The notes under the pieces: model-generated
Seen by the model: the letters and a program-made list of their open reading frames with translations, nothing else
The model's database searches: none
Told to the model about the DNA's origin: nothing
Shown here: piece after piece, positions 1 to 64,000 of the stretch
Numbering within the stretch: the stretch's first letter is position 1
How the letters are laid out: each line of letters opens with the position of its first letter
Source of the DNA: a virus
Taxonomy: Duplodnaviria; Caudoviricetes
Strand: one strand, 5' to 3'
IMG/VR virus record: IMGVR_UViG_3300037507_003370
Location: 1 to 64,000 of that record
Length of the DNA: 64,000 nucleotides
Position numbers and translations under genes: made by a program

Positions 1-22
1 GTCTTACAGAATAAGGACTTAG
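1..22. repeat. 80-bp element, partial (last palindrome; truncated by window edge)
   Basis: GTCTTA-CAGAA-TAAGGACTTAG abutting the tRNA-Asp 3' end. Confidence 0.75.
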
Positions 23-96
23 CGAGAATGACGGGACTCGAACCCGCAACCTCTAGCGTGACAGGCTAGCGATCTAACCGATTGATCTACATTCCC
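23..96 (-). tRNA. tRNA-Asp(GTC)
   Basis: Full cloverleaf on minus strand: GGGAATG/CATTCTC acceptor, CTAGC-CT GTC AC-GCTAG anticodon arm, TTCGAGT T-loop; no encoded CCA. Confidence 0.95.
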
Positions 97-99
97 AAA

Positions 100-171
100 T
101 AGCCCCAAGAGGAATCGAACCTCTAACCAGTGCTTAGAAGGCACTTGTTATATCCATTTAACTATGGGGCC
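100..171 (-). tRNA. tRNA-Arg(TCT)
   Basis: Cloverleaf: GGCCCCA/TGGGGCT acceptor, AGTGC-CT TCT AA-GCACT, TTCGATT T-loop. Confidence 0.95.
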
Positions 172-179
172 ATATGCCT

Positions 180-207
180 ATTATACTGTATCCACTCAAT
201 GCCGCAA
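180..207 (-). promoter_or_regulatory. sigma70-type promoter for tRNA-Arg/Asp
   Basis: TTGCGG-16-TATAAT ending 9 nt before tRNA-Arg. Confidence 0.6.
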
Positions 208-260
208 GCCCCCACGGTTTCCCGTGGAGGCTGAAGCGGTTTGATGATAGAATCAGTCGA

Positions 261-512
261 TCAAGCCTCGACCGTTTCCTTGACCTTCTTAGGATTCGCG
301 GAGTCGCCCGCAGCCTCGGCAGTCACACCCGTAACACGGGCACGCCACACCTTATAACCCTGCTCAGAAAAACTCTTGATCTCACCGGCCTTTACGTTCG
401 CATGAACGTCGCCGGGAAGATTCTCATTCAGTGCATCAGTCAGGCTCGCCACGACCGAATCACGATCCAGTTCATCGGCAACAACATCAACAGTAAAAGC
501 AAACTTCTTCAT
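261..512 (-). CDS. Hypothetical protein (83 aa from MKKF)
   Basis: ORF with GGAG RBS downstream of promoters. Confidence 0.75.
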   Translation of the reverse strand: MKKFAFTVDVVADELDRDSVVASLTDALNENLPGDVHANVKAGEIKSFSEQGYKVWRARVTGVTAEAAGDSANPKKVKETVEA

Positions 513-553
513 TGTAATCATCTCCAAAAAGTGTAATCGAACCAAGTAAAGTA

Positions 554-582
554 ATCATACCAACCGTATCATCACTTGTCAA
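554..582 (-). promoter_or_regulatory. sigma70-type promoter
   Basis: TTGACA-17-TATGAT. Confidence 0.65.
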
Positions 583-640
583 GGGCTAGGTCGAACTTTT
601 TTGGTTGCGATCAACCAGCGTCTTGTCTTGTGATGCTATC

Positions 641-668
641 AGTATAGCATAGTTATCGGCACTGTCAA
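641..668 (-). promoter_or_regulatory. sigma70-type promoter, class I (CGATAA in spacer)
   Basis: TTGACA-gtgCCGATAActatgc-TATACT. Confidence 0.8.
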
Positions 669-700
669 CCCCTTCTCATTAGTATTTTTCACGATTGTTC

Positions 701-780
701 CTAAGTCGTTATGGGATAAGAGTTTACGTCGAATCGCCGCGGCCGTCCTCGCCGCAAAGTCTTATGCGGCAAGGCTTTAG
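701..780. repeat. 80-bp double-palindrome element
   Basis: CTAAGTCGTTA-N5-TAAGAGTTTAC / 26 bp / GCAAAGTCTTA-N5-CAAGGCTTTAG. Confidence 0.9.
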
Positions 781-782
781 GC

Positions 783-1166
783 TCAGGAGAGAAAACCCTC
801 ACAACCCTTGTCCACAAGGTCACGCAGCAGATTTTCAGCCGCTTCGGGAGTCTTGAGAGTTACGCTGTTCTTCGTGCCTGGAGTTGCAGGAACGAACGTG
901 TCGTACTTCCAGCCACCAACCAGAGCATCACTCCAATCCTTGGCTTCCTTCAAGCCCCATCCGGTGTGAGTTCGGATAGCCTTGATGCAGTAGATACGAT
1001 TATCCAGAGTCATGCCACCAGTGATGGTAACGGTGCGATTCTGGCTCACGCCCAACGCAATCTCCACAGAGTTCACGATCTTGTGATACAGTTCAGCATC
1101 GTTGTTGTATGCCCAGTTGCTAGCCAAATACATAGCCTCACGAACAGTCAGTTGCAGATTAATCAT
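783..1166 (-). CDS. Ribosomal protein bL12 (L7/L12) C-terminal-domain-like protein
   Basis: IYCIKAIRTHTGWGLKEAKD resembles the L12 CTD motif KIxVIKxVRxxTGLGLKEAKD; C-terminal PEAAENLLRDLVDKGCE matches the last helix. Confidence 0.65.
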   Translation of the reverse strand: MINLQLTVREAMYLASNWAYNNDAELYHKIVNSVEIALGVSQNRTVTITGGMTLDNRIYCIKAIRTHTGWGLKEAKDWSDALVGGWKYDTFVPATPGTKNSVTLKTPEAAENLLRDLVDKGCEGFLS

Positions 1167-1645
1167 ACCTTAAAATCTCCTAAATACTTGGAATCTATTT
1201 CTCTAAGATCGTCGAACGAGCAGTGTCGTTCTTCTAAAATATAAACTTGTTTACCACTAGTAATGAGTGTAGCGTATTCGCTTTCATCCCATATGAACTC
1301 ATTGCTATCGCTCTCACGACGCCAGTATGGATCACGAAGTGGATTATAAAACACACGCTCAAGATTGTCAATAGGCAACGTAGGATAAAAATCCTTGCGA
1401 AGCATAACTTCCTCACACTTTACCCATCCGCTCACATCATGCACACCAGCCTCAAATACTTGTTTGGCTTTATTTGGTCGATTGCGAAGTTTACAACCCC
1501 TCATTTCCAACTGGTATTCTTTGGGATCGTAATAATATACATCAACAGTCTTACTACCTTGCTTAACTTTAATCTGCCAGTGCATAAAATGTTCGCCACT
1601 GGAAAGATGAAAACGAACTTCACCGTGCATTGGTCGTGATTTCAT
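1163..1645 (-). CDS. Hypothetical phage protein
   Basis: 160-aa ORF overlapping neighbours in the operon. Confidence 0.75.
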   Translation of the reverse strand: MKSRPMHGEVRFHLSSGEHFMHWQIKVKQGSKTVDVYYYDPKEYQLEMRGCKLRNRPNKAKQVFEAGVHDVSGWVKCEEVMLRKDFYPTLPIDNLERVFYNPLRDPYWRRESDSNEFIWDESEYATLITSGKQVYILEERHCSFDDLREIDSKYLGDFKV

Positions 1646-1877
1646 ATGGAATATTCCCTAATAAAATGTCAAAACATTGTTGACAAATCATACTATCCAA
1701 CATTCTGTGCTGGCTTGGATTAAGATATGTAAAAGCCTCTTCGGACTCTTTACCATTAATCCATACTTCAATATCATTATCCTCAACCCAAATATCTTGA
1801 TGATTACCGCATATTCTACAATCAACGGGAATACAATGCTTTCCCCCCTTTAAATAATCATTTCTATCCCAATCCAT
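1620..1877 (-). CDS. Small Zn-binding phage protein (paralog of 3103..3363)
   Basis: CxxC pairs; W-x2-G...AFTYLNPSQHRML similar to WLNG...CFPHLNAEQREIL. Confidence 0.7.
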   Translation of the reverse strand: MDWDRNDYLKGGKHCIPVDCRICGNHQDIWVEDNDIEVWINGKESEEAFTYLNPSQHRMLDSMICQQCFDILLGNIPYEITTNAR

Positions 1878-1895
1878 GATTGATCTCCTCAAACG

Positions 1896-1924
1896 ATTAT
1901 ATACTATTAACCAAGTCTTGTCAA
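1896..1924 (-). promoter_or_regulatory. sigma70-type promoter
   Basis: TTGACA-17-TATAAT, perfect consensus. Confidence 0.8.
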
Positions 1925-1938
1925 GACCTTTAAACTTT

Positions 1939-2066
1939 CGCTGACTACAGCCACCCCAGCCAAATCCGTAGGATTAGGAAAGACAAGCGTTGGGTTGAGC
2001 CATACTCGACCGCCATTTAACCGTGGCTTCTTTGATATCATTCTGCCAACGGCCCACCCACTTGTT
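1939..2066 (-). ncRNA. Candidate structured ncRNA (~130 nt)
   Basis: Directly after a strong promoter (2073-2101), no credible ORF; nested stems ACAAG/CTTGT, TGGGT/ACCCA, GGGC/GCTC, CGT(T)GGC/GCCACG plus 3' AATCC-TAC-GGATT hairpin. Confidence 0.5.
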
Positions 2067-2072
2067 TCCCTA

Positions 2073-2101
2073 AGTATACTTCTATTATCGGTCAGTGTCA
2101 A
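2073..2101 (-). promoter_or_regulatory. sigma70-type promoter, class I
   Basis: TTGACA-ctgaCCGATAAtagaag-TATACT. Confidence 0.8.
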
Positions 2102-2119
2102 GGGTTTTCTTTAAAAATC

Positions 2120-2199
2120 CTAAGTGGTTGATAGATAAGAGTTTACGTCAAATCCGGCCGCCCCGGGTTGCTCTAAAGTCTTACGCTTCAATACTTTAG
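2120..2199. repeat. 80-bp double-palindrome element
   Basis: CTAAGTGGTTG-N5-TAAGAGTTTAC / 26 bp / CTAAAGTCTTA-N5-CAATACTTTAG. Confidence 0.9.
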
Positions 2200-2310
2200 A
2201 TACCACCAATAGCAATCACCACAGAAACTCCAAAAAACCTCATGCTTATCTAGCATATAGCACATTTCATTACAGTTACCACAATAGCAAACATTATCAA
2301 GAGTTTTCAT
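2188..2310 (-). CDS. 40-aa Cys-rich (Zn-finger-like) protein
   Basis: MKTLDNVCYCGNCNEMC...FCGDCYWW; stop lies inside the 80-bp element; below the ORF-track cutoff. Confidence 0.55.
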   Translation of the reverse strand: MKTLDNVCYCGNCNEMCYMLDKHEVFWSFCGDCYWWYLKY

Positions 2311-2470
2311 AAACTAACTCCACATACTTGTTGACCAGTTCGCTGGTACCAATCTCATGCAATCCAATCAACTCTTTGGCCTTATCTACGTTATGCTTAT
2401 TTACAGCGGCCATTCTATTCTTGAAAAAACTAAGAATATAAATCATAGCCTTTGTACGATCTTCATTCAT
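2297..2470 (-). CDS. 57-aa hypothetical protein
   Basis: ATGA-coupled to the upstream ORF. Confidence 0.6.
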   Translation of the reverse strand: MNEDRTKAMIYILSFFKNRMAAVNKHNVDKAKELIGLHEIGTSELVNKYVELVYENS

Positions 2471-2721
2471 GATGGATAATCCTTTGGGTAATCGTTTTCT
2501 GGTCGTTTTGGTTTTGGCTGTCCCTCATATGGCATCCACCACGGAGCATCCATACGATCTACTATACCGGGACTTTCTTCACAAATCAAGATATGTTCAC
2601 TTACCGGATCATCCTTATGAATCTCATACCTTCCCTGCCACACCCCAATATACTCGCCAAAGTAATAAACCTTTTGGCCGTTGATGGGGCGACGAGGACC
2701 AAAAAAACTAATCCATTCCAT
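2467..2721 (-). CDS. DUF551-like small phage protein
   Basis: N-terminal MEWIS..RP and C-terminal WWMP motifs. Confidence 0.55.
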   Translation of the reverse strand: MEWISFFGPRRPINGQKVYYFGEYIGVWQGRYEIHKDDPVSEHILICEESPGIVDRMDAPWWMPYEGQPKPKRPENDYPKDYPS

Positions 2722-2882
2722 TACTCACCCCCATAACTACGATATATCTCGTAGCATTTTTCGATAGTCTCATCAGACTCATCATCATTTTTTACAGAGA
2801 TACCATTCTCATACTTATGAAACAGTTCGCTAAAAAGTCCGTAAAGTTTTCTTTCCTGTTGTCTACACTTTTCAATATTCAT
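2721..2882 (-). CDS. Hypothetical protein (likely start MNIEK)
   Basis: Tightly coupled ORF in operon. Confidence 0.55.
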   Translation of the reverse strand: MNIEKCRQQERKLYGLFSELFHKYENGISVKNDDESDETIEKCYEIYRSYGGE

Positions 2883-3106
2883 TATTTTCCCCTCGTAATA
2901 ATCAAACACATTGTACCAGTATCACTATCGGTATATCTCACAGTCTCATGAGGCCCGTAATACCAAGCATCATTCTTGGAGAAGTTGAATACAACCTCAT
3001 CGGTCTTGAGTTGAGTATCATTATACCCACCCTCATACCCAAGAGTCAATACCCTCATATCACCGGGATAACCCTTCAACTGCTCAATCAGTTCATTAAC
3101 GGTCAT
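2882..3106 (-). CDS. Small phage protein (MTVxELIEQL type)
   Basis: Typical N-terminus; ATGA coupling. Confidence 0.7.
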   Translation of the reverse strand: MTVNELIEQLKGYPGDMRVLTLGYEGGYNDTQLKTDEVVFNFSKNDAWYYGPHETVRYTDSDTGTMCLIITRGK

Positions 3107-3363
3107 TCTTCATTCTCCGGAGGAAACATATTGTTCCAAGATTCATCATCGTTACCGCTCAACAGAATCTCACGCTGTTCAGCATTAAGATGAGGAAAGC
3201 ACTGTTGAAGATAACCACCATTAAGCCACTCGTTAGCAGCACTCAGTTTAACAGTGATACTAAACGGCTTAGCACTCATGGTGTAACCTGAAAAAGTAAG
3301 ATTCTCACCATCAACCGTTCGGGTCACCTTATCACTCAGACAATACCGCTCAAAGCCAATCAT
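3103..3363 (-). CDS. Hypothetical phage protein (paralog of 1620..1877)
   Basis: First gene after promoter 3385-3413; GGAG RBS. Confidence 0.75.
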   Translation of the reverse strand: MIGFERYCLSDKVTRTVDGENLTFSGYTMSAKPFSITVKLSAANEWLNGGYLQQCFPHLNAEQREILLSGNDDESWNNMFPPENEE

Positions 3364-3384
3364 AGTTTTTCTCCTTGTTCTACC

Positions 3385-3413
3385 ATTCTACACTAGTATT
3401 ATCGGCTTGTCAA
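3385..3413 (-). promoter_or_regulatory. sigma70-type promoter, class I
   Basis: TTGACA-agCCGATAAtactagtg-TAGAAT. Confidence 0.8.
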
Positions 3414-3433
3414 TAGGCTTTTCTTTAGCAATC

Positions 3434-3513
3434 CTAAGTTGTTGGTGGGTAAGACTTTGCGACGAATCCGGCCGCGGCAGTTTGCCCTAAACTCTTACAG
3501 CGTAAGCATTTAG
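3434..3513. repeat. 80-bp double-palindrome element
   Basis: CTAAGTTGTTG-N5-TAAGACTTTGC / 26 bp / CTAAACTCTTA-N5-TAAGCATTTAG. Confidence 0.9.
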
Positions 3514-3561
3514 AGCGAACCCCTTTTGAATATGGTATACCGGCTGTTAATGGATCGACTT

Positions 3562-3637
3562 AGTGGATAGATGGATTCGAACCATCAACTCCTCTTGTAT
3601 TTAAACAAGTGGAACTCTACCTTTGAGTTATACCCAC
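3562..3637 (-). tRNA. tRNA-like gene with aberrant 22-nt anticodon arm (isotype undetermined / pseudo-tRNA)
   Basis: Acceptor GTGGGTA/TATCCAC, D-arm ACTC-AAAGGTA-GAGT and T-arm GATGG-TTCGAAT-CCATC are canonical; anticodon arm CCACTTGTTTAAATACAAGAGG is 5 nt too long. Confidence 0.65.
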
Positions 3638-3892
3638 CGATAGTTTTACGATAAGTGTCCGGTATCACGCACCTATCAACCCGATACCTTGCGGGTATCT
3701 AGGTTTCTATCCGACCCCTGTTTGTTACCAGCGAACCTTTTACGCCCCGATTCTTATCCTCATCAGTATGGAGCGACCATACCGATTTGGAACCGCCCAC
3801 GCTCACTTTCGTCCAGTTGCGAACTGGCTCAGGCAAGAGGTAACGGCTACTGGTTGTATTGCTCGTGGTGAGGATGCCATCCCACATAGATT
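3638..3892 (-). ncRNA. Candidate structured ncRNA (~250 nt) upstream of the tRNA-like gene
   Basis: Follows promoter 3899-3926; multiple hairpins (CCAGTT/AACTGG, TATGG/CCATA, GATACC/GGTATC, GATAGGTG/CACTTATC). Confidence 0.45.
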
Positions 3893-3898
3893 AGCACT

Positions 3899-3926
3899 AC
3901 TATACAGCGTATAAGCCCGCTGTCAA
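3899..3926 (-). promoter_or_regulatory. sigma70-type promoter
   Basis: TTGACA-16-TATAGT. Confidence 0.65.
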
Positions 3927-4024
3927 CCCCACGCTGCATAACAGCCGTAGGTTTATCGTAATGGCTTATCCTAATCTAGTCCCGTCGCATGGACCCACGG
4001 ATGTTTGTTTTGTCTTATAGGCTC

Positions 4025-4052
4025 ATTCTATCATCTATTATCGACCTGTCAA
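4025..4052 (-). promoter_or_regulatory. sigma70-type promoter, class I
   Basis: TTGACA-ggTCGATAAtagatga-TAGAAT. Confidence 0.75.
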
Positions 4053-4063
4053 TACCCTGTTCT

Positions 4064-4258
4064 TTAGATTTTTTGTCTTCGTCGGATTTCATCAGAGCAA
4101 TAGCAGATTTCATCAGCATAGTAGCCATAGTTCGGCTGGTCAGGCCATGCTTTCAAAACTTCCCTACAATCTTTAATGGTAAAAAGAAGTTCAGAATAAG
4201 TCATCTTCTTAACCTTTTTAGCGTAAGCCGCATGATCCATAAACTTAGTGGCAAACAT
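4064..4258 (-). CDS. Hypothetical protein
   Basis: Own promoter and GGAG RBS. Confidence 0.75.
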   Translation of the reverse strand: MFATKFMDHAAYAKKVKKMTYSELLFTIKDCREVLKAWPDQPNYGYYADEICYCSDEIRRRQKI

Positions 4259-4278
4259 CTTTTGTCTCCTGTGCCATG

Positions 4279-4307
4279 ATTCTACACTCCTATTATCGGT
4301 CTGTCAA
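4279..4307 (-). promoter_or_regulatory. sigma70-type promoter, class I
   Basis: TTGACA-gaCCGATAAtaggagtg-TAGAAT. Confidence 0.8.
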
Positions 4308-4337
4308 GAGCATATTCTGTAGAAAAAACTTTTTGAT

Positions 4338-4417
4338 GCAAGTCTATAGATGATAAGAGTTTACGTCAAAACCGGGCGGGCAGCTTTGTTGTAAAGTCTT
4401 ACGCCGCAACAGTTTGC
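4338..4417. repeat. 80-bp double-palindrome element
   Basis: GCAAGTCTATA-N5-TAAGAGTTTAC / 26 bp / GTAAAGTCTTA-N5-CAACAGTTTGC. Confidence 0.9.
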
Positions 4418-4875
4418 ATTCGCTCATATACAGTATGAATAATATCCTGATTATCCCTATAGAATGCTCGTGTTTTAATACAAGACTTAATCTGATCCTT
4501 GGGATACTTCTGGATATACTCCCAAGCATCTTTCACATGTTCATTTGACCACAATCGCCCAATCAAATCCTCAGCCTTAACGGTAAAGGCAACGTCAACA
4601 TATCCCTGCTTATTGATCACAATGAACAGAAACCGAATTTGCTTCTCCCTCTCGCTCAATCCATAATACTTACTAGGATCAAGCCACTGTAAATCGGCCT
4701 GCTTCTTACACTCCACAAGACAATCCAACATATCATTTTTATAATCATACAACGTATGGCTAGTCCGCTCCCAACCATTATCCCTAGAAAGAATACGAGA
4801 CAATACATTCTCCTTGCCCCCGTACCCCTTAAGATTCACAATAGACAGCAATTGCTTTTGCGTAGTGGTAAGCAT
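4399..4875 (-). CDS. Hypothetical protein, possible PD-(D/E)xK nuclease fold
   Basis: YDY...LVECKK motif; stop inside the 80-bp element. Confidence 0.6.
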   Translation of the reverse strand: MLTTTQKQLLSIVNLKGYGGKENVLSRILSRDNGWERTSHTLYDYKNDMLDCLVECKKQADLQWLDPSKYYGLSEREKQIRFLFIVINKQGYVDVAFTVKAEDLIGRLWSNEHVKDAWEYIQKYPKDQIKSCIKTRAFYRDNQDIIHTVYERMQTVAA

Positions 4876-4884
4876 AGCGATGGT

Positions 4885-4912
4885 ATCTTACTGCTTAATC
4901 TTGTTTTGTCAA
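4885..4912 (-). promoter_or_regulatory. sigma70-type promoter (near-leaderless mRNA)
   Basis: TTGACA-16-TAAGAT, ATG of 4399..4875 only 9 nt after the -10 box. Confidence 0.6.
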
Positions 4913-4972
4913 GAGTTTTCGCTGACTATACCCACTCAACCCAAATCCGTAGGATTACCTGATACAAGCCAA

Positions 4973-5044
4973 TGACCCCACAGGGAATCGAACCCTGATT
5001 CTCGGAGCGAAAATCCGATTTCCTAACCGTTAGAAGATGGGGCC
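4973..5044 (-). tRNA. tRNA-Glu(TTC)
   Basis: Cloverleaf: GGCCCCA/TGGGGTC, TCGGA-TT TTC GC-TCCGA, TTCGATT T-loop. Confidence 0.93.
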
Positions 5045-5051
5045 AAGATAT

Positions 5052-5207
5052 TTACCAGACTACCTTTTCAATCCTCAGATCACTACCATACTTATCTTTA
5101 GCCTTTCTCCAAGCATCATACTGACTAAATGATACAACATAGCCAACGAATCGGCCATGTTGAAACACTCTCCACGACATTCCGGCAAGACATTGAGCAG
5201 TGGTCAT
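5052..5207 (-). CDS. Hypothetical protein (51 aa from MTTAQ)
   Basis: AAAGGAG RBS, promoter 5226-5253. Confidence 0.7.
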   Translation of the reverse strand: MTTAQCLAGMSWRVFQHGRFVGYVVSFSQYDAWRKAKDKYGSDLRIEKVVW

Positions 5208-5225
5208 ATGAATCTCCTTTGCCCG

Positions 5226-5253
5226 ATTATACACATTATCGGGTGTTTGTCAA
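5226..5253 (-). promoter_or_regulatory. sigma70-type promoter, class I
   Basis: TTGACA-aacaCCCGATAAtgtg-TATAAT. Confidence 0.8.
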
Positions 5254-5271
5254 TACAACTTTAGATTTTCC

Positions 5272-5351
5272 ACAAGTCTTTGATCAATAAGAGTTTGCAT
5301 CAACATCGGCCGCACCGGCTCGCACTAAAGTCTTGTGGCTAAAGACCTTAG
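5272..5351. repeat. 80-bp double-palindrome element
   Basis: ACAAGTCTTTG-N5-TAAGAGTTTGC / 26 bp / CTAAAGTCTTG-N5-AAAGACCTTAG. Confidence 0.9.
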
Positions 5352-5366
5352 AGCGAGTCTGCTTTT

Positions 5367-5777
5367 TCAGCAGAAAAGGTGGGCCAGACCAGCCTTGAAG
5401 ATAGTACCTCCAAGGAGGGGGCGACGACAGTTTACAACTCGTTCAGCATAGAAGTTGCGAACAGTACCATCAGCACTACGACCCGTAATAAGATGGCGAG
5501 TACGCTGGAAGTTACTATCGTTTCGTCGGTAGTTGCTTTTAGCATTCAGTCTACGAATCTGATTATCGTCCAACATAGTCACGCCAAGTACCTTTACAAG
5601 AAAACGCTCAGGATCACCCTTTGCGGGCTGGAGATATTCAAAGTTGAAAACATCGCCAACCTTTGCGGTTGACAGACTACCATGAGTACCACTGTATATA
5701 TGATACAGAGAGAATGCCAGAAGGCAGGCCATAGCACCAATCACACAACCGCCGTAAACCAAAATATCGTTCGTCAT
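5367..5777 (-). CDS. Protein with N-terminal TM segment and WYL/SH3-like domain
   Basis: Hydrophobic residues 5-27; FNFEYLQP...ER...VRNFYAERV pattern reminiscent of WYL. Confidence 0.5.
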   Translation of the reverse strand: MTNDILVYGGCVIGAMACLLAFSLYHIYSGTHGSLSTAKVGDVFNFEYLQPAKGDPERFLVKVLGVTMLDDNQIRRLNAKSNYRRNDSNFQRTRHLITGRSADGTVRNFYAERVVNCRRPLLGGTIFKAGLAHLFC

Positions 5778-5816
5778 TTAGAACCCTTTCGTTGTGAGAA
5801 ATCCATCATTTCACCC

Positions 5817-5845
5817 ATTCTACAGTATATTATCGGCATTGTCAA
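5817..5845 (-). promoter_or_regulatory. sigma70-type promoter, class I
   Basis: TTGACA-atgCCGATAAtatactg-TAGAAT. Confidence 0.8.
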
Positions 5846-5875
5846 GCGGTCTTCTTGAGAAAATCTTTTCTTGCT

Positions 5876-5955
5876 ATAAGTTGTTGAAACACAAGACTTT
5901 GCAGAAAAACCGGCCGACCAGCCTTGGCGTAAACTTTTACGCAGCAAGGCTTTAC
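5876..5955. repeat. 80-bp double-palindrome element
   Basis: ATAAGTTGTTG-N5-CAAGACTTTGC / 26 bp / GTAAACTTTTA-N5-CAAGGCTTTAC. Confidence 0.9.
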
Positions 5956-5957
5956 AC

Positions 5958-6227
5958 TCACTCAAAATCTACGAAGATAATCTGATTGTATCCTCGCGGC
6001 TTCACGGTATAACCATCACCATAGTCGTAGGTATCGGCCTTTACCGCAGTCATATTCGCCAGAGACTTAGCCTGTCGAATAACGCTACGCTGAGACTCAG
6101 CATTACGAGGCTGAAACTCATACCGCTTCACCCAACCATAGTTAGCCTCACCGCCAAACGTATCAGTAACCGTCACAACACACTTCGTCATTTTCACTGT
6201 CTCCTTTGGTTTTATCTTATCACACAA
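5958..6227 (-). CDS. Hypothetical protein
   Basis: ORF ending 2 nt from the element; likely start MTKC at 6191. Confidence 0.7.
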   Translation of the reverse strand: MCDKIKPKETVKMTKCVVTVTDTFGGEANYGWVKRYEFQPRNAESQRSVIRQAKSLANMTAVKADTYDYGDGYTVKPRGYNQIIFVDFE

Positions 6228-6237
6228 TCAAACGTTG

Positions 6238-6525
6238 TCAAGCATACGGATTCAAGATATCAGCAGCCCAATCCTCAATACGGTTACCAGCAGCACCACG
6301 GCTACTGTCTTTCCTGATAGATATCTTGCGAACATCATCCGCAAAAAACGTACCACATTCTCCCATGCTACAGTTGTCGAGGGTAACAATAAGAAACTCG
6401 TTACCATTGTCGATAACAGCATGAGACATGGTGCCAAGAGCATCAGCAGCAGCGAGTCTCATTTCCTGAAGGGTAATCATGTTATTTCCAGTTGTTACGG
6501 CGACATTCCTCAGCCCATTCAGCAT
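6238..6525 (-). CDS. Hypothetical protein (likely start MLNG)
   Basis: ORF in operon. Confidence 0.6.
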   Translation of the reverse strand: MLNGLRNVAVTTGNNMITLQEMRLAAADALGTMSHAVIDNGNEFLIVTLDNCSMGECGTFFADDVRKISIRKDSSRGAAGNRIEDWAADILNPYA

Positions 6526-6691
6526 CTTCACGACGAGTACGATCATTGTACCCATAACCACCATTAGTCAAGTAGTTATCTTTCACAGCATCATAGCCAT
6601 CGTCACTATCCACAAACGGCTCGCAATGTTCCTTGCAACGCGAGCAAATATCACCACGATAGATCGTCACACCACAGCAGTCACTCAACAT
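6482..6691 (-). CDS. Small Zn-ribbon protein
   Basis: SDCCG...ICSRCKEHC; first gene after promoter 6724-6752. Confidence 0.7.
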   Translation of the reverse strand: MLSDCCGVTIYRGDICSRCKEHCEPFVDSDDGYDAVKDNYLTNGGYGYNDRTRREDAEWAEECRRNNWK

Positions 6692-6723
6692 TTTTCACTC
6701 TCTTTCTTACTCTTTATATCGGT

Positions 6724-6752
6724 ATTCTACCAGCCTAAACTTTAGAAGTCAA
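6724..6752 (-). promoter_or_regulatory. sigma70-type promoter, class II (TCTAAAG after -35, CGATA after -10)
   Basis: TTGACT-TCTAAAGtttaggctgg-TAGAAT-aCCGATATAA. Confidence 0.75.
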
Positions 6753-6771
6753 GCATATTTTTTTGAAAATC

Positions 6772-6851
6772 GTAAGTTGTTGTGTCTCAATAGTTTGCGT
6801 CAAATGCGTCCGCTGGGCCTTGGCGTAAACTCTTACGCATCAAGGCTTTAG
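6772..6851. repeat. 80-bp double-palindrome element
   Basis: GTAAGTTGTTG-N5-CAATAGTTTGC / 26 bp / GTAAACTCTTA-N5-CAAGGCTTTAG. Confidence 0.9.
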
Positions 6852-6852
6852 A

Positions 6853-7271
6853 TCACTTGGCCTTAGAGTCGTTCATTTTCTTTAAAACTTCAACAATCAT
6901 AGGAATACCATAGAACATTTTTTAGTCTCCTAGTAGTTTACCACCCACGCCGCGATACATCCGAAGACAAACGCAATAGATAAAACAATAGCATCCCCAT
7001 CTTTCATACCTAATCCTTTTTTACAGTAGGAAAAACCAGGTCACAAACAAACCAAGAACACACAAGGCCAGCAATAAATCCAGCACCGAAACTATTCCAG
7101 TCTAAATATATATCGGCCATCCATGGCTCCTTACTTAAGTAATAAAAAACAAAGATATAAATAAACCAAAAAGAAACATAGTAGCAATAACTAGCGACAT
7201 TCTTCTATGATCCAACAAAGAAAAGTATTTAGTAAAATAACACCATATAAACCCGCGAGATATAAAATCAT
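6853..7271 (-). CDS. Run of five coupled micro-ORFs (21-36 aa), mostly single-TM peptides
   Basis: 7191..7271, ~7135..7200, 7010..7120, 6930..7007, 6853..6918; overlapping start/stop and GGAG RBSs. Confidence 0.55.
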
Positions 7272-7579
7272 CCTCCCACCACCATTCCTTCCATAAAAGG
7301 ATATTCCTTACCATTCAGTTTCACGAACCACTCATACTTGTGCTGGTACACACGAACGGGGCTATACTGGTTGATTCTATCCTTGGTGGTACTGGTTTGC
7401 CAACCCCCAGTCTGGAGGGTATAGGTATTGTCAGCATGAATCTTTACCACATAGGTGCTGTGGAGCAAAATACCAACCGATCCACACGGCAGGATTTCAG
7501 CGTAGGTGTTGTTTCCCACCTTGCGGCTGTCCTTATTCCGCTTGCCACGAACCATAGAAACTGCTTCAGCGTGAGTCAT
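7268..7579 (-). CDS. Phage hypothetical protein (GWxTxTTKxRIN type)
   Basis: Own promoter and RBS; motif common in phage early proteins. Confidence 0.75.
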   Translation of the reverse strand: MTHAEAVSMVRGKRNKDSRKVGNNTYAEILPCGSVGILLHSTYVVKIHADNTYTLQTGGWQTSTTKDRINQYSPVRVYQHKYEWFVKLNGKEYPFMEGMVVGG

Positions 7580-7606
7580 GTTCTTTTCCTTCTGGGTGAT
7601 GTTCTA

Positions 7607-7634
7607 AGTATACTCTACTTATCGGCTTTGTCAA
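7607..7634 (-). promoter_or_regulatory. sigma70-type promoter, class I
   Basis: TTGACA-aagCCGATAAgtagag-TATACT. Confidence 0.8.
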
Positions 7635-7750
7635 CCGCGATTCTTAAAATATTCGCGGATTCTTTTTTCGTCTCGTCGATTCTCAAAAAAGGTTACGATT
7701 TCGATATACATCATATAACCGAAAATCGCCAAAAATACCAGTCCAAACAT
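7631..7750 (-). CDS. 39-aa membrane peptide
   Basis: MFGLVFLAIFGYMMYIEIVTFF + basic tail; behind promoter 7777-7805; TGA overlaps next -35. Confidence 0.6.
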   Translation of the reverse strand: MFGLVFLAIFGYMMYIEIVTFFENRRDEKRIREYFKNRG

Positions 7751-7776
7751 TTGTTTTCCTTTTCCTTTGTATCGAC

Positions 7777-7805
7777 ATTATACAGGAAGAAACTTTAGAA
7801 GTCAA
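7777..7805 (-). promoter_or_regulatory. sigma70-type promoter, class II
   Basis: TTGACT-TCTAAAGtttcttcctg-TATAAT-gTCGATA. Confidence 0.75.
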
Positions 7806-7833
7806 CAACAAAATAAAAGATTCTAGAGTTGCT

Positions 7834-7913
7834 TTAAGTCGTTGAGCCTAAAGAGTTTACGTCAAGATCGTGCGGCCCGATTCGTCGTAAAGTCTTATGC
7901 AACAAGTAGTTAG
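7834..7913. repeat. 80-bp double-palindrome element
   Basis: TTAAGTCGTTG-N5-AAAGAGTTTAC / 26 bp / GTAAAGTCTTA-N5-CAAGTAGTTAG. Confidence 0.9.
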
Positions 7914-7972
7914 ATTCTTATAATATTGGTGTATAAACCATAGTCTACATTTCCATACCGGAGACGAGTACT

Positions 7973-8371
7973 ATGGCAAAATATGATCCACAAGAATATC
8001 AGCGAAATAAAGAGTCTTACAAGATTAGAAACCAAAGATACAAGAGCAAACATAGGTCTATGGTGAACCAAAAACAATCGGAATATAGATCAAAAACAAA
8101 AGATAAAATCAATCAGTATTCTAAAAGTCGTAGAAATAAAATAAGGATTCTATATGATGAATACATGAAAGATAAATCTTGCTTACATTGTGGATATGAT
8201 GATTCTCGCTCTCTCGTATGGCATCATACCGACCCATCACAAAAGAAAAATGGAGTTATTCAGTTGGTTGGTAAAAAACACGGGTGGGATACTATCATGA
8301 CAGAAATAAACAAATGTATATGCTTATGCCATAATTGTCATAATATATTACATAATCACCAGTCACCATAG
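7973..8371 (+). CDS. HNH endonuclease
   Basis: CLHCG...LVWHHTD...EINKCICLCHNCHNILH; antisense to surrounding genes. Confidence 0.85.
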   Translation: MAKYDPQEYQRNKESYKIRNQRYKSKHRSMVNQKQSEYRSKTKDKINQYSKSRRNKIRILYDEYMKDKSCLHCGYDDSRSLVWHHTDPSQKKNGVIQLVGKKHGWDTIMTEINKCICLCHNCHNILHNHQSP

Positions 8372-8625
8372 TCATCCATTGAAGGATTATAGTATTCATC
8401 TTCGGCCCAGCCTACTGACCCCATAGCGCTGTCGTGATCTCCATCCATGCTGTCATCATAGTGATCAGAGTAATCGTCATCGTGATCAGCATCGGCATGA
8501 TAGGCCGAACTATCTTCGCCATAGAAAGCGTCATGGTAATCATATTGATAATCGTCAAAGTGACTGCTCATGTCATCATCCTCATAAGAGTTATCGGGAT
8601 CGAACAAAGGATCAGGGTGACTCAT
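8356..8625 (-). CDS. Extremely acidic protein (no Lys/Arg)
   Basis: Asp-rich; SMDGDHDSAMxSxGWxEDEY motif. Confidence 0.75.
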   Translation of the reverse strand: MSHPDPLFDPDNSYEDDDMSSHFDDYQYDYHDAFYGEDSSAYHADADHDDDYSDHYDDSMDGDHDSAMGSVGWAEDEYYNPSMDDYGDW

Positions 8626-8692
8626 AACTAATCCTTACAAAGAACACAAAAACACAATCCAATATATGCCACGATAAAAAGAAGAGCGTTCA

Positions 8693-8878
8693 TTAGTATA
8701 TATTTGCCCAAAATGGTTCATTCGGAGTCAACTCGTCAACAATACCCACAATATCTGCCCAATCCCAGTAGTTGATCTCCATATTGGGATCATCAATCGG
8801 CTCGACCATAGGCTCGACGATACCCCGCTCGGCAAGGTCGGCCAGAACACCATTCACTTCGTCGAAGTCGTTCAGCAT
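8693..8878 (-). CDS. Acidic hypothetical protein (from MLNDF)
   Basis: GGAGAG RBS, promoter 8918-8945. Confidence 0.7.
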   Translation of the reverse strand: MLNDFDEVNGVLADLAERGIVEPMVEPIDDPNMEINYWDWADIVGIVDELTPNEPFWANIY

Positions 8879-8917
8879 CTTATGCTCTCCGTTGGTGGTC
8901 GCGATCATCATGCCACG

Positions 8918-8945
8918 ATTATACATACATTATCGGCCAATGCAA
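8918..8945 (-). promoter_or_regulatory. sigma70-type promoter, class I
   Basis: TTGCAT-tggCCGATAAtgtatg-TATAAT. Confidence 0.7.
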
Positions 8946-8987
8946 GGGGTAATCGTGAATATTTTTCCTTACAATACTGTAAGGTTC

Positions 8988-9040
8988 GCAAGTACTTATC
9001 GCACAATCTTTTATGAAAAATCGGGCCCCTCCATTTTACG
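8988..9040. repeat. 80-bp element, half copy
   Basis: GCAAGTACTTA-N5-CAATCTTTTAT plus GC-cored spacer; second palindrome degenerate. Confidence 0.6.
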
Positions 9041-9120
9041 TTTTGCCTACATTTACGCTGACTATAGCCCACCTTGCCAACCCTGTAGGTTGTGGTGATA
9101 CAAAATAAGCCCTGACTTAC

Positions 9121-9420
9121 TCAAGCCGGTTGTAGCGAATCGTTCTGGATTGCTGCATCCATCACCTTACCCGCCTTGAACCTGACCACGTTGTGAGCGG
9201 ACACCATCACACTCTCACCCGTTCGAGGATTGCGAGCGTTGCGAGGGGCGACCCTCTTGACTACGAACACACCGAAGTTGCGAAGTTCGATGCGACCAGT
9301 GGTAGAGAGCGTTTCGATCATGTTGTCTAGTGTGGCTTGCACGATCTCACGAGCCTGCTCGCCCGTCACACCCACCCGCTCCGCAATCCGCTCAATCATT
9401 TCACGCTTCGTACTGCTCAT
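9121..9420 (-). CDS. HU/IHF family DNA-bending protein
   Basis: TKREMIERIAE...IELRNFGVF...RNARNPRTGE...VRFKAGK. Confidence 0.93.
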   Translation of the reverse strand: MSSTKREMIERIAERVGVTGEQAREIVQATLDNMIETLSTTGRIELRNFGVFVVKRVAPRNARNPRTGESVMVSAHNVVRFKAGKVMDAAIQNDSLQPA

Positions 9421-9446
9421 CTGTTTCTCTCCGTTATGATACCTTG

Positions 9447-9474
9447 ATTATACTACATATTATCGTCATGTCAA
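9447..9474 (-). promoter_or_regulatory. sigma70-type promoter, class I (HU/IHF gene)
   Basis: TTGACA-tgACGATAAtatgtag-TATAAT. Confidence 0.8.
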
Positions 9475-9564
9475 TAAGAAAATCTTTGAGAAAAATAAAA
9501 ATAATCTTGTGCCAAAATATTTTATTTTCTTAAACAGAAGATCGTATCGATCAGCATATTAGTC

Positions 9565-9644
9565 GTAAGTATATATGCCATAACGCTTTAGATCAAACTG
9601 GGTCCGCCCGCATTTTTCTAAATGATTAGATGTCAAGATTTTGT
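9565..9644. repeat. 80-bp double-palindrome element
   Basis: GTAAGTATATA-N5-TAACGCTTTAG / 26 bp / CTAAATGATTA-N5-CAAGATTTTGT. Confidence 0.85.
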
Positions 9645-9677
9645 ATCATCAAATCTTTGAGCACTAGTGTACGGATG

Positions 9678-10070
9678 TCACCCCTCCGAGAAGGGGGAGA
9701 CTTCCTCTCCACAAGCAAGAATCGCCTCATACTGTGCGGCCAATGCGGCCTTACGTTCAGCCGAACCTGGCTTGCCAACCTTTACGATCATAAGATCGTC
9801 ACCCCCCTTATAGCGGGGATCGGCTTTTTCAGCCTTGATACTACCAGCATTACGCAACGCCTTGCGATTGAACTTCAAAACCTTCTCGCTACGGATCGGG
9901 CCATATACCCCATCAGCGAGTGATGGTTGGTGAGGGATTGCGATTCCAAGAAAGCACATGCGAACCTGACGCTTGGCATCTTCGATAATCTTGAACTTGG
10001 TAGCCATTTTCTTTTTCTCTCTTGGTTGGTGATACTGGAATGATTCTAGGAAACTTTTCTCGCCTTGCAT
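9678..10070 (-). CDS. Hypothetical basic protein
   Basis: 130-aa ORF; alternative start MATK. Confidence 0.65.
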   Translation of the reverse strand: MQGEKSFLESFQYHQPREKKKMATKFKIIEDAKRQVRMCFLGIAIPHQPSLADGVYGPIRSEKVLKFNRKALRNAGSIKAEKADPRYKGGDDLMIVKVGKPGSAERKAALAAQYEAILACGEEVSPFSEG

Positions 10071-10077
10071 ACCCCCC

Positions 10078-10221
10078 TTATGGGCGAGAGTTCATGAACC
10101 TTTCGGCATTGTAAGAAGTTTTGAAGGTTGCCAGAAGCCTACGGGAATATCCGTTGGGATACTTGGTTTCCCTATAAACCTTATACTTACCCTTTACGAC
10201 GATTAGAACCAGCGTTTCCAT
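10078..10221 (-). CDS. 47-aa mini-protein, paralog family A
   Basis: KYKVYR...RRLLATFKTSYNAERFMN. Confidence 0.7.
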   Translation of the reverse strand: METLVLIVVKGKYKVYRETKYPNGYSRRLLATFKTSYNAERFMNSRP

Positions 10222-10254
10222 TTTCACTCTCTCTTTCTTATACCTATATATAGA

Positions 10255-10269
10255 GCAATCGGTGTGCCA
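10255..10269 (-). promoter_or_regulatory. sigma54-type -24/-12 motif
   Basis: TGGCACACCGATTGC vs consensus TGGCACG-N4-TTGC. Confidence 0.6.
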
Positions 10270-10341
10270 AACATAGATTATTCTTTTTTGCGTTTCGCTC
10301 GGGAAAAACGCTATGACATTTTTTGATCCCCCTTTTTAAGC

Positions 10342-10417
10342 GTAGCATTTTGCAACACCCTGTAGCATTTTGCGTTAGTGATTTTGGCCGTCAAACACTA
10401 CCATTGTAGCATTTTGC
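10342..10417. repeat. Three copies of GTAGCATTTTGC
   Basis: Exact 12-mers at 10342, 10362, 10406, each containing the GCA-N3-TGC dyad. Confidence 0.85.
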
Positions 10418-10472
10418 AACGGATTACCCATCTTACCATGCCTCTTTTTTAGGCTTAAAATTTTTTATTCCG

Positions 10473-10487
10473 CGGCACAGTATTTGC
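10473..10487 (+). promoter_or_regulatory. sigma54-type -24/-12 motif (divergent)
   Basis: CGGCACAGTATTTGC. Confidence 0.5.
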
Positions 10488-10501
10488 TATATTCACTAGT
10501 C

Positions 10502-10581
10502 ATAAGTCATTACGCCACAATGCTTTACGTCAAATCGGTGGTCCCGGATTTTTCGTAAATGATTATCCATCAAGGGTTTAC
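10502..10581. repeat. 80-bp double-palindrome element
   Basis: ATAAGTCATTA-N5-CAATGCTTTAC / 26 bp / GTAAATGATTA-N5-CAAGGGTTTAC. Confidence 0.9.
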
Positions 10582-10587
10582 GTCTAA

Positions 10588-10797
10588 TTACCCCCTATAC
10601 TTGGGGGGATAGCTCCCCATCCACACCATATGGTCTCGATACCCCTTCGCGTGGGGGGTTCCGTGCCTCTTGCGTATAAGTCGCAACTGTGCCGCCAGCG
10701 TCCCCCTATAAATAGGGGATGGGTCACGTTGAATCCATTCTCCAATCCACTTGTTCGCAGGAACAGCAACCAAAAGTCTATGATCGAAAACTTGCAT
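10588..10797 (-). CDS. Hypothetical protein
   Basis: ORF ends 6 nt from the element. Confidence 0.55.
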   Translation of the reverse strand: MQVFDHRLLVAVPANKWIGEWIQRDPSPIYRGTLAAQLRLIRKRHGTPHAKGYRDHMVWMGSYPPKYRG

Positions 10798-10808
10798 CTT
10801 TCCCCTTA

Positions 10809-11018
10809 TTATTTGCGAAGAGTAGCACCGTTCGCCTTAGCGTACCTATACATGGCACGCTCGTCAACCATGAAACGCTCTACGCCTTTCAGATCTTTGA
10901 AATCCCAATGGTAGGTAAGCACATCTGAACGAACCATCCAACGCGCTTCAACATCGGAAGTACGCTTGAGCGTGTAGCCTATCTTTTTCAACTCTTTTGC
11001 AATCGTTTTGCTGTTCAT
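10809..11018 (-). CDS. Hypothetical protein
   Basis: Coupled to upstream mini-protein. Confidence 0.7.
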   Translation of the reverse strand: MNSKTIAKELKKIGYTLKRTSDVEARWMVRSDVLTYHWDFKDLKGVERFMVDERAMYRYAKANGATLRK

Positions 11019-11021
11019 TTT

Positions 11022-11174
11022 TCACCTAGACGAAGAGATACGATTCATGAAGCGTATAGCATCTTCGGAAGTCTTGAACTTGCCTAGTAACTTACGATTT
11101 TTCCCGTCATACGCACCGGAAATAATCTGAAATACCTTGAAAACCTTACCGTGCTGTTCGAGCGAAGTGTTCAT
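11022..11174 (-). CDS. 50-aa mini-protein, paralog family A
   Basis: VFKVFQ...DGKNRKLLGKFKTSEDAIRFMN; GAGGAG RBS. Confidence 0.7.
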   Translation of the reverse strand: MNTSLEQHGKVFKVFQIISGAYDGKNRKLLGKFKTSEDAIRFMNRISSSR

Positions 11175-11203
11175 TTGTTTTCTCCTCTATTCCTTATATC
11201 GAC

Positions 11204-11232
11204 ATTATACCCGGTCATTCTTTAGATTGCAA
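11204..11232 (-). promoter_or_regulatory. sigma70-type promoter, class II
   Basis: TTGCAA-TCTAAAGaatgaccggg-TATAAT-gTCGATATAAG. Confidence 0.75.
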
Positions 11233-11270
11233 GTAAAATATTTCCTTAAAATATCGTAAGGTTATCTTCA

Positions 11271-11285
11271 GCAAATATCATGCCA
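11271..11285 (-). promoter_or_regulatory. sigma54-type -24/-12 motif
   Basis: TGGCATGATATTTGC. Confidence 0.55.
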
Positions 11286-11331
11286 AAAAACATTTTTTCT
11301 TTTAGCACACCGTTTGCTGTAGCGATTCGCC

Positions 11332-11411
11332 GCAAATCCTTATGTAGCAATACTTTACGTCAAACCTGAGCCCGCGGCTTTGCTGTAAATGCTTATGCAG
11401 CAATGGTTTAC
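11332..11411. repeat. 80-bp double-palindrome element
   Basis: GCAAATCCTTA-N5-CAATACTTTAC / 26 bp / GTAAATGCTTA-N5-CAATGGTTTAC. Confidence 0.9.
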
Positions 11412-11446
11412 GTCAAGCCTTTCCCCCTAGTGGGGGGTGTATCCCC

Positions 11447-11683
11447 CTAGGCAAACTCCTCCTCGCCTTGGAAATCGTCGAGCCATTCATCATCCGTTTC
11501 GGGGTATTCGTCACCCATGATCGAATCATAGCCCTCTCCGTCATCGAGGCCCGGAATATAATCGTCATCGTCCCCGTATCCCGTTTCCCAGATGCTACCA
11601 TCTTCGGCTACCATTTCTTCCCAAGCCTTGAACATATCTTCCTCATTGATTTCGCTCATATCGTATACAAAGTCATTGCTCAT
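11447..11683 (-). CDS. Highly acidic protein
   Basis: D/E-rich 78 aa with a single Lys. Confidence 0.7.
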   Translation of the reverse strand: MSNDFVYDMSEINEEDMFKAWEEMVAEDGSIWETGYGDDDDYIPGLDDGEGYDSIMGDEYPETDDEWLDDFQGEEEFA

Positions 11684-11693
11684 TGTATGATCC

Positions 11694-11888
11694 TTATGCA
11701 AAAAGGTTTTCGGAAGTTTCGCTCATCTTATCGGCATAAAGGCTACGATACCCTATGCCATCATTCCGCGTATCATCTTCGATCATGATCGTGATCAACT
11801 CACGATTGCTCATCTTCTTGATTTCTACAACCAAGCCCGTATATCGCTTACCATCATACGTTGTCGAGATTTCTGTATTCAGTGTCAT
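11694..11888 (-). CDS. Small hypothetical protein
   Basis: Own promoter, AAAGGA RBS. Confidence 0.7.
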   Translation of the reverse strand: MTLNTEISTTYDGKRYTGLVVEIKKMSNRELITIMIEDDTRNDGIGYRSLYADKMSETSENLFA

Positions 11889-11905
11889 TTCTTTTCCTTT
11901 TCCCT

Positions 11906-11933
11906 AGTATACTTATCGGCAATCCTACGTCAA
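11906..11933 (-). promoter_or_regulatory. sigma70-type promoter, class I
   Basis: TTGACG-taggattgCCGATAAg-TATACT. Confidence 0.7.
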
Positions 11934-11953
11934 CCCCACTAGAAAATATTTTT

Positions 11954-12118
11954 TCAGTGAGCAAAAGCCGGAAGCCTTTTGATGATATTTACCCTACACC
12001 CATCCTCACCATCCCACTTATCGAAAGCGGCAGTAGTTGCCTGATCCTCAGTATAAAACGGGCCGATGAAATCCAGTTCACAATCCCAAGCGTCTACGAT
12101 TTGAGCGAAGTATGTCAT
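11954..12118 (-). CDS. 54-aa hypothetical protein (from MTYFAQ)
   Basis: GGGAG RBS behind class II promoter; upstream ORF extension overlaps the promoter. Confidence 0.65.
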   Translation of the reverse strand: MTYFAQIVDAWDCELDFIGPFYTEDQATTAAFDKWDGEDGCRVNIIKRLPAFAH

Positions 12119-12148
12119 TTCTTTTTCTCCCTTTTCTCTTATATCGTC

Positions 12149-12176
12149 ATTATACAGAATCCACTTTAGATTGCAA
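12149..12176 (-). promoter_or_regulatory. sigma70-type promoter, class II
   Basis: TTGCAA-TCTAAAGtggattctg-TATAAT-gACGATATAAG. Confidence 0.75.
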
Positions 12177-12214
12177 GCACAAAGTTTCCTTACAATGTCG
12201 TAAGGATACCAGTA

Positions 12215-12229
12215 GCAAATGTCATACCA
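12215..12229 (-). promoter_or_regulatory. sigma54-type -24/-12 motif
   Basis: TGGTATGACATTTGC. Confidence 0.5.
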
Positions 12230-12280
12230 AGAATATAGTATTCCCTTAAACATAACATCGTGTCGATCATATGATTAGCC

Positions 12281-12342
12281 ATAAGTCTATATACAGCAAT
12301 ACTTTACGTCAAATCGGGCCGCCCCATTTTTCTAAATTTAAC
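12281..12342. repeat. 80-bp element, partial
   Basis: ATAAGTCTATA-N5-CAATACTTTAC, spacer with CGGGCCGC, second palindrome decayed. Confidence 0.7.
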
Positions 12343-12351
12343 ATACCCCCC

Positions 12352-12564
12352 TTAGGTAGCATGTATGAATACTTGTTCATTTTTTGTCTTGTTAGTAATG
12401 CTCACAATCCAGTTACGCCCACTACCATCCTCACGCATGATAGCATTGATGATGCCCACATGAGCGTTGCCCTTTGGGTCAATCACACTGCCATACTTGC
12501 CAGCACGCATAGCGGCCATAATCTTGTCGAGGCTATTCATTTTCTTTTCCTGTAGAGTGATCAT
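12352..12564 (-). CDS. Hypothetical protein
   Basis: Behind promoter 12565-12593; likely start MNSL. Confidence 0.7.
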   Translation of the reverse strand: MITLQEKKMNSLDKIMAAMRAGKYGSVIDPKGNAHVGIINAIMREDGSGRNWIVSITNKTKNEQVFIHAT

Positions 12565-12593
12565 ACTATATACCTTATTCCCTTACTTGTCAA
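12565..12593 (-). promoter_or_regulatory. sigma70-type promoter
   Basis: TTGACA-17-TATAGT. Confidence 0.7.
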
Positions 12594-12727
12594 GAGGCAT
12601 TCATGAATCGGATGGCTTCTTCACTATTCTTGAACGTACCAAGCAACTTCCTATTTTTCCCATCATTCTTATTCGAATCCATCCTATATACCTTATACTT
12701 CTTACCAACCTGAATGAGAGTCAGCAT
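12590..12727 (-). CDS. 45-aa mini-protein, paralog family A
   Basis: KYKVYR...DGKNRKLLGTFKNSEEAIRFMN. Confidence 0.7.
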   Translation of the reverse strand: MLTLIQVGKKYKVYRMDSNKNDGKNRKLLGTFKNSEEAIRFMNAS

Positions 12728-12754
12728 TTTGGCCTTTCTTTCTTGTGTGCTGCT

Positions 12755-12782
12755 ATTATACCATATTTATCGGCCATTGCAA
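12755..12782 (-). promoter_or_regulatory. sigma70-type promoter, class I
   Basis: TTGCAA-tggCCGATAAatatgg-TATAAT. Confidence 0.7.
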
Positions 12783-12829
12783 GACAAATCTTGAAATATA
12801 TTTTCGTGCCAAATAAAAATATTTTTAGA

Positions 12830-21859: not shown

Positions 21860-23380
21860 ATGCTAGTTTTTGAACAAGAAATTCAAGATGGCTTAGAAGA
21901 ACGCATCAAATCGCAAGCATCTATTAGTTATGCTTGTCATGTAGAACCATCAGAATCTAATAATCATAATATTAAAAATATCAAATCTTTAGCTTCTTTA
22001 AGTGATAATGACTTATATTATGTTCAATCTATCTTAGTAACTTCTAGCTGGAATAAAAATGACGATATATTTGATAAATCAGAAATATGGCTAGCTAGAC
22101 ACACTCCAGAAGATAAGCCAACAAATTTAGAACATGACGAAGCTCTTATAATAGGGCACATAACATCAAATTGGCCTATTACGGATGACGGAATATTAAT
22201 AAATGATAATACTCCAATAGAAAATCTTCCAAATAAATATCACATATTAACTGGATCTGTTATTTATAGAGCATTTACTAATCCTGAGTTAAAAGGAAGA
22301 TCAGAAAAATTAATATCTGAAATAGAAAATGGAACAAAATACGTTAGTATGGAATGCTATTTTAAGGGTTTTGATTATGGATTACAAAATAAAGATACTG
22401 GAGAATTTAAAGTTTTAGCCAGGAATAATGACACTGCATTTTTGACCAAACACCTTAGGGCTTATGGTGGAATAGGAGAACATGATGGATACAAAGTTGG
22501 TAGAGTTTTAAGAAATGTAACCTTTTCTGGCAAAGGCTTTGTTGATAGACCAGCTAATCCAGATAGTGTTATATTTACCAAAGACATTTTATTAAACGAT
22601 AAAGATAATCAAAATTTAGTTAATTTGACAGAAAAAAAAGACGATTTAATATTATCAGGTGTATCTACAATTACGTCAACAGCACAAATGGAGAATGTCA
22701 CTATGAGCGTAGAACAAGAAATAGCTGATATGAAAACAAAACTAGAGGCTATGAACAATTGCTCAGATGCCGTAAAAGATGCTTATGCTCAGGCTTCAGA
22801 GCTAAAAGAACAAACCAATATTTTAGAAACTGCTATTAAAGCTCATGAAGATAAAATCGCTGAGCTAACCGCTGCTTTAGAAGCTGCTGTTATTGAGAAA
22901 GAAGAAGCAGCCAAGAAAAAAACAGAAGAAGAAATGACCAAAGAAGAAGAAATGAAAAAAGTCAAAAGCGAACTTGAAGCTGCTAATGAAGTAATCGCTG
23001 GATATAAAATGAAAGAAGAAGAAATGGCTAAAAAAGAAAAGAAAATGAAAAGAGTAGCAGATCTTCTTGAAACTGGTCTTAATAATGATACAGTCATTGC
23101 TACAGTAGATCAGTTTGAGCATCTTGATGATTCTTCTTTTGAAGGCATCAAAACTCTTCTAGTTTCTGCTATGAAAAAAGAAGCTAAGCCAGAAGTTGTA
23201 GAAAAGAAGAAAGCATCAGAAGAAATTGCTGATGAATCTGTTCTTGAAACAGCAGAACCAGAACAGACAGTAGAACTCGGAGTTGGAGGCGAACCTGAAA
23301 CAGAAGTTTCCAATACCAGAGCTGCTTTAGTAGATTTTGTTTGTAGCAGATTAGGCAAAACACTCAATAAGGGAGAATAA
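21860..23380 (+). CDS. Prohead protease / scaffold fusion
   Basis: N-terminal TNLEHD...YVSMEC...FSGKGFVDRPANP protease-like region; C-terminal K/E-rich coiled coil. Confidence 0.75.
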   Translation: MLVFEQEIQDGLEERIKSQASISYACHVEPSESNNHNIKNIKSLASLSDNDLYYVQSILVTSSWNKNDDIFDKSEIWLARHTPEDKPTNLEHDEALIIGHITSNWPITDDGILINDNTPIENLPNKYHILTGSVIYRAFTNPELKGRSEKLISEIENGTKYVSMECYFKGFDYGLQNKDTGEFKVLARNNDTAFLTKHLRAYGGIGEHDGYKVGRVLRNVTFSGKGFVDRPANPDSVIFTKDILLNDKDNQNLVNLTEKKDDLILSGVSTITSTAQMENVTMSVEQEIADMKTKLEAMNNCSDAVKDAYAQASELKEQTNILETAIKAHEDKIAELTAALEAAVIEKEEAAKKKTEEEMTKEEEMKKVKSELEAANEVIAGYKMKEEEMAKKEKKMKRVADLLETGLNNDTVIATVDQFEHLDDSSFEGIKTLLVSAMKKEAKPEVVEKKKASEEIADESVLETAEPEQTVELGVGGEPETEVSNTRAALVDFVCSRLGKTLNKGE

Positions 23381-23382
23381 AA

Positions 23383-23838
23383 ATGGCTCTAAAACCAGAT
23401 CGCGTAGAACTTTTAACAAACGTTTCTTTCTTCATGACAGCAAAAGAGTTTAGAGGCGGCATTGCTTGTGTTAAAACAAGCGGAGCCGGAGCTTCTATGG
23501 ACGATGCAGGCGCTGTCGTAGAATATGCATCAGCCGTCACTGGCAAACCAGTTGGCGTTTTACTAAATGATGTTGTTGATCTTGATCTCACAAGACAACA
23601 TATCAATTGGTACAAAGATGAGGTTCAGGTTGGTGGCAAAGTTACACTTTTGCGTCAAGGAGAAGTTGTAACAAACATGCTAGTCGCTGGAATTAGTCCA
23701 GCCGCTGGAGATGCTGCTTATGTAGGTGTTAGTGGTTTAATTGGCACATCAAGTGCCAGTAGTGCTGCTAAGATTGGTCAATTCCTCAGCAGTAAAGATG
23801 CTGACGGCTATGCAAAAGTTTCAGTAAACATTGTCTGA
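23383..23838 (+). CDS. Capsid decoration / cement protein
   Basis: 150-aa beta-rich gene between scaffold and MCP. Confidence 0.65.
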   Translation: MALKPDRVELLTNVSFFMTAKEFRGGIACVKTSGAGASMDDAGAVVEYASAVTGKPVGVLLNDVVDLDLTRQHINWYKDEVQVGGKVTLLRQGEVVTNMLVAGISPAAGDAAYVGVSGLIGTSSASSAAKIGQFLSSKDADGYAKVSVNIV

Positions 23839-23872
23839 TTAAATTAATCAATAAATCAAGGGAGAACTAAAA

Positions 23873-24895
23873 ATGGCTAGAGACACACAGGTTTTTCAAC
23901 CGACTCCAGAATTAACAGATCTGCTTGTTCGTTCTGGCTCACTAAATGCAGAAGTATCTCTAAGTGCAAACAGAGAGTTTGCTAAAGCTCTAGAATTACC
24001 TCTAAGGCAGGGCGTTCTTAGTGGCGATATTCTGAGCGGTATCTTTGAACCAATTCGTTTGGCTCAAAGTGCTACCCCAGAGTTCCCCTTAGATTTTCTT
24101 GCTCCTGGCACCGAAAAGGACTTTGTTGCTTATACAATTCCTAATCATGGATATATTCCAGAGCGTCATGTTGAGAGCGACTACGTCATGGTTCCAACCT
24201 ATGACATTGGAGCTAGTATCGACTATCTTCTAAAGTATGCCCGCGATGCCCGTTGGGATGTCGTTGGTCGTGCAATGGAAGTTTTAGAAGCTCAATTTGT
24301 TAAGAAGATGAATGATGATGGTTGGCACACCATTCTTGCTGCTGGCTATGATCGTAATATTGTTGTATTCGACAGCGATGCTGCTGTTGGTCAATTTACC
24401 AAGAGATTGGTAAGTTTGATGAAAACAGTAATGCGTAGAAACGGCGGAGGTAACTCTGCTAGTAATAACCGTGGCCAACTAACTGATCTTTATGTCAGTC
24501 CAGAGGCTATGGAAGATATTCGTAACTGGGGTGTTGATCAAGTTGATGAAACAACCAGACGCGAAATCTACACTGCTGCTGATGGTTCTTTGAATCGCGT
24601 ATTCGGTATCAATCTACATGATATCGACGAGCTAGGAGAAGGCCAAGAGTATCAGTTGTATTACACAAGTACTCTCGGTGGCTCTATGCCACAGTCATCA
24701 CCAAACACCGACGTTGAAGTTGTTGTTGGTCTTGATCTACGCAAGAGAGACAGTTTTGTAATGCCAGTTCGTGAAGAGGTTCAAATTTTTGAAGATAATA
24801 CACTACATCGTCAAAAGAGAGCCGGATTCTACGGATGGGCTGAACAGGGCTTCGCAGTTCTAGACAATCGTAGAGTGCTTCTTGGCTCACTCTAA
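23873..24895 (+). CDS. Major capsid protein
   Basis: 340 aa, GGAG RBS, position, followed by terminator. Confidence 0.8.
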   Translation: MARDTQVFQPTPELTDLLVRSGSLNAEVSLSANREFAKALELPLRQGVLSGDILSGIFEPIRLAQSATPEFPLDFLAPGTEKDFVAYTIPNHGYIPERHVESDYVMVPTYDIGASIDYLLKYARDARWDVVGRAMEVLEAQFVKKMNDDGWHTILAAGYDRNIVVFDSDAAVGQFTKRLVSLMKTVMRRNGGGNSASNNRGQLTDLYVSPEAMEDIRNWGVDQVDETTRREIYTAADGSLNRVFGINLHDIDELGEGQEYQLYYTSTLGGSMPQSSPNTDVEVVVGLDLRKRDSFVMPVREEVQIFEDNTLHRQKRAGFYGWAEQGFAVLDNRRVLLGSL

Positions 24896-24927
24896 TATAA
24901 ACAATCATATTTCTATATGACAAACTG

Positions 24928-24951
24928 GGCTGGCTTTTGCCAGCCTTTTTT
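24928..24951 (+). terminator. Intrinsic terminator
   Basis: GGCTGGC-TTTT-GCCAGCC-TTTTTT. Confidence 0.9.
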
Positions 24952-24962
24952 GTTATATATAA

Positions 24963-24978
24963 GGTGTAAAATAATATA
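24963..24978 (+). promoter_or_regulatory. Putative late promoter (GGTGTA motif)
   Basis: GGTGTAAAATAATATAG just after the terminator. Confidence 0.6.
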
Positions 24979-25003
24979 GTCCACCACTCTTGGAGACTTC
25001 ATA

Positions 25004-25519
25004 ATGTCATGGCAAAAAGAAATAGTATCAATAGTAAGAATATTAATTAATGATATTAATCAGCCGTATTCTTATAGTGATCAAAGATTATATCAGACCA
25101 TAGCAGTAGCAGCTAAATATGTTCAATTCGAAGTTGTTCTTGACAGATCATATGAAGTTAATGTTGTTAAACCAGAAATAACTCCAGATCCTACTATATA
25201 TAACGATAGTATATTTGTTAGTTTAGTTGGATTAAAAACAGCATGCATACTAGATCAAAGTAATTTCAGAACCAAGGCTTCTTTAGAAGGCATAAGGGCT
25301 GCCCTAGGCCCAGCACAACTATCTGTTGCCGGTAGTTTGGCAGGATGGCAGTCTATTATAGATCATGGTCCGTGTAAACTATATTCTGATTTAGCAGAAC
25401 ATTGGGATGTGCAAAATGCCACAGCCATCGCCGCTATACTCAGTCCTTTTGTTGGTAATAGATTTGATCCTGAGATGTTACCGTATACTAATGACAGAGG
25501 CAGAAATCTATATTCATAA
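25004..25519 (+). CDS. Head-tail adaptor-like protein
   Basis: First gene after MCP; helical adaptor size. Confidence 0.55.
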   Translation: MSWQKEIVSIVRILINDINQPYSYSDQRLYQTIAVAAKYVQFEVVLDRSYEVNVVKPEITPDPTIYNDSIFVSLVGLKTACILDQSNFRTKASLEGIRAALGPAQLSVAGSLAGWQSIIDHGPCKLYSDLAEHWDVQNATAIAAILSPFVGNRFDPEMLPYTNDRGRNLYS

Positions 25520-25537
25520 TATTTTAAAGGTCAAAAT

Positions 25538-25942
25538 ATGCCAGCATCAAAATATGACTTTTCTATTGAACAAGGAGCATCTTATAAATTATCTTTAACA
25601 TATAAAGATAACGATGATAATCCAATTAATATTACTGGTTGGTGCGCCAGATTAACATGGACCACAGATGAGGGAGTAACACAAACATTTAATACTAATA
25701 ATTTAGATCATAGTATATATAAATTTCAAATATCTGGTGTTCAAGGACGAATTTTATTACAAATACCAGCAGTAACAACAAATGGATTTTTATTTGAAAA
25801 TGCTAAATATGATTTAGAATTAGAAAGTCCTAATGAAATGTATTCTGGTGGTGGTAATGAGATTATTAGATTATTATATGGAACAATAATTATTGTAAAA
25901 AGATTCAGCACTTCTTCTTCATTGTTGGAGTGTCAACCATGA
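25538..25942 (+). CDS. Virion Ig-like structural protein
   Basis: YDFSIEQG...PINITG...AKYDLELE...RLLYGTI; paralog of the N-terminus of 38418..39848. Confidence 0.6.
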   Translation: MPASKYDFSIEQGASYKLSLTYKDNDDNPINITGWCARLTWTTDEGVTQTFNTNNLDHSIYKFQISGVQGRILLQIPAVTTNGFLFENAKYDLELESPNEMYSGGGNEIIRLLYGTIIIVKRFSTSSSLLECQP

Positions 25943-26223
25943 ACGATTATACTGTTACTGTTGATTTAGAGTATTCTAATCTAACAATAGAATCTGGTAA
26001 AATAGACGATATTAATATAGTAGAAATAGATAGATACGGTAATGCACAAATAAATATAACTTCTCAATATCCAACATTATCTCTCTTAGAATTACCAACA
26101 GGCTATCCTATTAATGATACTGTTGGAGATTTACCGCACACAAGAGTTAGTGGTCTAGCAACATATATACAGTCATTTATTCCTCAACAATCTGCTATTT
26201 CTATAAATGGAGGTACTCCATAA
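25930..26223 (+). CDS. Small virion protein
   Basis: Coupled ORF ending INGGTP. Confidence 0.6.
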   Translation: MSTMNDYTVTVDLEYSNLTIESGKIDDINIVEIDRYGNAQINITSQYPTLSLLELPTGYPINDTVGDLPHTRVSGLATYIQSFIPQQSAISINGGTP

Positions 26224-26927
26224 TGCCTCGCGGAAATTTAGTACAAATTAGAAGAGGAACAAAATCACAATGGGTTTCAGCAAATCCTATTTTAGCAAAC
26301 GGCGAGATGGGATTTGAAATAGATACAGGAAGACTTAAAATTGGCGATGGATCTTTGAGGTGGAATAATTTAAACTATATTGGTACATCAGAAAATTTAA
26401 TTAAAGTTTATAATAATACCGGGTTTTCTATACAAAAGGGACAAGCCGTATATTTTACAGGTTATGATACAGAATATAGCGTACCATTAGTAAGCCCATA
26501 CATTGCCAATGGCACCATATCTGAACAGCTATATGCAGGGTTAATGTTAGAATACGCTTCTGATGGAGATTATGGATTCATTGTCAATTTTGGAAGTATA
26601 TATAATCTTGATACTAGTGGAGCAATTTCTAATATATCAGACGGCAATGAGTCTTGGTCTAATGGCGATGTTTTATATGTACACCCATTTGATTATGGCA
26701 AACTTACAAAGATTAAACCAAATAAAAACATTATACTAGTAGGTATTATATCTAGTGCCAATCCTGTTAATGGAGTAATTTTAGCCAGATCTTTTATAAA
26801 TCCAAGGCTTAGTCAATTAAATGAAATTGCTTTTACAAACTCTCTTTTAGATAATAGCTTAATAAAATATGACACAACTAGTCAAAATTGGAAGAATTCG
26901 ACTGAGATCGATGGAGGGATGGTTTAA
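26223..26927 (+). CDS. Fibre adaptor with Mtd/hyaluronidase-type N-terminal domain
   Basis: VQIRRGT..W..ANPILANGEMGFEIDTGRLKIGDG. Confidence 0.75.
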   Translation: MPRGNLVQIRRGTKSQWVSANPILANGEMGFEIDTGRLKIGDGSLRWNNLNYIGTSENLIKVYNNTGFSIQKGQAVYFTGYDTEYSVPLVSPYIANGTISEQLYAGLMLEYASDGDYGFIVNFGSIYNLDTSGAISNISDGNESWSNGDVLYVHPFDYGKLTKIKPNKNIILVGIISSANPVNGVILARSFINPRLSQLNEIAFTNSLLDNSLIKYDTTSQNWKNSTEIDGGMV

Positions 26928-26943
26928 GGTGTAATTTATAATA
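26928..26943 (+). promoter_or_regulatory. Putative late promoter (GGTGTA motif)
   Basis: GGTGTAATTTATAATAG. Confidence 0.6.
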
Positions 26944-26982
26944 GTTCTTTTAAATAAAATAATCCAATCAATAGAGGTTAAA

Positions 26983-29900
26983 ATGGCCAATACTATCAGA
27001 ATTAAAAGAAGACCATCAAGCGGATCTGCTGGATCACCATCAGCAGCATCACTATATAATGGAGAATTAGCCTTTAATGAAAATGATAATATTTTATATT
27101 ATGCTTATGGAAGCGGAGTAGGTGGAATATCAACAGCGGTGCCTGCTATAGCTGGTAGTGGAGCATATTCATTAAGAGGTGGAACTAATGCTACTGGAAC
27201 ATGGCCAATAAGTATCAATGGAAACTCCGCCTACGCAACAAATGCTGTTTATACAACAGGAAATCAAAATGTTAATGGGGAAAAAACATTTAGATCTACT
27301 GTGTTTGTAGAAGATACTATTAGAATAATTGGTTCTGGTGGTGCTGGTTCTAATGTCCTTATGGATGCTGATACGGCTTCTATTGGTCTTTTTACCAGCA
27401 ACTACAGATATAATGCACTAGGTTGGTATGATAAAGATATGTCACTAGAAAATGGAACTATTGGCAATACTACTATAGAATCTACTTTTGGTAAAGTTAT
27501 TTTAACTGGAAGTTCTGGAGTTCAAATAGGAGATGGTGGCAACGGCACAGGAGTGGACGTAGCTGCTGCTACAACAAGCTCATCAGGAACTCACTTTGCA
27601 GCTTTTACAAATTATTCTAATGGCGGAGTTATTAAAGCTCGAACAGCAGCACAGGTTAAGGGAGATATTGGACTAGGAAATGTTGAAAATACAGCATTAT
27701 CATCAGTAACATTTACTGCTGGAAGTGGATTAGCTGGTGGAGGAACATTAGCTGCTAATAGAACATTTAATATTGGTCAAGGTGATGGTATTAGCGTAAG
27801 TGCTGATGCTATTGCTGTTGACAATACTGTAGTAAGAACAACGGGAACTCAAACTATCAATGGAAGCAAAACATTTGGCAATGCATCCACATTCAATAGC
27901 GGTATTAGTATTGGGGATACAATAAATTATTTAACTGGAAATGCACTAGTCATCAATTGGGGCGATGGCGGTGGACAGCTTGCTTCTTTTATTAACAATG
28001 CTAGTCAGCTAAATAATAGTATAAATTTAAATGCAATTACAACATTTGATAACGTAAGTTACAATAGTTTATTTCCTTTTATAATCGATCCAACCGGATA
28101 TAATGGTTATGGTGCTGTCACTCAAGGTTTTTGGAGGGGTGAGCAAATAGAAGTAAATAGAGGTGGTACTGGACGATCTTCATACTCTAATGGTCAGTTA
28201 TTAATTGGTAGTGGTACAGGTCTTGCAGCTAATACTTTAACAGCTGGTTCTAATGTTCAAATTACCAACGGTTCTGGTACTATCACAATAGCAGCAACAG
28301 GACTTGCTTTATCGTCTAGAACTTTAACTGCTGGAAGTGGATTGGTTGGTGGGGGAGATCTTAGTGCTGATAGAACATTTAATATTGGTCAGGGAGATGG
28401 TATAACCGTTAGTGCCGATAGTATTGCTGTTGATAGTACTGTTGTTCGCACAACTGGCAATCAAAGCATTAATGGAGTTAAGACTTTTGGTAATAGAATA
28501 AATATATCCCATACTGGATCCTTTGCTAATATACCATCTTTGAATATTGTTGGCGGTGGAGACAATTATTTTGATTATTATACTGGTCAACAAGGTGCAT
28601 CTTCTGGATATTTGTTAGTGGGTACTCATTCGGATATCACAACTGCTCCATTCAGAATAGCTTTTGATCTTGTTGGAGGAGCCGCTATAACTAATGGTGA
28701 ATGGAGAGCATCCACAATCTCTGTGGATAAAGGAGGCACTGGAGCCACCACGCTAACCTCTAATAATATCCTTGTGGGTAATGGAACTAATGCAATATCG
28801 GCCCCTTATAGTGTTGAAACAATACTAACTGGTGGATCATCAGCATTACCAAGAGCGGATGCTGTTAAAACCTATGTTGACAATATGATTGGTAGTGGCA
28901 TTGCCACCAATGATGCTATGATTTTCAAGGGAACAATAGACTGTTCAACTAATCCTAATTATCCAGCGGCCGATAGAGGTTGGGTATATAAAATTAGTGT
29001 TGCTGGTAGAATTGGTGGGGCTTCTGGCCCAGTAGTAGAAGTTAACGATACAATAATTTGTGGAACAGACGGTACTGCTGCTGGCACTCATGCCTCTGTT
29101 GGTAGTAATTGGAATATTTTACAAACAAACATTGTTGATGCTAGTATTTTAGTAACCGGCCCAACTAGCGCCACTAGCGGCAACTTTGCTATGTTTGATG
29201 GAACAACAGGAAAGATTGTTAGAGACAGCTCTTTAAATTCTAGTAGTTTTGCTACTGCTAATCACACTCACGGAAACATAACAAATGCTGGAGCTATAGG
29301 ATCAACAGCAAACTTGCCAATTATAACAACAACTGCTGGAGCATTAACAACAGGAAGCTTTGGATCAACAGCTAATACTTTTTGTCAAGGTAATGATAGC
29401 AGACTGAGTGATACTAGAAATACCACAAATTCTATTACCGTTAATAATGGTGGAGCCGGAGATAGTTCTAGTTTTACATTTAATGGTAGTGCGGCCAGAA
29501 CAATTTCTTATAACAGTATTGGTGCGCCTTCTATAAGCGGAACTAATGCTACTGGTACTTGGAATATTAGTGTAACAGGTAATGCTGGTACAGTAACCAA
29601 TGGAGTATATACTAATGGTTCATATGCCGACCCATCATGGATAACTAGTTTAGCCAAATCTAAGGTAGGATTAAGTAATGTAGAGAATACTGCTCTTAGT
29701 ACTTGGGCTGGTAGTGCTAATCTTACAACTCTCGGCACAGTGGTTACTGGAACATGGAATGCAACCACGATTGCTGTTGACAAAGGAGGAACCGGCCAAA
29801 CTTCTTATACTAATGGTCAATTATTAATAGGCAATACTACTGGTAACACATTAACTAAAGCCACATTGACACAAGGAACAGCAATAGATATTACTAATGG

Positions 29901-30090
29901 AGGTGGCAGCATAACGATTGGCCATAATGATACTTCAACATTGACTGGTGCCCAAGGAAGTAATGGTATTGCTAGTTTTACTGTTGATGGAATGGGACAC
30001 GTTACAGCAGTAACCACGGCAACATACTTAACCGCAGGAACAGTATGTGCTGCTATTGTTGATTGCTCACTAGATGGCGGAACGTTCTAA
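26983..30090 (+). CDS. Tail/virion fibre protein
   Basis: G/T/N/S-rich; internal repeats (TAGSGL..FNIGQGDGI..VVRTTG x2; GGTG..SY.NGQLLIG x2). Confidence 0.8.
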   Translation: MANTIRIKRRPSSGSAGSPSAASLYNGELAFNENDNILYYAYGSGVGGISTAVPAIAGSGAYSLRGGTNATGTWPISINGNSAYATNAVYTTGNQNVNGEKTFRSTVFVEDTIRIIGSGGAGSNVLMDADTASIGLFTSNYRYNALGWYDKDMSLENGTIGNTTIESTFGKVILTGSSGVQIGDGGNGTGVDVAAATTSSSGTHFAAFTNYSNGGVIKARTAAQVKGDIGLGNVENTALSSVTFTAGSGLAGGGTLAANRTFNIGQGDGISVSADAIAVDNTVVRTTGTQTINGSKTFGNASTFNSGISIGDTINYLTGNALVINWGDGGGQLASFINNASQLNNSINLNAITTFDNVSYNSLFPFIIDPTGYNGYGAVTQGFWRGEQIEVNRGGTGRSSYSNGQLLIGSGTGLAANTLTAGSNVQITNGSGTITIAATGLALSSRTLTAGSGLVGGGDLSADRTFNIGQGDGITVSADSIAVDSTVVRTTGNQSINGVKTFGNRINISHTGSFANIPSLNIVGGGDNYFDYYTGQQGASSGYLLVGTHSDITTAPFRIAFDLVGGAAITNGEWRASTISVDKGGTGATTLTSNNILVGNGTNAISAPYSVETILTGGSSALPRADAVKTYVDNMIGSGIATNDAMIFKGTIDCSTNPNYPAADRGWVYKISVAGRIGGASGPVVEVNDTIICGTDGTAAGTHASVGSNWNILQTNIVDASILVTGPTSATSGNFAMFDGTTGKIVRDSSLNSSSFATANHTHGNITNAGAIGSTANLPIITTTAGALTTGSFGSTANTFCQGNDSRLSDTRNTTNSITVNNGGAGDSSSFTFNGSAARTISYNSIGAPSISGTNATGTWNISVTGNAGTVTNGVYTNGSYADPSWITSLAKSKVGLSNVENTALSTWAGSANLTTLGTVVTGTWNATTIAVDKGGTGQTSYTNGQLLIGNTTGNTLTKATLTQGTAIDITNGGGSITIGHNDTSTLTGAQGSNGIASFTVDGMGHVTAVTTATYLTAGTVCAAIVDCSLDGGTF

Positions 30091-30108
30091 ATAGTTAGAG
30101 AAAATTAA

Positions 30109-33100
30109 ATGCCAAATATTATACAACATAAAAGGAGTAGCACTCCTGGTGCTGTTCCGCTAGCTACTGGACTAAGCCAAGGTGAATTAGGAATAAATAT
30201 AGGAGATGGTAAATTATATACTAAAAATAGTAGTAATGCTATTATTAATCTTGGTGTTAGTAGTATAAGTGGAACATATATTACCCCAGCTAGTGGTACA
30301 TTTCAGACTATCCAATTTAATACCAATGTTGAACCCGATTTATTAAGAGGTCAAATTGGATGGAATGACACCGAAGGTACTGTTAATGTAGCTCTTACAG
30401 ATAATACTGATATTCATATTGGCCAACATAATTTTTATAGAGTAAGAAATCAAACTGGGTCTGTGCTTTATAAAGGCCAAGCTGTTTATGCTACTGGTGT
30501 TCACAGCAATGGAATTATTACACCGTCCCTATATGTTGCAAATGGTAGTGTTCGTGAAGTCCGTTTCATTGGACTCATTTTAGAAAATATAAATAATAAT
30601 AATAATGGTTATGCTATACAGTTTGGACATGTAACAGAAATTGACACTCGCGGAAATGTAGCAAGCAATATAGCTGTTGGAAATGAAACTTGGGCAGACG
30701 GTGACATATTATATGTTCACCCTACTGTATCTGGTAAGTTAACCAACGTTGAACCAAAACACTCTATTTCTACTGCTATAATTTTGGATGCTGCTAGTAA
30801 TGGCAAAATTTTTGTAAGACCAACTAGTTATGGCCATTTGAATGACAACCACGATGTTAATGTTAGTGGGGTGACTAATGGTCAATTCTTACAATATAAT
30901 TCATCCACCGATTACTGGGTTCCTAGTAGTAGCGGGAATTTTACTTCTTTAAGTGTGAATGGCACTGGAGTAATATCTAGTAGCGGAGGAACAACTAACT
31001 ATATAAGTAAGTTTACTGGTGGTTCGACTATTGGTAATAGTCTAGTTTTTGATAATGGTACTAATGTTGGTATTGGAACAACAACTCCGACTAGTCAACT
31101 TCATGTTATTGGTACTGGATTATTCTCTAGTGCATTATTAGTTAACAATAATATTGTTTGGCATAGTGGTAATTTTGATAGTAGTAATATTGTTAGAACT
31201 ACTGGAACTCAAACTATTAGTGGAGTTAAAACATTTGCTGATGGTTTAAAAGTAGTTGGTAATGGTGCTGGTGTTCCGATAGAACTGGGAGTGTCTCAGG
31301 ATGCTATTGTTTTATTTGGTAAAACTAGTAATGGTCTGGGTATAGGTAGTAATTCTTTTAATTTTAGTGACTCTTCTACTAATGTTATAGATTCTAGAGA
31401 ATTATTAATAGGTCTAAATGCTAATGACCCAATTCTGACTATTAGTCGTGGATTGTTATTTGCCGGTAATAGCGGTGTGGGGGTAATAAATTACTATGAT
31501 AATGGAGTTGCTGTTAGTGCTAATAGATTGATATTTGATGTGACTCCAGCAACCACCCTTGCTTCTGCTAATACCACATTGCGTACCACAACAGCAGATG
31601 GAAATAATATAGTATTAAATCTGCCAAATACCAGCGGAACATTAGCATTATTAACAAGTATAAATACCACGCAAATTACTGGAACTTTACCAGTTAATAA
31701 GGGTGGTACAAATATAACTTCTTATAGTAATGGACAATTATTAATTGGTAGTGGAACAAGTTTAGTTGCTAATACTTTGTCTGCTGGTACTGGAATAGCT
31801 ATAACTAATGGTAGTGGGACCATAACAATCAATACTAGTGGACTTCAAACTCTTTTAACTAATCCTGTTACTGGTACTGGTACTGGAGCTTCAACATCAG
31901 GATACTTACCACGATGGAATAGTACTAGTGGATTAAATAATAGCGATATTTATCAGAGCGGAAGTAATATAGGAATCGGAACAGTCACTCCGTCTGGGAA
32001 ATTACATGTAAGTGGTACTATTATTGCTAGTGGAGGAAATAGTACTAACTGGAACACTGCTTACGGATGGGGAAATCATGCTGTTGCAGGATATATAACT
32101 AATTATATACCAGACGGGATTACTATTTTTGGAAATGATGGATCTAATCAAAATATAGTTTTTGAAAATGATGGTGCTCCAGTTGCAGATATTACTTGGG
32201 ACGATCTTAATGATAGATTACAAATTAATGCTTTACAAGTAAACATTACCGCTGAAAACGGATTAATTGTAGAAACTGATAGTCCTATTCAGTTTAATCC
32301 TAATGGTGGTGGAAATGTTGGAATAGGTATAGTCAACCCAACTTCTAAACTCCATGTTGCTGGAGACATTTTAGCAACAGGATCTTTTATTGGCGGGTCC
32401 GGTACTGCCTCATTACCCTCTTTTGAATTTATTAATGATCCTGATACTGGTTTATTCTCTCCAGCAGCAAATACTTTTGGTATTAGTACTAGCGGAGCTG
32501 AAAGATTAAGGGTAAGTAATATTGGAAATGTTGGTATTGGAACAAGCTCTCCCGGATCTCCTTTAACGATATCAACTGGTGGTGCTGCCGGAACTATAGA
32601 TGGGGCATCTCAAACTCAAATCTTTCAAGTTAATGACGCTAGTTCCAGCGATTATGTCAATTTGGGTCATTTTAATTGCGAGAGTAATTTATCTCGTGGA
32701 TCATTTATGTTAAGTAATAATGGTGGTAATGGAGCTTGGCAAGATAATTGTCTTCAATTTTTTACTCATGGCTCATCTTATGGATATGGATATTACGCTG
32801 GTAATTTATCTGATGCTGGTTGTGCTATGATAGTAACACAAGGTTCAGAGATTACCAAACTACAAATAGGCAACTTTAATGCTGTTCCTATTGAGTTTTT
32901 TACTAGTAATACATTTAGGATGATGATTGATAGTGGTGATGGAAATGTTGGAATAGGAACATCAACACCACAAGAAAAATTAGATGTTGATGGAAATATA
33001 AATATTAATGGTTCTATAAAGCATACAGTTAGTGCTTCAGATATATCTGATAATATAGCACCAATAACATGGTATAATATTTTTAATGATGTAAATAGTG

Positions 33101-33609
33101 TTATAGCAAAAATAGATGTTTCTACTGATAGCAGTCCAACTGAAGGCATGTTGGCTTTTCATACTAACGATGGATCAAGTTTACAAGAAAGAGTAAGAAT
33201 AACAGACGTTGGTAATGTAGGAATAGGAACATCAACTCCAGCAGAAAAATTAGATGTTGTTGGAAACGTTAATATAGATGGTAATCTTACTTTTGATAGT
33301 TATACTGAAAGTGTGGTATCTAATGGTAATAGTGGAGCTAGTAAAACTCTAAGCTTGGCCAGTGGAACTGTTCATACTTGTACCCTAACTGGTAACTGCA
33401 CGTTTACTATGCCCACAGCAACTGCCGGAAAGAGTTTTAGCATGTTCTTGAATAGTGGCAGTGGAAACTATACTGCGTCTTTCAGCGGAGTAAGATGGGC
33501 CGATAGTGCCATTCCAACAGCAACTATTACTGCTAGTAAAGTTGATATATATAGTTTCATTAGTGATGGTTCTTTCTGGTATGGTAGTTTCTCTCAAAAT
33601 TATGGTTAA
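30109..33609 (+). CDS. Tail/virion fibre protein
   Basis: Repeated GNVGIGTxxP...LHV units typical of phage fibres. Confidence 0.8.
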   Translation: MPNIIQHKRSSTPGAVPLATGLSQGELGINIGDGKLYTKNSSNAIINLGVSSISGTYITPASGTFQTIQFNTNVEPDLLRGQIGWNDTEGTVNVALTDNTDIHIGQHNFYRVRNQTGSVLYKGQAVYATGVHSNGIITPSLYVANGSVREVRFIGLILENINNNNNGYAIQFGHVTEIDTRGNVASNIAVGNETWADGDILYVHPTVSGKLTNVEPKHSISTAIILDAASNGKIFVRPTSYGHLNDNHDVNVSGVTNGQFLQYNSSTDYWVPSSSGNFTSLSVNGTGVISSSGGTTNYISKFTGGSTIGNSLVFDNGTNVGIGTTTPTSQLHVIGTGLFSSALLVNNNIVWHSGNFDSSNIVRTTGTQTISGVKTFADGLKVVGNGAGVPIELGVSQDAIVLFGKTSNGLGIGSNSFNFSDSSTNVIDSRELLIGLNANDPILTISRGLLFAGNSGVGVINYYDNGVAVSANRLIFDVTPATTLASANTTLRTTTADGNNIVLNLPNTSGTLALLTSINTTQITGTLPVNKGGTNITSYSNGQLLIGSGTSLVANTLSAGTGIAITNGSGTITINTSGLQTLLTNPVTGTGTGASTSGYLPRWNSTSGLNNSDIYQSGSNIGIGTVTPSGKLHVSGTIIASGGNSTNWNTAYGWGNHAVAGYITNYIPDGITIFGNDGSNQNIVFENDGAPVADITWDDLNDRLQINALQVNITAENGLIVETDSPIQFNPNGGGNVGIGIVNPTSKLHVAGDILATGSFIGGSGTASLPSFEFINDPDTGLFSPAANTFGISTSGAERLRVSNIGNVGIGTSSPGSPLTISTGGAAGTIDGASQTQIFQVNDASSSDYVNLGHFNCESNLSRGSFMLSNNGGNGAWQDNCLQFFTHGSSYGYGYYAGNLSDAGCAMIVTQGSEITKLQIGNFNAVPIEFFTSNTFRMMIDSGDGNVGIGTSTPQEKLDVDGNININGSIKHTVSASDISDNIAPITWYNIFNDVNSVIAKIDVSTDSSPTEGMLAFHTNDGSSLQERVRITDVGNVGIGTSTPAEKLDVVGNVNIDGNLTFDSYTESVVSNGNSGASKTLSLASGTVHTCTLTGNCTFTMPTATAGKSFSMFLNSGSGNYTASFSGVRWADSAIPTATITASKVDIYSFISDGSFWYGSFSQNYG

Positions 33610-33614
33610 TAATT

Positions 33615-34700
33615 ATGTTTAGTATAAGACAAAATCTCACTCAACGATCCTCAAGACTACCTAGAAAACGAAACCTTCTTGGTATGGATACTGTGTACAA
33701 GGCCCAACCATTTGTACAGGTTGTTGGTAAAAACGAGGATACTATTGGATTGAATTTTGTTAGTAAGGCACAACCGTTTGTTGCCGCATTTGATAATAGG
33801 CAAAAATCTCAATTAATATTAAGCGGAAATAACCATCCTGATGTACAATTATGGTTGAATAATATCTCATTAAATGGAGGCAGTGCTAGTTCTGGAACAA
33901 TTTCGGCATTAAATACCTTTTGTAATAGTATAGACAGTGCTGGGCTACGAAGTAAATTTTATAGACTTAATTTATTTTGTGGCAATAATTTAAATTCAGC
34001 TTTGGTTCCGCTATACGTTTCAACCAATTGGCTAAGTCCATCTTATGGATTTTCTGATTATGATAGAAATTTTAATTTTACAAATTCAGATTATTACGAA
34101 ACTGGATCTAGTGCTGGTTTAACTTCTAGCGGGGCTGATCCTACCCAGCAACTTGTTGGCACCAAGTATTTAGATACTGGATTTTTTCCTTCTATGGTTG
34201 GACCAGTTGGAAGTTTAATAGATAATTTACATATAGCAGCTACTGTTTCTACAACCGCAATATCTGCTGCTTTCCAAAGTATATTGTATGCTACTAATTC
34301 ATATGTTGATTTATGGTGGCTTGGTATTCAGTTACTTAGTGGATATGCTAATGTAAGAGCAAGCATAACACAGGCCTCATCAAACGGCATAAATGCTCAA
34401 TTGAGTCCGCTGTCAACAGGCTTAGTTTCTCCAGCAACTCATTTAATTAGTTCCAGGTTAACAACTACCGACTTTAGAGTTTATCAAGCTGGGTCACAAC
34501 TTGGAAGCACAAATACAACACCAATTACAGTCACCCTAACCCAACCAACTCCAACATTTTTGCTATTTAGACAAAGTGCTGGATATTATAGTAATCTGCG
34601 ATTAAGCGATTATTCGTTTGGAAAAGGATTAACAAGCTCAGAAGCTTCATCATATAGTAGCATACTACAAACTTTTAAAAATTCATTAACCAGGACTTGA
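33615..34700 (+). CDS. Virion protein, possible lectin/LamG-like
   Basis: Beta-rich, TKYLDTGF motif, in fibre cluster. Confidence 0.5.
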   Translation: MFSIRQNLTQRSSRLPRKRNLLGMDTVYKAQPFVQVVGKNEDTIGLNFVSKAQPFVAAFDNRQKSQLILSGNNHPDVQLWLNNISLNGGSASSGTISALNTFCNSIDSAGLRSKFYRLNLFCGNNLNSALVPLYVSTNWLSPSYGFSDYDRNFNFTNSDYYETGSSAGLTSSGADPTQQLVGTKYLDTGFFPSMVGPVGSLIDNLHIAATVSTTAISAAFQSILYATNSYVDLWWLGIQLLSGYANVRASITQASSNGINAQLSPLSTGLVSPATHLISSRLTTTDFRVYQAGSQLGSTNTTPITVTLTQPTPTFLLFRQSAGYYSNLRLSDYSFGKGLTSSEASSYSSILQTFKNSLTRT

Positions 34701-34701
34701 T

Positions 34702-37700
34702 ATGCCAACATTTTATTTAGATTATGAAAATGGAAATGATAATTATGGAGGAACTAGTTTCTCATTGTTGGCATCTGGTTCTGACGGGGCAATCTCTAGC
34801 ACAACATTTAGCTCTGCTACAGCCAACTTTCCAAATGATAACTCAATAGCCCCTCTTAAAAATATATGCTGGCACACCAATTTCTGGCAAAATTATGGGA
34901 CTTACAACGGCTGCAGATTGTTAAGCTTGGACTATTATGTCGATGAGATCATAAACGGTCCGACAGGGATAGATTCTTATATCTATTACCTTCAAGAATA
35001 TCCAACTGTCACGAATCATCTTGCCAGAACACAAGCTTCTCCTTTTGTTACATTATCAAATAGTACGCAGTATACATGTTCTGTTTACGTTAGAACTGCC
35101 GGGAGAAACAAGGTTATTCTTCAGTTATCAGATACGGCAAGATCAGCACGATTTAACTTGTCTAGTGGCACTGTTGAAGCAACAGGAGCCAGCGCAACAG
35201 CAGCAATTAGTAATGTTGGAGGTGGATGGTATAGATTAAGTATTACAGCAACATCGTCGGCCTCTGCATCAACCGATACTTTTGCTTTTTGTTTAGCCGA
35301 AGATAATTACACCGGATCAGACGCTTTTGGCCCCAGCTATATGGGAGATGCAACAAAAGGAATTTATTTCACAGCTGTTCAAATAGAGGCTTCGGCTTCT
35401 GTTACAACATATGAAAATCCTCCGGGACAAATATTGAGTATTTTTAATGGAAGCATATACGCTTACTATCATATAATAGCAAGAGTAAGTAGCACAAGCT
35501 TAACATTATCGGCCATTAGTTCAGGAACCGCATTAGCAAATACTAGTGCTCGTCAATACTTTATTGGTGGACGAATACAAACATTCACAAACGGATTAAC
35601 GGCAGTTAGAACTCATTCTTGTGATATTATAAGGGTTGAAGCTAGTCCAAGTCCAACAAGCATAGGAAATGCTACATGGAATGGATCTGGTTCTGCACCT
35701 ACTGTAGCAATAGCATCATCCACCAATGCTACTCCAATATCTATTACTACATCAGCCACACACGGATACTCAACCGGAGATACTGTATTTATATGTGATC
35801 ATCAAGGACACTCTGCTGTTAACGGAACATGGGAAATAGTGGTAACTGGACCAACTACATTTACACTTACAAATTCTGTTGGTACTGCAAGTGGTGGTGC
35901 TGGAACAGTAAGAAAAGCAACTAATTGCGTTATACGACTAGCATCTGCTCTAACCGAAAACATTGCTAGTCATGGCAACCAAGGTGAAGTAGGAGGAAGA
36001 ACAGCGTGGACAGCAACCGCTAATAATACTACCACGACATCGAGTACAACAAAACAAGGAAGCATGTCTGATAGCATATCCATTGGAGCAGCTTTTGCCA
36101 CAGGGTTAGTCGCATACAAGTCATTTTCAACCAAAGATCTAAGCGGATACCAACAGCTTAGTTTTTTTATACAGCAAACTGCTGGCGCAGTAGCAACAAG
36201 TGGCCAATTACAACTAAGGTTATGTAGCGATGCTGCTGGTGTAACGGCTGTAAATACTTTTAATATACCAGCTTTAGGAATCTTAAATAATTGGCATGTT
36301 TTTACCGTTGATCTTGGTACTAATTTAGGAAGTAGTATTCAAAGTGTAGCATTATATGCTGCTAGTGATTTAGGCGCACAAACTGTTTTATTGAGTAATA
36401 TTATTGCTTGCAAAGCTAGTTCTAGTGCGGACTCATTAAGTTTAACATCTCTTATTGGTAAAAATACAACTAACGAAAGTTGGTATCCTATAGAAAGTAT
36501 TGTTGGAACAAGAGTTATTATAGACGGAAGACTGTCTAACAATCCAACCGTTAGTACTGTGGGTAACTTTTCAAAAGGGTACTATGGAACTACTGAAACA
36601 ATAACAACATATAAAAGAGAAACAATTAAAACACCTCCGCAAAGTGCTGCTGCTAATGGTGTTCATATAATTAATGATAGTGCTAGTCACTTTGTTCCTT
36701 GTTTAACAATTGTTGGCGGATATGACAGAACTAATATGAGTACTCAGACCGGTATTACCTTCTTTGATGGACAAAATGGTTTGGGATACGGCATATCATC
36801 GGGATCCAGAGCTAGTTGGAGCTTTAAAAAGTTAGGATTTGTTAGATATGACAGAGTATCTGTCACAAATACAGGTTTTACTTGTTTTAAAGATTTTTAT
36901 GTTATAGGATGTAGTAATCAGTTTGATTCGCCAACAGCTACTCAGTTTTGTAAATTTGAAAATGTATTTTGTAATAATAATTTTATAGGTATGAATGCTG
37001 ATTTTGGTTTCAATGTGCATAAATTTACCAACTGCTATTTTTTAAGCAATAACAATAGCGCACTACGATTAAGCACATATAATAATGTTGTTTGGAATAA
37101 TTGTTCTTTTAACAATAATGGAGGCATAGCAATACTAAGTGCTGGAGGAGGAACAAATAATACTTGGAATAATTGCTCATTTCATAACAACCAAGGAGAA
37201 GCATATAGAACACAAGGAGTATCATCTAATGATGTGTTCAATAATTGTACAACTTCAAATATTAGTGTGTATAATGCTTTTTTTAGTTTTGGTGGAAGTA
37301 TATATTTAAATAATTGTTTAATCAATGAAAGCTCAGAATTTGGTTTTTATGGAGGAGGTAATGGCAGAATATATTGCACCACTCACGATAATACCTCTAA
37401 TAATTGGTTTATCTATACTGATTTTGGCTTGATAAGACCTCAAACAAGCGTAAGATATAGTAATACTGGATACGCATGGAGTTTGGCTCCAACAAGTGAT
37501 TATCGTAGAGATAATTATCCTCTTGATTTTCCAATATCTCAAATTGCTGTTAGTGCAAATAGCGTAGTTACAATCAAAGCGTGGATGAGGCGAACAAGTA
37601 CTGGTTTAATTTTTAGACTAAGGGTTAAGGGTGGACAAATAGCTGGAGTTACTAATGATGTAATAAGCTACATGACTGCTGCTGCTGATACTTGGGAACA

Positions 37701-37815
37701 AGTTTCTTTAAGTTTTACTCCTACCGAAGCTGGTGTTGTGGAACTATTAGCAGAGTGCTGGGGCGGATCAACATATACTGGATATATAGATGAATTAAGC
37801 ATAATACAAATATGA
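34702..37815 (+). CDS. Large receptor-binding/depolymerase-like protein
   Basis: Carbohydrate-binding-like modules plus C-terminal parallel beta-helix repeats (F.NC.F.NN). Confidence 0.6.
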   Translation: MPTFYLDYENGNDNYGGTSFSLLASGSDGAISSTTFSSATANFPNDNSIAPLKNICWHTNFWQNYGTYNGCRLLSLDYYVDEIINGPTGIDSYIYYLQEYPTVTNHLARTQASPFVTLSNSTQYTCSVYVRTAGRNKVILQLSDTARSARFNLSSGTVEATGASATAAISNVGGGWYRLSITATSSASASTDTFAFCLAEDNYTGSDAFGPSYMGDATKGIYFTAVQIEASASVTTYENPPGQILSIFNGSIYAYYHIIARVSSTSLTLSAISSGTALANTSARQYFIGGRIQTFTNGLTAVRTHSCDIIRVEASPSPTSIGNATWNGSGSAPTVAIASSTNATPISITTSATHGYSTGDTVFICDHQGHSAVNGTWEIVVTGPTTFTLTNSVGTASGGAGTVRKATNCVIRLASALTENIASHGNQGEVGGRTAWTATANNTTTTSSTTKQGSMSDSISIGAAFATGLVAYKSFSTKDLSGYQQLSFFIQQTAGAVATSGQLQLRLCSDAAGVTAVNTFNIPALGILNNWHVFTVDLGTNLGSSIQSVALYAASDLGAQTVLLSNIIACKASSSADSLSLTSLIGKNTTNESWYPIESIVGTRVIIDGRLSNNPTVSTVGNFSKGYYGTTETITTYKRETIKTPPQSAAANGVHIINDSASHFVPCLTIVGGYDRTNMSTQTGITFFDGQNGLGYGISSGSRASWSFKKLGFVRYDRVSVTNTGFTCFKDFYVIGCSNQFDSPTATQFCKFENVFCNNNFIGMNADFGFNVHKFTNCYFLSNNNSALRLSTYNNVVWNNCSFNNNGGIAILSAGGGTNNTWNNCSFHNNQGEAYRTQGVSSNDVFNNCTTSNISVYNAFFSFGGSIYLNNCLINESSEFGFYGGGNGRIYCTTHDNTSNNWFIYTDFGLIRPQTSVRYSNTGYAWSLAPTSDYRRDNYPLDFPISQIAVSANSVVTIKAWMRRTSTGLIFRLRVKGGQIAGVTNDVISYMTAAADTWEQVSLSFTPTEAGVVELLAECWGGSTYTGYIDELSIIQI

Positions 37816-37824
37816 GGTAAAAAT

Positions 37825-38007
37825 ATGGATTATAAAATTACTGAAGTCTTTCTTGATGAAGCCAATAAATATAGGACAAGAGTGGTTATTGACGAAAACT
37901 CAACCCAGTTCTTCAAATTTGATCACTATCCAACTCAAGAAGAAGTTAATGAATTAGTATCAAACTATTTACAATCACAAAATCCTAATAACGGAGAAAA
38001 TTTATGA
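37825..38007 (+). CDS. Small tail accessory protein
   Basis: GAGG RBS, coupled. Confidence 0.6.
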   Translation: MDYKITEVFLDEANKYRTRVVIDENSTQFFKFDHYPTQEEVNELVSNYLQSQNPNNGENL

Positions 38008-38336
38008 GTATTTTAGATAACAATCCACAAACTCCAGTTGATAAAGCCATTAGAGTAGCCAATAATATCAAAGGTACTACCAGACAAACTTTTCAAATGA
38101 TGACTAATGCTTTTAATATGGGTTCTAAAAATTTTTGGAACAATCCACACGCTACTCCTACTCAAATAGCAGAAGCCCTAGGAACCGATGCTAGGGAAGT
38201 ATTTGAATTACACTATGCATTAGGACAATTAATTAATAGTATAAAACCAGAGAGTATACAAGAAGGTTGGGCCGCTATTGGCCAATTTACCATGAACGAA
38301 GATGGTACTGTTACTATTATTGATAATAATACCTAA
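38004..38336 (+). CDS. Hypothetical protein
   Basis: Coupled ORF. Confidence 0.65.
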   Translation: MSILDNNPQTPVDKAIRVANNIKGTTRQTFQMMTNAFNMGSKNFWNNPHATPTQIAEALGTDAREVFELHYALGQLINSIKPESIQEGWAAIGQFTMNEDGTVTIIDNNT

Positions 38337-38358
38337 TAGACATTTATATAAATACCAG

Positions 38359-38374
38359 GGTGTATATATTACTG
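38359..38374 (+). promoter_or_regulatory. Putative late promoter (GGTGTA motif)
   Basis: GGTGTATATATTACTG, intergenic. Confidence 0.55.
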
Positions 38375-38417
38375 GTGCGATATATAAAATATAATCTAAT
38401 ATTCATAAGGATTATAG

Positions 38418-39848
38418 ATGGCAGCTACGAACTATGATTTTACTATAGAGCAGGGTACTATCTTTGGATTAGATTTTGTTTATAAAAACTCATCTAATCA
38501 AATAATAGACATGTCCAATTATTGTTGTACATTAAGAATACAACCAAATGGTGGATCAAACACAAACTTGATCACTTATAGTACCACAGGAATTAATGTA
38601 AAATCATCTTATGCTTTTATTCTTTATCCAACAGAAGGAAAGATGTCTCTAAGACTACCAGCAGAAACCACAAATTCTTTCGACTGGGAGTCTGCTATTT
38701 ATGAGTTAGAAGTCATTACACCTGAATTATTTTATAGAGGAGGCTCAAGAGTTGTTAAAAGACTTTTGAAAGGCACAATAACATTAGACAAAAGATCGAT
38801 ACCTTCCCCAACCATACCAACTTGTATCACCACCCAAGAAGGAGGAGACAATGCAGAAGCAGCAGCAGACGCTGCTGGCTTAACGTCTTCTTTTGGAATT
38901 TTAGACAGTTGCATAGGCTCTCCTTGCGAATTTATAGGAGGAGATGCAACAATATATGAATTTATCAATAGCTCAACAGATGAGAGTGTAATGTATTTAA
39001 GAGATAAAATTGTTGACGAAAATCCTTATGGTAAAAGTTCACCATTTCCTTTCTCATTATCCGCCCCAGAGTCTAAACTTATAGAAAGGGTGGATGTTTT
39101 CATCGACGGACTCACCCATTCTGCACCACAAGATATTAGATTATTATTAACCCATAATGGTAGTGGTGTTTTATTATTAGATCAAAATAAGTTTACTTCT
39201 TATTCGAACAAACCCAAGAATTTATCTTTTGTTATATCCGATTATGCTGTTACCAGACCCAACGGAGAACGTCCTACAGTTGCTAATGTTATCGACTATA
39301 ACTTTTCTTTATTGGAAAATAAAAATCTTGGAGTTGCTTTACCAGGAGTACAAGGTCAATTTTCTTTGAGTAATAAGCTTATATACGACGCATTTGATAG
39401 TAACGATTCTAATAGAGACATATCTGTTTATGGTAGTGGCCTTAAAACATTCGAAGGAATGAATGTTAATGGTAGTTGGAAATTATATGGTATAGACTAT
39501 AATAATGGAGATGCTGGGGCAATAAGAGCTATCAAATTAATAGTTTATTTCCAGAATGAACAATCTAATGATTTAAATAATTCTTCCTCATGCGGATTAT
39601 TGCCAAGAGCCATAACTCTTATTGGAACTGCGGTAACAATATCTGGAGATTTAACATCTCAATTGTCAAATAACGATATCATAATTATAGAATATAATAA
39701 TGGCACTGGTACAGTCGCGTCCACTAGAACAATTAGCTCAGCCCCAAGTTATAGTACAGGCACAGGAAACACAACTTTCACTATAGACTCTGCTATAGGA
39801 GGCACAGTTAATAATCCTAAATTAATAAAATATAATACTATAGGATAA
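38418..39848 (+). CDS. Virion protein with Ig-like N-terminus and proprotein-convertase P-domain-like module
   Basis: IERVDVFIDGLTHSAPQDIRLLL...LKTFEG.NVNGSWKL..ID...GDAGAI. Confidence 0.6.
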   Translation: MAATNYDFTIEQGTIFGLDFVYKNSSNQIIDMSNYCCTLRIQPNGGSNTNLITYSTTGINVKSSYAFILYPTEGKMSLRLPAETTNSFDWESAIYELEVITPELFYRGGSRVVKRLLKGTITLDKRSIPSPTIPTCITTQEGGDNAEAAADAAGLTSSFGILDSCIGSPCEFIGGDATIYEFINSSTDESVMYLRDKIVDENPYGKSSPFPFSLSAPESKLIERVDVFIDGLTHSAPQDIRLLLTHNGSGVLLLDQNKFTSYSNKPKNLSFVISDYAVTRPNGERPTVANVIDYNFSLLENKNLGVALPGVQGQFSLSNKLIYDAFDSNDSNRDISVYGSGLKTFEGMNVNGSWKLYGIDYNNGDAGAIRAIKLIVYFQNEQSNDLNNSSSCGLLPRAITLIGTAVTISGDLTSQLSNNDIIIIEYNNGTGTVASTRTISSAPSYSTGTGNTTFTIDSAIGGTVNNPKLIKYNTIG

Positions 39849-39852
39849 AATT

Positions 39853-40446
39853 ATGGCAGATAATATTTTAATAAATGGATCTGAAATATTAAATATAGAA
39901 GATAATTTATTTGTATCTAATATAATTGAAATAAGTTCTGGATTTCCTGGTCCTCAAGGTCCGCCCGGTAGAGATGGTAGTGTTGGTCCTCGTGGACCAA
40001 AAGGAAAAACCGGCAGTAGTGGGTCTTTAGGATTTTCTTCTTATCAATCCACAGGTTTTGGCAAAGCTCCAGGAACAAGTCTTAATTCTGAACTAGATCC
40101 TATTTATTTACAGTTAACTAATACTGGAGCATATTTTATTAAAATAGGAATGACATTTGAGCCCCGCAATGGTGCCACAAGCTTAAGTTCTATTACTAGT
40201 GATGTTAACGCTTTAATTACTTTACCAAATCAAGATATTACATATATATATGGTATAGATTCCAATGATCTAAACAATACATATATTAGAAATATATCTA
40301 GTAGTGGTTTTTCTTTTGAAAAAGAAATATTTTGCGTAACATCTACTCCCGATTTAATTTTTAGAGTATTTTGGACTTCTGATAGTACTAGTAGTTCGTA
40401 TCTATATAGAAACAAAGGATACATGTTTGCTATAAAAGCGATTTAG
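39853..40446 (+). CDS. Protein with short collagen-like repeat
   Basis: GFPGPQGPPGRDGSVGPRGPKGKTG. Confidence 0.7.
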   Translation: MADNILINGSEILNIEDNLFVSNIIEISSGFPGPQGPPGRDGSVGPRGPKGKTGSSGSLGFSSYQSTGFGKAPGTSLNSELDPIYLQLTNTGAYFIKIGMTFEPRNGATSLSSITSDVNALITLPNQDITYIYGIDSNDLNNTYIRNISSSGFSFEKEIFCVTSTPDLIFRVFWTSDSTSSSYLYRNKGYMFAIKAI

Positions 40447-40451
40447 GATTT

Positions 40452-41432
40452 ATGAAAGTTAAAATTTTAATTTATCTATATTATCCTTCCTTATGGGAAG
40501 AATACAAAGAATTATTGCTAAAAATAAAAGACTATATAGATATAGATTTATTATTATGTAATGATGACATAGAAAATAATAACGAATATATTGAGAAAGA
40601 TTGCTTAAATACTTTTAATGGGAACAGTATTGTTAGATATGTGGATAATAGAGGAGTTGATATAGGACCATTCCTATTACAAATGAAAGATCTAGATCCA
40701 AAAAAGCATAAATACTTTATTAAGTTACATTCTAAAAAATCTCTATGGGGTCGATATAAAAATGTAAATTGGAGGGAATTTTTAGTAAATGCATTAATAG
40801 GAAATAAAAATATTTTCCAAAATAACATTTCTAAAATGGATAATAACAATAAGATTGGAATGATAGGATCCAGAGCTCTTATCTTGAATAATGATAAAGA
40901 ATTTTATAATAAAAATATAATAGAATATTTAATGACTCATATTTTAAATTTATCAGATTATAATAATGATAATTGTAAATTCATTGGAGGAACAATGTTC
41001 ATGGCAAAATCAGAATTATTTAAAAAATATTTCCCCAATGAGATCTGCGACACTCTATACAATACTTTAAATTTTGGAATGATCTCAGATATAAAAGAAG
41101 GAACCATTCCCCATTCGCTAGAAAGAATATTTGGATATATTGTGGGCTTAGACAATCAGACAATAGAAGTATCTGATAGTGAAGATTTTATTCTCATAGA
41201 AAATAAAAACTTAAAAGAAATTTTTAAAATAATAATTACATACAATAACAATTGTTTTATATTTAATAAACCATTAATATGTGGTAAATTAATTAATAAT
41301 GTAAATGAAGATAATGATATATTTATCAATTGGCTTCATCTTTCTAAAAATGGTTCTATTAAGAAATATATAAAAAATAGCGATAACTTATATAATCAAA
41401 AAGGTATGAGCGCTATTATAAAGACTAATTGA
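40452..41432 (+). CDS. RgpF-like (rhamnan synthesis F) glycosyltransferase-related protein
   Basis: YLYYP..W, NRGVDIGPF, KLHSKKS...WR..L, FIGGTMF, HSLERIFG. Confidence 0.75.
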   Translation: MKVKILIYLYYPSLWEEYKELLLKIKDYIDIDLLLCNDDIENNNEYIEKDCLNTFNGNSIVRYVDNRGVDIGPFLLQMKDLDPKKHKYFIKLHSKKSLWGRYKNVNWREFLVNALIGNKNIFQNNISKMDNNNKIGMIGSRALILNNDKEFYNKNIIEYLMTHILNLSDYNNDNCKFIGGTMFMAKSELFKKYFPNEICDTLYNTLNFGMISDIKEGTIPHSLERIFGYIVGLDNQTIEVSDSEDFILIENKNLKEIFKIIITYNNNCFIFNKPLICGKLINNVNEDNDIFINWLHLSKNGSIKKYIKNSDNLYNQKGMSAIIKTN

Positions 41433-41441
41433 TCTATTTTA

Positions 41442-41457
41442 GGTGTAACTAATATTA
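41442..41457 (+). promoter_or_regulatory. Putative late promoter (GGTGTA motif)
   Basis: GGTGTAACTAATATTAG, intergenic. Confidence 0.55.
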
Positions 41458-41487
41458 GCACTCTTGCCATAGGGATAATATATAATT

Positions 41488-42006
41488 ATGTCAAATCCAT
41501 TTAGTAATATTATTTCAGAAAATTTTAAGCAAACATATAATTATGCAATAGATGCATTACTAGAGGATACTGCCTTAACAATACCGGCCACTTTTAAATA
41601 TTCTAGCACGTTCAGAGACTATTGTGGTAATTGTACATTTGATCCTATAGCTAACAAATCCTCAAACGAATATAATGGGACAGGACCTTCTCCATTTCAG
41701 AATAATAGTATTTGTCCTGTTTGCGGCGGATTTGGATATATAGACAAAGACTCAAAAGATACTGTTAGGATAGCAGTAATTCATGATACTAGATACTGGA
41801 TGGGTTGGAAATCAAAAACAGTTCAAATTCCGGATGGATCTGTACAAACAATATGTAAATATGAGCTAATAAATAAAATTAAAAACTGTAATTATGTTTA
41901 TTTTAATAACGATGATACAAATTTGTATACTCTGTCTGGAGAACCAGAAATAGCTGGACTTAGTTCGAAAGATTACTTAATTTGCATTTGGCAAAGACAA
42001 CAATGA
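41488..42006 (+). CDS. Head closure/neck-like protein with Zn-finger
   Basis: CGNC...CPVCGG; position before tail genes. Confidence 0.5.
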   Translation: MSNPFSNIISENFKQTYNYAIDALLEDTALTIPATFKYSSTFRDYCGNCTFDPIANKSSNEYNGTGPSPFQNNSICPVCGGFGYIDKDSKDTVRIAVIHDTRYWMGWKSKTVQIPDGSVQTICKYELINKIKNCNYVYFNNDDTNLYTLSGEPEIAGLSSKDYLICIWQRQQ

Positions 42007-42659
42007 CGCTAAAATTTAATATAAAAATAATAGAAACAGATTCTCAAATTAGAGCAGCAATGTTGAGGGCACTGGCTGATGAAGTTAATATAACTATATC
42101 AAAATCAATTCCATTTATAGAAAATCAAATAAAAGATATTGTTAAAAAAGCTATCATAAATGAACCAGAATATCAATCATTAATTGGAGGACAGCTCAGA
42201 TACGAATTAGGAATACCAGACGCATCATCAAGAGTTAATTCAATTATAGATGCCTGGATATCTAATATAGTTGTAATAAATAATGGGGTGAAAATTACTA
42301 ATAATGGTTTATCTGGCGGATTTAGTTTAGAAATGATAGCGAGAGATTTTGCTAACGTTTTATCCATGAATGATGCAAATGTTAATGATTCGCAAAGAGG
42401 CTACTCATTGCCATGGTTAAAATGGTTATTATTAGAAGGTGGAAATATTTTGGTAAAAGATTATAGTGTTAAATTTGGAGCTAGTATTTACTCTAGAACT
42501 GGTAATGCTATTATGGAAGATGACCCTGGATCAAATTGGAGAGTACCATCTCAATTTGCTGGTACAATTAATAATAATTGGATCACAAGAGCCATAGATA
42601 AATTAGATGATAATATATATAATATATTTCAAACAGAAATTACGAGACACATACCATGA
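41982..42659 (+). CDS. Neck/tail completion protein
   Basis: Synteny; LPWLKWLLLEG motif. Confidence 0.45.
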   Translation: MHLAKTTMTLKFNIKIIETDSQIRAAMLRALADEVNITISKSIPFIENQIKDIVKKAIINEPEYQSLIGGQLRYELGIPDASSRVNSIIDAWISNIVVINNGVKITNNGLSGGFSLEMIARDFANVLSMNDANVNDSQRGYSLPWLKWLLLEGGNILVKDYSVKFGASIYSRTGNAIMEDDPGSNWRVPSQFAGTINNNWITRAIDKLDDNIYNIFQTEITRHIP

Positions 42660-43606
42660 CAAACTGTAATCCGAATTCTTTCTTTCAAAATGTTGATAAG
42701 CTTGGCAAACACTATTTATATGTACAGTTAGAGGAAAATCTAAAATCATTCTTGAATTGGGGATTTCTAAACATAGGGGGCTTTGTTAATATAAATAGGC
42801 CAACAAATAATATTTCTAATAATATTAGTTTTCATAAACTTACTAAAAAAGAAGACCCTTTATATAAAAGCGGACAAGTATGGGAAACTTTCAAAAAGCA
42901 ATGGGTATACGAAACCGGAGTAGTTTACGCTTCAGGATCTCCTATTAATATTAGTGGTGTTTATATAAATAATGTATTCGCTCCGGCCCCAACAGGAACC
43001 TCCCAATACCCATTTAAATTAAACTATGATCTTGGTAGAGTAATTTTTAATAGTGGCTTACCGTCTAACTCAGATGTTCAAATGAGCTTTTCTTATAGAG
43101 CTATCCAAGTATATAAAGCTCAAGAAAATTTATCAGACTGGAAAAGACTCCAAGAAATGACCTTTAAAAGAGCGGACGTTGATAAGGAAACGTCCTCTAA
43201 TCATAGAGCACAATTACCATGCATAATAATAGAACCAATTAATTCGGCCGATTTTAATCCTTACGAACTTGGATCTTTAACATATGACGTAAAACAAGAT
43301 ATACTATTGCATATTTTTACAGAAAACTATATTGATCGTAATAATATTGTTGATATTATAAGACTTCAAAAAGAAAAACCTTTAAAATTTTATGACATTA
43401 ACAAAGTAATAAAAAATCAGGTGTATTCTCTTAATAAAGACGGTTCTTTAAATACTAATCGTAAAAATTATAACCAATTGTTTGACGATAATCAATATTT
43501 TTGGAGAATTAGTTATATAGATAATGTTAACATTATTGATAACCAATCTTTAAACTATAATCTATTCTACAGCACAGTTAGACTTAGTATGGAAATTGTG
43601 GTTTAA
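42656..43606 (+). CDS. Tail terminator-like protein
   Basis: QLPCIIIE...QDILLHIF; directly upstream of tail tube. Confidence 0.5.
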   Translation: MTNCNPNSFFQNVDKLGKHYLYVQLEENLKSFLNWGFLNIGGFVNINRPTNNISNNISFHKLTKKEDPLYKSGQVWETFKKQWVYETGVVYASGSPINISGVYINNVFAPAPTGTSQYPFKLNYDLGRVIFNSGLPSNSDVQMSFSYRAIQVYKAQENLSDWKRLQEMTFKRADVDKETSSNHRAQLPCIIIEPINSADFNPYELGSLTYDVKQDILLHIFTENYIDRNNIVDIIRLQKEKPLKFYDINKVIKNQVYSLNKDGSLNTNRKNYNQLFDDNQYFWRISYIDNVNIIDNQSLNYNLFYSTVRLSMEIVV

Positions 43607-43615
43607 TCAAACCTT

Positions 43616-43631
43616 GGTGTAATTTATAACT
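43616..43631 (+). promoter_or_regulatory. Putative late promoter (GGTGTA motif)
   Basis: GGTGTAATTTATAACTG, intergenic. Confidence 0.6.
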
Positions 43632-43669
43632 GTAACATCTTACAAAATACATTCCAACGAGGTGTAGAA

Positions 43670-44974
43670 ATGCCAAAAAGCTCTAATAGAATTTACTATG
43701 CAATACAAGGTCTTCAGTTACAGGGTGTTAATGGTCCTGGTATAGATTCTGGTAGTCCAGAAGCAGTAAGCGCATGGGAAACTGTCACTGGTGTTCAAAG
43801 CGTTGGAATCTCAACCAATTTCAATCTAGAAAACGTTTTCCAGTTAGGTGAATTCGATCAGTACGACGTTTTGGATGATAATCCAGAAATCGAAGTCACA
43901 GTAAATAAAGTTATTGACTATCGCTATCCTTTATATGTTTTAGCGATGGGCGGAAATGGCAAGACCACAACTGGACAAAATATTTTGGCTCTTGCTAGTC
44001 GCAGATGCAACGCTAGATTATTCGTTGGTAATGATATTGATTTTCAGAACGTTTCTGGCGCAATGCCATATAGAGTAGAGATGACAGGAATGTATTTGTC
44101 TTCTTTCACATATAATCTTGTTACTGATGGAAATTTCACAGAAGAAGTAACACTAGTAGGAAATAATAAAGTTTGGCTAGCAAATTCAGCAAGTTTAACT
44201 GCTAATACTCTTCCTGGAAGTGCTTCAGATGGTGTTCTTCCCCCAGCTCCTGGAACAGCTTTTGGTGGTGCTTTTAATAATCTAAGAGCTACTGGTATTG
44301 CTCGTCGTCAAAATATTGATTTAAGTAAATCAGTGTTGCCAAGCGGATTAACCAGCTGGGACGGTGGCATTATTGTTCCTTATGATGGTAGTAAGTATGT
44401 TACTCCACACATTACAAGTTTAACAATTAGTTGCGACCTTGGTCGTGAACCATTAAATGAGCTTGGTAATCGTAATCCTTATACTCGTTTAGTAACAGTA
44501 CCACTAGAAGTTACAAGCGAATTCGAAGTATTAGCAACAGATTATGATGTTAGTGCTACTAACTTTGCTGAGGCCAAGTGTAATGCTGGCTTGAGAAATG
44601 GTCGTAAGCGCGCAATTCTATTAAGAATTTGCGGACCTACGTTAGAAGGCGATGCTGGTGGTATGAATTTTTATCTTGGAACAAATAACAGACTAACCAG
44701 TGTTAACTATAGTGGTGGAGATACTGGTGGTGGTAACGTTACCATAACCTATAGTTTCACAGGATATAACACATGCTTCATCAATCAGGGAACAGAAATT
44801 TATAGTAGTATTGCTAGCGCTCCTTACCTCGGAAGTCAGAATAATCCTTGTGGAAGAACGGTTAGTGGTCTTGGTACAGCAACTATAACAGTAGCTGAGA
44901 ACGGTACCGGCACAGCCGGTAATAATGGTCCTGGTAGTACTGGTACTGGTACTTATTCTGGTGCTGGTTCATAA
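43670..44974 (+). CDS. Major tail (tube) protein
   Basis: VQSVGISTNFNLENVFQLG..; size, own promoter, position before chaperones/TMP. Confidence 0.7.
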   Translation: MPKSSNRIYYAIQGLQLQGVNGPGIDSGSPEAVSAWETVTGVQSVGISTNFNLENVFQLGEFDQYDVLDDNPEIEVTVNKVIDYRYPLYVLAMGGNGKTTTGQNILALASRRCNARLFVGNDIDFQNVSGAMPYRVEMTGMYLSSFTYNLVTDGNFTEEVTLVGNNKVWLANSASLTANTLPGSASDGVLPPAPGTAFGGAFNNLRATGIARRQNIDLSKSVLPSGLTSWDGGIIVPYDGSKYVTPHITSLTISCDLGREPLNELGNRNPYTRLVTVPLEVTSEFEVLATDYDVSATNFAEAKCNAGLRNGRKRAILLRICGPTLEGDAGGMNFYLGTNNRLTSVNYSGGDTGGGNVTITYSFTGYNTCFINQGTEIYSSIASAPYLGSQNNPCGRTVSGLGTATITVAENGTGTAGNNGPGSTGTGTYSGAGS

Positions 44975-45037
44975 GTAATATAAAGAAGATATTGGAACGA
45001 TTATAATAAGTTCAACAAAGGATAAAGGAAAAATAAT

Positions 45038-45181
45038 ATGGAAGAAATATTTAATATTATAGGTAAATTATATATAGATGTTTTTCAGGCTCATAAAGCA
45101 ATAGAAAAATATCAGGAAAAAATAAAAGATCAAGAGCAAGAATTAGAAAAGCTCAAGAAATTACTCCAGGACAAAGAATAA
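45038..45181 (+). CDS. 47-aa coiled-coil protein
   Basis: AAAGGA RBS; below ORF-track cutoff. Confidence 0.55.
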   Translation: MEEIFNIIGKLYIDVFQAHKAIEKYQEKIKDQEQELEKLKKLLQDKE

Positions 45182-45184
45182 TGA

Positions 45185-46231
45185 ATGATAAGGACAGATC
45201 AGGATCTATTACTATCGAGAATAATATCTGGAATAACAATCTTCTCACTGAATGGGAAGAAATATATTCTGCGACCTCCAGATACTGTTACTATTCAAAT
45301 GGCGGATACTATTTATCAAGAGACTATCAAAGATAATCTATATAATGATTGGATATTATTAAAAGACACAGAAGTAATTCTTATAGAAAATGGTTTGTGG
45401 CACATATCAGATGATGACGTAATAAAAAATCTGGATAAAAAACTGGAAAATCTTAAAGTGGAACTATTTCAAAATTTTATACAAGTATCAAAAAGAAAAG
45501 AATTAAAAAAGCAAATAAATAATACTAATAAAAATAGAGTTAAGCTTATAACAACAAAACACTCTATGGATGATCATACGCTGGAAGCTTATGCTGGTAG
45601 AATTAGGAATGAATATATTATCATGAATAGTTTATATACTATTAATAATAAAAAAGTTTTTAGAAACAAAAAGATATGTTCACAGAGCGCTTCTTTTTTA
45701 AATGATGTCGCTGCGGAATTGGTTGGATTTATACCATCTGTTGATGTTCTTAAAAAGCTAGCTAGGTCAGAATCATGGAAATCATATTGGACCTCTGGAA
45801 ATAAAGCAAATATTTTTCCTGGTTCATCATGCTCATGGACAGATGAACAAAGAGCATTAATTAATATTACTCGTATGTATGATTCTGTTATGGAACATCC
45901 AGAATGTCCTAGTCAAGATATAATAGATGATGACGATGCTCTTGAGGGTTGGATGATTTTTCAAAAGCGTAAAAATGAAGCTGAAAAAAATAAGAGCAAA
46001 GCAGATGCTATGGTTAGTAAAAATATGAGTAAAGCTTCAGAAGTATATATGGTAGCATCATCAAAAGAAGAATATGATCAAATTTATACCGCTAATAGTA
46101 TGGAATCTAAAAATAGAATGAAAGAAAAATTTGCTATAGTATCTGCTAATAAAACAGTTCATGAACATGAGTTACCAGATGTTAGAGCAGAAGCATTACA
46201 GAAAATGGAGCAATCTAGATCAAAGAGGTAA
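45185..46231 (+). CDS. Tail assembly-associated protein
   Basis: Between tail tube and TMP. Confidence 0.5.
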   Translation: MIRTDQDLLLSRIISGITIFSLNGKKYILRPPDTVTIQMADTIYQETIKDNLYNDWILLKDTEVILIENGLWHISDDDVIKNLDKKLENLKVELFQNFIQVSKRKELKKQINNTNKNRVKLITTKHSMDDHTLEAYAGRIRNEYIIMNSLYTINNKKVFRNKKICSQSASFLNDVAAELVGFIPSVDVLKKLARSESWKSYWTSGNKANIFPGSSCSWTDEQRALINITRMYDSVMEHPECPSQDIIDDDDALEGWMIFQKRKNEAEKNKSKADAMVSKNMSKASEVYMVASSKEEYDQIYTANSMESKNRMKEKFAIVSANKTVHEHELPDVRAEALQKMEQSRSKR

Positions 46232-46234
46232 TAT

Positions 46235-46561
46235 ATGAAAAATGATGATATCTATGCAAATGTAGAGAAAAAAATACAAACAACAATGATAGGAGCTTTG
46301 GCAAAGTTTGAAGAAAATTTTGGTTATTTATGGGGAATAGATAAAAATGAGGACTTAACAGAGAAAGAGTTATATTTTAGTAACTTGTGGGAAAAAACGA
46401 GAGTTGCTATATTAAATAACGGTAATAATCAGTTAAGAAATGTACTAGCAGACCTTGACAAGTTTTTTCAACAGTCTTCGCCAAAGACTAAGTATCACTA
46501 TAAATTTTATATGAATTCAAATCAGAGAAACAACGAAGGAGACTATAGAAATGAAAACTAA
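46235..46561 (+). CDS. Hypothetical protein
   Basis: GAGG RBS, coupled. Confidence 0.65.
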   Translation: MKNDDIYANVEKKIQTTMIGALAKFEENFGYLWGIDKNEDLTEKELYFSNLWEKTRVAILNNGNNQLRNVLADLDKFFQQSSPKTKYHYKFYMNSNQRNNEGDYRNEN

Positions 46562-47459
46562 AACTTTCAAGATTACTGTTAATGAGAAAGATACAGAGCT
46601 AATGGTTCGTACTCCATCTATTAATGATCAAAGAGAGGCTCAAAAGGTTTATAATCAGGCTTTTACAGACGCTATTAAATCTAAATGTGTTGTTAGAGCA
46701 AAGATGGATGATCTATTAGAAGATCAAGGTTTATGGAATCAAGATAAACAGGCTAAGTTTGCTGAATTACAGCAGGAACTTCTTGAATCTGAAAGGCAGT
46801 TAGCTCGCGGAGGTATTCCATTGAGGCAAGCTAGAGAAGCTGCTATTAAAATGAGACAATACAGAGATGAAATTAGATCTCTAATAGCCGTTAAAACTTC
46901 TTTAGACAATCATAGCGCCGAAGGACAAGCAGACAATGCTCGTTTCAACTACTTGGTATCTGCTTGTGTGGTGTATAATAATGATAATAAGGATCCATAT
47001 TTTAAGAATATGGAGGACTATTTGAATAGGGCCAATGAGGAAGCAGCAGTACTTGGTGCTCAAAATTTAGCCGCAATGTTGTATGGTTTGGATAATGATT
47101 ACGAAAATAATTTACCAGAAAATAAGTTTTTAAAGAAATATAAATTTATTGATGATAAATTAAGATTTATTGATAAAAAGGGTAGATTAACAGATAATGA
47201 GGGTAGGCTTGTTGATGAAAACGGTAGGTTTATTGATGAGAGTGGTAACTTTGTTGACAAATTTGGAAACAGAGTGGACAAAGAGGGCGAATACATTGTA
47301 GAAACTAAACCATTTTTAGATGATGACGGAAATCCAGTAGTCCTAGATGAAGATAAAAAAGATGAACCAAAACCAGAAACCGTTACAGCAGAATCAGAGC
47401 CAGCACCAGTGCCACCAAAGATTCTTCCAAATACAGAAACTTCTTCAGAGACAGAGTAG
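46551..47459 (+). CDS. Probable tail assembly chaperone
   Basis: Immediately upstream of TMP; helical, acidic C-terminus. Confidence 0.5.
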   Translation: MKTKTFKITVNEKDTELMVRTPSINDQREAQKVYNQAFTDAIKSKCVVRAKMDDLLEDQGLWNQDKQAKFAELQQELLESERQLARGGIPLRQAREAAIKMRQYRDEIRSLIAVKTSLDNHSAEGQADNARFNYLVSACVVYNNDNKDPYFKNMEDYLNRANEEAAVLGAQNLAAMLYGLDNDYENNLPENKFLKKYKFIDDKLRFIDKKGRLTDNEGRLVDENGRFIDESGNFVDKFGNRVDKEGEYIVETKPFLDDDGNPVVLDEDKKDEPKPETVTAESEPAPVPPKILPNTETSSETE

Positions 47460-47490
47460 TTTTTTTAGTTCAGGAATCAGTTCACTATAT

Positions 47491-47530
47491 GCAACACCAA
47501 TAGCTGTTATGCTGTTGGTGTTTGCTTTTT
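47491..47530 (+). terminator. Terminator-like hairpin directly before the TMP RBS
   Basis: GCAACACCAATAGC-TGTTAT-GCTGTTGGTGTTTGC-TTTTT. Confidence 0.6.
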
Positions 47531-47540
47531 GAGGTAGGAC

Positions 47541-50500
47541 ATGGCAAGAGCTTTCAATCTTACTGCTGAATTAAACCTAAGAGGACCTTCTAATCTTAGG
47601 CCAGTTATTAATGATATTAGAAGACAGCTGGGTAATATCACAGCGAATGTTAATGTTCGTATTGATAGAAATGCACAAAGATCAATTGATACTGCAAATG
47701 CTTCTTTGCAAAGACTAAATACTACTCTAGCGGCAACTGCAGCAAATGCCGTTAGAGCAAATGCTAATATTAATACTTTAGCTGGAACAATTAATAATTT
47801 ACGTAATGCTCTTAATGGAGCTGGCAATGGTTTAAGAGATCTAACAACTAATGTGGGAGCGGCTGCTAGAGATGTTACTGCTGCCGCAAGAGCCACAAGA
47901 GCAGCAACTTCTGAGATGGAAGAATTCGGAAGACAAGCAGGACTAGCTGTTAGAAGATTTGCTGCATTTAGTGTTTCAACAAGTGTTATTTATGGATTAG
48001 TAAATGCTGTTACTAGCGCAACCAGAGAGTTTATAGACTTTGATAGACAATTAGTAAGATTAACACAGATCACTGGAGAATCATATAAAAGTTTAGGAAG
48101 AATAACCGATACTATTACTGATTTATCAACCAATCTTGGAGTTAGTTCATCTAGCTTGATCACAATAGCAGATACTCTTGCTCAAGCAGGACTTAGTGCT
48201 GGTGAAACAGAAAAGGCATTAAGAGCATTGGCTTTAACTGCTTTGGCTCCGTCGTTTGATGATCTTAATGAAACAGTGGAAGGTTCTATTGCTTTGATGA
48301 GACAGTTCGGTATTAGCGCTGGACAACTTCAATCTGCTTTGGGTTCTGTTAATTCTGTGGCCGCAGCATTTGCAGTCGAATCTAGTGATATTATTACTGC
48401 TATTCAGCGTACTGGTGGTGTGTTCGCTAGTGCAAGTAAAGGAGTTAGCGAAGGAACAGATGCTCTTAACGAATTCATTGCTGTATTTACTAGCGTAAGA
48501 GCAACAACTCGTGAAAGTGCCGAGACTATTGCAACAGGATTGAGAACAATTTTTACTAGAATTCAAAGAGAAGGAACCATAGAAGCACTAAAAGAATACG
48601 GAGTTAATCTACAAGATGTTGAGGGTAAATTCGTCGGAGCATACAAAGCTGTTCAATTACTTAGCGAAGGATTAAATAGTCTAGATCCAAGAGATGTAAA
48701 GTTTTCTAGAATAGTAGAAGAACTTGGTGGCTTTAGACAAATTGGTAAGGTTCTACCTCTTATTCAACAGTTTGGAACAGCACAACAGGCACTTGCTGTT
48801 GCTCAAAGAGGATCTTCTAGTTTAACTCTAGATGCTGTTAAGGCCCAACAGTCATTAGCTGTACAATTTACTAAAACCAGAGAAAACTTTGTTGCATTAA
48901 TTAGAGAGATTGGTCAAAGTAATAGTTTTCAGAATTTAGTTAAGCTTGGACTCACACTAACTAATGTTTTAATAAGACTCGCAGATGTTGCTCAGCCGTT
49001 ACTACCAATAATAACAGCGATAGCTGCTGTTAGAGGAGGAAGAGCATTAACCAACTTTATTGGTGGATTTATAGGAGGATTAAGGCCTGGTGTTGGTGGC
49101 GATGCTGGAGGTGGCGGTGGCGGAGGTGGTGCTGGCGGCGGAGGTGGTGGACGAGGAGGAAGAGGCGGCGGTGGTGGAGGAGGTGGCGGTAGAGACGATT
49201 TCCGTTCATCCTTGCAAGATGTAACAACTTCTTTAGATAGTTTACAGGGATCCATTGACCCCTTAACAAATGCTATACAAGCATTATCTACTAATAGTAT
49301 AGCCGGATTAGTCTCACAGATATCCGTATTGAATACTTCAGTAGTAGACCTTAACGCAACAATTGTATCCAGGCCAGGAGGAACAGGTTTTGCTAGAGGC
49401 GGACTTGTCCCTGGACAAGGAAATAGAGATACTGTACCAGCAATGTTAACCCCTGGCGAATTTGTTATTAGAAAAAAGGCTGTTGAGACACTAGGGGCAG
49501 ATCAATTATATGGAATGAATAAATATAGTAATGGTGGTAGTATTAGATCTGGTAATAGGCTCAGAAGACAAAGATTTGCTAAGGGTGGAAAGGCAGCTAA
49601 ATTAGCAAGTATAGATGGTGACTTTAGAGCTGTTGACGGAGATACATTCGACGCAACTGTTACGCCAACAGGAGATCAGTTTACGGCAAGATTTAGAGTT
49701 GCCGAATTTGATACGTATGAAACAAGAGGTAAATCGAGTTTAGTTTCTACGGACAGAGCAAAAAAGATAATGTCTCTAAATCCAAAAGAACCCCCTTTAC
49801 AAGAGTCTTCCGGTAGATATAAAGTTCCAAAAAATTATAGAGTAACTTCTAGAAATGAAACAGCAGCAACAGCAGCAGCAGAAGCAACAAAGCAATTACA
49901 AAGTAAACTTGATCAATTCGTAGGAACAGCAGCAGCCGATAAAACCGTTCCTGGTGGAGGTGGTGTTGGTAGATACTTAGCTAAAACTGGATTTTCTATA
50001 GATGACGAGTACACAACAGGAAGAAAGTGGGACGAAGATGGGAATGAATTAAATATCGGAGGTATTGTCAAAAAATTTGCTCTTGGAGGAAAAGTACGAA
50101 GAAATGTTGGCTATATTGATTATGACGTTATCGCTAATGAAGCAAATAAAAGCATTGTAGAAAAAGGAATGTCAGAGCTTGGAGTTACTGGACCTAGACT
50201 TTATACTGATGCTTTAACAAAATTAGCAGTATCTTCGCGAAAAGCTGGAGATTTAGATAAATTAAAAGCAATTTACGGTGTTGCTGGCAGTGGCAAAACA
50301 ACATTAGCAAGAGGTCAAGGCACAGATAAAGGATCTTTAAGAGAAACAACTCGTTTTCCAATATTAGGTCCCGATGATATTAAAAAGGCAAATGAAATAT
50401 TAATATTAAGTAGTAGTGTTTCTAAGTCTAAAATGGAAGATTTTTTTACTGAAGTTGATAGAGTTTACGCACTTAGTTCTTCAACAAAATCTGAGCAAGA

Positions 50501-53500
50501 AAAAGTAATGGCTCAGAGATTAGGTAGAGATATCAGCGGAATAGGATTAGAAGGAAGAGCACCAGGAACAACAGGATCTGCATCATCAGATACCACTGTT
50601 GGAGAAGCATTATTATCTCAATTAGGTAAAAAATCAGTTGTGTTAGGAAGAGGCGATTCTGGAAATCTAAGAAGAAAACAAGGACAAGAACTTGTAGAAG
50701 TTATAAAAAAGAAATTAGCATTTACTTGGGGAGGTTTCGCACCAACAACAGCTGGTCATGAAAGTATCATGGATGCTGCTGCAGCAATGGGTTTTGCTCC
50801 AGAAGACTTTATTGCTCTTGTTGGAGCTAATGAAGGAATTAAGGCAGGAGATCCTAGTAGTTATAGAACAGCAGTATTTGATCAAGATTTTAGAGTATTG
50901 CTAGCCAAGGCCGGGTTCGGAGCCAAGGGAGCCACCGTTCTGCCAAAACCAAGAGATTTTGAAGTTCCTCAAGGTTTTGATATATCCGAAGGCACAGGAA
51001 GACGCAAAGTAATATTGCCACAAAAAGGAAGTAGAGCATTTGTAGCAGACAAAACTCCAGAACAAATGGCAAAATACAAAGATGCTGGTTATGATGTTAC
51101 TAATTTAGAAAGAACTGGCGGAATTAGCGGTACAATGGTTCGTGACTTAATTATGTCCGGTAAGATCGACCAATTGCAAGACGTTTTATCTCCTGGTGTT
51201 TACGATATTATATCAAAAAATTTACCAATATTACAGAATAGAGCTAATGTTTTACCTGAAATTATTAAACAAGTACAAGCTTCACAACAATCATCGGTTG
51301 ATGCTGTAGAAAAACAAATAACCGACATAGGAATCAAAAGAATTAATCGCAAACAAGCGGAGAGCGATCCGGAGTATGCTGCTAAAATTGCCTTATTAGA
51401 AGAGTTAAGAAAGAAAAAAACTAAATTACAAAGCGCTGGAGCTTTTGAGCCATACAGACTTTTAGATAAATTAGCATCAGATCAACCAGATAAATACGGA
51501 TTAAAGTTTGCTCAGGGAGGATTGATACAAAAATTTATGGCAGGAGAGATGGTTCAAAAACTTCCTGCCCCAGCGAGAAAAATAATTGATGCTCTTGGAG
51601 GGTTAGAACCAGCAGCAAAAATAGGTGGCGTTCGATCAACAGAAATATTAGAGATTTTAAAGAAAAAAGTTGTTAATCAATCACAAAAAACAATACAAGA
51701 TAAAATCTTAGCTCAATATGCAGAAGTTATTGGAGCAGAGCAGCAGGCTATGGATCAAGCAATGAAATTTGGCTTGGTTGGATTATTTGGAGAAACTAAA
51801 GTTGGAACTAATGATCAGGGTAGAACAATTTATGACCCTAAGTGGGACTATAGTAAACAATTTGGCCCTGAAGATATAGGAGGAAGAAACACCACAATAA
51901 TAGCTAGAGGATTAAGATCTCAATATGCAGAAGCTGTATATCAAATGCAAAGAGAGATATTTGGAGTTAATGAAAATTTTGCTAGAAATTTGGAAACAGC
52001 AGGAGGATTTGGAGCACAATCACTAGCAAATATTCAAGGGCCAGCTGTAAAAGCAGGACAGGCTGGCATAGAAGGGGCAATGATAGAGTTAGTTCTAGCA
52101 AGACTCGGAGCCCCATTAAGAGAAAATGCTCCTGCAAATAGACCAATAGATTATCCAGATGGACTAGGAGATGCGGCTAAGTTTTTTGGTATAGATCCGG
52201 ATATGCCAACAGAAGTTAAAAGAACTATTAATGGAGATAGTTTAGCGAGAACAAGAGAAGAAATTGAAAGATATTATAAAGAAGTTTTACAAGTTTTTGC
52301 TACTGGTGGAAAAGTTAAACTTTATCATGGATCTAATACAGGAATAAATGATAGTGTTTTAAATAGTTTTAAAGAAAAGGGAGCTCTTTCTAATATTGCT
52401 AAAGGCTATGGTCAAGGAGAAGGATTCTACTTATATACAGAAAAGAATAAAGCACAACAACAAGCTAATATGAGAGTTAATGGAGGAAGCAACTTTACTG
52501 TTGCTCAAGGCGATAGGTCAGGAAAGCCTATGGTATTAACTTTTAATGAACAATTAAGCCCTAAAGATTATGATTTAGATTATGAATTGCAAAAAGGACT
52601 AGTAGTACAATGGATGCATGATAATTACGATACTCTTAAAGATAAATATGCTCCTACTGAAAATCAAACCGGATTAAAAGGTAAGTTTGATAAAAATCCA
52701 GACGCTGGAATGATGTCGGTTGGAGTAAGTATTCAAGAAGGATCTCAAACATTAAAGTCCGAAGACGGAACAGAGTTTACCTTGCCTGGAGGATCAAGAA
52801 AATCTATTTATGCCGGAAGTGGGGGAGATGTTAGAGAAGGAGCTTTGCTTGGGCAGCTTATGTCTAGAATTCAATCTGGAGACCCCGAATTAGTAAATTC
52901 TTTTGAATCCAAACTTTTTGAAAAACCACTAGGATTAGCATTAAAGTATGTTGGATCATCACCGCTCAAGCCGAGTAATATTGAAACTTTTGCAGACGGT
53001 GGGTCGGTAGAAGGTCAAAAAAAGGAGAAAAACTTTGGAAAAATTGGAATAAAAAATAATGGGTCCGAAATTATAGCAGCATATTTGGGCACAAAAGATC
53101 GTAGTGGTATGGTTAGTGCAAAAAAAATGGCAGATAACTTATATACTGTCGGTTTGTCTAAAGCTAGTGAAGGATATGGTCCTAAGCTTTATGATATTGT
53201 TATGGAAGCGGCCACAGCCAATGGTGGTATGTTAGCTCCTGATAGAAATATTGTTAGCGATGCTGCAAAAGGTGTTTGGTCATATTATTTTAATAATAGA
53301 TCAGATGTAAGAAAAACACCACTAGATAGAAATCAATGGACACAGAACTCTGCCTTAATTGATCCTAAATTATTAGGAGATAAAAATACATGGCCACCAT
53401 ATTCTGATCCTGCTTGGATATTACAAAGTGGATATAGTAAAAATTCAGAGCTATTAAATAGCTCAGATATTGTCAATTTAAATGATGATAAATATAAGTC

Positions 53501-56500
53501 ATTTTTACAAAGTCAACAATTATCATTTTTTGCTCAAGGAGGATCAGTAGAAGATACTGTACCAGCATTATTAACTCCTGGTGAATTTGTAATTAATAAA
53601 AAAGCAGCTCAAAAAATTGGATATGGCAAACTTAAAAAATTAAATCATGCGGATAAAATACAGGGTTATAATAGAGGAGGAATTGTACATAGGTTCGCTG
53701 ATGGCGATGTTGTCCCTCCGTCTGGCCCAGGCTCAGGTGGAGATTCTGATCCAACAATAAGAGACTTAATGGAACGAATTAGACAGTTATCAGAAGTAAT
53801 AGACAGACTTTCTGCTACTGTAAGAGATTCGTCAGATACCAGAGAAAGAACACCCGCAGAAAGACCAGAAAGAAGACCAAGGACTAGAGAAGAAATTTTA
53901 GATAGATATGGATCTAGAGTAATTAATAATAGTTTTAGATCTATGGATAGATTTACTACTAGACTTAATGTACTTACTGGTGTTGTTGGAGTCGCAGCAA
54001 ATTTCTTAGCAGAAACTATAGGAGAAAAGTCTGCAGTTGGTGCGGTTGTACAGAGTTTTGCAAATAGCATCACCACAGCATCTGGAACAGTGTATAGTGC
54101 TGCTGGAGCAATAAAAGGAGCATATGAAGTATTACCAGAAGGTGTTCAAGAACTAGTTAGACAACGTATTGGATCTTTTACTGCTGGTGGTGGATTTGGT
54201 ACAACCGGAGTTCAAGCCGCAGGAGGAGCAGCAGCAGGATTAGCTATAGCCGCTGCGACTATTTATGCTGGAATAGAAGCATTTAAGGCATATAATGATG
54301 CTATTAGAAAACAAACAGAAGAAATAGCCAAAAATAATATGACTCAAGGTTTGGAAGAATTTGATAAAGCTTTAGAATTATATACAAAAAATACAACAGA
54401 TAATGCTTTTGCGCTCAAAGTTGCTGGCGAACAATTAGCCAAAGCAACTAGTGCAGCATTAACAATAGTAAATCTTAATAAAACTAATCCAGACAGAGGA
54501 TATGCTAGTATTATTGGAGAAAATATTGGGACCGTAGGAGGAGGTCTTGTTGGTGGTGCTGTTGGAGGAGCAACTGCTGGTGCAACAATTGGAACAGTAA
54601 TATTTCCTGGTGTTGGTACAGTAATAGGGGCCCTATTAGGAACTGCGATTGGTGCTACTGCGGGCTATGCGTCAGATCAAGCCGTAGCATATTTCTCTGG
54701 TAGAGGCGGACAAGAGCAGATTTCTCAAAGATCAGAAATAGCAAATAGATTTGGGACAGGGGCCTATACTCAATCATTATTTGATTCTAATACACAAACC
54801 AATCTTTCTAGATCCTTAGCTTCTGTTCAGGCAGCAGAAACTGCAGCAACTCTAACTCCAGTTAGACAAAGACAAGATCAATATTTTGAACAATTATTTA
54901 AATCGGGCGTTTCGGAATCTGAAATTCAATCAGCTCCAGAATGGCAACAACAAGCAGAATTAATAGCCAGATCCAATGCTGCTACAGAAGAACAACTTAG
55001 ACTTATAGATGCAGACCTATCTGTTTCTAAAGAACTAAGAGATGCAAAAAAACAAGAAATTATTGCATCCACAGCTAGTGCAGAATTAAGAAAACAAGCA
55101 GAACAAGTTAGAATACAAAGAGAACAAGAAAGAGCAGCAGATGAAAGTAAATCATATATGGTTAGCTTGGAAAGAAGCTTTCAGAATATGGAACAGGCAA
55201 TGGACTCGACCTCTTACTCTATTGATAAATTAAGATCGTCTGCAGAATTATCAGCCGCAGCTTTACAGGGTCAGGCAAAAATTGGGAAAGTTACATTAGA
55301 TGCTATAGATGTAATCCGTAATCCTAATGTTGCCAGTAGACAAGAAAAAACACAAGCATATGGCTTAGCTGGTTCATTAATGGGATCTCAAGGCAAAAGC
55401 GTTACCGGATTACTTGAGTATGGATCAAATATAGAGGGTAGAATTTTATCGTCAATTAATAATGCTTTGGCTGAAAACTCTAAAGGATCATCTGAAAAAA
55501 TAGGAGCAGCTGTTAATAGGTCTGTTGCGAACGAAATAGAAGGATTAGATATTGGAGATTCATTAAAACAAAAATTAGCATCGCAAACTTCTGCCGCAGT
55601 TTCCAAAATGAGGACAGATGGTGATGAAAAGATTGATTTTGATGACTTGGCAGATAAAGTACCAGGATTAGCAAAAGTTGTTGATGCAACTAAAAGAGCC
55701 CAAGAAATGGCTGTTAAAAGACTGGAGTTTTTCCAGCAGTCACTTAATGAATACTCAGAGTCTATAAATAGTCTTGCAGAACTACAATATAATATTGGAG
55801 AAAGATTAAGAAGAGTTAATAACTTAAGAATCAAGTCTGAGGAAGATCTATCAAGAGCACTTGGAAAATCAACCAGTTTTGAAGCTACCAAGTCTAATGT
55901 TAGATCAAATGTTCAGTCTTTAGCAGGAACAACTGACCCAAGACAAATATTCGAAAATTTAGCAAATTTAGAACAGCAAAGACAGCAGCAACAATCAAGA
56001 GTAACTTCTGCTGCTAACAGAGGAGCAGTTCAAGAATATGTAGTAATGACTAATCAATTAAAGACTACTACATTACAAATGAGAGAGAATCACGCTGCTT
56101 TAAAAGAATTAGCTGAAAGTAGCGATGTTGCATCAGCAGCATTGAATAAAATAAATGATATACAACAACAGAATGCTGCTAGAACTAATATCTTAGAAAG
56201 ATATGTAACATCAACACCACAAGAACAAAATCAACTCTCTTCTGCTTTTGAAAGACTACAAAATAATATGGATGGCGCCACAAATAGCATGTGGGATTCT
56301 GTAAATGTTCAGAAAGCATATAGAGACTCACTAACAAGCGGTTCTACCCAAGCAGAAGCAATGAATAAGGCCCAAGAGGCTGCTGCACAAGATCGTAAAG
56401 AGACCTTAGATGCATTTAATATGATAGCTCCATTACTAGGAGATCAACAAAATGAATTAAAGGCTAATGTATTAGAAAGTATGATGAGAGAATCTGGTGT

Positions 56501-59500
56501 TCAAATGTCTCCATTATTTGAAAAGGCTCTTCAAGGATTAAGAAATCCAGAAAGAGATCCTCAAATGGATGCTGCTATTAAAGAATATCAAGAAGCCAAT
56601 AGGCTACAACAAGAAGCCAATGTATATCTTGCTATGTTAGATGGAAAAGTAGCACAAGACATGGCAACAAAATCAGACGAATTATTAAGAACATCATTAG
56701 CAACAGTAACTCAAAAATTCGAATTAGCAGAAAGTAGTGATGTAAAAAATAAAATTAATAGTATAGACAGTAGACTTAGAGATGGAATTAAAGTATTTCC
56801 TCAAGGTAATATTGGTGGTGGTTCTTCTGATGATGTAACCACAGCAGCTAAAGGTGGATACATAACATATAAGGCTGTTGGAGGCTCAATATTTAAGCCC
56901 AAAGGTACCGATACTGTGCCTGCCATGTTAACTCCTGGAGAATTTGTTGTTAACAGATCAGCAACTCAAAAGCATGGTTCATTATTAGAGTCTATTAATA
57001 GTGGACAATTTGCCAAAGGAGGAAAAGTAACATATCGAGCAGCTGGTGGTATTGTTGGAGACGTAAAATCACCGCATCTTAAAGATTTTAGCGATCCTTA
57101 TGAGGACTTGAGAGGACAACCATTAACAGGATCTTTCTTCTCTAAGCTAGGATCTAGTGATGATGTTGCTAAAAATTTATTGGATTTAGAACAAGGCTTT
57201 GGAGCTTTACAAGGATACCAAGCATCAGCCTATCCTACTTTTAATAACTCTGGTTCAACAGCAGACGGTCTTGATAAACAGTCAACAACAAAATGGATTA
57301 AAGATAATAGATCTCCAACCGGAGGTAAACTAGGTTGGTTTCCTGATCTAACTGTTTTTCACGGATCCGCAGGCAATTTAGGCTATTTACCAATATTCTG
57401 GGGTGCAAATGCTATTGCTGGTGCAACTGGAGCCACCGTTACAGCCAATCGTAAATCATTACAAAAACAGATGGTTACCAAGGATCTATTAGATTTAGGA
57501 AATCCAGATATTTTTGATGTTTTAAATGACAGATCAGCAAGCGGAAAAGGACCTAGAGCAAGAACAACTCTTTTATCAGAAGACCAAGCTAAATTACAGA
57601 AAGAAAAACTAACATCGATTTTTGATCAGGTTGACAAAGGATTGTCTGATGTTAAACAAAAAGAAATTAATTTATCAAAAGACGGCGGCGCCATAAATTC
57701 TGCAGCAAATATTGGTCAATATGGCGCAAGTTTTAGAAAATATGGACTCATATTAGGATCTTCAATACCAGATAAATATATGGGTCTTAGTTTTAATAAA
57801 CCAAACACTTCTATAGACCAATCTTTAGTAGGAGGAAATTTATCTGAGCCATCTTTTAGCGTTACTAAATATGGCTATGCGACATCTTCTACATCTCCAT
57901 TGGCAAATTCAACTAATACAGCAGTAATATCTGGGGGTATTCAAACAATACCAACAGAAGATCAGCTTAAGTCTTTTACCGATAAATATAAATCAGTTAT
58001 ACAAGTAGAAGAATGGAGAGCTTATATAGATAAACTAGATAAAGATAAGTCAAGAAGCACTACTCCTATAGAAGAACAAACTAACGCTAGAAATAAAGCC
58101 TTAAGAAAATTAATTAATAATCAAATAACACATATCCAACTCAAAGAAGAAGATTTGAGCGATGAATTTAAAAAGATGGCTGGCATAGATGGAGATTTTG
58201 AAAAATTAGATGTATATTCAGAAGCTTTTAAAGGTAGATGGCCTAATACAGAGTCTATGAAAACTAATTTTGGAATTAAAGATGAAGACCTTAAAAAATA
58301 TTGGCAAACTGGAGCAAATGATAAATTATTTACATTACAATATAGCAAAAAATTAAGAAATCTTTTAACCGGAGCAGAATTTGATCAACAGTATACTAAA
58401 GGATTGCCTTGGTCTTGGGGAGAAAATAGCATATTCACAGCAGAAACTATGGAAGCAGTTAAAAAAGAAATGGCATTATCTTCAGGGGCCTCTTCTTTTA
58501 AAGTCATTCCTAAAGTATTTAGTAAATCATATACAGACACAAGAGATCCTAATCAATATACAGCAAAAATCAAATTCCCATATGACTCATTATCATCTCT
58601 TTTATTTGATAAAGATAGTATGGACTATACCGCTCAATCACTTACTGCATTAGTTCCATGGTGGGAAAATCAACAAAAAATAGATCCTTTTAGTATTAAT
58701 CCATTTGTCGGCTTGGCTCAGCCTAACGCTGTGATTCCAGCGTATCAGGACGAAAAAAGTATGGAAAAATTTGTTAAATATTGGGTTGAAAAAGAAATTT
58801 TCAACAAACCATCCATTTATCTGCCTCTTTCGCCTATAAAACTACCTACAGCACTAGATAAATTTGTTGGAAGTGTTAATAATACAACACAATTCGATAG
58901 AGAAGTAACAGATAGTGAAGGAGGTAAGAATTTTGAACAAGGTAATTATGTTCCAGAGAATGCGGAAGTTGCTGATATATCTAATGCTTTATTTAAAAAA
59001 TATGAATATATATACGCAAAAAGATCTCAAGATACAAGCGCTAATAATGAATCAAAATTAAGGGAAAACTTATTACAATATAATTTAGCATCTAGTCTTG
59101 GTAAATCACTCTTAAAGAAAGATGGATTAAAATTACCATTATGGGATCCTGATCAAGCTTTTGTAACAGCAGATCCAGTTTGGCAAGCAGTTAAAGACAC
59201 GGCTCCAGACCTTGGAGTAGATGGATATAGGAACGCTGCCGAATGGAAAAGAAGCTATATATTAGCTGCCGCCGGAACAATAGCAGATCCGCCAGATAAG
59301 ATCAAAGCAGACGAGGACATTTTTCCTGCTCAAAATTATATAGCTTGGATTAGAGCAAAAACCGTAGAAGCCTATTCTGCAAATGAAGAGAGTCAGGATA
59401 AATATAAACAATCAGGAGGAGTAAATATATCTTCTTTGGGTAAGTTAGTTTCTGCTTGGAGATTTATGGAAGAGTCTAGAACAGCTGGAGGAAGCGCAAC

Positions 59501-61487
59501 ATCATATAAGGACGATAATAGTCCTAAAGATAATCCTTTTTCTAAACGCCTATATAATAGATATGAAAAAGATCTAAAGAAATTTACTAAAAAAGTTACT
59601 TTACAAGCACCAGACAGAAACAAAAAAGGAGATAAGCCATGGGAAAGAGACTATGATGACACTGGAGCTGGATTAGAAAGAACATATTGGGACAATGCTA
59701 AATTAGCTTCTGATGCCGGATTTGTTCAAACTGTTTTATCAGAACAAGAAGGTAAAATAGATGATAGAAGAGCAAGAACTCTTTTAAGTTATCGTAGAGG
59801 ATATAAAAAAGATTCGGTACAACCAGAAGAACAAGCAATTTTAGATGCTTATGGTACAATGGTAGACAAAAAAGGAAGAGAAGACATAGCATTTGATCTT
59901 ACAACAGGAGGAGCTAACGAAGCTAAAGCGCCAACAACTTTTACTGGTCCTGGCGGCGTTTATGAACAAATGATGGATCAATATCAAGTTATGCAAATTG
60001 GCAGACGTTCTATGCTAAGAGCATTAATAGAAGATAGAGCAAGATCCAATTTTGATGCTCCAAATTTTGAAAATTCTGGATACGAAGAGTGGTGGGAAGA
60101 TATGTCAAATGATCTCGAATATATTGAAGAATATTTATCTGCTAGAGATTATATGTTATTGAAAGCAACCTCTTCTGCAGAATTGTATAATCCTGCTGTT
60201 GGAGCAGCAGTACAAGCGAAAATAAGTCAAGTGTCTGGAGGTTTACCAGACTTTTTATTAAATGCTATGCCAGGACTAACAGGAGGAGCAGACTATAATT
60301 CGTTATATGGAACAGTCGTAGACAACATGGCTCTTTCGGCGCAAGAGTTTGTAGATTCTATAACTGGCCCAAGACCAGTTGATCCGAGTAACCCAACACT
60401 TGGAACACTAACAGATGATCAAGCTCAGAGAGTTAATGAGCTTAGAAAATTAATAGCTACAGAATTTGGCCAAACAAGAGATATAAAACCAAGCGTTTAT
60501 ACTCAAGAAATTTTTGATATGTATAAAACATACATTGAAGACAATTATAATAATGCTAATAAAGCATATAGCAAATTAAATGAAGGAACTATGTTGCAAC
60601 CTCCCAATGAGATTTGGGATCGTAGCGATTTAGTTGTTCTAGCAGACAAAGCTTCGGCTAATAGTCCAAATACTTTTAGAGCATTTTATTTAGCTTCTGT
60701 TGGTGCTGGTAAAAACTTAGCAGAACTTAAAAAAGACGAGATGCAGGGATTTGGAGGACTATTACCTAGTGCTCAAAAGGGTGCCGAAGCATTAGGAATG
60801 TCCTCTGCCGAACCAGATAAAAAGAGCCAACCTCAAACCAGAGCTTCTGGAGGATTGATATATAATCAAAGTTACAAGCCGAATAATATTGATTGGTCAG
60901 CAAAAGGCACAGACACTGTTCCTGCAATGTTAACACCAGGAGAATTTGTAATTAACAAAGATTCTAGTCAAAGATACATGCCTATTTTAGAAGCTATTAA
61001 TCAAGGAAACTATACTCAGGGCAATATTGTTCAGTATGCTAGCAGAGGAGGAACAATAAGACCAATATACAGAAACATGGGTGGTATTGTAGGAGGAAAC
61101 CAACAGCAAGGTGTATTAAATTCATATATTGGATTGGATGAAAAATCTATAGCAGCTTTAAGGGACTTTACGGCCAAATTTGATCAATTTGCTAAACAGC
61201 TTTTGGAACTTAGACTACCAACTATTGGAATTGATAGCACTAGCTTGGGAGCATTAACTACATTTAGTAATAGGTTTGATGAATTTAGCAAGAGTTTGCT
61301 CAAATTGAATATACCGCCGGTGATTACGATAAACGCAAAACATGATGTTAACGTCAATATTAATGGAGCTAGTGTGTTTAACAATCTCAATGCCTATGTT
61401 AGCGATATAGTAAAGAGCGAAATTGATAAAGCATTTAGTCAATTAGCTAAGGTTTCCGAAAATGCTATTAATTTGTATGGGTCATAA
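47541..61487 (+). CDS. Giant tape measure protein with embedded enzyme-like domains (4648 aa)
   Basis: N-terminal TMP core (FDRQLVRL...ALAPSF..NSVAAAFAVESSDI..), glycine zipper at aa ~2330-2375, four DTVPA(M/L)LTPGEFV modules. Confidence 0.88.
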   Translation: MARAFNLTAELNLRGPSNLRPVINDIRRQLGNITANVNVRIDRNAQRSIDTANASLQRLNTTLAATAANAVRANANINTLAGTINNLRNALNGAGNGLRDLTTNVGAAARDVTAAARATRAATSEMEEFGRQAGLAVRRFAAFSVSTSVIYGLVNAVTSATREFIDFDRQLVRLTQITGESYKSLGRITDTITDLSTNLGVSSSSLITIADTLAQAGLSAGETEKALRALALTALAPSFDDLNETVEGSIALMRQFGISAGQLQSALGSVNSVAAAFAVESSDIITAIQRTGGVFASASKGVSEGTDALNEFIAVFTSVRATTRESAETIATGLRTIFTRIQREGTIEALKEYGVNLQDVEGKFVGAYKAVQLLSEGLNSLDPRDVKFSRIVEELGGFRQIGKVLPLIQQFGTAQQALAVAQRGSSSLTLDAVKAQQSLAVQFTKTRENFVALIREIGQSNSFQNLVKLGLTLTNVLIRLADVAQPLLPIITAIAAVRGGRALTNFIGGFIGGLRPGVGGDAGGGGGGGGAGGGGGGRGGRGGGGGGGGGRDDFRSSLQDVTTSLDSLQGSIDPLTNAIQALSTNSIAGLVSQISVLNTSVVDLNATIVSRPGGTGFARGGLVPGQGNRDTVPAMLTPGEFVIRKKAVETLGADQLYGMNKYSNGGSIRSGNRLRRQRFAKGGKAAKLASIDGDFRAVDGDTFDATVTPTGDQFTARFRVAEFDTYETRGKSSLVSTDRAKKIMSLNPKEPPLQESSGRYKVPKNYRVTSRNETAATAAAEATKQLQSKLDQFVGTAAADKTVPGGGGVGRYLAKTGFSIDDEYTTGRKWDEDGNELNIGGIVKKFALGGKVRRNVGYIDYDVIANEANKSIVEKGMSELGVTGPRLYTDALTKLAVSSRKAGDLDKLKAIYGVAGSGKTTLARGQGTDKGSLRETTRFPILGPDDIKKANEILILSSSVSKSKMEDFFTEVDRVYALSSSTKSEQEKVMAQRLGRDISGIGLEGRAPGTTGSASSDTTVGEALLSQLGKKSVVLGRGDSGNLRRKQGQELVEVIKKKLAFTWGGFAPTTAGHESIMDAAAAMGFAPEDFIALVGANEGIKAGDPSSYRTAVFDQDFRVLLAKAGFGAKGATVLPKPRDFEVPQGFDISEGTGRRKVILPQKGSRAFVADKTPEQMAKYKDAGYDVTNLERTGGISGTMVRDLIMSGKIDQLQDVLSPGVYDIISKNLPILQNRANVLPEIIKQVQASQQSSVDAVEKQITDIGIKRINRKQAESDPEYAAKIALLEELRKKKTKLQSAGAFEPYRLLDKLASDQPDKYGLKFAQGGLIQKFMAGEMVQKLPAPARKIIDALGGLEPAAKIGGVRSTEILEILKKKVVNQSQKTIQDKILAQYAEVIGAEQQAMDQAMKFGLVGLFGETKVGTNDQGRTIYDPKWDYSKQFGPEDIGGRNTTIIARGLRSQYAEAVYQMQREIFGVNENFARNLETAGGFGAQSLANIQGPAVKAGQAGIEGAMIELVLARLGAPLRENAPANRPIDYPDGLGDAAKFFGIDPDMPTEVKRTINGDSLARTREEIERYYKEVLQVFATGGKVKLYHGSNTGINDSVLNSFKEKGALSNIAKGYGQGEGFYLYTEKNKAQQQANMRVNGGSNFTVAQGDRSGKPMVLTFNEQLSPKDYDLDYELQKGLVVQWMHDNYDTLKDKYAPTENQTGLKGKFDKNPDAGMMSVGVSIQEGSQTLKSEDGTEFTLPGGSRKSIYAGSGGDVREGALLGQLMSRIQSGDPELVNSFESKLFEKPLGLALKYVGSSPLKPSNIETFADGGSVEGQKKEKNFGKIGIKNNGSEIIAAYLGTKDRSGMVSAKKMADNLYTVGLSKASEGYGPKLYDIVMEAATANGGMLAPDRNIVSDAAKGVWSYYFNNRSDVRKTPLDRNQWTQNSALIDPKLLGDKNTWPPYSDPAWILQSGYSKNSELLNSSDIVNLNDDKYKSFLQSQQLSFFAQGGSVEDTVPALLTPGEFVINKKAAQKIGYGKLKKLNHADKIQGYNRGGIVHRFADGDVVPPSGPGSGGDSDPTIRDLMERIRQLSEVIDRLSATVRDSSDTRERTPAERPERRPRTREEILDRYGSRVINNSFRSMDRFTTRLNVLTGVVGVAANFLAETIGEKSAVGAVVQSFANSITTASGTVYSAAGAIKGAYEVLPEGVQELVRQRIGSFTAGGGFGTTGVQAAGGAAAGLAIAAATIYAGIEAFKAYNDAIRKQTEEIAKNNMTQGLEEFDKALELYTKNTTDNAFALKVAGEQLAKATSAALTIVNLNKTNPDRGYASIIGENIGTVGGGLVGGAVGGATAGATIGTVIFPGVGTVIGALLGTAIGATAGYASDQAVAYFSGRGGQEQISQRSEIANRFGTGAYTQSLFDSNTQTNLSRSLASVQAAETAATLTPVRQRQDQYFEQLFKSGVSESEIQSAPEWQQQAELIARSNAATEEQLRLIDADLSVSKELRDAKKQEIIASTASAELRKQAEQVRIQREQERAADESKSYMVSLERSFQNMEQAMDSTSYSIDKLRSSAELSAAALQGQAKIGKVTLDAIDVIRNPNVASRQEKTQAYGLAGSLMGSQGKSVTGLLEYGSNIEGRILSSINNALAENSKGSSEKIGAAVNRSVANEIEGLDIGDSLKQKLASQTSAAVSKMRTDGDEKIDFDDLADKVPGLAKVVDATKRAQEMAVKRLEFFQQSLNEYSESINSLAELQYNIGERLRRVNNLRIKSEEDLSRALGKSTSFEATKSNVRSNVQSLAGTTDPRQIFENLANLEQQRQQQQSRVTSAANRGAVQEYVVMTNQLKTTTLQMRENHAALKELAESSDVASAALNKINDIQQQNAARTNILERYVTSTPQEQNQLSSAFERLQNNMDGATNSMWDSVNVQKAYRDSLTSGSTQAEAMNKAQEAAAQDRKETLDAFNMIAPLLGDQQNELKANVLESMMRESGVQMSPLFEKALQGLRNPERDPQMDAAIKEYQEANRLQQEANVYLAMLDGKVAQDMATKSDELLRTSLATVTQKFELAESSDVKNKINSIDSRLRDGIKVFPQGNIGGGSSDDVTTAAKGGYITYKAVGGSIFKPKGTDTVPAMLTPGEFVVNRSATQKHGSLLESINSGQFAKGGKVTYRAAGGIVGDVKSPHLKDFSDPYEDLRGQPLTGSFFSKLGSSDDVAKNLLDLEQGFGALQGYQASAYPTFNNSGSTADGLDKQSTTKWIKDNRSPTGGKLGWFPDLTVFHGSAGNLGYLPIFWGANAIAGATGATVTANRKSLQKQMVTKDLLDLGNPDIFDVLNDRSASGKGPRARTTLLSEDQAKLQKEKLTSIFDQVDKGLSDVKQKEINLSKDGGAINSAANIGQYGASFRKYGLILGSSIPDKYMGLSFNKPNTSIDQSLVGGNLSEPSFSVTKYGYATSSTSPLANSTNTAVISGGIQTIPTEDQLKSFTDKYKSVIQVEEWRAYIDKLDKDKSRSTTPIEEQTNARNKALRKLINNQITHIQLKEEDLSDEFKKMAGIDGDFEKLDVYSEAFKGRWPNTESMKTNFGIKDEDLKKYWQTGANDKLFTLQYSKKLRNLLTGAEFDQQYTKGLPWSWGENSIFTAETMEAVKKEMALSSGASSFKVIPKVFSKSYTDTRDPNQYTAKIKFPYDSLSSLLFDKDSMDYTAQSLTALVPWWENQQKIDPFSINPFVGLAQPNAVIPAYQDEKSMEKFVKYWVEKEIFNKPSIYLPLSPIKLPTALDKFVGSVNNTTQFDREVTDSEGGKNFEQGNYVPENAEVADISNALFKKYEYIYAKRSQDTSANNESKLRENLLQYNLASSLGKSLLKKDGLKLPLWDPDQAFVTADPVWQAVKDTAPDLGVDGYRNAAEWKRSYILAAAGTIADPPDKIKADEDIFPAQNYIAWIRAKTVEAYSANEESQDKYKQSGGVNISSLGKLVSAWRFMEESRTAGGSATSYKDDNSPKDNPFSKRLYNRYEKDLKKFTKKVTLQAPDRNKKGDKPWERDYDDTGAGLERTYWDNAKLASDAGFVQTVLSEQEGKIDDRRARTLLSYRRGYKKDSVQPEEQAILDAYGTMVDKKGREDIAFDLTTGGANEAKAPTTFTGPGGVYEQMMDQYQVMQIGRRSMLRALIEDRARSNFDAPNFENSGYEEWWEDMSNDLEYIEEYLSARDYMLLKATSSAELYNPAVGAAVQAKISQVSGGLPDFLLNAMPGLTGGADYNSLYGTVVDNMALSAQEFVDSITGPRPVDPSNPTLGTLTDDQAQRVNELRKLIATEFGQTRDIKPSVYTQEIFDMYKTYIEDNYNNANKAYSKLNEGTMLQPPNEIWDRSDLVVLADKASANSPNTFRAFYLASVGAGKNLAELKKDEMQGFGGLLPSAQKGAEALGMSSAEPDKKSQPQTRASGGLIYNQSYKPNNIDWSAKGTDTVPAMLTPGEFVINKDSSQRYMPILEAINQGNYTQGNIVQYASRGGTIRPIYRNMGGIVGGNQQQGVLNSYIGLDEKSIAALRDFTAKFDQFAKQLLELRLPTIGIDSTSLGALTTFSNRFDEFSKSLLKLNIPPVITINAKHDVNVNINGASVFNNLNAYVSDIVKSEIDKAFSQLAKVSENAINLYGS

Positions 61488-61492
61488 TAACT

Positions 61493-64000
61493 ATGTATAT
61501 AAAATATTATGATAATGTAGGAGAATTAGGTTCTGTAGCATTAACTAGCAATGTATTGACAACGATCAATCTTCCTAATGGAGAATTTGTTTCTATAGGA
61601 ACAGACTATCGCCCATTTTTTAATTATGTACAACCTGGCGATTTGTTTTATGTTAAAGCATCTCAAACATCAGCATTTACTATATGTCTTGGTAAATATA
61701 ATATAGATGGATTTAATAATAGATCTATAGAAGTATTGCACATAATATCTTCTTATGGTACTTTAAACCCATCTGTAAATACGGAGATTACTATAGAAAA
61801 CAGTAATTCTCTATCAAATAGAATAGCCAGTAATGCTGTTTTTCTTAAAAATATAAATAATTTTGTTCCAGAACTTTTAACATCAGACTATGTAATTTCA
61901 TTAAGCGGTAATATGAATGTTACGCTACCGCCAGCAACTATAAACAATATAAACTTAAAATATGGATTTTTACTAGCAAACAAAAATAATACCACAGATA
62001 ATCTAGTTATATCAGCATCTGGATCAAATAACATATTAACTAAATCTGGTACCTCTAATAGTGTTAGCGTTACTGGTGTTGGAAGTTATGTAGAACTTAT
62101 AGCTGGCTCTGGTGGAACTTGGTATAAACTATTTAGTAATGAAGAAATGTCTGGAGGTGGTTCTAGTCTTGGTATGCCGGTAAAGTCATTACAATACAAC
62201 AATAATAATTCTCAAGCTGGAGCAAAGGCTTATTGGGATGATACATTTAAAACTTTATACTTTGGTGAAACAAATAATGTTACTAATGCCGATGTTGTAA
62301 TAAGCGCTACACAAAATAAGACATCTGGCATATATCCATTTTTACTAAAGCTTAATAATGGAAATTATTTTGCTCTCACAAAAGAAGGAAAAGTAGGGAT
62401 AAACACACCTAGTCTACCTTTGTATGAATCTTCTCCTAATTTTCATGTTGTGGGAAGATGTGCTGTATTCGAAGGTATATGCGGGGCTGGTGGCGTTGCA
62501 CTAACGCTATATAATAATCCAGAAGTAGTTCCGCAATCAGGTAGTTTGGCTGGTACAGTAAATCTATCAGCAAGAAATAGCAATAGAAATGTAGTAAACT
62601 TTGCGCAAGTACAATCAAAAATTCTAAATCCAATCAAAGGACAAACACAAGGACAATTTTTAGTCAATGTGGATGTTTCTGGAGTACCTAAGAATTTACT
62701 AAAACTAGACAATAGTAATGTTGTACTAGGTTCGAATGAAGTAGATTCATCTGCTAATTCTATAGTGCTAGGCAAAAATAATAATACTGATAATCTCAAA
62801 AATTCTGCTATAGTCGGAAACGATAATAGCATTGCAAATGCAAATAATGTATTTGTATTAGGTTCTGGAAATAGTATAGATTTTATAAAAAATAGTGTGA
62901 AATTTGTTCTTTCTGAACCAAATGTTGGAAGTTTCAGCGGTTTGGATTGGGCAGATCTTGATGGTATGGTTTCTGGCGATATTGTTGAAGTAACTAATAA
63001 TGGTTTAAATAATGGCTACTACATAGCTTCAGATAGTATTTGGACTCCATTAGATAATTCCACAGCAATAGCCTATCTTGGAACTTCTAATCTATTAGTT
63101 GGCACAGACAATACTCTCTCTGGAAATAATCTCGTTGTATTTGGAAACAACACTAATGTTAGTGGTAACAATTTAAGCGTATTTGGTAGCTTTAATAATA
63201 TAAGAACCCAAAATATACAAAACATAATTCTGCCAAATAATACATTATTTAATAATGTTACTGTTATTGGAGAGTATAACGACATTGCTTCAAGCGGACT
63301 AATAATTCTAGGAAATCAAAATTCTGCTAGTGGCGTAAACGGAATGCTTCTTGTTGGATCAGAAAACATTTCTACAAGCGGATCTATTAATAGCATCATT
63401 ATTGGAGATAACAATAATTTAATTACTATTTCCGGTATCTCTATAGGAAATAATAATAGTGGAACTCTAATATCTTCAAGTCTTTTTGGTATAAATAACT
63501 CTATTGCACTATCTAATTCTTATCTTTTAGGAAATAATAATAGAGCAACTGGAGTATTAAATAATATTATAGGCTCATCAAACTCTATTGTTTTAAGCTC
63601 TGGTAATATTGTAGGAACTAATAATGTAGCACAAGGTAATTCCATAAATGCATTAGGAAACAATATTAATATATCAGGAGCAAATAATATTTCTGTTGGA
63701 AGCAATGTTAGAGCAACAGGTAATAATAATATTTTAATTGGAAATAATAATACTAATATAGATTTAATAAATAATACAACAATATTATCTAATAATTTTA
63801 ATCATTCTGGTTCAATATCTTCATCTTTTATTTTATCAAACAATGTTTCTATATCTAGTGGAGTTTATACAGATCTAAACATTTTAGGAACCAATAATAC
63901 AGTTAATTCAGGAATAGCAAATGTATTAATTTTAGGAGATAACAATAATTTAAACAATGTTTTTGATCTTACTTGGCCTTCTTTAGCATTTGTCTCTAAT
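61493..64000 (+). CDS. Fibre/adhesin-like protein, partial (runs off window)
   Basis: ATG 5 nt after TMP stop, frame open at the points checked through 64000; YadA-head-like repeats (NSIVLGKNN, SAIVGNDN, NVFVLGSGN); absent from track because it has no stop. Confidence 0.7.
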   Translation, partial: MYIKYYDNVGELGSVALTSNVLTTINLPNGEFVSIGTDYRPFFNYVQPGDLFYVKASQTSAFTICLGKYNIDGFNNRSIEVLHIISSYGTLNPSVNTEITIENSNSLSNRIASNAVFLKNINNFVPELLTSDYVISLSGNMNVTLPPATINNINLKYGFLLANKNNTTDNLVISASGSNNILTKSGTSNSVSVTGVGSYVELIAGSGGTWYKLFSNEEMSGGGSSLGMPVKSLQYNNNNSQAGAKAYWDDTFKTLYFGETNNVTNADVVISATQNKTSGIYPFLLKLNNGNYFALTKEGKVGINTPSLPLYESSPNFHVVGRCAVFEGICGAGGVALTLYNNPEVVPQSGSLAGTVNLSARNSNRNVVNFAQVQSKILNPIKGQTQGQFLVNVDVSGVPKNLLKLDNSNVVLGSNEVDSSANSIVLGKNNNTDNLKNSAIVGNDNSIANANNVFVLGSGNSIDFIKNSVKFVLSEPNVGSFSGLDWADLDGMVSGDIVEVTNNGLNNGYYIASDSIWTPLDNSTAIAYLGTSNLLVGTDNTLSGNNLVVFGNNTNVSGNNLSVFGSFNNIRTQNIQNIILPNNTLFNNVTVIGEYNDIASSGLIILGNQNSASGVNGMLLVGSENISTSGSINSIIIGDNNNLITISGISIGNNNSGTLISSSLFGINNSIALSNSYLLGNNNRATGVLNNIIGSSNSIVLSSGNIVGTNNVAQGNSINALGNNINISGANNISVGSNVRATGNNNILIGNNNTNIDLINNTTILSNNFNHSGSISSSFILSNNVSISSGVYTDLNILGTNNTVNSGIANVLILGDNNNLNNVFDLTWPSLAFVSN

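What the first reader, a model, noticed from the sequence alone, without database searches (positions are those of the whole stretch)
3638..3892. ~250-nt hairpin-rich RNA co-transcribed with an aberrant tRNA
Seen: its own promoter (3899-3926), then stems GGAT/ATCC, CCAGTT/AACTGG, GAGCG/CGCTC or TATGG/CCATA, GATACC/GGTATC (GCAA loop) and GATAGGTG/CACTTATC, long-range ACCAG/CTGGT or GTTACC/GGTAAC, and isolated CUGAUGAG and GAAA segments. The overlapping 62-aa ORF looks incidental. Known: large structured ncRNAs next to tRNAs occur in phages (GOLLD and ROOL classes). I cannot assign this one to a family.
Basis: partly seen in the sequence, partly recalled or inferred. Interest (0 to 1): 0.6.

Follow-up and report, generated by a model that had tools for sequence, protein, structure and literature searches.

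The report
New folded RNA family in lake phages
The early region of an uncultured lake phage encodes a conserved, folded, non-coding RNA from a family missing from the RNA catalogue, and it sits in a string of other folded RNAs and tRNA look-alikes; what it does is unknown.

Summary
It covers parts of three units of a non-coding early cassette (about 4052 to 3540, minus strand).

The central unit (3854-3727, 128 nt) belongs to a structured RNA family with no Rfam 15 match. I found 94 distinct versions in lake-phage and freshwater metagenome contigs, and one copy in each of five complete 159-233 kb relatives.

The fold has:
- a closing helix P1
- a long arm P2-P3 whose inner part is swapped between subtypes
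- an optional hairpin P4
- a 5-bp hairpin P5 with a near-invariant loop GGGGCGUAAAA

Of the 25 core pairs, 12 show compensatory changes, and 97% of cells are paired against 27-49% when partners are slid.

The 62-aa ORF is not conserved. CUGAUGAG is not conserved either, so this is not a hammerhead.

Downstream neighbours vary, so a cis-regulatory role is unlikely. Lake RNA-library contigs cover the two flanking units but not the core.

Function is unknown. My best guess is a processed, trans-acting RNA.

The parts
4025..4052 (-). Sigma-70-type promoter of the non-coding cassette (TTGACA, 16 nt, TAGAAT, with TG before the -10). It is followed by a leader that ends in ...AAGACAAAACAAAC.
   Evidence: 11 of 12 letters. 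Several relatives have the same layout of promoter, then GAGTAAGACAAAACAAAC, then the tRNA-like unit.
3861..4002 (-). Module 1: a tRNA-like RNA of about 140 nt. It has a 5-bp closing stem (CGUGG/CCACG), a D-arm-like hairpin, a long arm UAGAUUAG/CUAAUCUA with an insert, and a T-arm-like hairpin. The finding's first 32 bases (3892-3861) are its 3' end.
   Evidence: Conserved in L007, L005, L002 and many others. RNA-library contigs cover 3890-4012, 3863-3975 and 3854-3971. ARAGORN does not call it a tRNA.
3899..3926 (-). Its spacer is a hairpin of module 1 (ACAGCG/CGCUGU, about 3921-3901).
   Evidence: for the site. On 17 relatives, 5 of 6 hairpin pairs change on both sides and 82% of cells are paired, against 28-42% when partners are slid. 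L012, L048 and L073 have no -35/-10 here.
3854..3860 (-). Linker AAUACAA between module 1 and the core RNA. Its last A (3854) is also the first base of P1.
   Evidence: AATACAA precedes 29 of 45 distinct members, and close variants precede most of the rest. The same linker separates other RNA units in relatives.
3727..3854 (-). The core family ('CCAG RNA'), 128 nt here:
- P1 3854-3849/3732-3727
- P2 3848-3843/3796-3791
- P3 3827-3822/3818-3813
- P4 3786-3777/3771-3762
- P5 3753-3749/3737-3733
   Evidence: Covariance model R1 scores 92.5 bits, E = 6e-25, on the window. Coordinates were checked pair by pair.
3738..3748 (-). Loop of P5, GGGGCGUAAAA, nearly invariant across the family. Its first and last bases vary as G.A, G-C or G.U.
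   Evidence: Variants GGAUCGUAAAA, UGGGCGUAAAU and ...AAAC/...AAAU appear. Note that two of the search patterns fixed part of this loop.
3796..3801 (-). Conserved CGUGGR segment. It runs into the 3' strand of P2 (its last base is the first of that strand) and is kept in all subtypes, although its proposed partner (CCA) is not.
3762..3786 (-). P4, a 10-bp hairpin (AUCGGUAUGG, loop UCGCU, CCAUACUGAU). This arm is optional in the family: 5 nt replace it in several members.
   Evidence: In the commonest P4 class all 5 stem pairs change on both sides, and 91% of cells are paired against 22-48% when slid.
3720..3726 (-). Linker AACAAAC between the core RNA and module 3.
   Evidence: The same ACAAAC precedes module 1 at 4008-4003. 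It also occurs in L007, L010 and L052.
3639..3719 (-). Module 3: a three-way junction closed by GAUAG/CUAUC (3711-3707/3643-3639) with two hairpins. The second hairpin has the conserved loop CGUGAUACCGGA, and the unit ends ...CGUAAAACUAUC.
   Evidence: Present after the core RNA in only 4 of 45 members. Absent in L004 and L005, where the cassette boundary follows directly. The stems differ in letters in L007 and L010. An RNA-library contig spans exactly 3542-3714.
3561..3638 (-). tRNA-like gene with normal acceptor, D and T arms but a long anticodon arm that has no standard loop. It is followed by the conserved trailer ...AAGUCGAUCCAUUAACAGCC, which runs to 3542.
   Evidence: ARAGORN calls it 'tRNA-???'. 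Rfam tRNA scores 45.7 bits with 16 nt where the model has 11. L010 has CUCA-GAGA-UGAG in that arm, a different stem with a 4-nt loop.

Best explanation
The finding lies inside a non-coding early cassette of a large uncultured lake phage. A sigma-70 promoter at 4052-4025 drives a transcript that carries several separately folded RNA units in a row:
1. a tRNA-like unit (4002-3861)
2. the linker AAUACAA
3. a 128-nt RNA of a previously uncatalogued family (3854-3727)
4. the linker AACAAAC
5. a third folded unit (3719-3639)
6. an anticodon-less tRNA mimic (3638-3561)

The 128-nt RNA is the conserved heart of the finding. Its helix P1 closes a junction that carries three arms. One is a long arm (P2-P3) whose distal part is exchanged between subtypes. 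One is an optional hairpin (P4). One is a short hairpin (P5) that abuts P1 with no spacer and has a near-invariant 11-nt loop.

Shown: it is a structured, non-coding RNA family confined, as far as I searched, to lake-phage and freshwater metagenome contigs. There is one copy per complete genome, and the gene behind it is not fixed.

Inferred: the units are cut apart, helped by host tRNA-end-forming enzymes acting on the tRNA-like neighbours. The freed RNA then acts in trans early in infection, most likely by binding a host or phage protein through its invariant junction and loop, as a decoy or cofactor.
For: Family and fold:
- Three DNA patterns and a covariance model gave 63 true matches in IMG/VR loci and 66 in metagenome loci.
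- On 94 distinct sequences, 97.2% of cells are paired and 12 of 25 pairs change on both sides. No shuffle of 500 reaches any measure, and slid controls give 27-49% paired.
- P2 occurs as AACCG/CGGUU, CUGCC/GGCAG and GUUGC/GCAAC. P5 occurs as GAAUC/GAUUC, GGAUC/GAUCC, GAACC/GGUUC and GAGUC/GACUC.
- All 5 pairs of P4 covary. The two basal pairs of P3 have the highest mutual information in the alignment.

Not coding: a sense frame is open in only 9 of 45 members, and lengths run from 95 to 182 nt in all three classes modulo 3. The ATG of the 62-aa ORF is missing in L004 and L034.

Not tied to a gene (45 members):
- 14 are followed by the next promoter
- 10 by a ribosome-binding site and ATG; the proteins behind them belong to several families
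- 6 by the cassette boundary
- 8 by other RNA units
- 7 by something else

Multi-unit transcript: the same promoter-leader-module 1 layout recurs in relatives, with units separated by AAUACAA or ACAAAC.

Expression hints: lake RNA-library contigs cover 3542-3714 and 3854-4012. One contig bridges module 1, the linker and another unit. One has a sequencing adapter abutting 3863, about where a tRNA 3' end would be formed.

Copy number: one copy in each of five records rated 100% complete.
Against: - No RNA-library contig was laid on the core itself (3727-3853), so its expression and ends are not shown. Contigs cannot prove transcription, and DNA may be present in those libraries.
- P1 shows no compensatory change. 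Its 3' strand was fixed by two of the search patterns, so P1 rests on conservation, three wobble changes and position.
- The 94-sequence alignment was fitted to the model, which favours the structure. The plain MAFFT alignment gives a weaker but same-signed result.
- The window's own minimum-energy fold differs from the comparative fold.
- No binding partner is known. The five complete relatives have no Ro (TROVE) or CCA-adding gene, and only one has RtcB.
- The internal promoter-like site 3926-3899 is at consensus level in 6 of 17 relatives, so a second start there cannot be excluded.
Confidence: 0.6

Rival explanations
1. The 128-nt RNA is a self-cleaving ribozyme. It cuts at or near its own 5' edge (the AAUACAA linker) and so releases the upstream tRNA-like RNA and itself from the multi-unit transcript. 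HDV-like theta ribozymes do this behind phage tRNAs.
For: - Conserved bases sit in the junction and one loop while peripheral stems vary or are optional. This pattern is typical of small ribozymes.
- It sits 6-9 nt behind a tRNA-like 3' end in most members.
- Theta ribozymes show that phages do place ribozymes directly behind tRNAs (PMC10879173, listed; known to me mostly from memory).
- Short motifs (ACAAAC, GGGG[CU], CGUAAAA) loosely recall conserved hatchet segments (primer sequences in PMC4604424).
Against: - No ribozyme family of Rfam matches, at E up to 1 on the window and two relatives and up to 10 on three others, minimal members among them.
- P1 and P2 are nested, not the double pseudoknot of HDV-like ribozymes. 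The order of the hatchet-like motifs does not fit the hatchet topology described in PMC6561176.
- CUGAUGAG is not conserved.
- Some members start right behind a promoter with nothing upstream to release (L084 and the first copy in L094).
- The one discrete end seen lies 8-9 nt upstream of P1, not at it.
Confidence: 0.12
2. The units are not separate RNAs. They are domains of one large ornate RNA of about 460 nt (4006-3540), comparable in spirit to GOLLD or ROOL, which also lie beside tRNAs in phages. The RNA works as a whole.
For: - The units are contiguous with 7-nt linkers and no terminator between them.
- An RNA-library contig bridges two units.
- Module 1 and the core RNA co-occur in most loci.
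Against: - Units are present, absent and reordered independently. L004 and L005 lack module 3 and the tRNA mimic. L084 has the core alone behind a promoter. Other loci insert one or two different units between module 1 and the core.
- Each unit closes on its own helix.
- GOLLD and ROOL models give no match.
- No covariation between the core's well-filled columns and anything outside its helices was seen. Only columns inside the core were tested.
Confidence: 0.12
3. It is a cis-acting element: a riboswitch or leader for the gene behind it, a transcript stabiliser, or a terminator formed by P1 plus the U-run.
For: - In 10 of 45 members a ribosome-binding site and ATG follow within about 45 nt.
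- In 17 of 45 members, at least 5 of the first 8 bases after P1 are U.
- The conservation pattern resembles a ligand-binding aptamer.
Against: - In 35 of 45 members the next feature is not a gene start. It is a promoter, a cassette boundary or another RNA unit.
- The proteins found downstream belong to several unrelated small-protein families.
- In the window the RNA is followed by more non-coding RNA.
- No alternative expression-platform pairing is apparent.
Confidence: 0.1
4. The conservation acts on the DNA (a protein-binding, recombination or promoter site), or the 62-aa ORF 3699-3887 is a real gene.
For: - A consensus-like promoter overlaps the 5' part.
- The region sits in a cassette-shuffling early region, where short shared linkers could serve recombination.
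- In the four closest relatives the ORF's frame stays open across the core.
Against: - Compensatory changes keep the pairing but not the sequence, which is selection on RNA.
- The frame is broken in 36 of 45 members, and length differences fall in all classes modulo 3.
- There is no start codon in L004 or L034.
- No Shine-Dalgarno sequence precedes the ATG at 3887.
Confidence: 0.04

Closest known systems
Phage T4 RNAC and RNAD (species 1 and 2 RNAs)
   Same: They are small stable RNAs encoded next to tRNA genes of a large lytic phage, directly after tRNA-Arg (T4 annotation). RNAC ends in a T-arm and acceptor-like 3' part, much like module 1 here. Their roles are still unknown (PMC3014915; PMC9697503).
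   Different: There is no detectable homology. With filters off, model R1 finds nothing on rnaC or rnaD; its best score in that 10-kb stretch of T4 is 13.7 bits, inside a protein gene. T4 RNAC and RNAD are classed as late RNAs. The RNA here sits in an early-type region full of sigma-70 promoters, and in arrays with conserved linkers.
HDV-like theta ribozymes behind phage tRNAs (PMC10879173)
   Same: Both are structured RNAs placed a few bases behind a tRNA or tRNA-like 3' end in phage genomes, where they could form that end.
   Different: Theta ribozymes are minimal double-pseudoknotted HDV folds. This RNA has nested helices around a junction, is 95-182 nt long and matches no Rfam ribozyme model. 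Cleavage is untested.
GOLLD and ROOL large RNAs
   Same: They are ornate RNAs of unknown function, often in phages or prophages and next to tRNAs. GOLLD was first seen in lake metagenomes (from my own knowledge, not checked here).
   Different: They are several times larger. Their Rfam models give no match to the window or to six relatives. The units here shuffle independently.
tRNA-like processing signals (t-elements of plant mitochondria; mascRNA at the MALAT1 3' end)
   Same: A tRNA-shaped element inside a longer transcript recruits RNase P or RNase Z and so defines the ends of its neighbours. That is the role I infer here for module 1 and the tRNA mimic. An adapter-tagged contig end lies near the acceptor-like 3' end of module 1.
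   Different: This describes the neighbours, not the 128-nt RNA itself. It is not shown in phages by any paper I read, and only one contig end supports it here.
Candidate structured RNAs catalogued from IMG/VR (PMC10690425)
   Same: That survey predicted 8,495 candidate structured RNAs from the same viral contig collection, tRNA-like ones among them. This family may be one of them.
   Different: I could not check: no supplementary tables are held. The main-text passages I read (those on tRNA-like candidates and freshwater) do not describe this motif.

Membership tests
Hammerhead ribozyme | Conserved core CUGAUGA ... GAAA around three helices, with a cleavable NUH site | tested here: not met
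   CUGAUGAG reads CUGGUGAG in L007, L004 and L034 and is absent from most members. No hairpin fits between GAAA and CUGAUGA for a type II layout. No Rfam hammerhead match.
HDV-like / theta ribozyme | Nested double pseudoknot (P1, P1.1, P2, P3, P4) with cleavage at the 5' edge | tested here: not met
   The supported helices P1, P2 and P5 are nested and not knotted. The mutual-information scan found no extra long-range pairs. No Rfam match. Cleavage itself cannot be tested here.
Hatchet ribozyme | P1 hairpin, a 3-nt conserved linker, then P2-P3-P4 with conserved bases in the P2/P3 internal loop; cleavage 5' of P1 | tested here: not met
   No Rfam match, at E up to 10 on the three relatives and up to 1 elsewhere. 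The short motif likenesses occur in a different order and topology from the description in PMC6561176 and the Ht-1 sequence in PMC4604424.
GOLLD / ROOL | Match to the family covariance model | tested here: not met
   cmscan of the window (1-12000) and of six relatives lists only tRNAs in these regions.
tRNA | Cloverleaf with a 7-nt anticodon loop, recognised by ARAGORN or the Rfam tRNA model | tested here: not met
   The core RNA gets no tRNA call. No canonical tRNA lies in the 140 nt upstream of any of 45 members. Only the neighbour at 3561-3638 scores as tRNA-like, and its anticodon arm is aberrant.
Riboswitch / cis-regulatory leader | Constant position upstream of genes of one function, with an expression platform | tested here: not met
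   Only 10 of 45 members precede a gene start. The proteins found downstream are of several kinds.
Bacterial Y RNA (YrlA) with Ro protein | Match to the Rfam model; an rsr (TROVE-domain) gene nearby or in the genome | tested here: not met
   No Rfam match. No TROVE match in five complete relatives. A host-encoded Ro protein cannot be excluded.
T4 RNAC / RNAD | Sequence and structure homology to T4 rnaC or rnaD | tested here: not met
   Model R1 with filters off finds no match over rnaC (L086 4909-5047) or rnaD (5054-5172).
Protein-coding gene (ORF 3699-3887) | Reading frame and start codon kept in relatives; length changes in multiples of three | tested here: not met

The most novel reading that the evidence does not exclude
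These lake phages carry an 'RNA operon': an early transcript built from interchangeable folded RNA units, joined by conserved linkers and punctuated by tRNA look-alikes that recruit host tRNA-end-forming enzymes. The 128-nt RNA would then be either a new class of small ribozyme or a dedicated decoy for a host factor, such as a defence or RNA-processing protein.
Probability: 0.25. Interest if true: 0.8.

Novelty: new variant of a known kind. Interest (0 to 1): 0.62.

Why it matters
Small stable RNAs that ride with phage tRNA genes have been known since the T4 era, and none has a known function (PMC3014915).

This case offers a family with about a hundred natural variants and a well-constrained fold. 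It has an invariant junction and loop that mark the functional site, and optional arms that show what can be deleted. It also exposes a modular layout of several unrelated folded RNAs and tRNA mimics joined by fixed linkers under one early promoter.

That makes several questions directly testable:
- whether phages use tRNA-shaped punctuation to cut non-coding transcripts
- whether such RNAs are decoys, cofactors or ribozymes
- how RNA 'genes' are shuffled like the small protein genes around them

If the RNA turns out to be one more orphan motif, the value is a clean new entry for RNA family catalogues.

Tried and rejected
**Database searches that found nothing**
- Phage isolates: no DNA similarity in near or distant mode for 3300-4200.
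- Rfam: three scans gave nothing beyond tRNAs.
- Viral contigs: an exact 28-nt pattern from module 3 gave nothing. A third family pattern gave no new loci, so the IMG/VR set looks saturated at about 60 loci.
- Genome contigs: the single hit (L049, a contig of a metagenome-assembled genome labelled Planctomycetaceae) is a chance match inside what reads as an uninterrupted coding stretch and scores 13.4 bits.
- Weak model hits in L048 (21.3 bits) and L115 (25.5 bits) also lie in stretches that read as coding; I set them aside as chance.

**Ideas tested and dropped**
- Hammerhead, HDV-like, hatchet, K-turn and T-loop readings were tried by eye and do not fit.
- A pseudoknot between the P5 loop and the variable UYNCC segment after P2 was dropped: the pairing register shifts between members, and no covariation appeared.
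- A small ORF starting at the GUG behind the GGAGG of the commonest subtype was dropped: its frame and stop change with P4 length, and the window's subtype lacks GGAGG.
- A 5-bp match between the P5 loop and module 1 (CGUAA/UUACG) was dropped: short forms of module 1 lack that segment, yet the core RNA is present in the same loci.

**No result either way**
- No RNA-library contig lay on 3727-3853. This is no evidence either way.
- TROVE, CCA-adding enzyme and RtcB searches in five complete relatives gave no consistent partner.
- PHROGs showed only that the window is a tailed phage, with a terminase and tail fibres. I did not verify the 'T4-like' label of earlier notes.
- The supplement of PMC10690425 is not held, so overlap with that catalogue stays open.

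Full report
**What is at the coordinates**

On the minus strand, 3892-3638 lies in a stretch with no convincing gene. A promoter-like site sits at 3926-3899 and another at 4052-4025. An odd tRNA-like gene lies at 3638-3561; ARAGORN cannot name its anticodon, and the Rfam tRNA model scores 45.7 bits with an over-long anticodon arm.

The window is a tailed phage, with a terminase and tail fibres. Its early region on the minus strand is packed with near-consensus sigma-70 promoters. It has no DNA relative among sequenced phage isolates.

The 262-nt stretch folds somewhat better than shuffles (z = -2.0). That alone would not be convincing.

**Relatives split the finding into units**

Eight viral contigs encode a relative of the neighbouring 158-aa protein. 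One of them (L007) keeps the whole stretch 4009-3540 at 89% identity. L004 and L005 keep only the middle, and there the cassette boundary follows directly after ...ACAAACAGGGGT. They lack the two 3' hairpins and the tRNA-like gene. L005 also has a 143-nt insert just before the middle part.

So the finding covers three things:
- the 3' end of an upstream unit (3892-3861)
- a conserved core (3854-3727)
- a third unit (3719-3639), which occurs behind only 4 of 45 distinct core members

**The core is a family**

I scanned the viral contigs with three patterns taken from conserved pieces and built a covariance model from 45 distinct sequences. This gave 63 true matches in the viral loci, one per locus. 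One metagenome scan added 66 more.

Three weak matches lie in stretches that read as protein-coding and were set aside as chance. One of them is the only hit in 185,579 prokaryote genomes. Five relatives rated 100% complete (159-233 kb) have exactly one copy each. Two metagenome contigs hold two copies (L094, L121).

DNA runs that hold the window's sequence are all labelled lake water. Rfam 15 has no model that matches the window or six relatives, minimal members included.

**The fold**

Members run from 95 to 182 nt and share a scaffold:
- **P1**: ACCAGU/GCUGGU closes the RNA.
- **P2**: follows P1 without a spacer and opens a long arm. The inner part of that arm differs between at least four subtypes, and it ends in hairpin P3.
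- **CGUGGR**: a conserved segment that runs into the 3' strand of P2.
- **P4**: an optional hairpin. Five bases replace it in several members.
- **P5**: a 5-bp hairpin with the loop GGGGCGUAAAA. Its 3' strand runs straight into the 3' strand of P1.

In the window these are P1 3854-3849/3732-3727, P2 3848-3843/3796-3791, P3 3827-3822/3818-3813, P4 3786-3777/3771-3762 and P5 3753-3749/3737-3733. All 33 pairs are standard pairs.

Pair counts:
- On a plain MAFFT alignment of 45 sequences, 96.8% of cells pair, against 27-50% when partners are slid by 1-3 columns.
- On 94 distinct sequences aligned to the model, 97.2% pair and 12 of 25 pairs change on both sides. No shuffle of 500 reaches any of the five measures. 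That alignment leans towards the model, so the MAFFT result is the safer one.

Clear compensatory sets:
- P2 as AACCG/CGGUU, CUGCC/GGCAG and GUUGC/GCAAC
- P5 as GAAUC/GAUUC, GGAUC/GAUCC, GAACC/GGUUC and GAGUC/GACUC
- all five stem pairs of the commonest P4 class
- the two basal pairs of P3, for example C-G in 41 sequences against G-C in 33

P1 never shows a double change. Two of the patterns fixed its 3' strand, so it rests on conservation, on three C-to-U changes that keep a wobble pair, and on its position.

The window's own minimum-energy fold uses part of P5 to pair with P2's strand. The comparative fold is about 4 kcal/mol less stable in the energy model. The minimal member L084 folds into the comparative structure unaided.

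**Not a gene, not a hammerhead**

A sense frame is open through the core in only 9 of 45 members. Lengths fall in all three classes modulo 3. The ATG of the 62-aa ORF is missing in L004 and L034, and its ends fall in neighbouring units that are absent elsewhere.

CUGAUGAG lies in the 3' strand of P4. It reads CUGGUGAG in the closest relatives and is absent from most members.

**The 'own promoter'**

The site 3926-3899 is a good consensus match. However, its spacer is a hairpin of the upstream unit. On 17 relatives, 5 of 6 pairs of that hairpin change on both sides, and 82% of cells pair against 28-42% when slid. The unpaired cells come mostly from rows with a one-base shorter loop.

Six of the 17 relatives have consensus-level -35 and -10 boxes here, several have weak ones, and L012, L048 and L073 have none. 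RNA-library contigs run across the site.

By contrast, the layout 'TTGACA...TAGAAT, leader ...GAGTAAGACAAAACAAAC, then this unit' recurs in several relatives. In the window it corresponds to the promoter at 4052-4025. I therefore take 4052-4025 as the main promoter and cannot exclude a second start at about 3892.

**The surroundings: a string of folded RNAs**

The unit upstream (4002-3861) is tRNA-like. It has a short closing stem, a D-arm-like hairpin, a long arm with an insert, and a T-arm-like hairpin followed by an acceptor-like 3' strand. ARAGORN does not accept it as a tRNA.

In relatives, one or two further units of quite different sequence sit between it and the core. Each closes on its own stem, and each is separated by AAUACAA or a close variant. 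AATACAA precedes 29 of 45 distinct core members.

Behind the core come, in varying loci:
- the next promoter (14 of 45)
- a ribosome-binding site and ATG (10)
- the cassette boundary (6)
- other RNA units (8)
- something else (7)

The small proteins that follow, next or further on, belong to several families. This speaks against a cis-regulatory role and for an independent RNA 'gene' that is shuffled like the small protein genes around it.

**Expression**

Six lake or freshwater RNA libraries hold parts of the stretch. I laid four of them:
- One 173-nt contig equals 3542-3714, that is module 3, the tRNA mimic and its trailer.
- Contigs of three other studies cover 3890-4012, 3863-3975 and 3854-3971.
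- One contig carries a sequencing adapter directly at 3863. That is one or two bases from where a tRNA-type 3' end would be formed on module 1.
- One contig bridges module 1, the linker and a different unit found in relatives.

These are contigs, so they show presence in RNA libraries. They do not show strand, level or true ends, and none lies on the core itself.

**How it most likely works**

Shown: a non-coding, structured, single-copy RNA family of lake phages, inside a multi-unit non-coding cassette in a region dense with sigma-70-type promoters.

Inferred:
1. The cassette is transcribed from 4052-4025.
2. The tRNA-like units attract host RNase P and 3'-end-forming enzymes, which cut the transcript in the A-rich linkers.
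3. The freed 128-nt RNA works in trans. It uses the invariant junction (P1/P2/P5, CGUGGR) and the P5 loop as its functional surface, while P3 and P4 are exchangeable struts.

P5 stacks on P1 with no spacer, as a T arm does on an acceptor stem. P4 sits where a tRNA's variable arm would. So the RNA may itself be read as tRNA-shaped by some protein.

I put the ribozyme reading at about 0.12. The conservation pattern fits, but no known topology does, and some members have nothing upstream to release. I also put the single-large-RNA reading at about 0.12.

**Comparison with what is known**

The nearest analogues in kind are T4 RNAC and RNAD. They lie directly behind tRNA-Arg, and RNAC has a tRNA-like 3' part. 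Their functions are still unknown. The model finds no homology to either.

Theta ribozymes, GOLLD, ROOL and Y RNAs share the tRNA neighbourhood or the phage setting, but each fails a defining test (see the membership table).

A 2023 survey predicted thousands of candidate structured RNAs from the same viral collection. This family may be among them, but I could not check.

Earlier notes of this scan describe the same cassette type in another genome (e1-5728945) and propose tRNA-like cutting signals elsewhere in this genome (e1-5381466).

**Verdict**

This is a real, well-supported, uncatalogued structured RNA family in a new modular setting. Its function is open.

Noticed in passing
window 4002-3861 (-); L004, L012, L036 and others: Module 1 is itself a modular tRNA-like RNA family. 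Forms range from about 70 nt (L036) through about 110 nt (L012, L048, L073) to about 140-155 nt, with an optional ACGAUAAACC-plus-hairpin insert. A loose signature for it occurs in about half of all loci fetched. It looks like an uncatalogued family in its own right.
   Followed up: partly
L010, L052, L014, L027, L074, L078, L018; L032, L011, L006; L028; L034; L067: At least five further kinds of folded RNA unit occur between AAUACAA linkers in relatives. Examples are a unit UCCGGUAUUAUCC...CAGCCGGAUACC with a repeated CAUCGGGUA, and a 55-nt unit CAGAUAGGCGGAGUAACUG...GGCCUAUCU. None was analysed for covariation.
   Followed up: no
L009, L034, L005; L004 7925-8022 and L005 8158-8242: tRNA-shaped genes with normal acceptor, D and T arms but a 30-40-nt insert in the anticodon/variable region sit at the head of some arrays. 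The Rfam tRNA model scores them 28.7 bits, just under its threshold.
   Followed up: no
window 3638-3561 (-) compared with L010 and L052: The anticodon arm of the tRNA-like gene varies in stem letters and loop size: CUUGU-loop-ACAAG here, CUCA-GAGA-UGAG in L010. L052 has a form without a D arm. All are followed by the conserved trailer AAGUCGAUCCAUUAACAGCCGG. This fits a non-decoding tRNA mimic.
   Followed up: partly
window 3863 (run X17): An RNA-library contig ends at 3863 with an Illumina adapter attached after one extra base. On the RNA strand that base is C, where the window has G; many relatives read CCACGACCA here. It may mark a discrete 3' end of module 1 at its discriminator position. 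It is a single contig.
   Followed up: no
L094 4100-4560 (-): One metagenome contig has two family members in one array. A diverged 97-nt copy sits right behind the promoter, module 1 follows, and then comes a standard copy. The diverged copy carries compensatory changes in P2 and P5.
   Followed up: partly
window 3520-3434 (-) and downstream of six members: The element GGGGTTCGCTCTAAATGC...GGGCAAACTGCCG..GGCCGG follows the RNA directly in six loci. In the window, AGGGGT occurs both at 3719-3714 and at the start of this element. The block 'module 3 plus tRNA mimic' therefore looks like an insertion between two copies of that short word.
   Followed up: no

Follow-up and report, generated by a model that had tools for sequence, protein, structure and literature searches.

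Gly-Gly joints bound exchangeable enzyme-like cassettes in a giant phage tape measure protein and are candidate processing sites

Can a tape measure protein (TMP) carry a set of enzymes inside a phage tail, and are the Gly-Gly motifs between its domains the places where it is cut? This question is raised by a locus in a 64,000-nucleotide stretch of viral DNA (the window). An earlier note on this DNA proposed that (F/Y)xxGG motifs bracket every cargo domain of the TMP. The protein would then be a magazine of effectors, stored in the tail lumen, cut after Gly-Gly and released on injection. The span described there (49389-61085) corresponds to aa 617-4515 of P0001, a protein of 4648 aa encoded by a single ORF on the plus strand (47541..61487).

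The identification as a TMP was correct. P0001 matches Pfam PhageMin_Tail (PF10145) at aa 190-384 (E 9.8e-24; 84.8 bits against a cut-off of 33.2) and at least five PHROG tape-measure families. Judged by these profiles, it is a phage tail TMP of the TP901 / PhageMin_Tail type. Two overlapping ORFs (46235-46561 and 46551-47459) lie 5' of the gene, and a 2468-aa ORF lies 3'. No recognisable family was found for these flanking ORFs, and most of the neighbouring ORFs had no family in Pfam or PHROGs. The source is a large uncultured phage. Its relatives sit on contigs of up to ~240 kb. The host may belong to the Bacteroidota, since the label of one homologue assigns it to a Sphingobacteriia genome bin.

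The analysis shows that P0001 consists of a fixed scaffold (N-terminal tape, central tape and C-terminal tip end) broken by two cargo bays, which house exchangeable cassettes. Wherever scaffold meets bay there is an 85-aa module, and cassettes mostly adjoin one another at a bare [F/Y/L]-A-x-G-G-x-V joint. Conservation was followed in 119 giant homologues of 4000-7900 aa; all the features given below are on the plus strand. The N-terminal tape-measure core (aa 1-504; 47541..49052) has a hydrophobic end (476-495) and occurs in 117-118 of the 119 homologues. It is followed by a poly-glycine tract (aa 505-550; 49053..49190; repeat family D1). The central tape (aa 2066-3099; 53736..56837) presents two hydrophobic segments of membrane type (2227-2248 and 2346-2372) and then a long motif-free stretch; residues 2400-3170 are found in ~109 of the homologues. 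The C-terminal part (aa 4519-4648; 61095..61487), found in ~75 homologues, probably forms the tail-tip end, by analogy with TMP C-termini located in tail tips (PMC10721106, PMC13033339).

The module consists of a GG motif, DTVPAMLTPGEFV, a helix and further GG motifs. There are four copies. Module 1 (aa 606-690; 49356..49610) comprises FARGG (617), DTVPAMLTPGEFV, the helix, YSNGG (662) and FAKGG (679). Module 2 (aa 1981-2065; 53481..53735) comprises FAQGG (1997), DTVPALLTPGEFV, YNRGG (2043) and FADGD (2052). Module 3 (aa 3100-3184; 56838..57092) has AAKGG (3102) and KAVGG (3111) before DTVPAMLTPGEFV, and FAKGG (3157) and RAAGG (3166) after it. Module 4 (aa 4434-4518; 60840..61094) presents RASGG (4434), DTVPAMLTPGEFV, ASRGG (4500) and RNMGG (4511). 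The remaining motifs are LNIGG (837), FALGG (846), FAQGG (1323), FMAGE (1332), FATGG (1586) and FADGG (1817). All 19 motifs reported by the earlier note are thus present at the residues it gave.

The joint unit can be written as [F/Y/L]-[A/S/N]-x-G-G-x-V and often occurs as a doublet with a 9-aa spacing; the family-wide logo is [FYL][ASN]xGGx[VI]. In 2000 composition-preserving shuffles of P0001, FAxGG was expected 0.14 times (8 observed), [FY]xxGG 2.6 times (12 observed) and DTVPAxLTPGEFV 0 times (4 observed); none of the 2000 shuffles attained any of the observed counts. In 126 further module-bearing proteins, the density was 2.96 motifs per 1000 aa versus 0.54 after shuffling. The 9-aa doublets are also a property of the family, where 529 successive GG pairs are at spacing 9. 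Other spacings mostly have ~30-60 pairs, with 189 at 8 and 111 at 11. Conservation runs beyond the GG, and Val is at +2 after it in 58% of 1908 family motifs. Each FAxGG copy in the gene uses different codons. Likewise, the four module copies have a DNA identity of only 68-78%, with the differences concentrated at synonymous positions. The motif is therefore kept by selection on the protein.

The absence of motifs from the helical tape was confirmed, with no [FYLWMIV][ASN]xGG in aa 1-616 or 2057-3100. The sole [FY]xxGG of these parts is FTAGG (2213), within a hydrophobic Gly-rich stretch. The motifs do stand at cargo borders. However, the claim that they bracket every cargo domain was overstated, as blocks 851-1322 and 3185-4433 are undivided. 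The two domains of the first block have no joint separating them, and FTWGG (1061) belongs to the nucleotide-binding motif of the transferase itself. The second, a 1250-aa block, has no internal motif, yet homologue coverage steps near 3270, 3470 and 3720.

The cargo is enzyme-like, as had been supposed: one cassette has an ADP-ribosyltransferase (ART) fold by structure prediction and fold search, and an SNase-like and a HIGH nucleotidyltransferase domain are recognised by profiles and invariant residues. The SNase-like nuclease cassette (aa 691-841; 49611..50063; ~38 homologues) conserves D-G-D, R, D, E and R without exception in its alignment (A1). Its profile match to thermonuclease chains has an E of 0.002, so that the assignment to the Staphylococcal nuclease fold, made from sequence, is marginal by score. 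After the doublet LNIGG / FALGG (aa 837-850; 50049..50090), where coverage rises from 40 to 99 homologues, comes a near-universal block with a P-loop NTPase and a HIGH-motif nucleotidyltransferase (aa 851-1322; 50091..51506; ~100 of 119 homologues). It contains GVAGSGKTT (P-loop) and GGFAPTTAGH and ISGTMVR (HIGH nucleotidyltransferase), with invariant motif residues in alignment A6; an alternative alignment (A5) was discarded as too heterogeneous. PDB profiles match MJ0951 at 1.2e-4 and NMN adenylyltransferase at 2.2e-3, and there is a weak Pfam match to HIGH_NTase1_ass. At the following doublet, FAQGG / FMAGE (aa 1323-1336; 51507..51548), coverage falls from 100 to 65. Cassette F (aa 1337-1585; 51549..52295) gave no Pfam match and no atlas lead.

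The joint FATGG (aa 1586-1590; 52296..52310) precedes the ART-fold cassette (aa 1591-1816; 52311..52988), and the coverage step is exactly at residue 1590. The AF2 model of this cassette (pLDDT 79.7) places its first strand at 1591, directly after FATGG. ART-fold proteins predominate among the VIA-align matches listed (Tpt1/KptA, PARPs, Arr, diphtheria toxin and DarT; Z 8.3-4.4), the best of those listed having a Z of 8.3 and an rmsd of 3.2 over 83 residues. The atlas lead is ART-PolyVal. A Foldseek search of the model against the PDB gave weak hits, none at E <= 0.001. Among 25 homologues, H1596 (in the motif LYHGS), F1629 (in GFY) and E1682/E1789 are invariant, and Y1630 (in GFY) is nearly so; these are candidate residues for a catalytic triad of the H-Y-E type. 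By its predicted structure, the cassette has the ART fold. The last strand of the model packs directly against the next joint, FADGG (aa 1817-1821; 52989..53003), so little free linker remains; the last full 10-residue block has a moderate mean pLDDT of 77. The F, A, G and G of this joint are invariant in alignment A2.

Cassette H (aa 1822-1996; 53004..53528) has a GNAT-like lead and nothing firmer. An atlas feature search scored 0.91-0.95 to phage clusters, some with Acetyltransf_1; Pfam gave no sequence match, PDB profile searches with cassettes G and H gave none, and one fragment was the only stand-alone homologue of H. In the second bay, the variable cargo block B (aa 3185-4433; 57093..60839) is common to only 1-11 homologues and has no Pfam match.

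One part of the refutation that the earlier note set for its reading was that homologue domain boundaries would not coincide with the motifs. They do coincide. Of 17,437 recurrent homology breakpoints across the 119 homologues, 33% are no more than 10 aa away from a motif, versus 5% of random points, and the coverage along P0001 steps at 617, 679, 846, 1323, 1586, 1817, 1997, 2052 and 3166. This family-wide test replaced a mean-distance statistic, which was uninformative because the termini and module 4 lack the strict regex. Domain swaps bounded by motifs, also anticipated, are found in the family, where cassettes are duplicated, reordered and exchanged. We obtained 289 cassette clusters in varying orders, and the architecture strings differ in cassette order and copy number (for example 7-4 versus 4-7, or 0-0 duplications). 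These comparisons show the joints to be the units of cassette gain, loss, duplication and reordering across the family. Pfam on the 20 commonest family cassettes gave only ADPrib_exo_Tox, above the Pfam threshold, in a cassette other than that of P0001.

The module is widespread, occurring in ~24,000 protein clusters, and no Pfam family corresponds to it. Its profile matches the TMP of mycobacteriophage Douge twice (two internal modules) and also lambda gpH. The peptide is maintained in lambda, actinophages and cyanomyoviruses, although their DNA is unrelated. In the TMP of Gordonia phage Yeezy, the SLT transglycosylase domain stops exactly at the module start.

The lambda match connects the module with a known cleavage. 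The assembly of lambda tails includes the cleavage of gpH to gpH* and gpHC (Hendrix & Casjens 1974; Tsui & Hendrix 1983; as reviewed in PMC12617516, where the cut site is given as unmapped). According to a 2025 Ur-lambda structure paper, neither the site nor the enzyme is known; the question dates from 1974. The module profile hits gpH in the PDB (8iyk_H, residues 753-789, E 0.016), and a four-sequence search gives a domain E of 1.2e-6. The module corresponds to gpH residues 733-790, with FATGG (733), 16 residues, GEFV, a helix and then YATGG (778). The gpH fragment masses fit a cut at residues 715-745, and cutting at FATGG would give 80.1 + 12.2 kDa. Since the lambda site is unmapped, the match between FATGG and the cut is one of fragment mass. 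These alignments support homology between the P0001 module and a gpH segment in or beside the cleavage region. Module 4 is the positional counterpart of gpH 733-790; both follow a hydrophobic Gly-rich stretch and precede the tip-bound C-terminal helix. Module 1 resembles gpH too, lying after the hydrophobic segment 476-495 and the poly-G tract. Unlike P0001, gpH has one module and no cargo. Lambda also has gpK (NlpC/P60 plus a JAB-type motif), whereas no homologue was found among the six-frame ORFs of the window and of the relatives L004 and L005.

A second cleaved TMP is T5 pb2, which is cut after R1127 (R1127|AEGG), before Ala and not after GG (Linares et al. 2023, PMC10038345). This is four residues upstream of where the earlier note placed cleavage. 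The 1219 aa of pb2 contain two AxGG, and the cut R1127|A1128 opens one of them. R|AEGGMM can be read as a loose form of the joint, [Phi/R/K]-A-x-G-G-x-Phi, and a GE-box comes after it. As in the cargo release considered here, the cut parts the tape from an enzymatic C-terminal piece; in contrast with P0001, it is a single site. The module profile did not detect pb2, and the resemblance is at the level of pattern.

Cell-wall hydrolases embedded in TMPs are known from TM4, T5 and P1 Sit (Piuri & Hatfull 2006, as cited in PMC9024508). Like P0001, these TMPs have inserted enzymatic domains. However, the known inserts are one or two peptidoglycan hydrolases acting in the envelope, whereas P0001 has at least six cassettes, and their folds are those usual for effectors of the cytoplasm. 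The closest parallel in content is the polyvalent proteins (Iyer, Burroughs, Anand, de Souza and Aravind 2017, PMC5512222), for which it is proposed that they are carried into the host along with the DNA and then split into units. They are also giant, their ART, GNAT, nuclease and nucleotide-enzyme domains are extensively reshuffled, and P0001 shares with them several unrelated effector-type domains shuffled among relatives. They differ in being delivered from the head or by plasmids, typically with a zincin-like MPTase. P0001 has a TMP as the carrier and its cassettes are fenced by a specific motif; no embedded MPTase or similar processing peptidase was found in it or in 20 family cassettes. 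The polyvalent-protein paper does not mention TMPs, and we found no literature on TMPs with ART or polyvalent-type cargo. The CIS effectors related to TMPs (PMC13277306, PMC11126660) have a different architecture.

Which enzyme would act at the joints? No adenain/Ulp-type or other peptidase was found in P0001, the 20 commonest family cassettes (by Pfam) or the flanking genes (by Pfam and PHROGs). Nothing points to the DTVPAMLTPGEFV module itself, which has no self-contained fold: alone, it gives an AF2 pLDDT of 60 and one helix as the only confident element. A complex prediction with three copies (score 0.01, fold pLDDT below 40) is evidence neither way. Gly-Gly-specific viral proteases include adenain, ASFV pS273R and Ulp1-like enzymes, and adenain recognises (M/I/L)XGG. 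The joints resemble such sites in their Gly-Gly at presumed P2-P1 and their upstream hydrophobic residue. However, this residue is at P5, with Ala at P4 and a strong P2' conservation. Unlike those systems, the P0001 phage shows no cognate protease gene within the 64-kb window or the 9 kb downstream on L004; the remainder of its genome, of roughly 200 kb in all, may encode one.

We consider that the joints could be processing sites, at a likelihood a little short of even, because the module lies within or next to the part of gpH that is cleaved and a look-alike stands at the T5 pb2 cut. P0001 would be held in the tail lumen and cut in or beside the joints, either once the tail is complete or after ejection. 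Release from the membrane-inserting tape would let the nuclease, ADP-ribosyltransferase, acetyltransferase-like and nucleotide-enzyme cargo act in the host. Delivery with the DNA may be expected from known TMP ejection (PMC12617516, PMC10038345), and the T5 cut suggests a scissile bond before Ala and not after Gly-Gly. Of the magazine idea, the TMP identity, the enzyme-like cargo and the motif-bounded homologue domains are supported; cutting, above all cutting after Gly-Gly, is a proposal. The lack of any peptidase in the sequences searched argues against cleavage, as do block B and the kinase-transferase pair, which the motifs leave undivided. TMP cleavage has perhaps simply not been examined in most phages (PMC12617516). 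A broader proposal, which we hold to be unlikely though worth stating, is that the Phi-A-x-G-G-x-V joint and the GG...PGEFV...GG module form a universal, unnamed TMP maturation-cleavage element, which a large family of phages would have multiplied into a magazine of exchangeable enzymes. The cutting would fall to a conserved activity, of tail assembly or of the host, and the ART, GNAT, nuclease and nucleotide enzymes (anti-host or anti-defence) would be released into the cell before the DNA.

The same features could have a purely structural role, a doubtful but serious alternative to cleavage. The Phi-A-x-G-G-x-V units would be uncut hairpins or hinges, a 9-residue repeat with a hydrophobic residue on each side of a G-G turn. 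Each cassette could then fold, unfold and be packed on its own inside the narrow tail lumen, and pass along the tail at ejection. Cargo would remain attached to the tape inserted in the membrane and would work where the phage enters, and the modules would serve tube, chaperone or tip proteins as sites of docking or packing. Conservation is symmetric around the GG, with the +2 Val as strongly kept as the residues before it, and the sharply periodic doublets resemble beta-turn/hairpin repeats, so these traits would suit a structural joint no less than a protease site. In the ART model the first and last strands directly adjoin the motif and no linker is left free, the protease searches were negative, and the structure paper on Douge, whose TMP has two internal modules, reports no cleavage (PMC13033339). 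However, the isolated module has no confident fold in AF2 beyond its helix, a flexible hinge does not need the conserved Phe-Ala, and the module-bearing gpH is cut in the module region (PMC12617516). Enzymes with different cytoplasmic targets would also be poorly placed on a trimeric membrane channel, an argument made for polyvalent proteins (PMC5512222). Much less probable is that joints and modules are mainly shared DNA patches that serve homologous recombination in cassette swaps and do nothing for the protein. The clustering of breakpoints at motifs and the wide variation in cassette order and number would agree with this, and 85-aa modules could provide ~250 bp of similar DNA between genomes. 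But the copies have diverged at synonymous positions, the 15-nt FAxGG codons vary, and the peptide persists in phages with unrelated DNA. Finally, P0001 is Gly-rich (82 GG dipeptides and a poly-G tract), and the motif might recur as a by-product of a low-complexity composition. The shuffles, the density in the 126 proteins and the non-random placement at cassette borders refute this reading, to which we give practically no credence.

If the joints are processing sites, FATGG 733-737 or YATGG 778-782 would be precise candidates for the gpH cut. Ready-made phage enzymes would have a second route into the cell, through the tail lumen with the TMP as carrier, besides that of head-packaged polyvalent or internal proteins. 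The peptide that fences these independently folding cassettes would be a natural template for putting foreign proteins into phage tails or tail-like injection systems. The 289 unannotated cassette clusters of the 119 proteins would then probably yield many activities for taking over the host or countering its defences.

The TMP gene seems to be split in two relatives, and neither case bears on the joints. In L004 it is due to a single TTA-to-TGA change within the kinase domain, away from the joints, and in L005 to a scaffold gap of N's.

Comparison of the giant P0001 protein with its homologues firmly establishes a family of very large, cargo-bearing tape measure proteins (TMPs). A specific peptide, which is under protein-level selection, fences their cassettes. 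P0001 itself, 4648 aa long, is encoded by one ORF (window 47541-61487, plus strand). Pfam PhageMin_Tail is recognised at residues 190-384 (E 9.8e-24), and residues 1-580 are covered by matches to several PHROG tape-measure families. By these matches, it is a phage TMP.

The protein opens with an N-terminal tape (residues 1-504), which has a hydrophobic segment at its end (476-495), and a poly-Gly tract (505-550). Module 1 (606-690), an 85-aa unit, precedes cargo bay A (691-1996). Module 2 (1981-2065) is followed by the central tape (2066-3099), with hydrophobic segments at 2227-2248 and 2346-2372. Module 3 (3100-3184) leads into cargo bay B (3185-4433), and module 4 (4434-4518) into the C-terminal end (4519-4648). 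Bare joints split bay A at residues 837/846, 1323/1332, 1586 and 1817.

The earlier note had listed 19 Gly-Gly-type motifs in P0001, and all of them were found at their residues. FAxGG occurs eight times and DTVPAxLTPGEFV four times, where composition-preserving shuffles predict 0.14 and 0. In 119 homologues, the consensus at Gly-Gly pairs outside poly-Gly is [F/Y/L]-[A/S/N]-x-G-G-x-[V/I], with valine as the second residue after GG in 58% of 1908 strict motifs. About half of these motifs (999/1908) are carried by modules; the other half are bare joints. The spacing of successive pairs peaks sharply at 9 residues (n = 529), which confirms the doublets noticed before. Most other spacings have roughly 30-60 counts; there are 189 at 8 and 111 at 11.

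Several cassettes resemble enzymes. The alignment of cassette 691-841 keeps an invariant D-G-D, R, D, E and R, and the cassette matches staphylococcal nuclease chains (E 0.002). Block 851-1322 joins an invariant Walker A motif to the HIGH-type transferase motifs GGFAPTTAGH and ISGTMVR. Its profile matches MJ0951 (E 1.2e-4) and NMN adenylyltransferase (E 2.2e-3). For cassette 1591-1816 a fold was predicted (pLDDT 79.7). In an all-against-all structural search, ADP-ribosyltransferase-fold proteins dominate among the matches listed (Z 8.3 to 4.4): Tpt1/KptA, PARP16/13/10, Arr, diphtheria toxin, PltA, pertussis S1 and DarT. A language-model search points to ART-PolyVal, and LYHGS, GFY and two Glu residues are invariant. 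Cassette 1822-1996 resembles phage clusters, some with GNAT families, which gives a lead to a GNAT-like domain and nothing firmer. No function was assigned to cassette 1337-1585 or bay B. Elsewhere in the family, one cassette passes the Pfam threshold for ADPrib_exo_Tox, and 19 other common cassettes gave no significant Pfam match.

The protein search returned 329 relatives. The best 120 of these 329 span 3615-7872 aa, nearly all carry PF10145, and their contigs reach 241 kb; one is labelled as derived from a Sphingobacteriia genome bin. Homologue coverage along P0001 is stepwise, and nine of the 16 steps are no more than 25 aa from a motif. Among recurrent homology breakpoints from all-against-all comparison (n = 17,437), 33% are 10 aa or less from a motif, compared with 5% of random points; at 30 aa the figures are 55% and 13%. 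The maximum is at the motif itself. Domain boundaries of homologues thus coincide with the motifs, so the refuting observation named in the earlier note did not appear and this part of the note stands. Dividing the 119 proteins there gave 1189 segments, which group into 289 clusters. Conservation is limited to four elements, namely the tape at the N-terminus, the C-terminal end, the kinase-transferase block (in 110 proteins) and the central tape (in 108). All other segments vary in presence, order and copy number. Two places depart from the idea that motifs bracket every cargo domain. The kinase and transferase domains are not separated by a joint, and bay B has coverage steps inside, yet no strict motif there. 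FTWGG at 1061 belongs to the nucleotide-binding motif of the transferase.

The module runs from a GG motif through YAxxG, GTDTVPAMLTPGEFVVN and a helix with a near-invariant Asn at its end to YxxGGxV and YxxGG. It is very widespread in TMPs. At E <= 1e-3, its profile matches 24,057 clusters in a set of 1.84 billion representatives; most are very long proteins in which the module recurs 3-12 times. It lacks a Pfam family, and in PHROGs it appears only within phrog_35029 ('unknown function'). TMPs of Gordonia phages also have it, as does the protein at the gp29 position of cyanomyovirus S-SM2. In the TMP of Gordonia phage Yeezy, which has three modules and two bare joints, the end of an SLT transglycosylase domain is the exact start of a module of the form GG...PGEEV (about aa 1250-1385 of the partial TMP, record L001). 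Module bracketing of cargo therefore reaches beyond the giant family. Yeezy is a cultured phage, and its TMP is a convenient experimental model for the joint.

Among sequences of solved structures, the profile matches lambda gpH at residues 753-789 (E 0.016) and, in two places, the TMP of mycobacteriophage Douge (E 1.4e-8). In the lambda and Douge structures, the TMP is ordered only over its last 30-40 residues (PMC10721106, PMC13033339), and the module has thus never been observed. The AF2 model of the module on its own shows a single helix (pLDDT 60), and a predicted trimer gave no verdict. Residues 733-790 of gpH are laid out like the module, with FATGG, 16 residues, GEFV, a helix, YATGG and YV. 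At the level of sequence, homology between the fencing module and the processed region of gpH is firmly supported. A cut after FATGG (residue 737) would give calculated fragments of 80.1 and 12.2 kDa, and a cut at residue 715 would give 78.1 and 14.2 kDa. FATGG thus fits the gel-based estimate within its uncertainty, but that estimate does not single it out. The T5 protein pb2 is cleaved after R1127 (PMC10038345), between FVPR and AEGGMMYPGVSYQMGEHGTEVV. There are only two AxGG in its 1219 residues, and the cut opens one; the site fits the loose form of the joint, with a GE box after it. However, T5 is not recognised by the module profile, and the scissile bond is before Ala, not after Gly-Gly as the earlier note proposed for P0001.

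Are the joints cut? We tentatively favor cleavage at or next to them, at a little under an even chance. The sequence specificity of the joint exceeds the needs of a hinge, lambda and perhaps T5 give a precedent, and effectors need freeing from a membrane-inserting tape. The joints could instead be structural and stay uncut, a substantial though somewhat lower probability. Conservation is symmetric around GG, the periodicity of 9 aa points to a turn or hairpin structure, and the tight joints leave no free linker. The protease search also counts against cutting: none was found in P0001, in 20 family cassettes, in the window ORFs or in the 9 kb downstream, and a search of the window and of contigs L004 and L005 with lambda gpK as query gave nothing. 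A mainly recombinational role is improbable. The four module copies of P0001 are only 68-78% identical in DNA and its FAxGG copies differ in codon usage, which argues against a pure recombination linker and for selection acting on the joint peptide. The small rest of the probability goes to explanations outside these three.

Lambda gpK itself has an NlpC/P60 and a JAB-type segment with an HSH...S..D motif. JAB/JAMM enzymes are known to cut after Gly-Gly, and gpK is therefore a reasonable candidate for the gpH-cutting enzyme. It (L007, lambda record, 1128-1876) aligns to the Prok-JAB model over the C-terminal half only (positions 63-112 of 114), with HSH...S..D kept. A stop closes the reading frame upstream of the annotated gpK start.

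TMPs with embedded cell-wall hydrolases, cleavage of the lambda and T5 TMPs, and polyvalent proteins were already known. Our literature search found no TMP carrying polyvalent-type cytoplasmic effectors, no defined joint motif and no link between its module and the gpH cleavage region.

The window is phage in character over its whole length, with a large terminase (17565-19601), fibre-like giant proteins (26983-37815) and tRNA genes; most neighbouring genes have no family match. L004, a contig from another sample, is nearly identical to the window (6 mismatches in 19,463 nt) and reaches 9 kb beyond it downstream. At TMP codon 1028, it has TGA (6085-6087) where the window has TTA (Leu; 50622-50624). 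This divides the TMP into 1027 and 3615 aa, within the P-loop domain, and may reflect a sequencing error, a defective variant or read-through. The next gene starts at window 61493, extends past the window (L004 16956-24362) and encodes 2468 aa that match nothing in Pfam or PHROGs. Its product is presumably a tail-tip or hub fusion protein; a relative (L005) has a 2493-aa counterpart, likewise after the TMP.

Three proteins of 1035-1166 aa (26983-30090, 30109-33609 and 34702-37815) lie between head and tail genes. Two have BppL_N repeats and one a weak beta-helix match. They are probably fibres or receptor-binding proteins, unusually placed upstream of the tail tube genes. An RgpF-like rhamnan-synthesis glycosyltransferase (40452-41432, E 1.5e-18), a nucleotide-sugar epimerase (15869-16855, PHROG E 9e-73) and a SAM-decarboxylase-like gene (13561-13974) possibly serve auxiliary functions in surface polysaccharide or polyamine metabolism. 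Genes for tRNA-Asp, tRNA-Arg(tct) and tRNA-Glu and one odd tRNA-like call, whose anticodon loop reading is two bases, lie at 22-96, 99-172, 3561-3638 and 4972-5045, all on the minus strand. Their region (1-13 kb) has 43% GC and small minus-strand ORFs, and its GC and skew are unlike those of the structural module.

Follow-up and report, generated by a model that had tools for sequence, protein, structure and literature searches.

In an uncultured freshwater jumbo phage, of which we analysed a stretch of 64,000 nucleotides (the window), a giant tape measure protein (TMP) carries a module that pairs a predicted P-loop kinase fold with an adenylyltransferase of the HIGH superfamily. The module corresponds exactly to nt 50091–51506 (+ strand), aa 851–1322 of a 4648-aa ORF. 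Its best explanation, to which we give about an even chance, is a self-contained, catalytically competent two-enzyme module delivered by the TMP.

The module lies within a giant tape measure protein

The carrier gene (47541–61487, + strand) is an uninterrupted single frame. A preliminary description had placed the module inside the TMP, and this was borne out by a match to PF10145 (PhageMin_Tail) at aa 190–384 (E 9.8e-24, 84.8 bits, cut-off 33.2) and by several TMP PHROGs matching aa 40–583 of the same ORF. Nuclease-like cassettes are also present in this TMP.

The module consists of an N-terminal P-loop kinase-fold domain (50091–50702, aa 851–1054), an adenylyltransferase core (50703–51221, aa 1055–1227) and a C-terminal helical extension of the transferase (51222–51506, aa 1228–1322), all on the + strand. 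The Walker A motif GVAGSGKT (nt 50277–50300, aa 913–920) falls in the first domain, while GGFAPTTAGH, containing TxGH (nt 50730–50759, aa 1064–1073), and ISGTMVR, of the form ISGTxxR and equivalent to KMSKS (nt 51123–51143, aa 1195–1201), fall in the core; the preliminary description had located these three signatures correctly within one GG-bounded segment. The borders are the linker motifs FALGG upstream (nt 50076–50090, aa 846–850), which is part of IGGIVKKFALGG, and FAQGG downstream (nt 51507–51521, aa 1323–1327). Conserved linker motifs occur on both sides in nearly all relatives, and GG(L/I)(V/I)QKFAxGG or G(Y/F)IPNFA always precedes the cassette. The AlphaFold model of the whole module had a pLDDT of 93.5 and a pTM of 0.87, suggesting that the two domains hold a fixed mutual arrangement.

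The N-terminal domain resembles P-loop kinases

When the kinase domain was modelled alone (pLDDT 91.9), its top fold matches were without exception P-loop kinases or sulfotransferases. VIA-align ranked the zeta toxin 6epg_B best (Z 8.0, rmsd 4.0, 157 aligned), with NMP kinases, dephospho-CoA kinases, AvrRxo1 and PNK at Z 5.9–6.6; several dephospho-CoA kinases scored Z 5–6.2, AvrRxo1 Z 6.0, PNK (4gp6) Z 5.9 and Pnkp1 Z 4.7. Foldseek returned 6eph_B (E 2.5e-3, probability 1.0), and AFDB zeta-toxin clusters matched at probability 0.97–1.0. Zeta/PezT and AvrRxo1 kinases were thus the nearest fold in three libraries, although the resemblance to zeta/PezT is no more than moderate (TM about 0.5 at Z 8.0), the Zeta_toxin sequence model gave no match among the families listed, and the cassette has no antitoxin context. 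Zeta-like kinases are on record in phage polyvalent proteins (PMC5512222). Sequence-level comparison of the domain matched nothing beyond the Walker A loop, so the label 'kinase' rests on the predicted fold, with middling Z scores. A conserved D946 follows strand 2, and R996 and R1006 lie in a lid-like helix and loop. Taken together, the model and its matches support a divergent P-loop kinase fold with zeta toxins as the nearest fold matches.

The C-terminal half is an adenylyltransferase with a TmcAL-like tail

A profile of 62 homologous cassettes was compared with solved structures. MJ0951 (3gmi), of the UPF0348/TmcAL family, was the best match (E 2e-8), followed by the phage NadR-like enzyme Bas30_86 (9x6f, E 1.1e-6); archaeal NMNAT (1f9a) gave E 1.5e-4. 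VIA-align of the model gave PPAT 1b6t (Z 14.0, rmsd 2.5 Å, 142 aligned), NadD 5das (Z 13.9) and NMNAT 1f9a (Z 13.5, rmsd 2.7 Å, 155/164 aligned), the alignments of the three families spanning Z 13.5–14.0, rmsd 2.4–2.9 Å and 142–156 residues, so that by modelled fold NMNAT, PPAT and NadD are tied. Bifunctional sulfurylase/APS-kinase enzymes were also among the structural matches, and the core reached a Foldseek probability of 1.0 in both PDB and Swiss-Prot.

PPAT (CoaD) has the highest identity to the transferase (19–21%) and shares its TxGH variant, but lacks a helical tail, and PPAT models score far under their own cut-off on cassettes. Comparison with E. coli proteins by hhalign did not discriminate (CoaD 36%, NadR 26%, NadD 1%). 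Weak family-model matches were most often of NMNAT type among characterised families, with TIGR00482 in eight members and further weak matches to NadR, NadM and archaeal NMNAT models.

The tail is modelled as helices at model positions 378–413, 427–451 and 453–464 (pLDDT about 90 or higher); it is basic, with a conserved Arg (R1234, 97%), and ends in a conserved P(D/E)KYGL. As in MJ0951/TmcAL (PF05636 + PF16581; 3gmi, 5y0r), a Rossmann core precedes a C-terminal helical domain, and the 3gmi profile match runs from the ISGT motif into these helices (profile positions 344–405). VIA-align extended into the tail with TmcAL 5y0r (Z 10.2, 200 aligned) and 3gmi (Z 9.1, 198 aligned). PF16581 (HIGH_NTase1_ass) matches 30 of the 62 relatives, whereas the window's own cassette reaches about 20–21 bits, below the 26.7-bit cut-off; TmcAL also differs in having no kinase partner. 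These results support a PPAT/NadD/NMNAT-class adenylyltransferase at aa 1055–1322 whose tail is most like MJ0951/TmcAL.

The catalytic signatures are conserved and the pairing is constant

Across the 62 relatives (25–71% identity), K919 of Walker A, H1073 of TxGH, and S1196 and R1201 of ISGTxxR are invariant. At least 90% conservation was seen in the kinase domain at G913, G916, G918, D929, D946, D973, R996, R1006 and D1017, and at least 94% in the transferase at G1064, P1068, T1070, G1072, R1109, R1118, R1191 and T1198. The catalytic positions are under purifying selection, and judged from its sequence the cassette looks intact and is predicted to be active. The profile matches, the confident model with its fold matches and the invariant residues go well beyond what chance would give. 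The preliminary description had proposed a P-loop kinase joined to a HIGH-class nucleotidyltransferase, and had named a wrong fold or dead residues as fatal to that proposal; instead, aa 851–1322 contain a class I nucleotidyltransferase fold (Foldseek probability 1.0) beside the kinase fold in one TMP module, with both sets of signatures intact.

Relatives amounted to 99 representatives among 1.84 billion proteins. All matches except short fragments cover both halves, and the pairing is therefore constant; every full-length relative is located within a giant TMP-like protein (almost always >1500 aa, the longest about 7700 aa), with no stand-alone copy found in this set and none in cultured phages. 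The cassette occurs in 61 of the 120 nearest TMP-core relatives, one copy each, and in 7 of 15 related phage genomes that are at least 90% complete. Where it sits in the TMP differs among relatives, the extremes being aa 13 and about aa 3000. It is an accessory module with an arms-race-like distribution. Related phage genomes have direct terminal repeats.

Proposed action and a tentative NAD+ assignment

We propose that the module would be one optional cargo cassette among several along the giant TMP, bordered by short conserved GG linkers. Its small P-loop kinase would be zeta-toxin-like, phosphorylate hydroxyls and pack against a minimal adenylyltransferase. On leaving the tail at infection, the TMP would carry a few copies into the host cytoplasm before gene expression; the kinase, with ATP, would phosphorylate a hydroxyl of a ribose- or nucleoside-type metabolite, and the transferase would join AMP (or another NMP) to the new phosphate. 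This two-step logic would be the same as in NadR (NR -> NMN -> NAD+), RibF and HldE; delivery, the order of the two reactions and the substrate are what we infer.

The module probably enters the host with the phage DNA, although the tail-tube lumen would be too narrow for a folded 470-aa globular module, which counts against delivery. TMPs are present at only about 3–6 copies per virion, which makes the refilling of a metabolite pool by the cassette quantitatively doubtful. Among known systems, the polyvalent proteins that phages and conjugative elements encode (Iyer et al. 2017, PMC5512222) likewise place unrelated enzyme domains, thought to be injected early, on one huge virion-associated polypeptide, whereas here the carrier is the TMP itself; a text search of that paper found neither 'tape measure protein' nor a kinase–adenylyltransferase pair among its domains.

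Among substrate assignments, NAD+ rebuilding that counters defences which deplete NAD is likelier than any other single one, but tentative. The preliminary description had invoked the NadR combination. Bas30_86 (9x6f/9x6h), a phage-encoded NadR-like enzyme (NARP3) that was shown to rebuild NAD+ against the host defence Sir2-HerA, indeed unites a HIGH adenylyltransferase and a small P-loop kinase on one polypeptide and has TxGH and ISxTxxR motifs (PMC13464706). NadR and Bas30_86 have the reverse domain order, the kinase domain matched the NadR ribosylnicotinamide kinase by hhalign at Walker A only (probability 6%), and the NMN loop of Bas30_86 (EYPNGW) is not conserved in cassettes, P1143 alone being kept. 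NAD repair as a function is favoured by the Bas30_86 match (1.1e-6) and the weak NMNAT matches, and weakened by the fold tie and by the 15 near-complete related genomes, which encode neither NadV/NAPRTase nor PnuC. NARP3 thus contrasts with the cassette, for which related genomes supply no PnuC partner; it is also a free-standing expressed gene rather than part of a virion protein.

Alternative readings

The foremost alternative, though an unlikely one, is that the module heals or caps the ends of nucleic acids or modifies RNA. A PNK-like kinase would act on 5'-OH ends, and the transferase would adenylylate the 5'-phosphate or, TmcAL-like, activate a carboxylate and modify tRNA, the low-copy targets being tRNAs that have been cut or the termini of the linear phage genome as it enters the cell. 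The transferase's best sequence-level relative, its TmcAL-like, basic tail, the PF16581 matches and the presence of PNK and Pnkp1 among the kinase fold matches agree with this, as do the nuclease-like cassettes in the same TMP and the direct terminal repeats, which imply exposed genome ends; a few injected molecules would also be better matched to macromolecules present at low copy number than to metabolite pools. However, the Rossmann core fits small-molecule adenylyltransferases (Z 13.5–14.0) better than TmcAL/MJ0951 (Z 9–10), the kinase is nearer to zeta toxins than to PNK, and a search of the 400 aa downstream in 79 relatives turned up neither a phosphatase nor a ligase as partner. To our knowledge, no HIGH-superfamily enzyme adenylylates polynucleotide 5'-phosphates.

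Less probable still is the reverse order, in which the transferase would act first, giving an ADP-linked compound whose adenosine 3'-OH would next be phosphorylated by the domain that resembles zeta, AvrRxo1 and dephospho-CoA kinases (phosphopantetheine -> dephospho-CoA -> CoA, or NMN -> NAD -> 3'-NADP), yielding a cofactor, for example for GNAT-like cassettes, or a toxic nucleotide. CoA synthase, the eukaryotic fusion of PPAT and dephospho-CoA kinase, similarly joins an adenylyltransferase to a P-loop kinase, and bifunctional sulfurylase/APS-kinase enzymes are among the structural matches; human PAPSS1 likewise runs kinase then transferase. Consistent with this order, PPAT is the top structural match, the kinase folds listed above include zeta toxin, AvrRxo1 and dephospho-CoA kinases, and GNAT-like cassettes occur in 23/61 cassette-bearing versus 3/59 other TMPs (Fisher p 1e-5, uncorrected for phylogeny). 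Yet the kinase matches are all weak, resemblance to CoaE ends at Walker A, the PPAT models fall short, and 62% of cassette-bearing TMPs have no GNAT-like module; we know of no CoA-depleting defence.

Least probable is that there is no injected effector, the TMP being either a polyprotein cut at its GG linkers whose enzymes act late in the producing cell or the host of a non-catalytic spacer: the flanking linkers, the size of the folded domain relative to the tail tube and an uncultured clade with no cultured relative would fit, but invariant catalytic residues argue against a spacer, no protease was identified, it is hard to see why late-acting enzymes should be fused to an essential tail protein, and the general view is that enzyme domains carried by TMPs or polyvalent virion proteins are injected (PMC5512222).

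For the injected two-enzyme module that we prefer, the earlier suggestion that it feeds a neighbouring ART-like domain fared poorly, since an ART-like module occurs in only 21 of 131 cassette-bearing TMPs (16%); in the unbiased set of 120 related TMPs, 13 of the 61 that bear the cassette have one.

The cassette lies within a giant tape measure protein

The gene that carries the cassette, a kinase half followed by a nucleotidyltransferase half, runs from 47541 to 61487 on the plus strand as one uninterrupted reading frame of 4648 aa, and its product has the features of a tail tape measure protein (TMP), with a TMP-family N-terminal region and a tail-gene context. The family region comprises the first 600 residues, in which PF10145 was matched at aa 190-384 (E 9.8e-24; 84.8 bits, cut-off 33.2), and the same protein matched the TMP PHROGs phrog_4211, 28, 167 and others. 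Genes for the large terminase and for fibres lie upstream on the same strand, and direct terminal repeats were present in several related IMG/VR records.

Nucleotides 50091-51506 correspond exactly to aa 851-1322 of the TMP, and the three motifs quoted in the preliminary description were all found there: GVAGSGKT (Walker A) at aa 913-920, GGFAPTTAGH at aa 1064-1073 and ISGTMVR at aa 1195-1201. The cassette has FALGG on its N-terminal side (aa 846-850) and FAQGG on its C-terminal side (aa 1323-1327), two of the eight F-A-x-G-G sites in the TMP, and its C-terminal end in relatives is P(D/E)KYGL. The longer motif GG(L/I)(V/I)(Q/K)KFAxGG recurs between TMP modules (window positions 50040-50090 and 51507-51550, and other borders), with G(Y/F)IPNFA taking its place in more distant relatives; one of the two, the former as GG(L/I)(V/I)QKFAxGG, stands upstream of the cassette in almost every homologue and may serve for cleavage or as a docking peptide. 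Further along the TMP, a match to PF05014 (nucleoside 2-deoxyribosyltransferase) at aa 2243-2326 (nt 54267-54518) scored 16-20 bits, below the cut-off, and overlaps or adjoins a glycine-zipper stretch; it was set aside as probably spurious.

Distribution and conservation of the cassette

When 1.84 billion cluster representatives were searched exhaustively with phmmer, 99 relatives were recovered, 75 of them with E <1e-30 (a word-indexed search gave 81), and every relative other than short fragments spanned both halves. Nearly all were located in proteins longer than 1500 aa, the longest of about 7700 aa, and almost all of these share the same TMP core; the cassette occurs in hundreds of metagenomic TMPs, 2000-7700 aa in length. 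No free-standing homologue was recovered, even with a profile query, for which the size range of 260-826 aa gave TMP fragments only, and a tblastn search with the cassette as query returned no match among 50,697 cultured phage records. The enzyme family, for which sequence searches detect no free-standing relative and which has no member in culture, has remained untouched. Single-sequence phmmer against the PDB produced chance matches only, such as cytochrome c'. In the feature space of the ESM Atlas, the nearest neighbours of the transferase half were small viral CTP_transf_like proteins and clusters only, while the kinase half had no usable match, and the Atlas shape search gave TM <0.5.

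In an unbiased set of 120 TMPs, picked by similarity of the TMP core alone, the cassette was present as a single copy in 61 and absent from 59; it was also found in 7 of 15 related IMG/VR phage genomes that are at least 90% complete. Its position within the TMP varied widely. This patchy presence and variable position indicate that the cassette is accessory cargo, which the tail does not require for its structure. In a set of 131 cassette-bearing TMPs, the commonest companion (88 TMPs) was the nuclease-like module that directly follows the cassette in the window (aa 1328-1585, nt 51522-52295, plus strand), and GNAT-like, ART-like and SNase-like modules were present in 44, 21 and 20, respectively. 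The nuclease-like module had no PDB sequence match, and its conserved E...D...(T)EVK(R) pattern, which is PD-(D/E)xK-like, was invariant in 26 relatives. Raw counts from the unbiased set, which ignore relatedness, placed GNAT-like modules in 23/61 cassette-bearing against 3/59 cassette-free TMPs, ART-like modules in 13/61 against 3/59 and SNase-like modules in 10/61 against 0/59; the median TMP length, likewise taken without regard to relatedness, was 5717 aa with the cassette and 4009 aa without it. The TMP may have a multidomain content of polyvalent type, with two enzymatic domains verified and the nuclease-, ART- and GNAT-like cassettes recognized by motifs and weak matches only.

An alignment of 62 relatives (25-71% identity) contained four invariant positions, K919 in the Walker A motif, H1073 in TxGH, and S1196 and R1201 in ISGTxxR. 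Conservation of at least 90% was observed for G913, G916 and G918 in the vicinity of the P-loop, for D929, D946 (95%), D973, R996, R1006 and D1017 in the rest of the kinase half, and for G1064, P1068, T1070 (94%), G1072 (98%), R1109, R1118, R1191, T1198 (98%) and R1234 in the transferase half. The family is abundant, has a high-confidence structural model and presents clear mutational targets.

The transferase half is a divergent HIGH nucleotidyltransferase

The AlphaFold2 model of all 472 residues, generated from the 62-relative alignment, reached a pLDDT of 93.5 and a pTM of 0.87, which implies a fixed arrangement of the kinase and transferase domains. When the transferase was compared by VIA-align without the Foldseek pre-filter, the archaeal NMNAT 1f9a came first (Z 13.5, rmsd 2.7, 155/164 residues), with NadM, NadD and PPAT at most one Z unit from it; among Foldseek's top 1000, E. 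coli PPAT came first (Z 14.0, rmsd 2.5, 19-21% identity), with NadD at 13.9 and NMNAT at 13.6. Foldseek searches of the PDB, Swiss-Prot and a viral library returned the same transferase fold. The HIGH nucleotidyltransferase fold proposed in the preliminary description is borne out by these Z scores of 13.5-14.0, by TxGH after the first strand and by ISxTxxR as the counterpart of KMSKS.

Profile comparison with PDB sequences gave 3gmi (MJ0951, 2e-8), 9x6f (Bas30_86, 1.1e-6) and 1f9a (1.5e-4), and more weakly 3op1 (RibF-like, 1.8e-3), 6gye (NadR, 6.7e-3) and several PPATs (about 0.02); the match to 3gmi was carried mainly by the ISGT motif and the helices following it. PF01467 was matched with E <0.01 in 7 of the 62 relatives (best 4.3e-7), and the protein of the window scored 12 bits against a gathering threshold of 21; since this threshold is not reached by so divergent a branch, it is by fold and motifs that the transferase is assigned to the superfamily. 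PF16581 (HIGH_NTase1_ass) was matched in 30/62 relatives (best 2.2e-7), with 19.9-21 bits for the window, below the 26.7-bit cut-off, and the TmcAL and MJ0951 structures aligned over about 200 residues including the helical tail (aa 1228-1322), with Z 9.1-10.2. Only five of the 62 relatives matched the PPAT model TIGR01510, none better than E 0.013, and NMNAT-type NCBIfam models drew more weak matches among the relatives than any other characterised family did. By hhalign, E. coli CoaD gave 36% over 54 columns and E. coli NadR 26%, and the values for NadR, CoaD, NadD and CoaE were all low and did not discriminate between them. Taken together, these comparisons define the transferase as a distinct branch with a PPAT/NMNAT-like core (aa 1055-1227) and an MJ0951/TmcAL-like tail, a new, unassigned subfamily of HIGH nucleotidyltransferases; the certainty extends to the fold but not to the subfamily.

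A predicted P-loop kinase fold in the kinase half, nearest to zeta toxin

Modelled alone, the kinase half (aa 851-1054, nt 50091-50702) had a pLDDT of 91.9. The best 50 VIA-align matches were mostly P-loop kinases and sulfotransferases, headed by the Neisseria zeta toxin 6epg_B (Z 8.0, 157 aligned), with uridylate and adenylate kinases, dephospho-CoA kinases, AvrRxo1 and polynucleotide kinase next at Z 5.9-6.6. Foldseek matched 6eph_B (E 2.5e-3, probability 1.0), and clusters annotated as zeta toxin in AlphaFold DB were found with probabilities of 0.97-1.0 and TM 0.44-0.56. By sequence, neither the kinase-domain profile against PDB sequences nor Pfam scans of the 62 relatives identified a kinase family, the matches being generic Walker A ones (UvrA, STAND, AAA), and no match to the Zeta_toxin HMM was listed in the Pfam scans.

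Zeta toxin, T4 PNK and shikimate kinase have a general base after strand 2. In the model of the cassette, D946 is placed after predicted strand 2 (model residues 84-90), and R996 and R1006 are placed in a lid-like helix and loop; from this conserved pattern we infer that the domain is probably a hydroxyl kinase. An N-terminal GYIDxDV was considered as HAD motif I and rejected, the region being modelled within the kinase-fold domain. In 79 relatives, the 400 aa that follow the cassette were scanned with Pfam; no HAD phosphatase partner was revealed, only a few GNAT matches and one ART match.

Proposed activity and alternative readings

Both domains are very probably active enzymes. We propose that the TMP would carry an intact two-step enzyme that is freed into the host upon ejection, where the kinase would put a phosphate on a hydroxyl of a ribose- or nucleoside-type metabolite and the adenylyltransferase would then join AMP to the newly made phosphate. 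We give an even chance to this general scheme.

The preliminary description had suggested a NadR-like repair of NAD. NARP3 is the closest experimentally characterised system to the cassette; its enzyme Bas30_86, a NadR-like NMNAT-RNK phage protein, acts with a PnuC-like importer to turn nicotinamide riboside into NAD+ and overcomes Sir2-HerA (PMC13464706). In favour of that suggestion are the weak matches to NMNAT-type models, the match to Bas30_86, which is the second-best solved sequence match (9x6f), and the TxGH that Bas30_86 and the cassette have in common. Against it, NMNAT is tied with PPAT and NadD by fold, and the suggestion does not hold in the order of the domains, since RNK is C-terminal to the NMNAT domain in NadR and NARP3 whereas the kinase is N-terminal in the cassette, nor in the kinase itself, for which hhalign to NadR covered 19 Walker A residues only, with a probability of 6%. 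For the residues that form the NMN-binding loop of Bas30_86, E80, P84, Y86, G89 and W90 (PMC13464706), only P1143 was conserved in the aligned region, and the glycine and aromatic positions varied among the 62 relatives. PnuC (PF04973) was absent from the 15 related phage genomes that are at least 90% complete, 7 of them cassette-bearing, and no NAPRTase/NadV was found in the same genomes. By its established stoichiometry the TMP brings only a few molecules per infection, so that the refilling of a metabolite pool is doubtful. NAD+ is the most likely single substrate assignment, and one that we consider unlikely in itself. The 15 genomes include a single free-standing CTP_transf_like gene (a 147-aa frame, 67 bits, C1:145338-145622 of IMGVR_UViG_3300032294_002797), in a record whose TMP is without the cassette.

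Of the readings that compete with the proposed scheme, one has the module target nucleic-acid ends or tRNA, for which the polynucleotide kinase neighbour and the TmcAL-like tail speak, and against which the kinase half is closer to zeta toxin than to polynucleotide kinase. PPAT fits the transferase core as well as NMNAT does, by both fold and hhalign, and a second reading reverses the order of the reactions, with a 3'-phosphorylated dinucleotide or CoA as the product; the low hhalign value of CoaE is to be set beside it. Last we place a polyprotein whose enzymes would work in the producing cell.

A 2017 survey of polyvalent injected proteins described zeta-like kinases fused to MuF and mentioned neither tape measure proteins nor a kinase-adenylyltransferase pair (PMC5512222). 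Literature searches turned up no account of a kinase-adenylyltransferase borne on a TMP. The cassette can be classed as a putative effector of polyvalent type with a NadR-type enzyme pairing, presumably injected. Expression of the known NAD+-rebuilding systems NARP1-3, as of other metabolic counter-defences, follows phage entry; an ATP-dependent module of two enzymes within the TMP would, if the proposed scheme is true, work ahead of all transcription, and the idea of polyvalent injected proteins would reach the length-determining protein of the tail. How a tail protein would carry and release globular enzymes of about 470 aa is a physical puzzle. A wider reading, which we judge quite improbable, is that in a large clade of uncultured freshwater jumbo phages the TMP is a modular injection vehicle for ATP-dependent metabolic enzymes, the cassette being a new family with a substrate new to phage-host conflict. 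With such a vehicle, the incoming genome, which is terminally redundant, might have its 5' ends phosphorylated and then adenylylated (capped), or a defence signalling nucleotide might be chemically disarmed seconds after entry, before phage expression.

Other features of the window

Positions 1-13500 differ from the rest of the window in GC content (0.41-0.45 against 0.27-0.40 elsewhere), have a negative GC skew and contain only short reading frames, on both strands. Four tRNA genes lie in this region on the minus strand, for Asp, Arg and Glu and a fourth at 3561-3638 whose irregular anticodon loop ARAGORN cannot name. Within the virion gene block, a reading frame at 40452-41432 was RgpF-like (rhamnan synthesis protein F, E 1.5e-18), and one at 39853-40446 contained collagen repeats.
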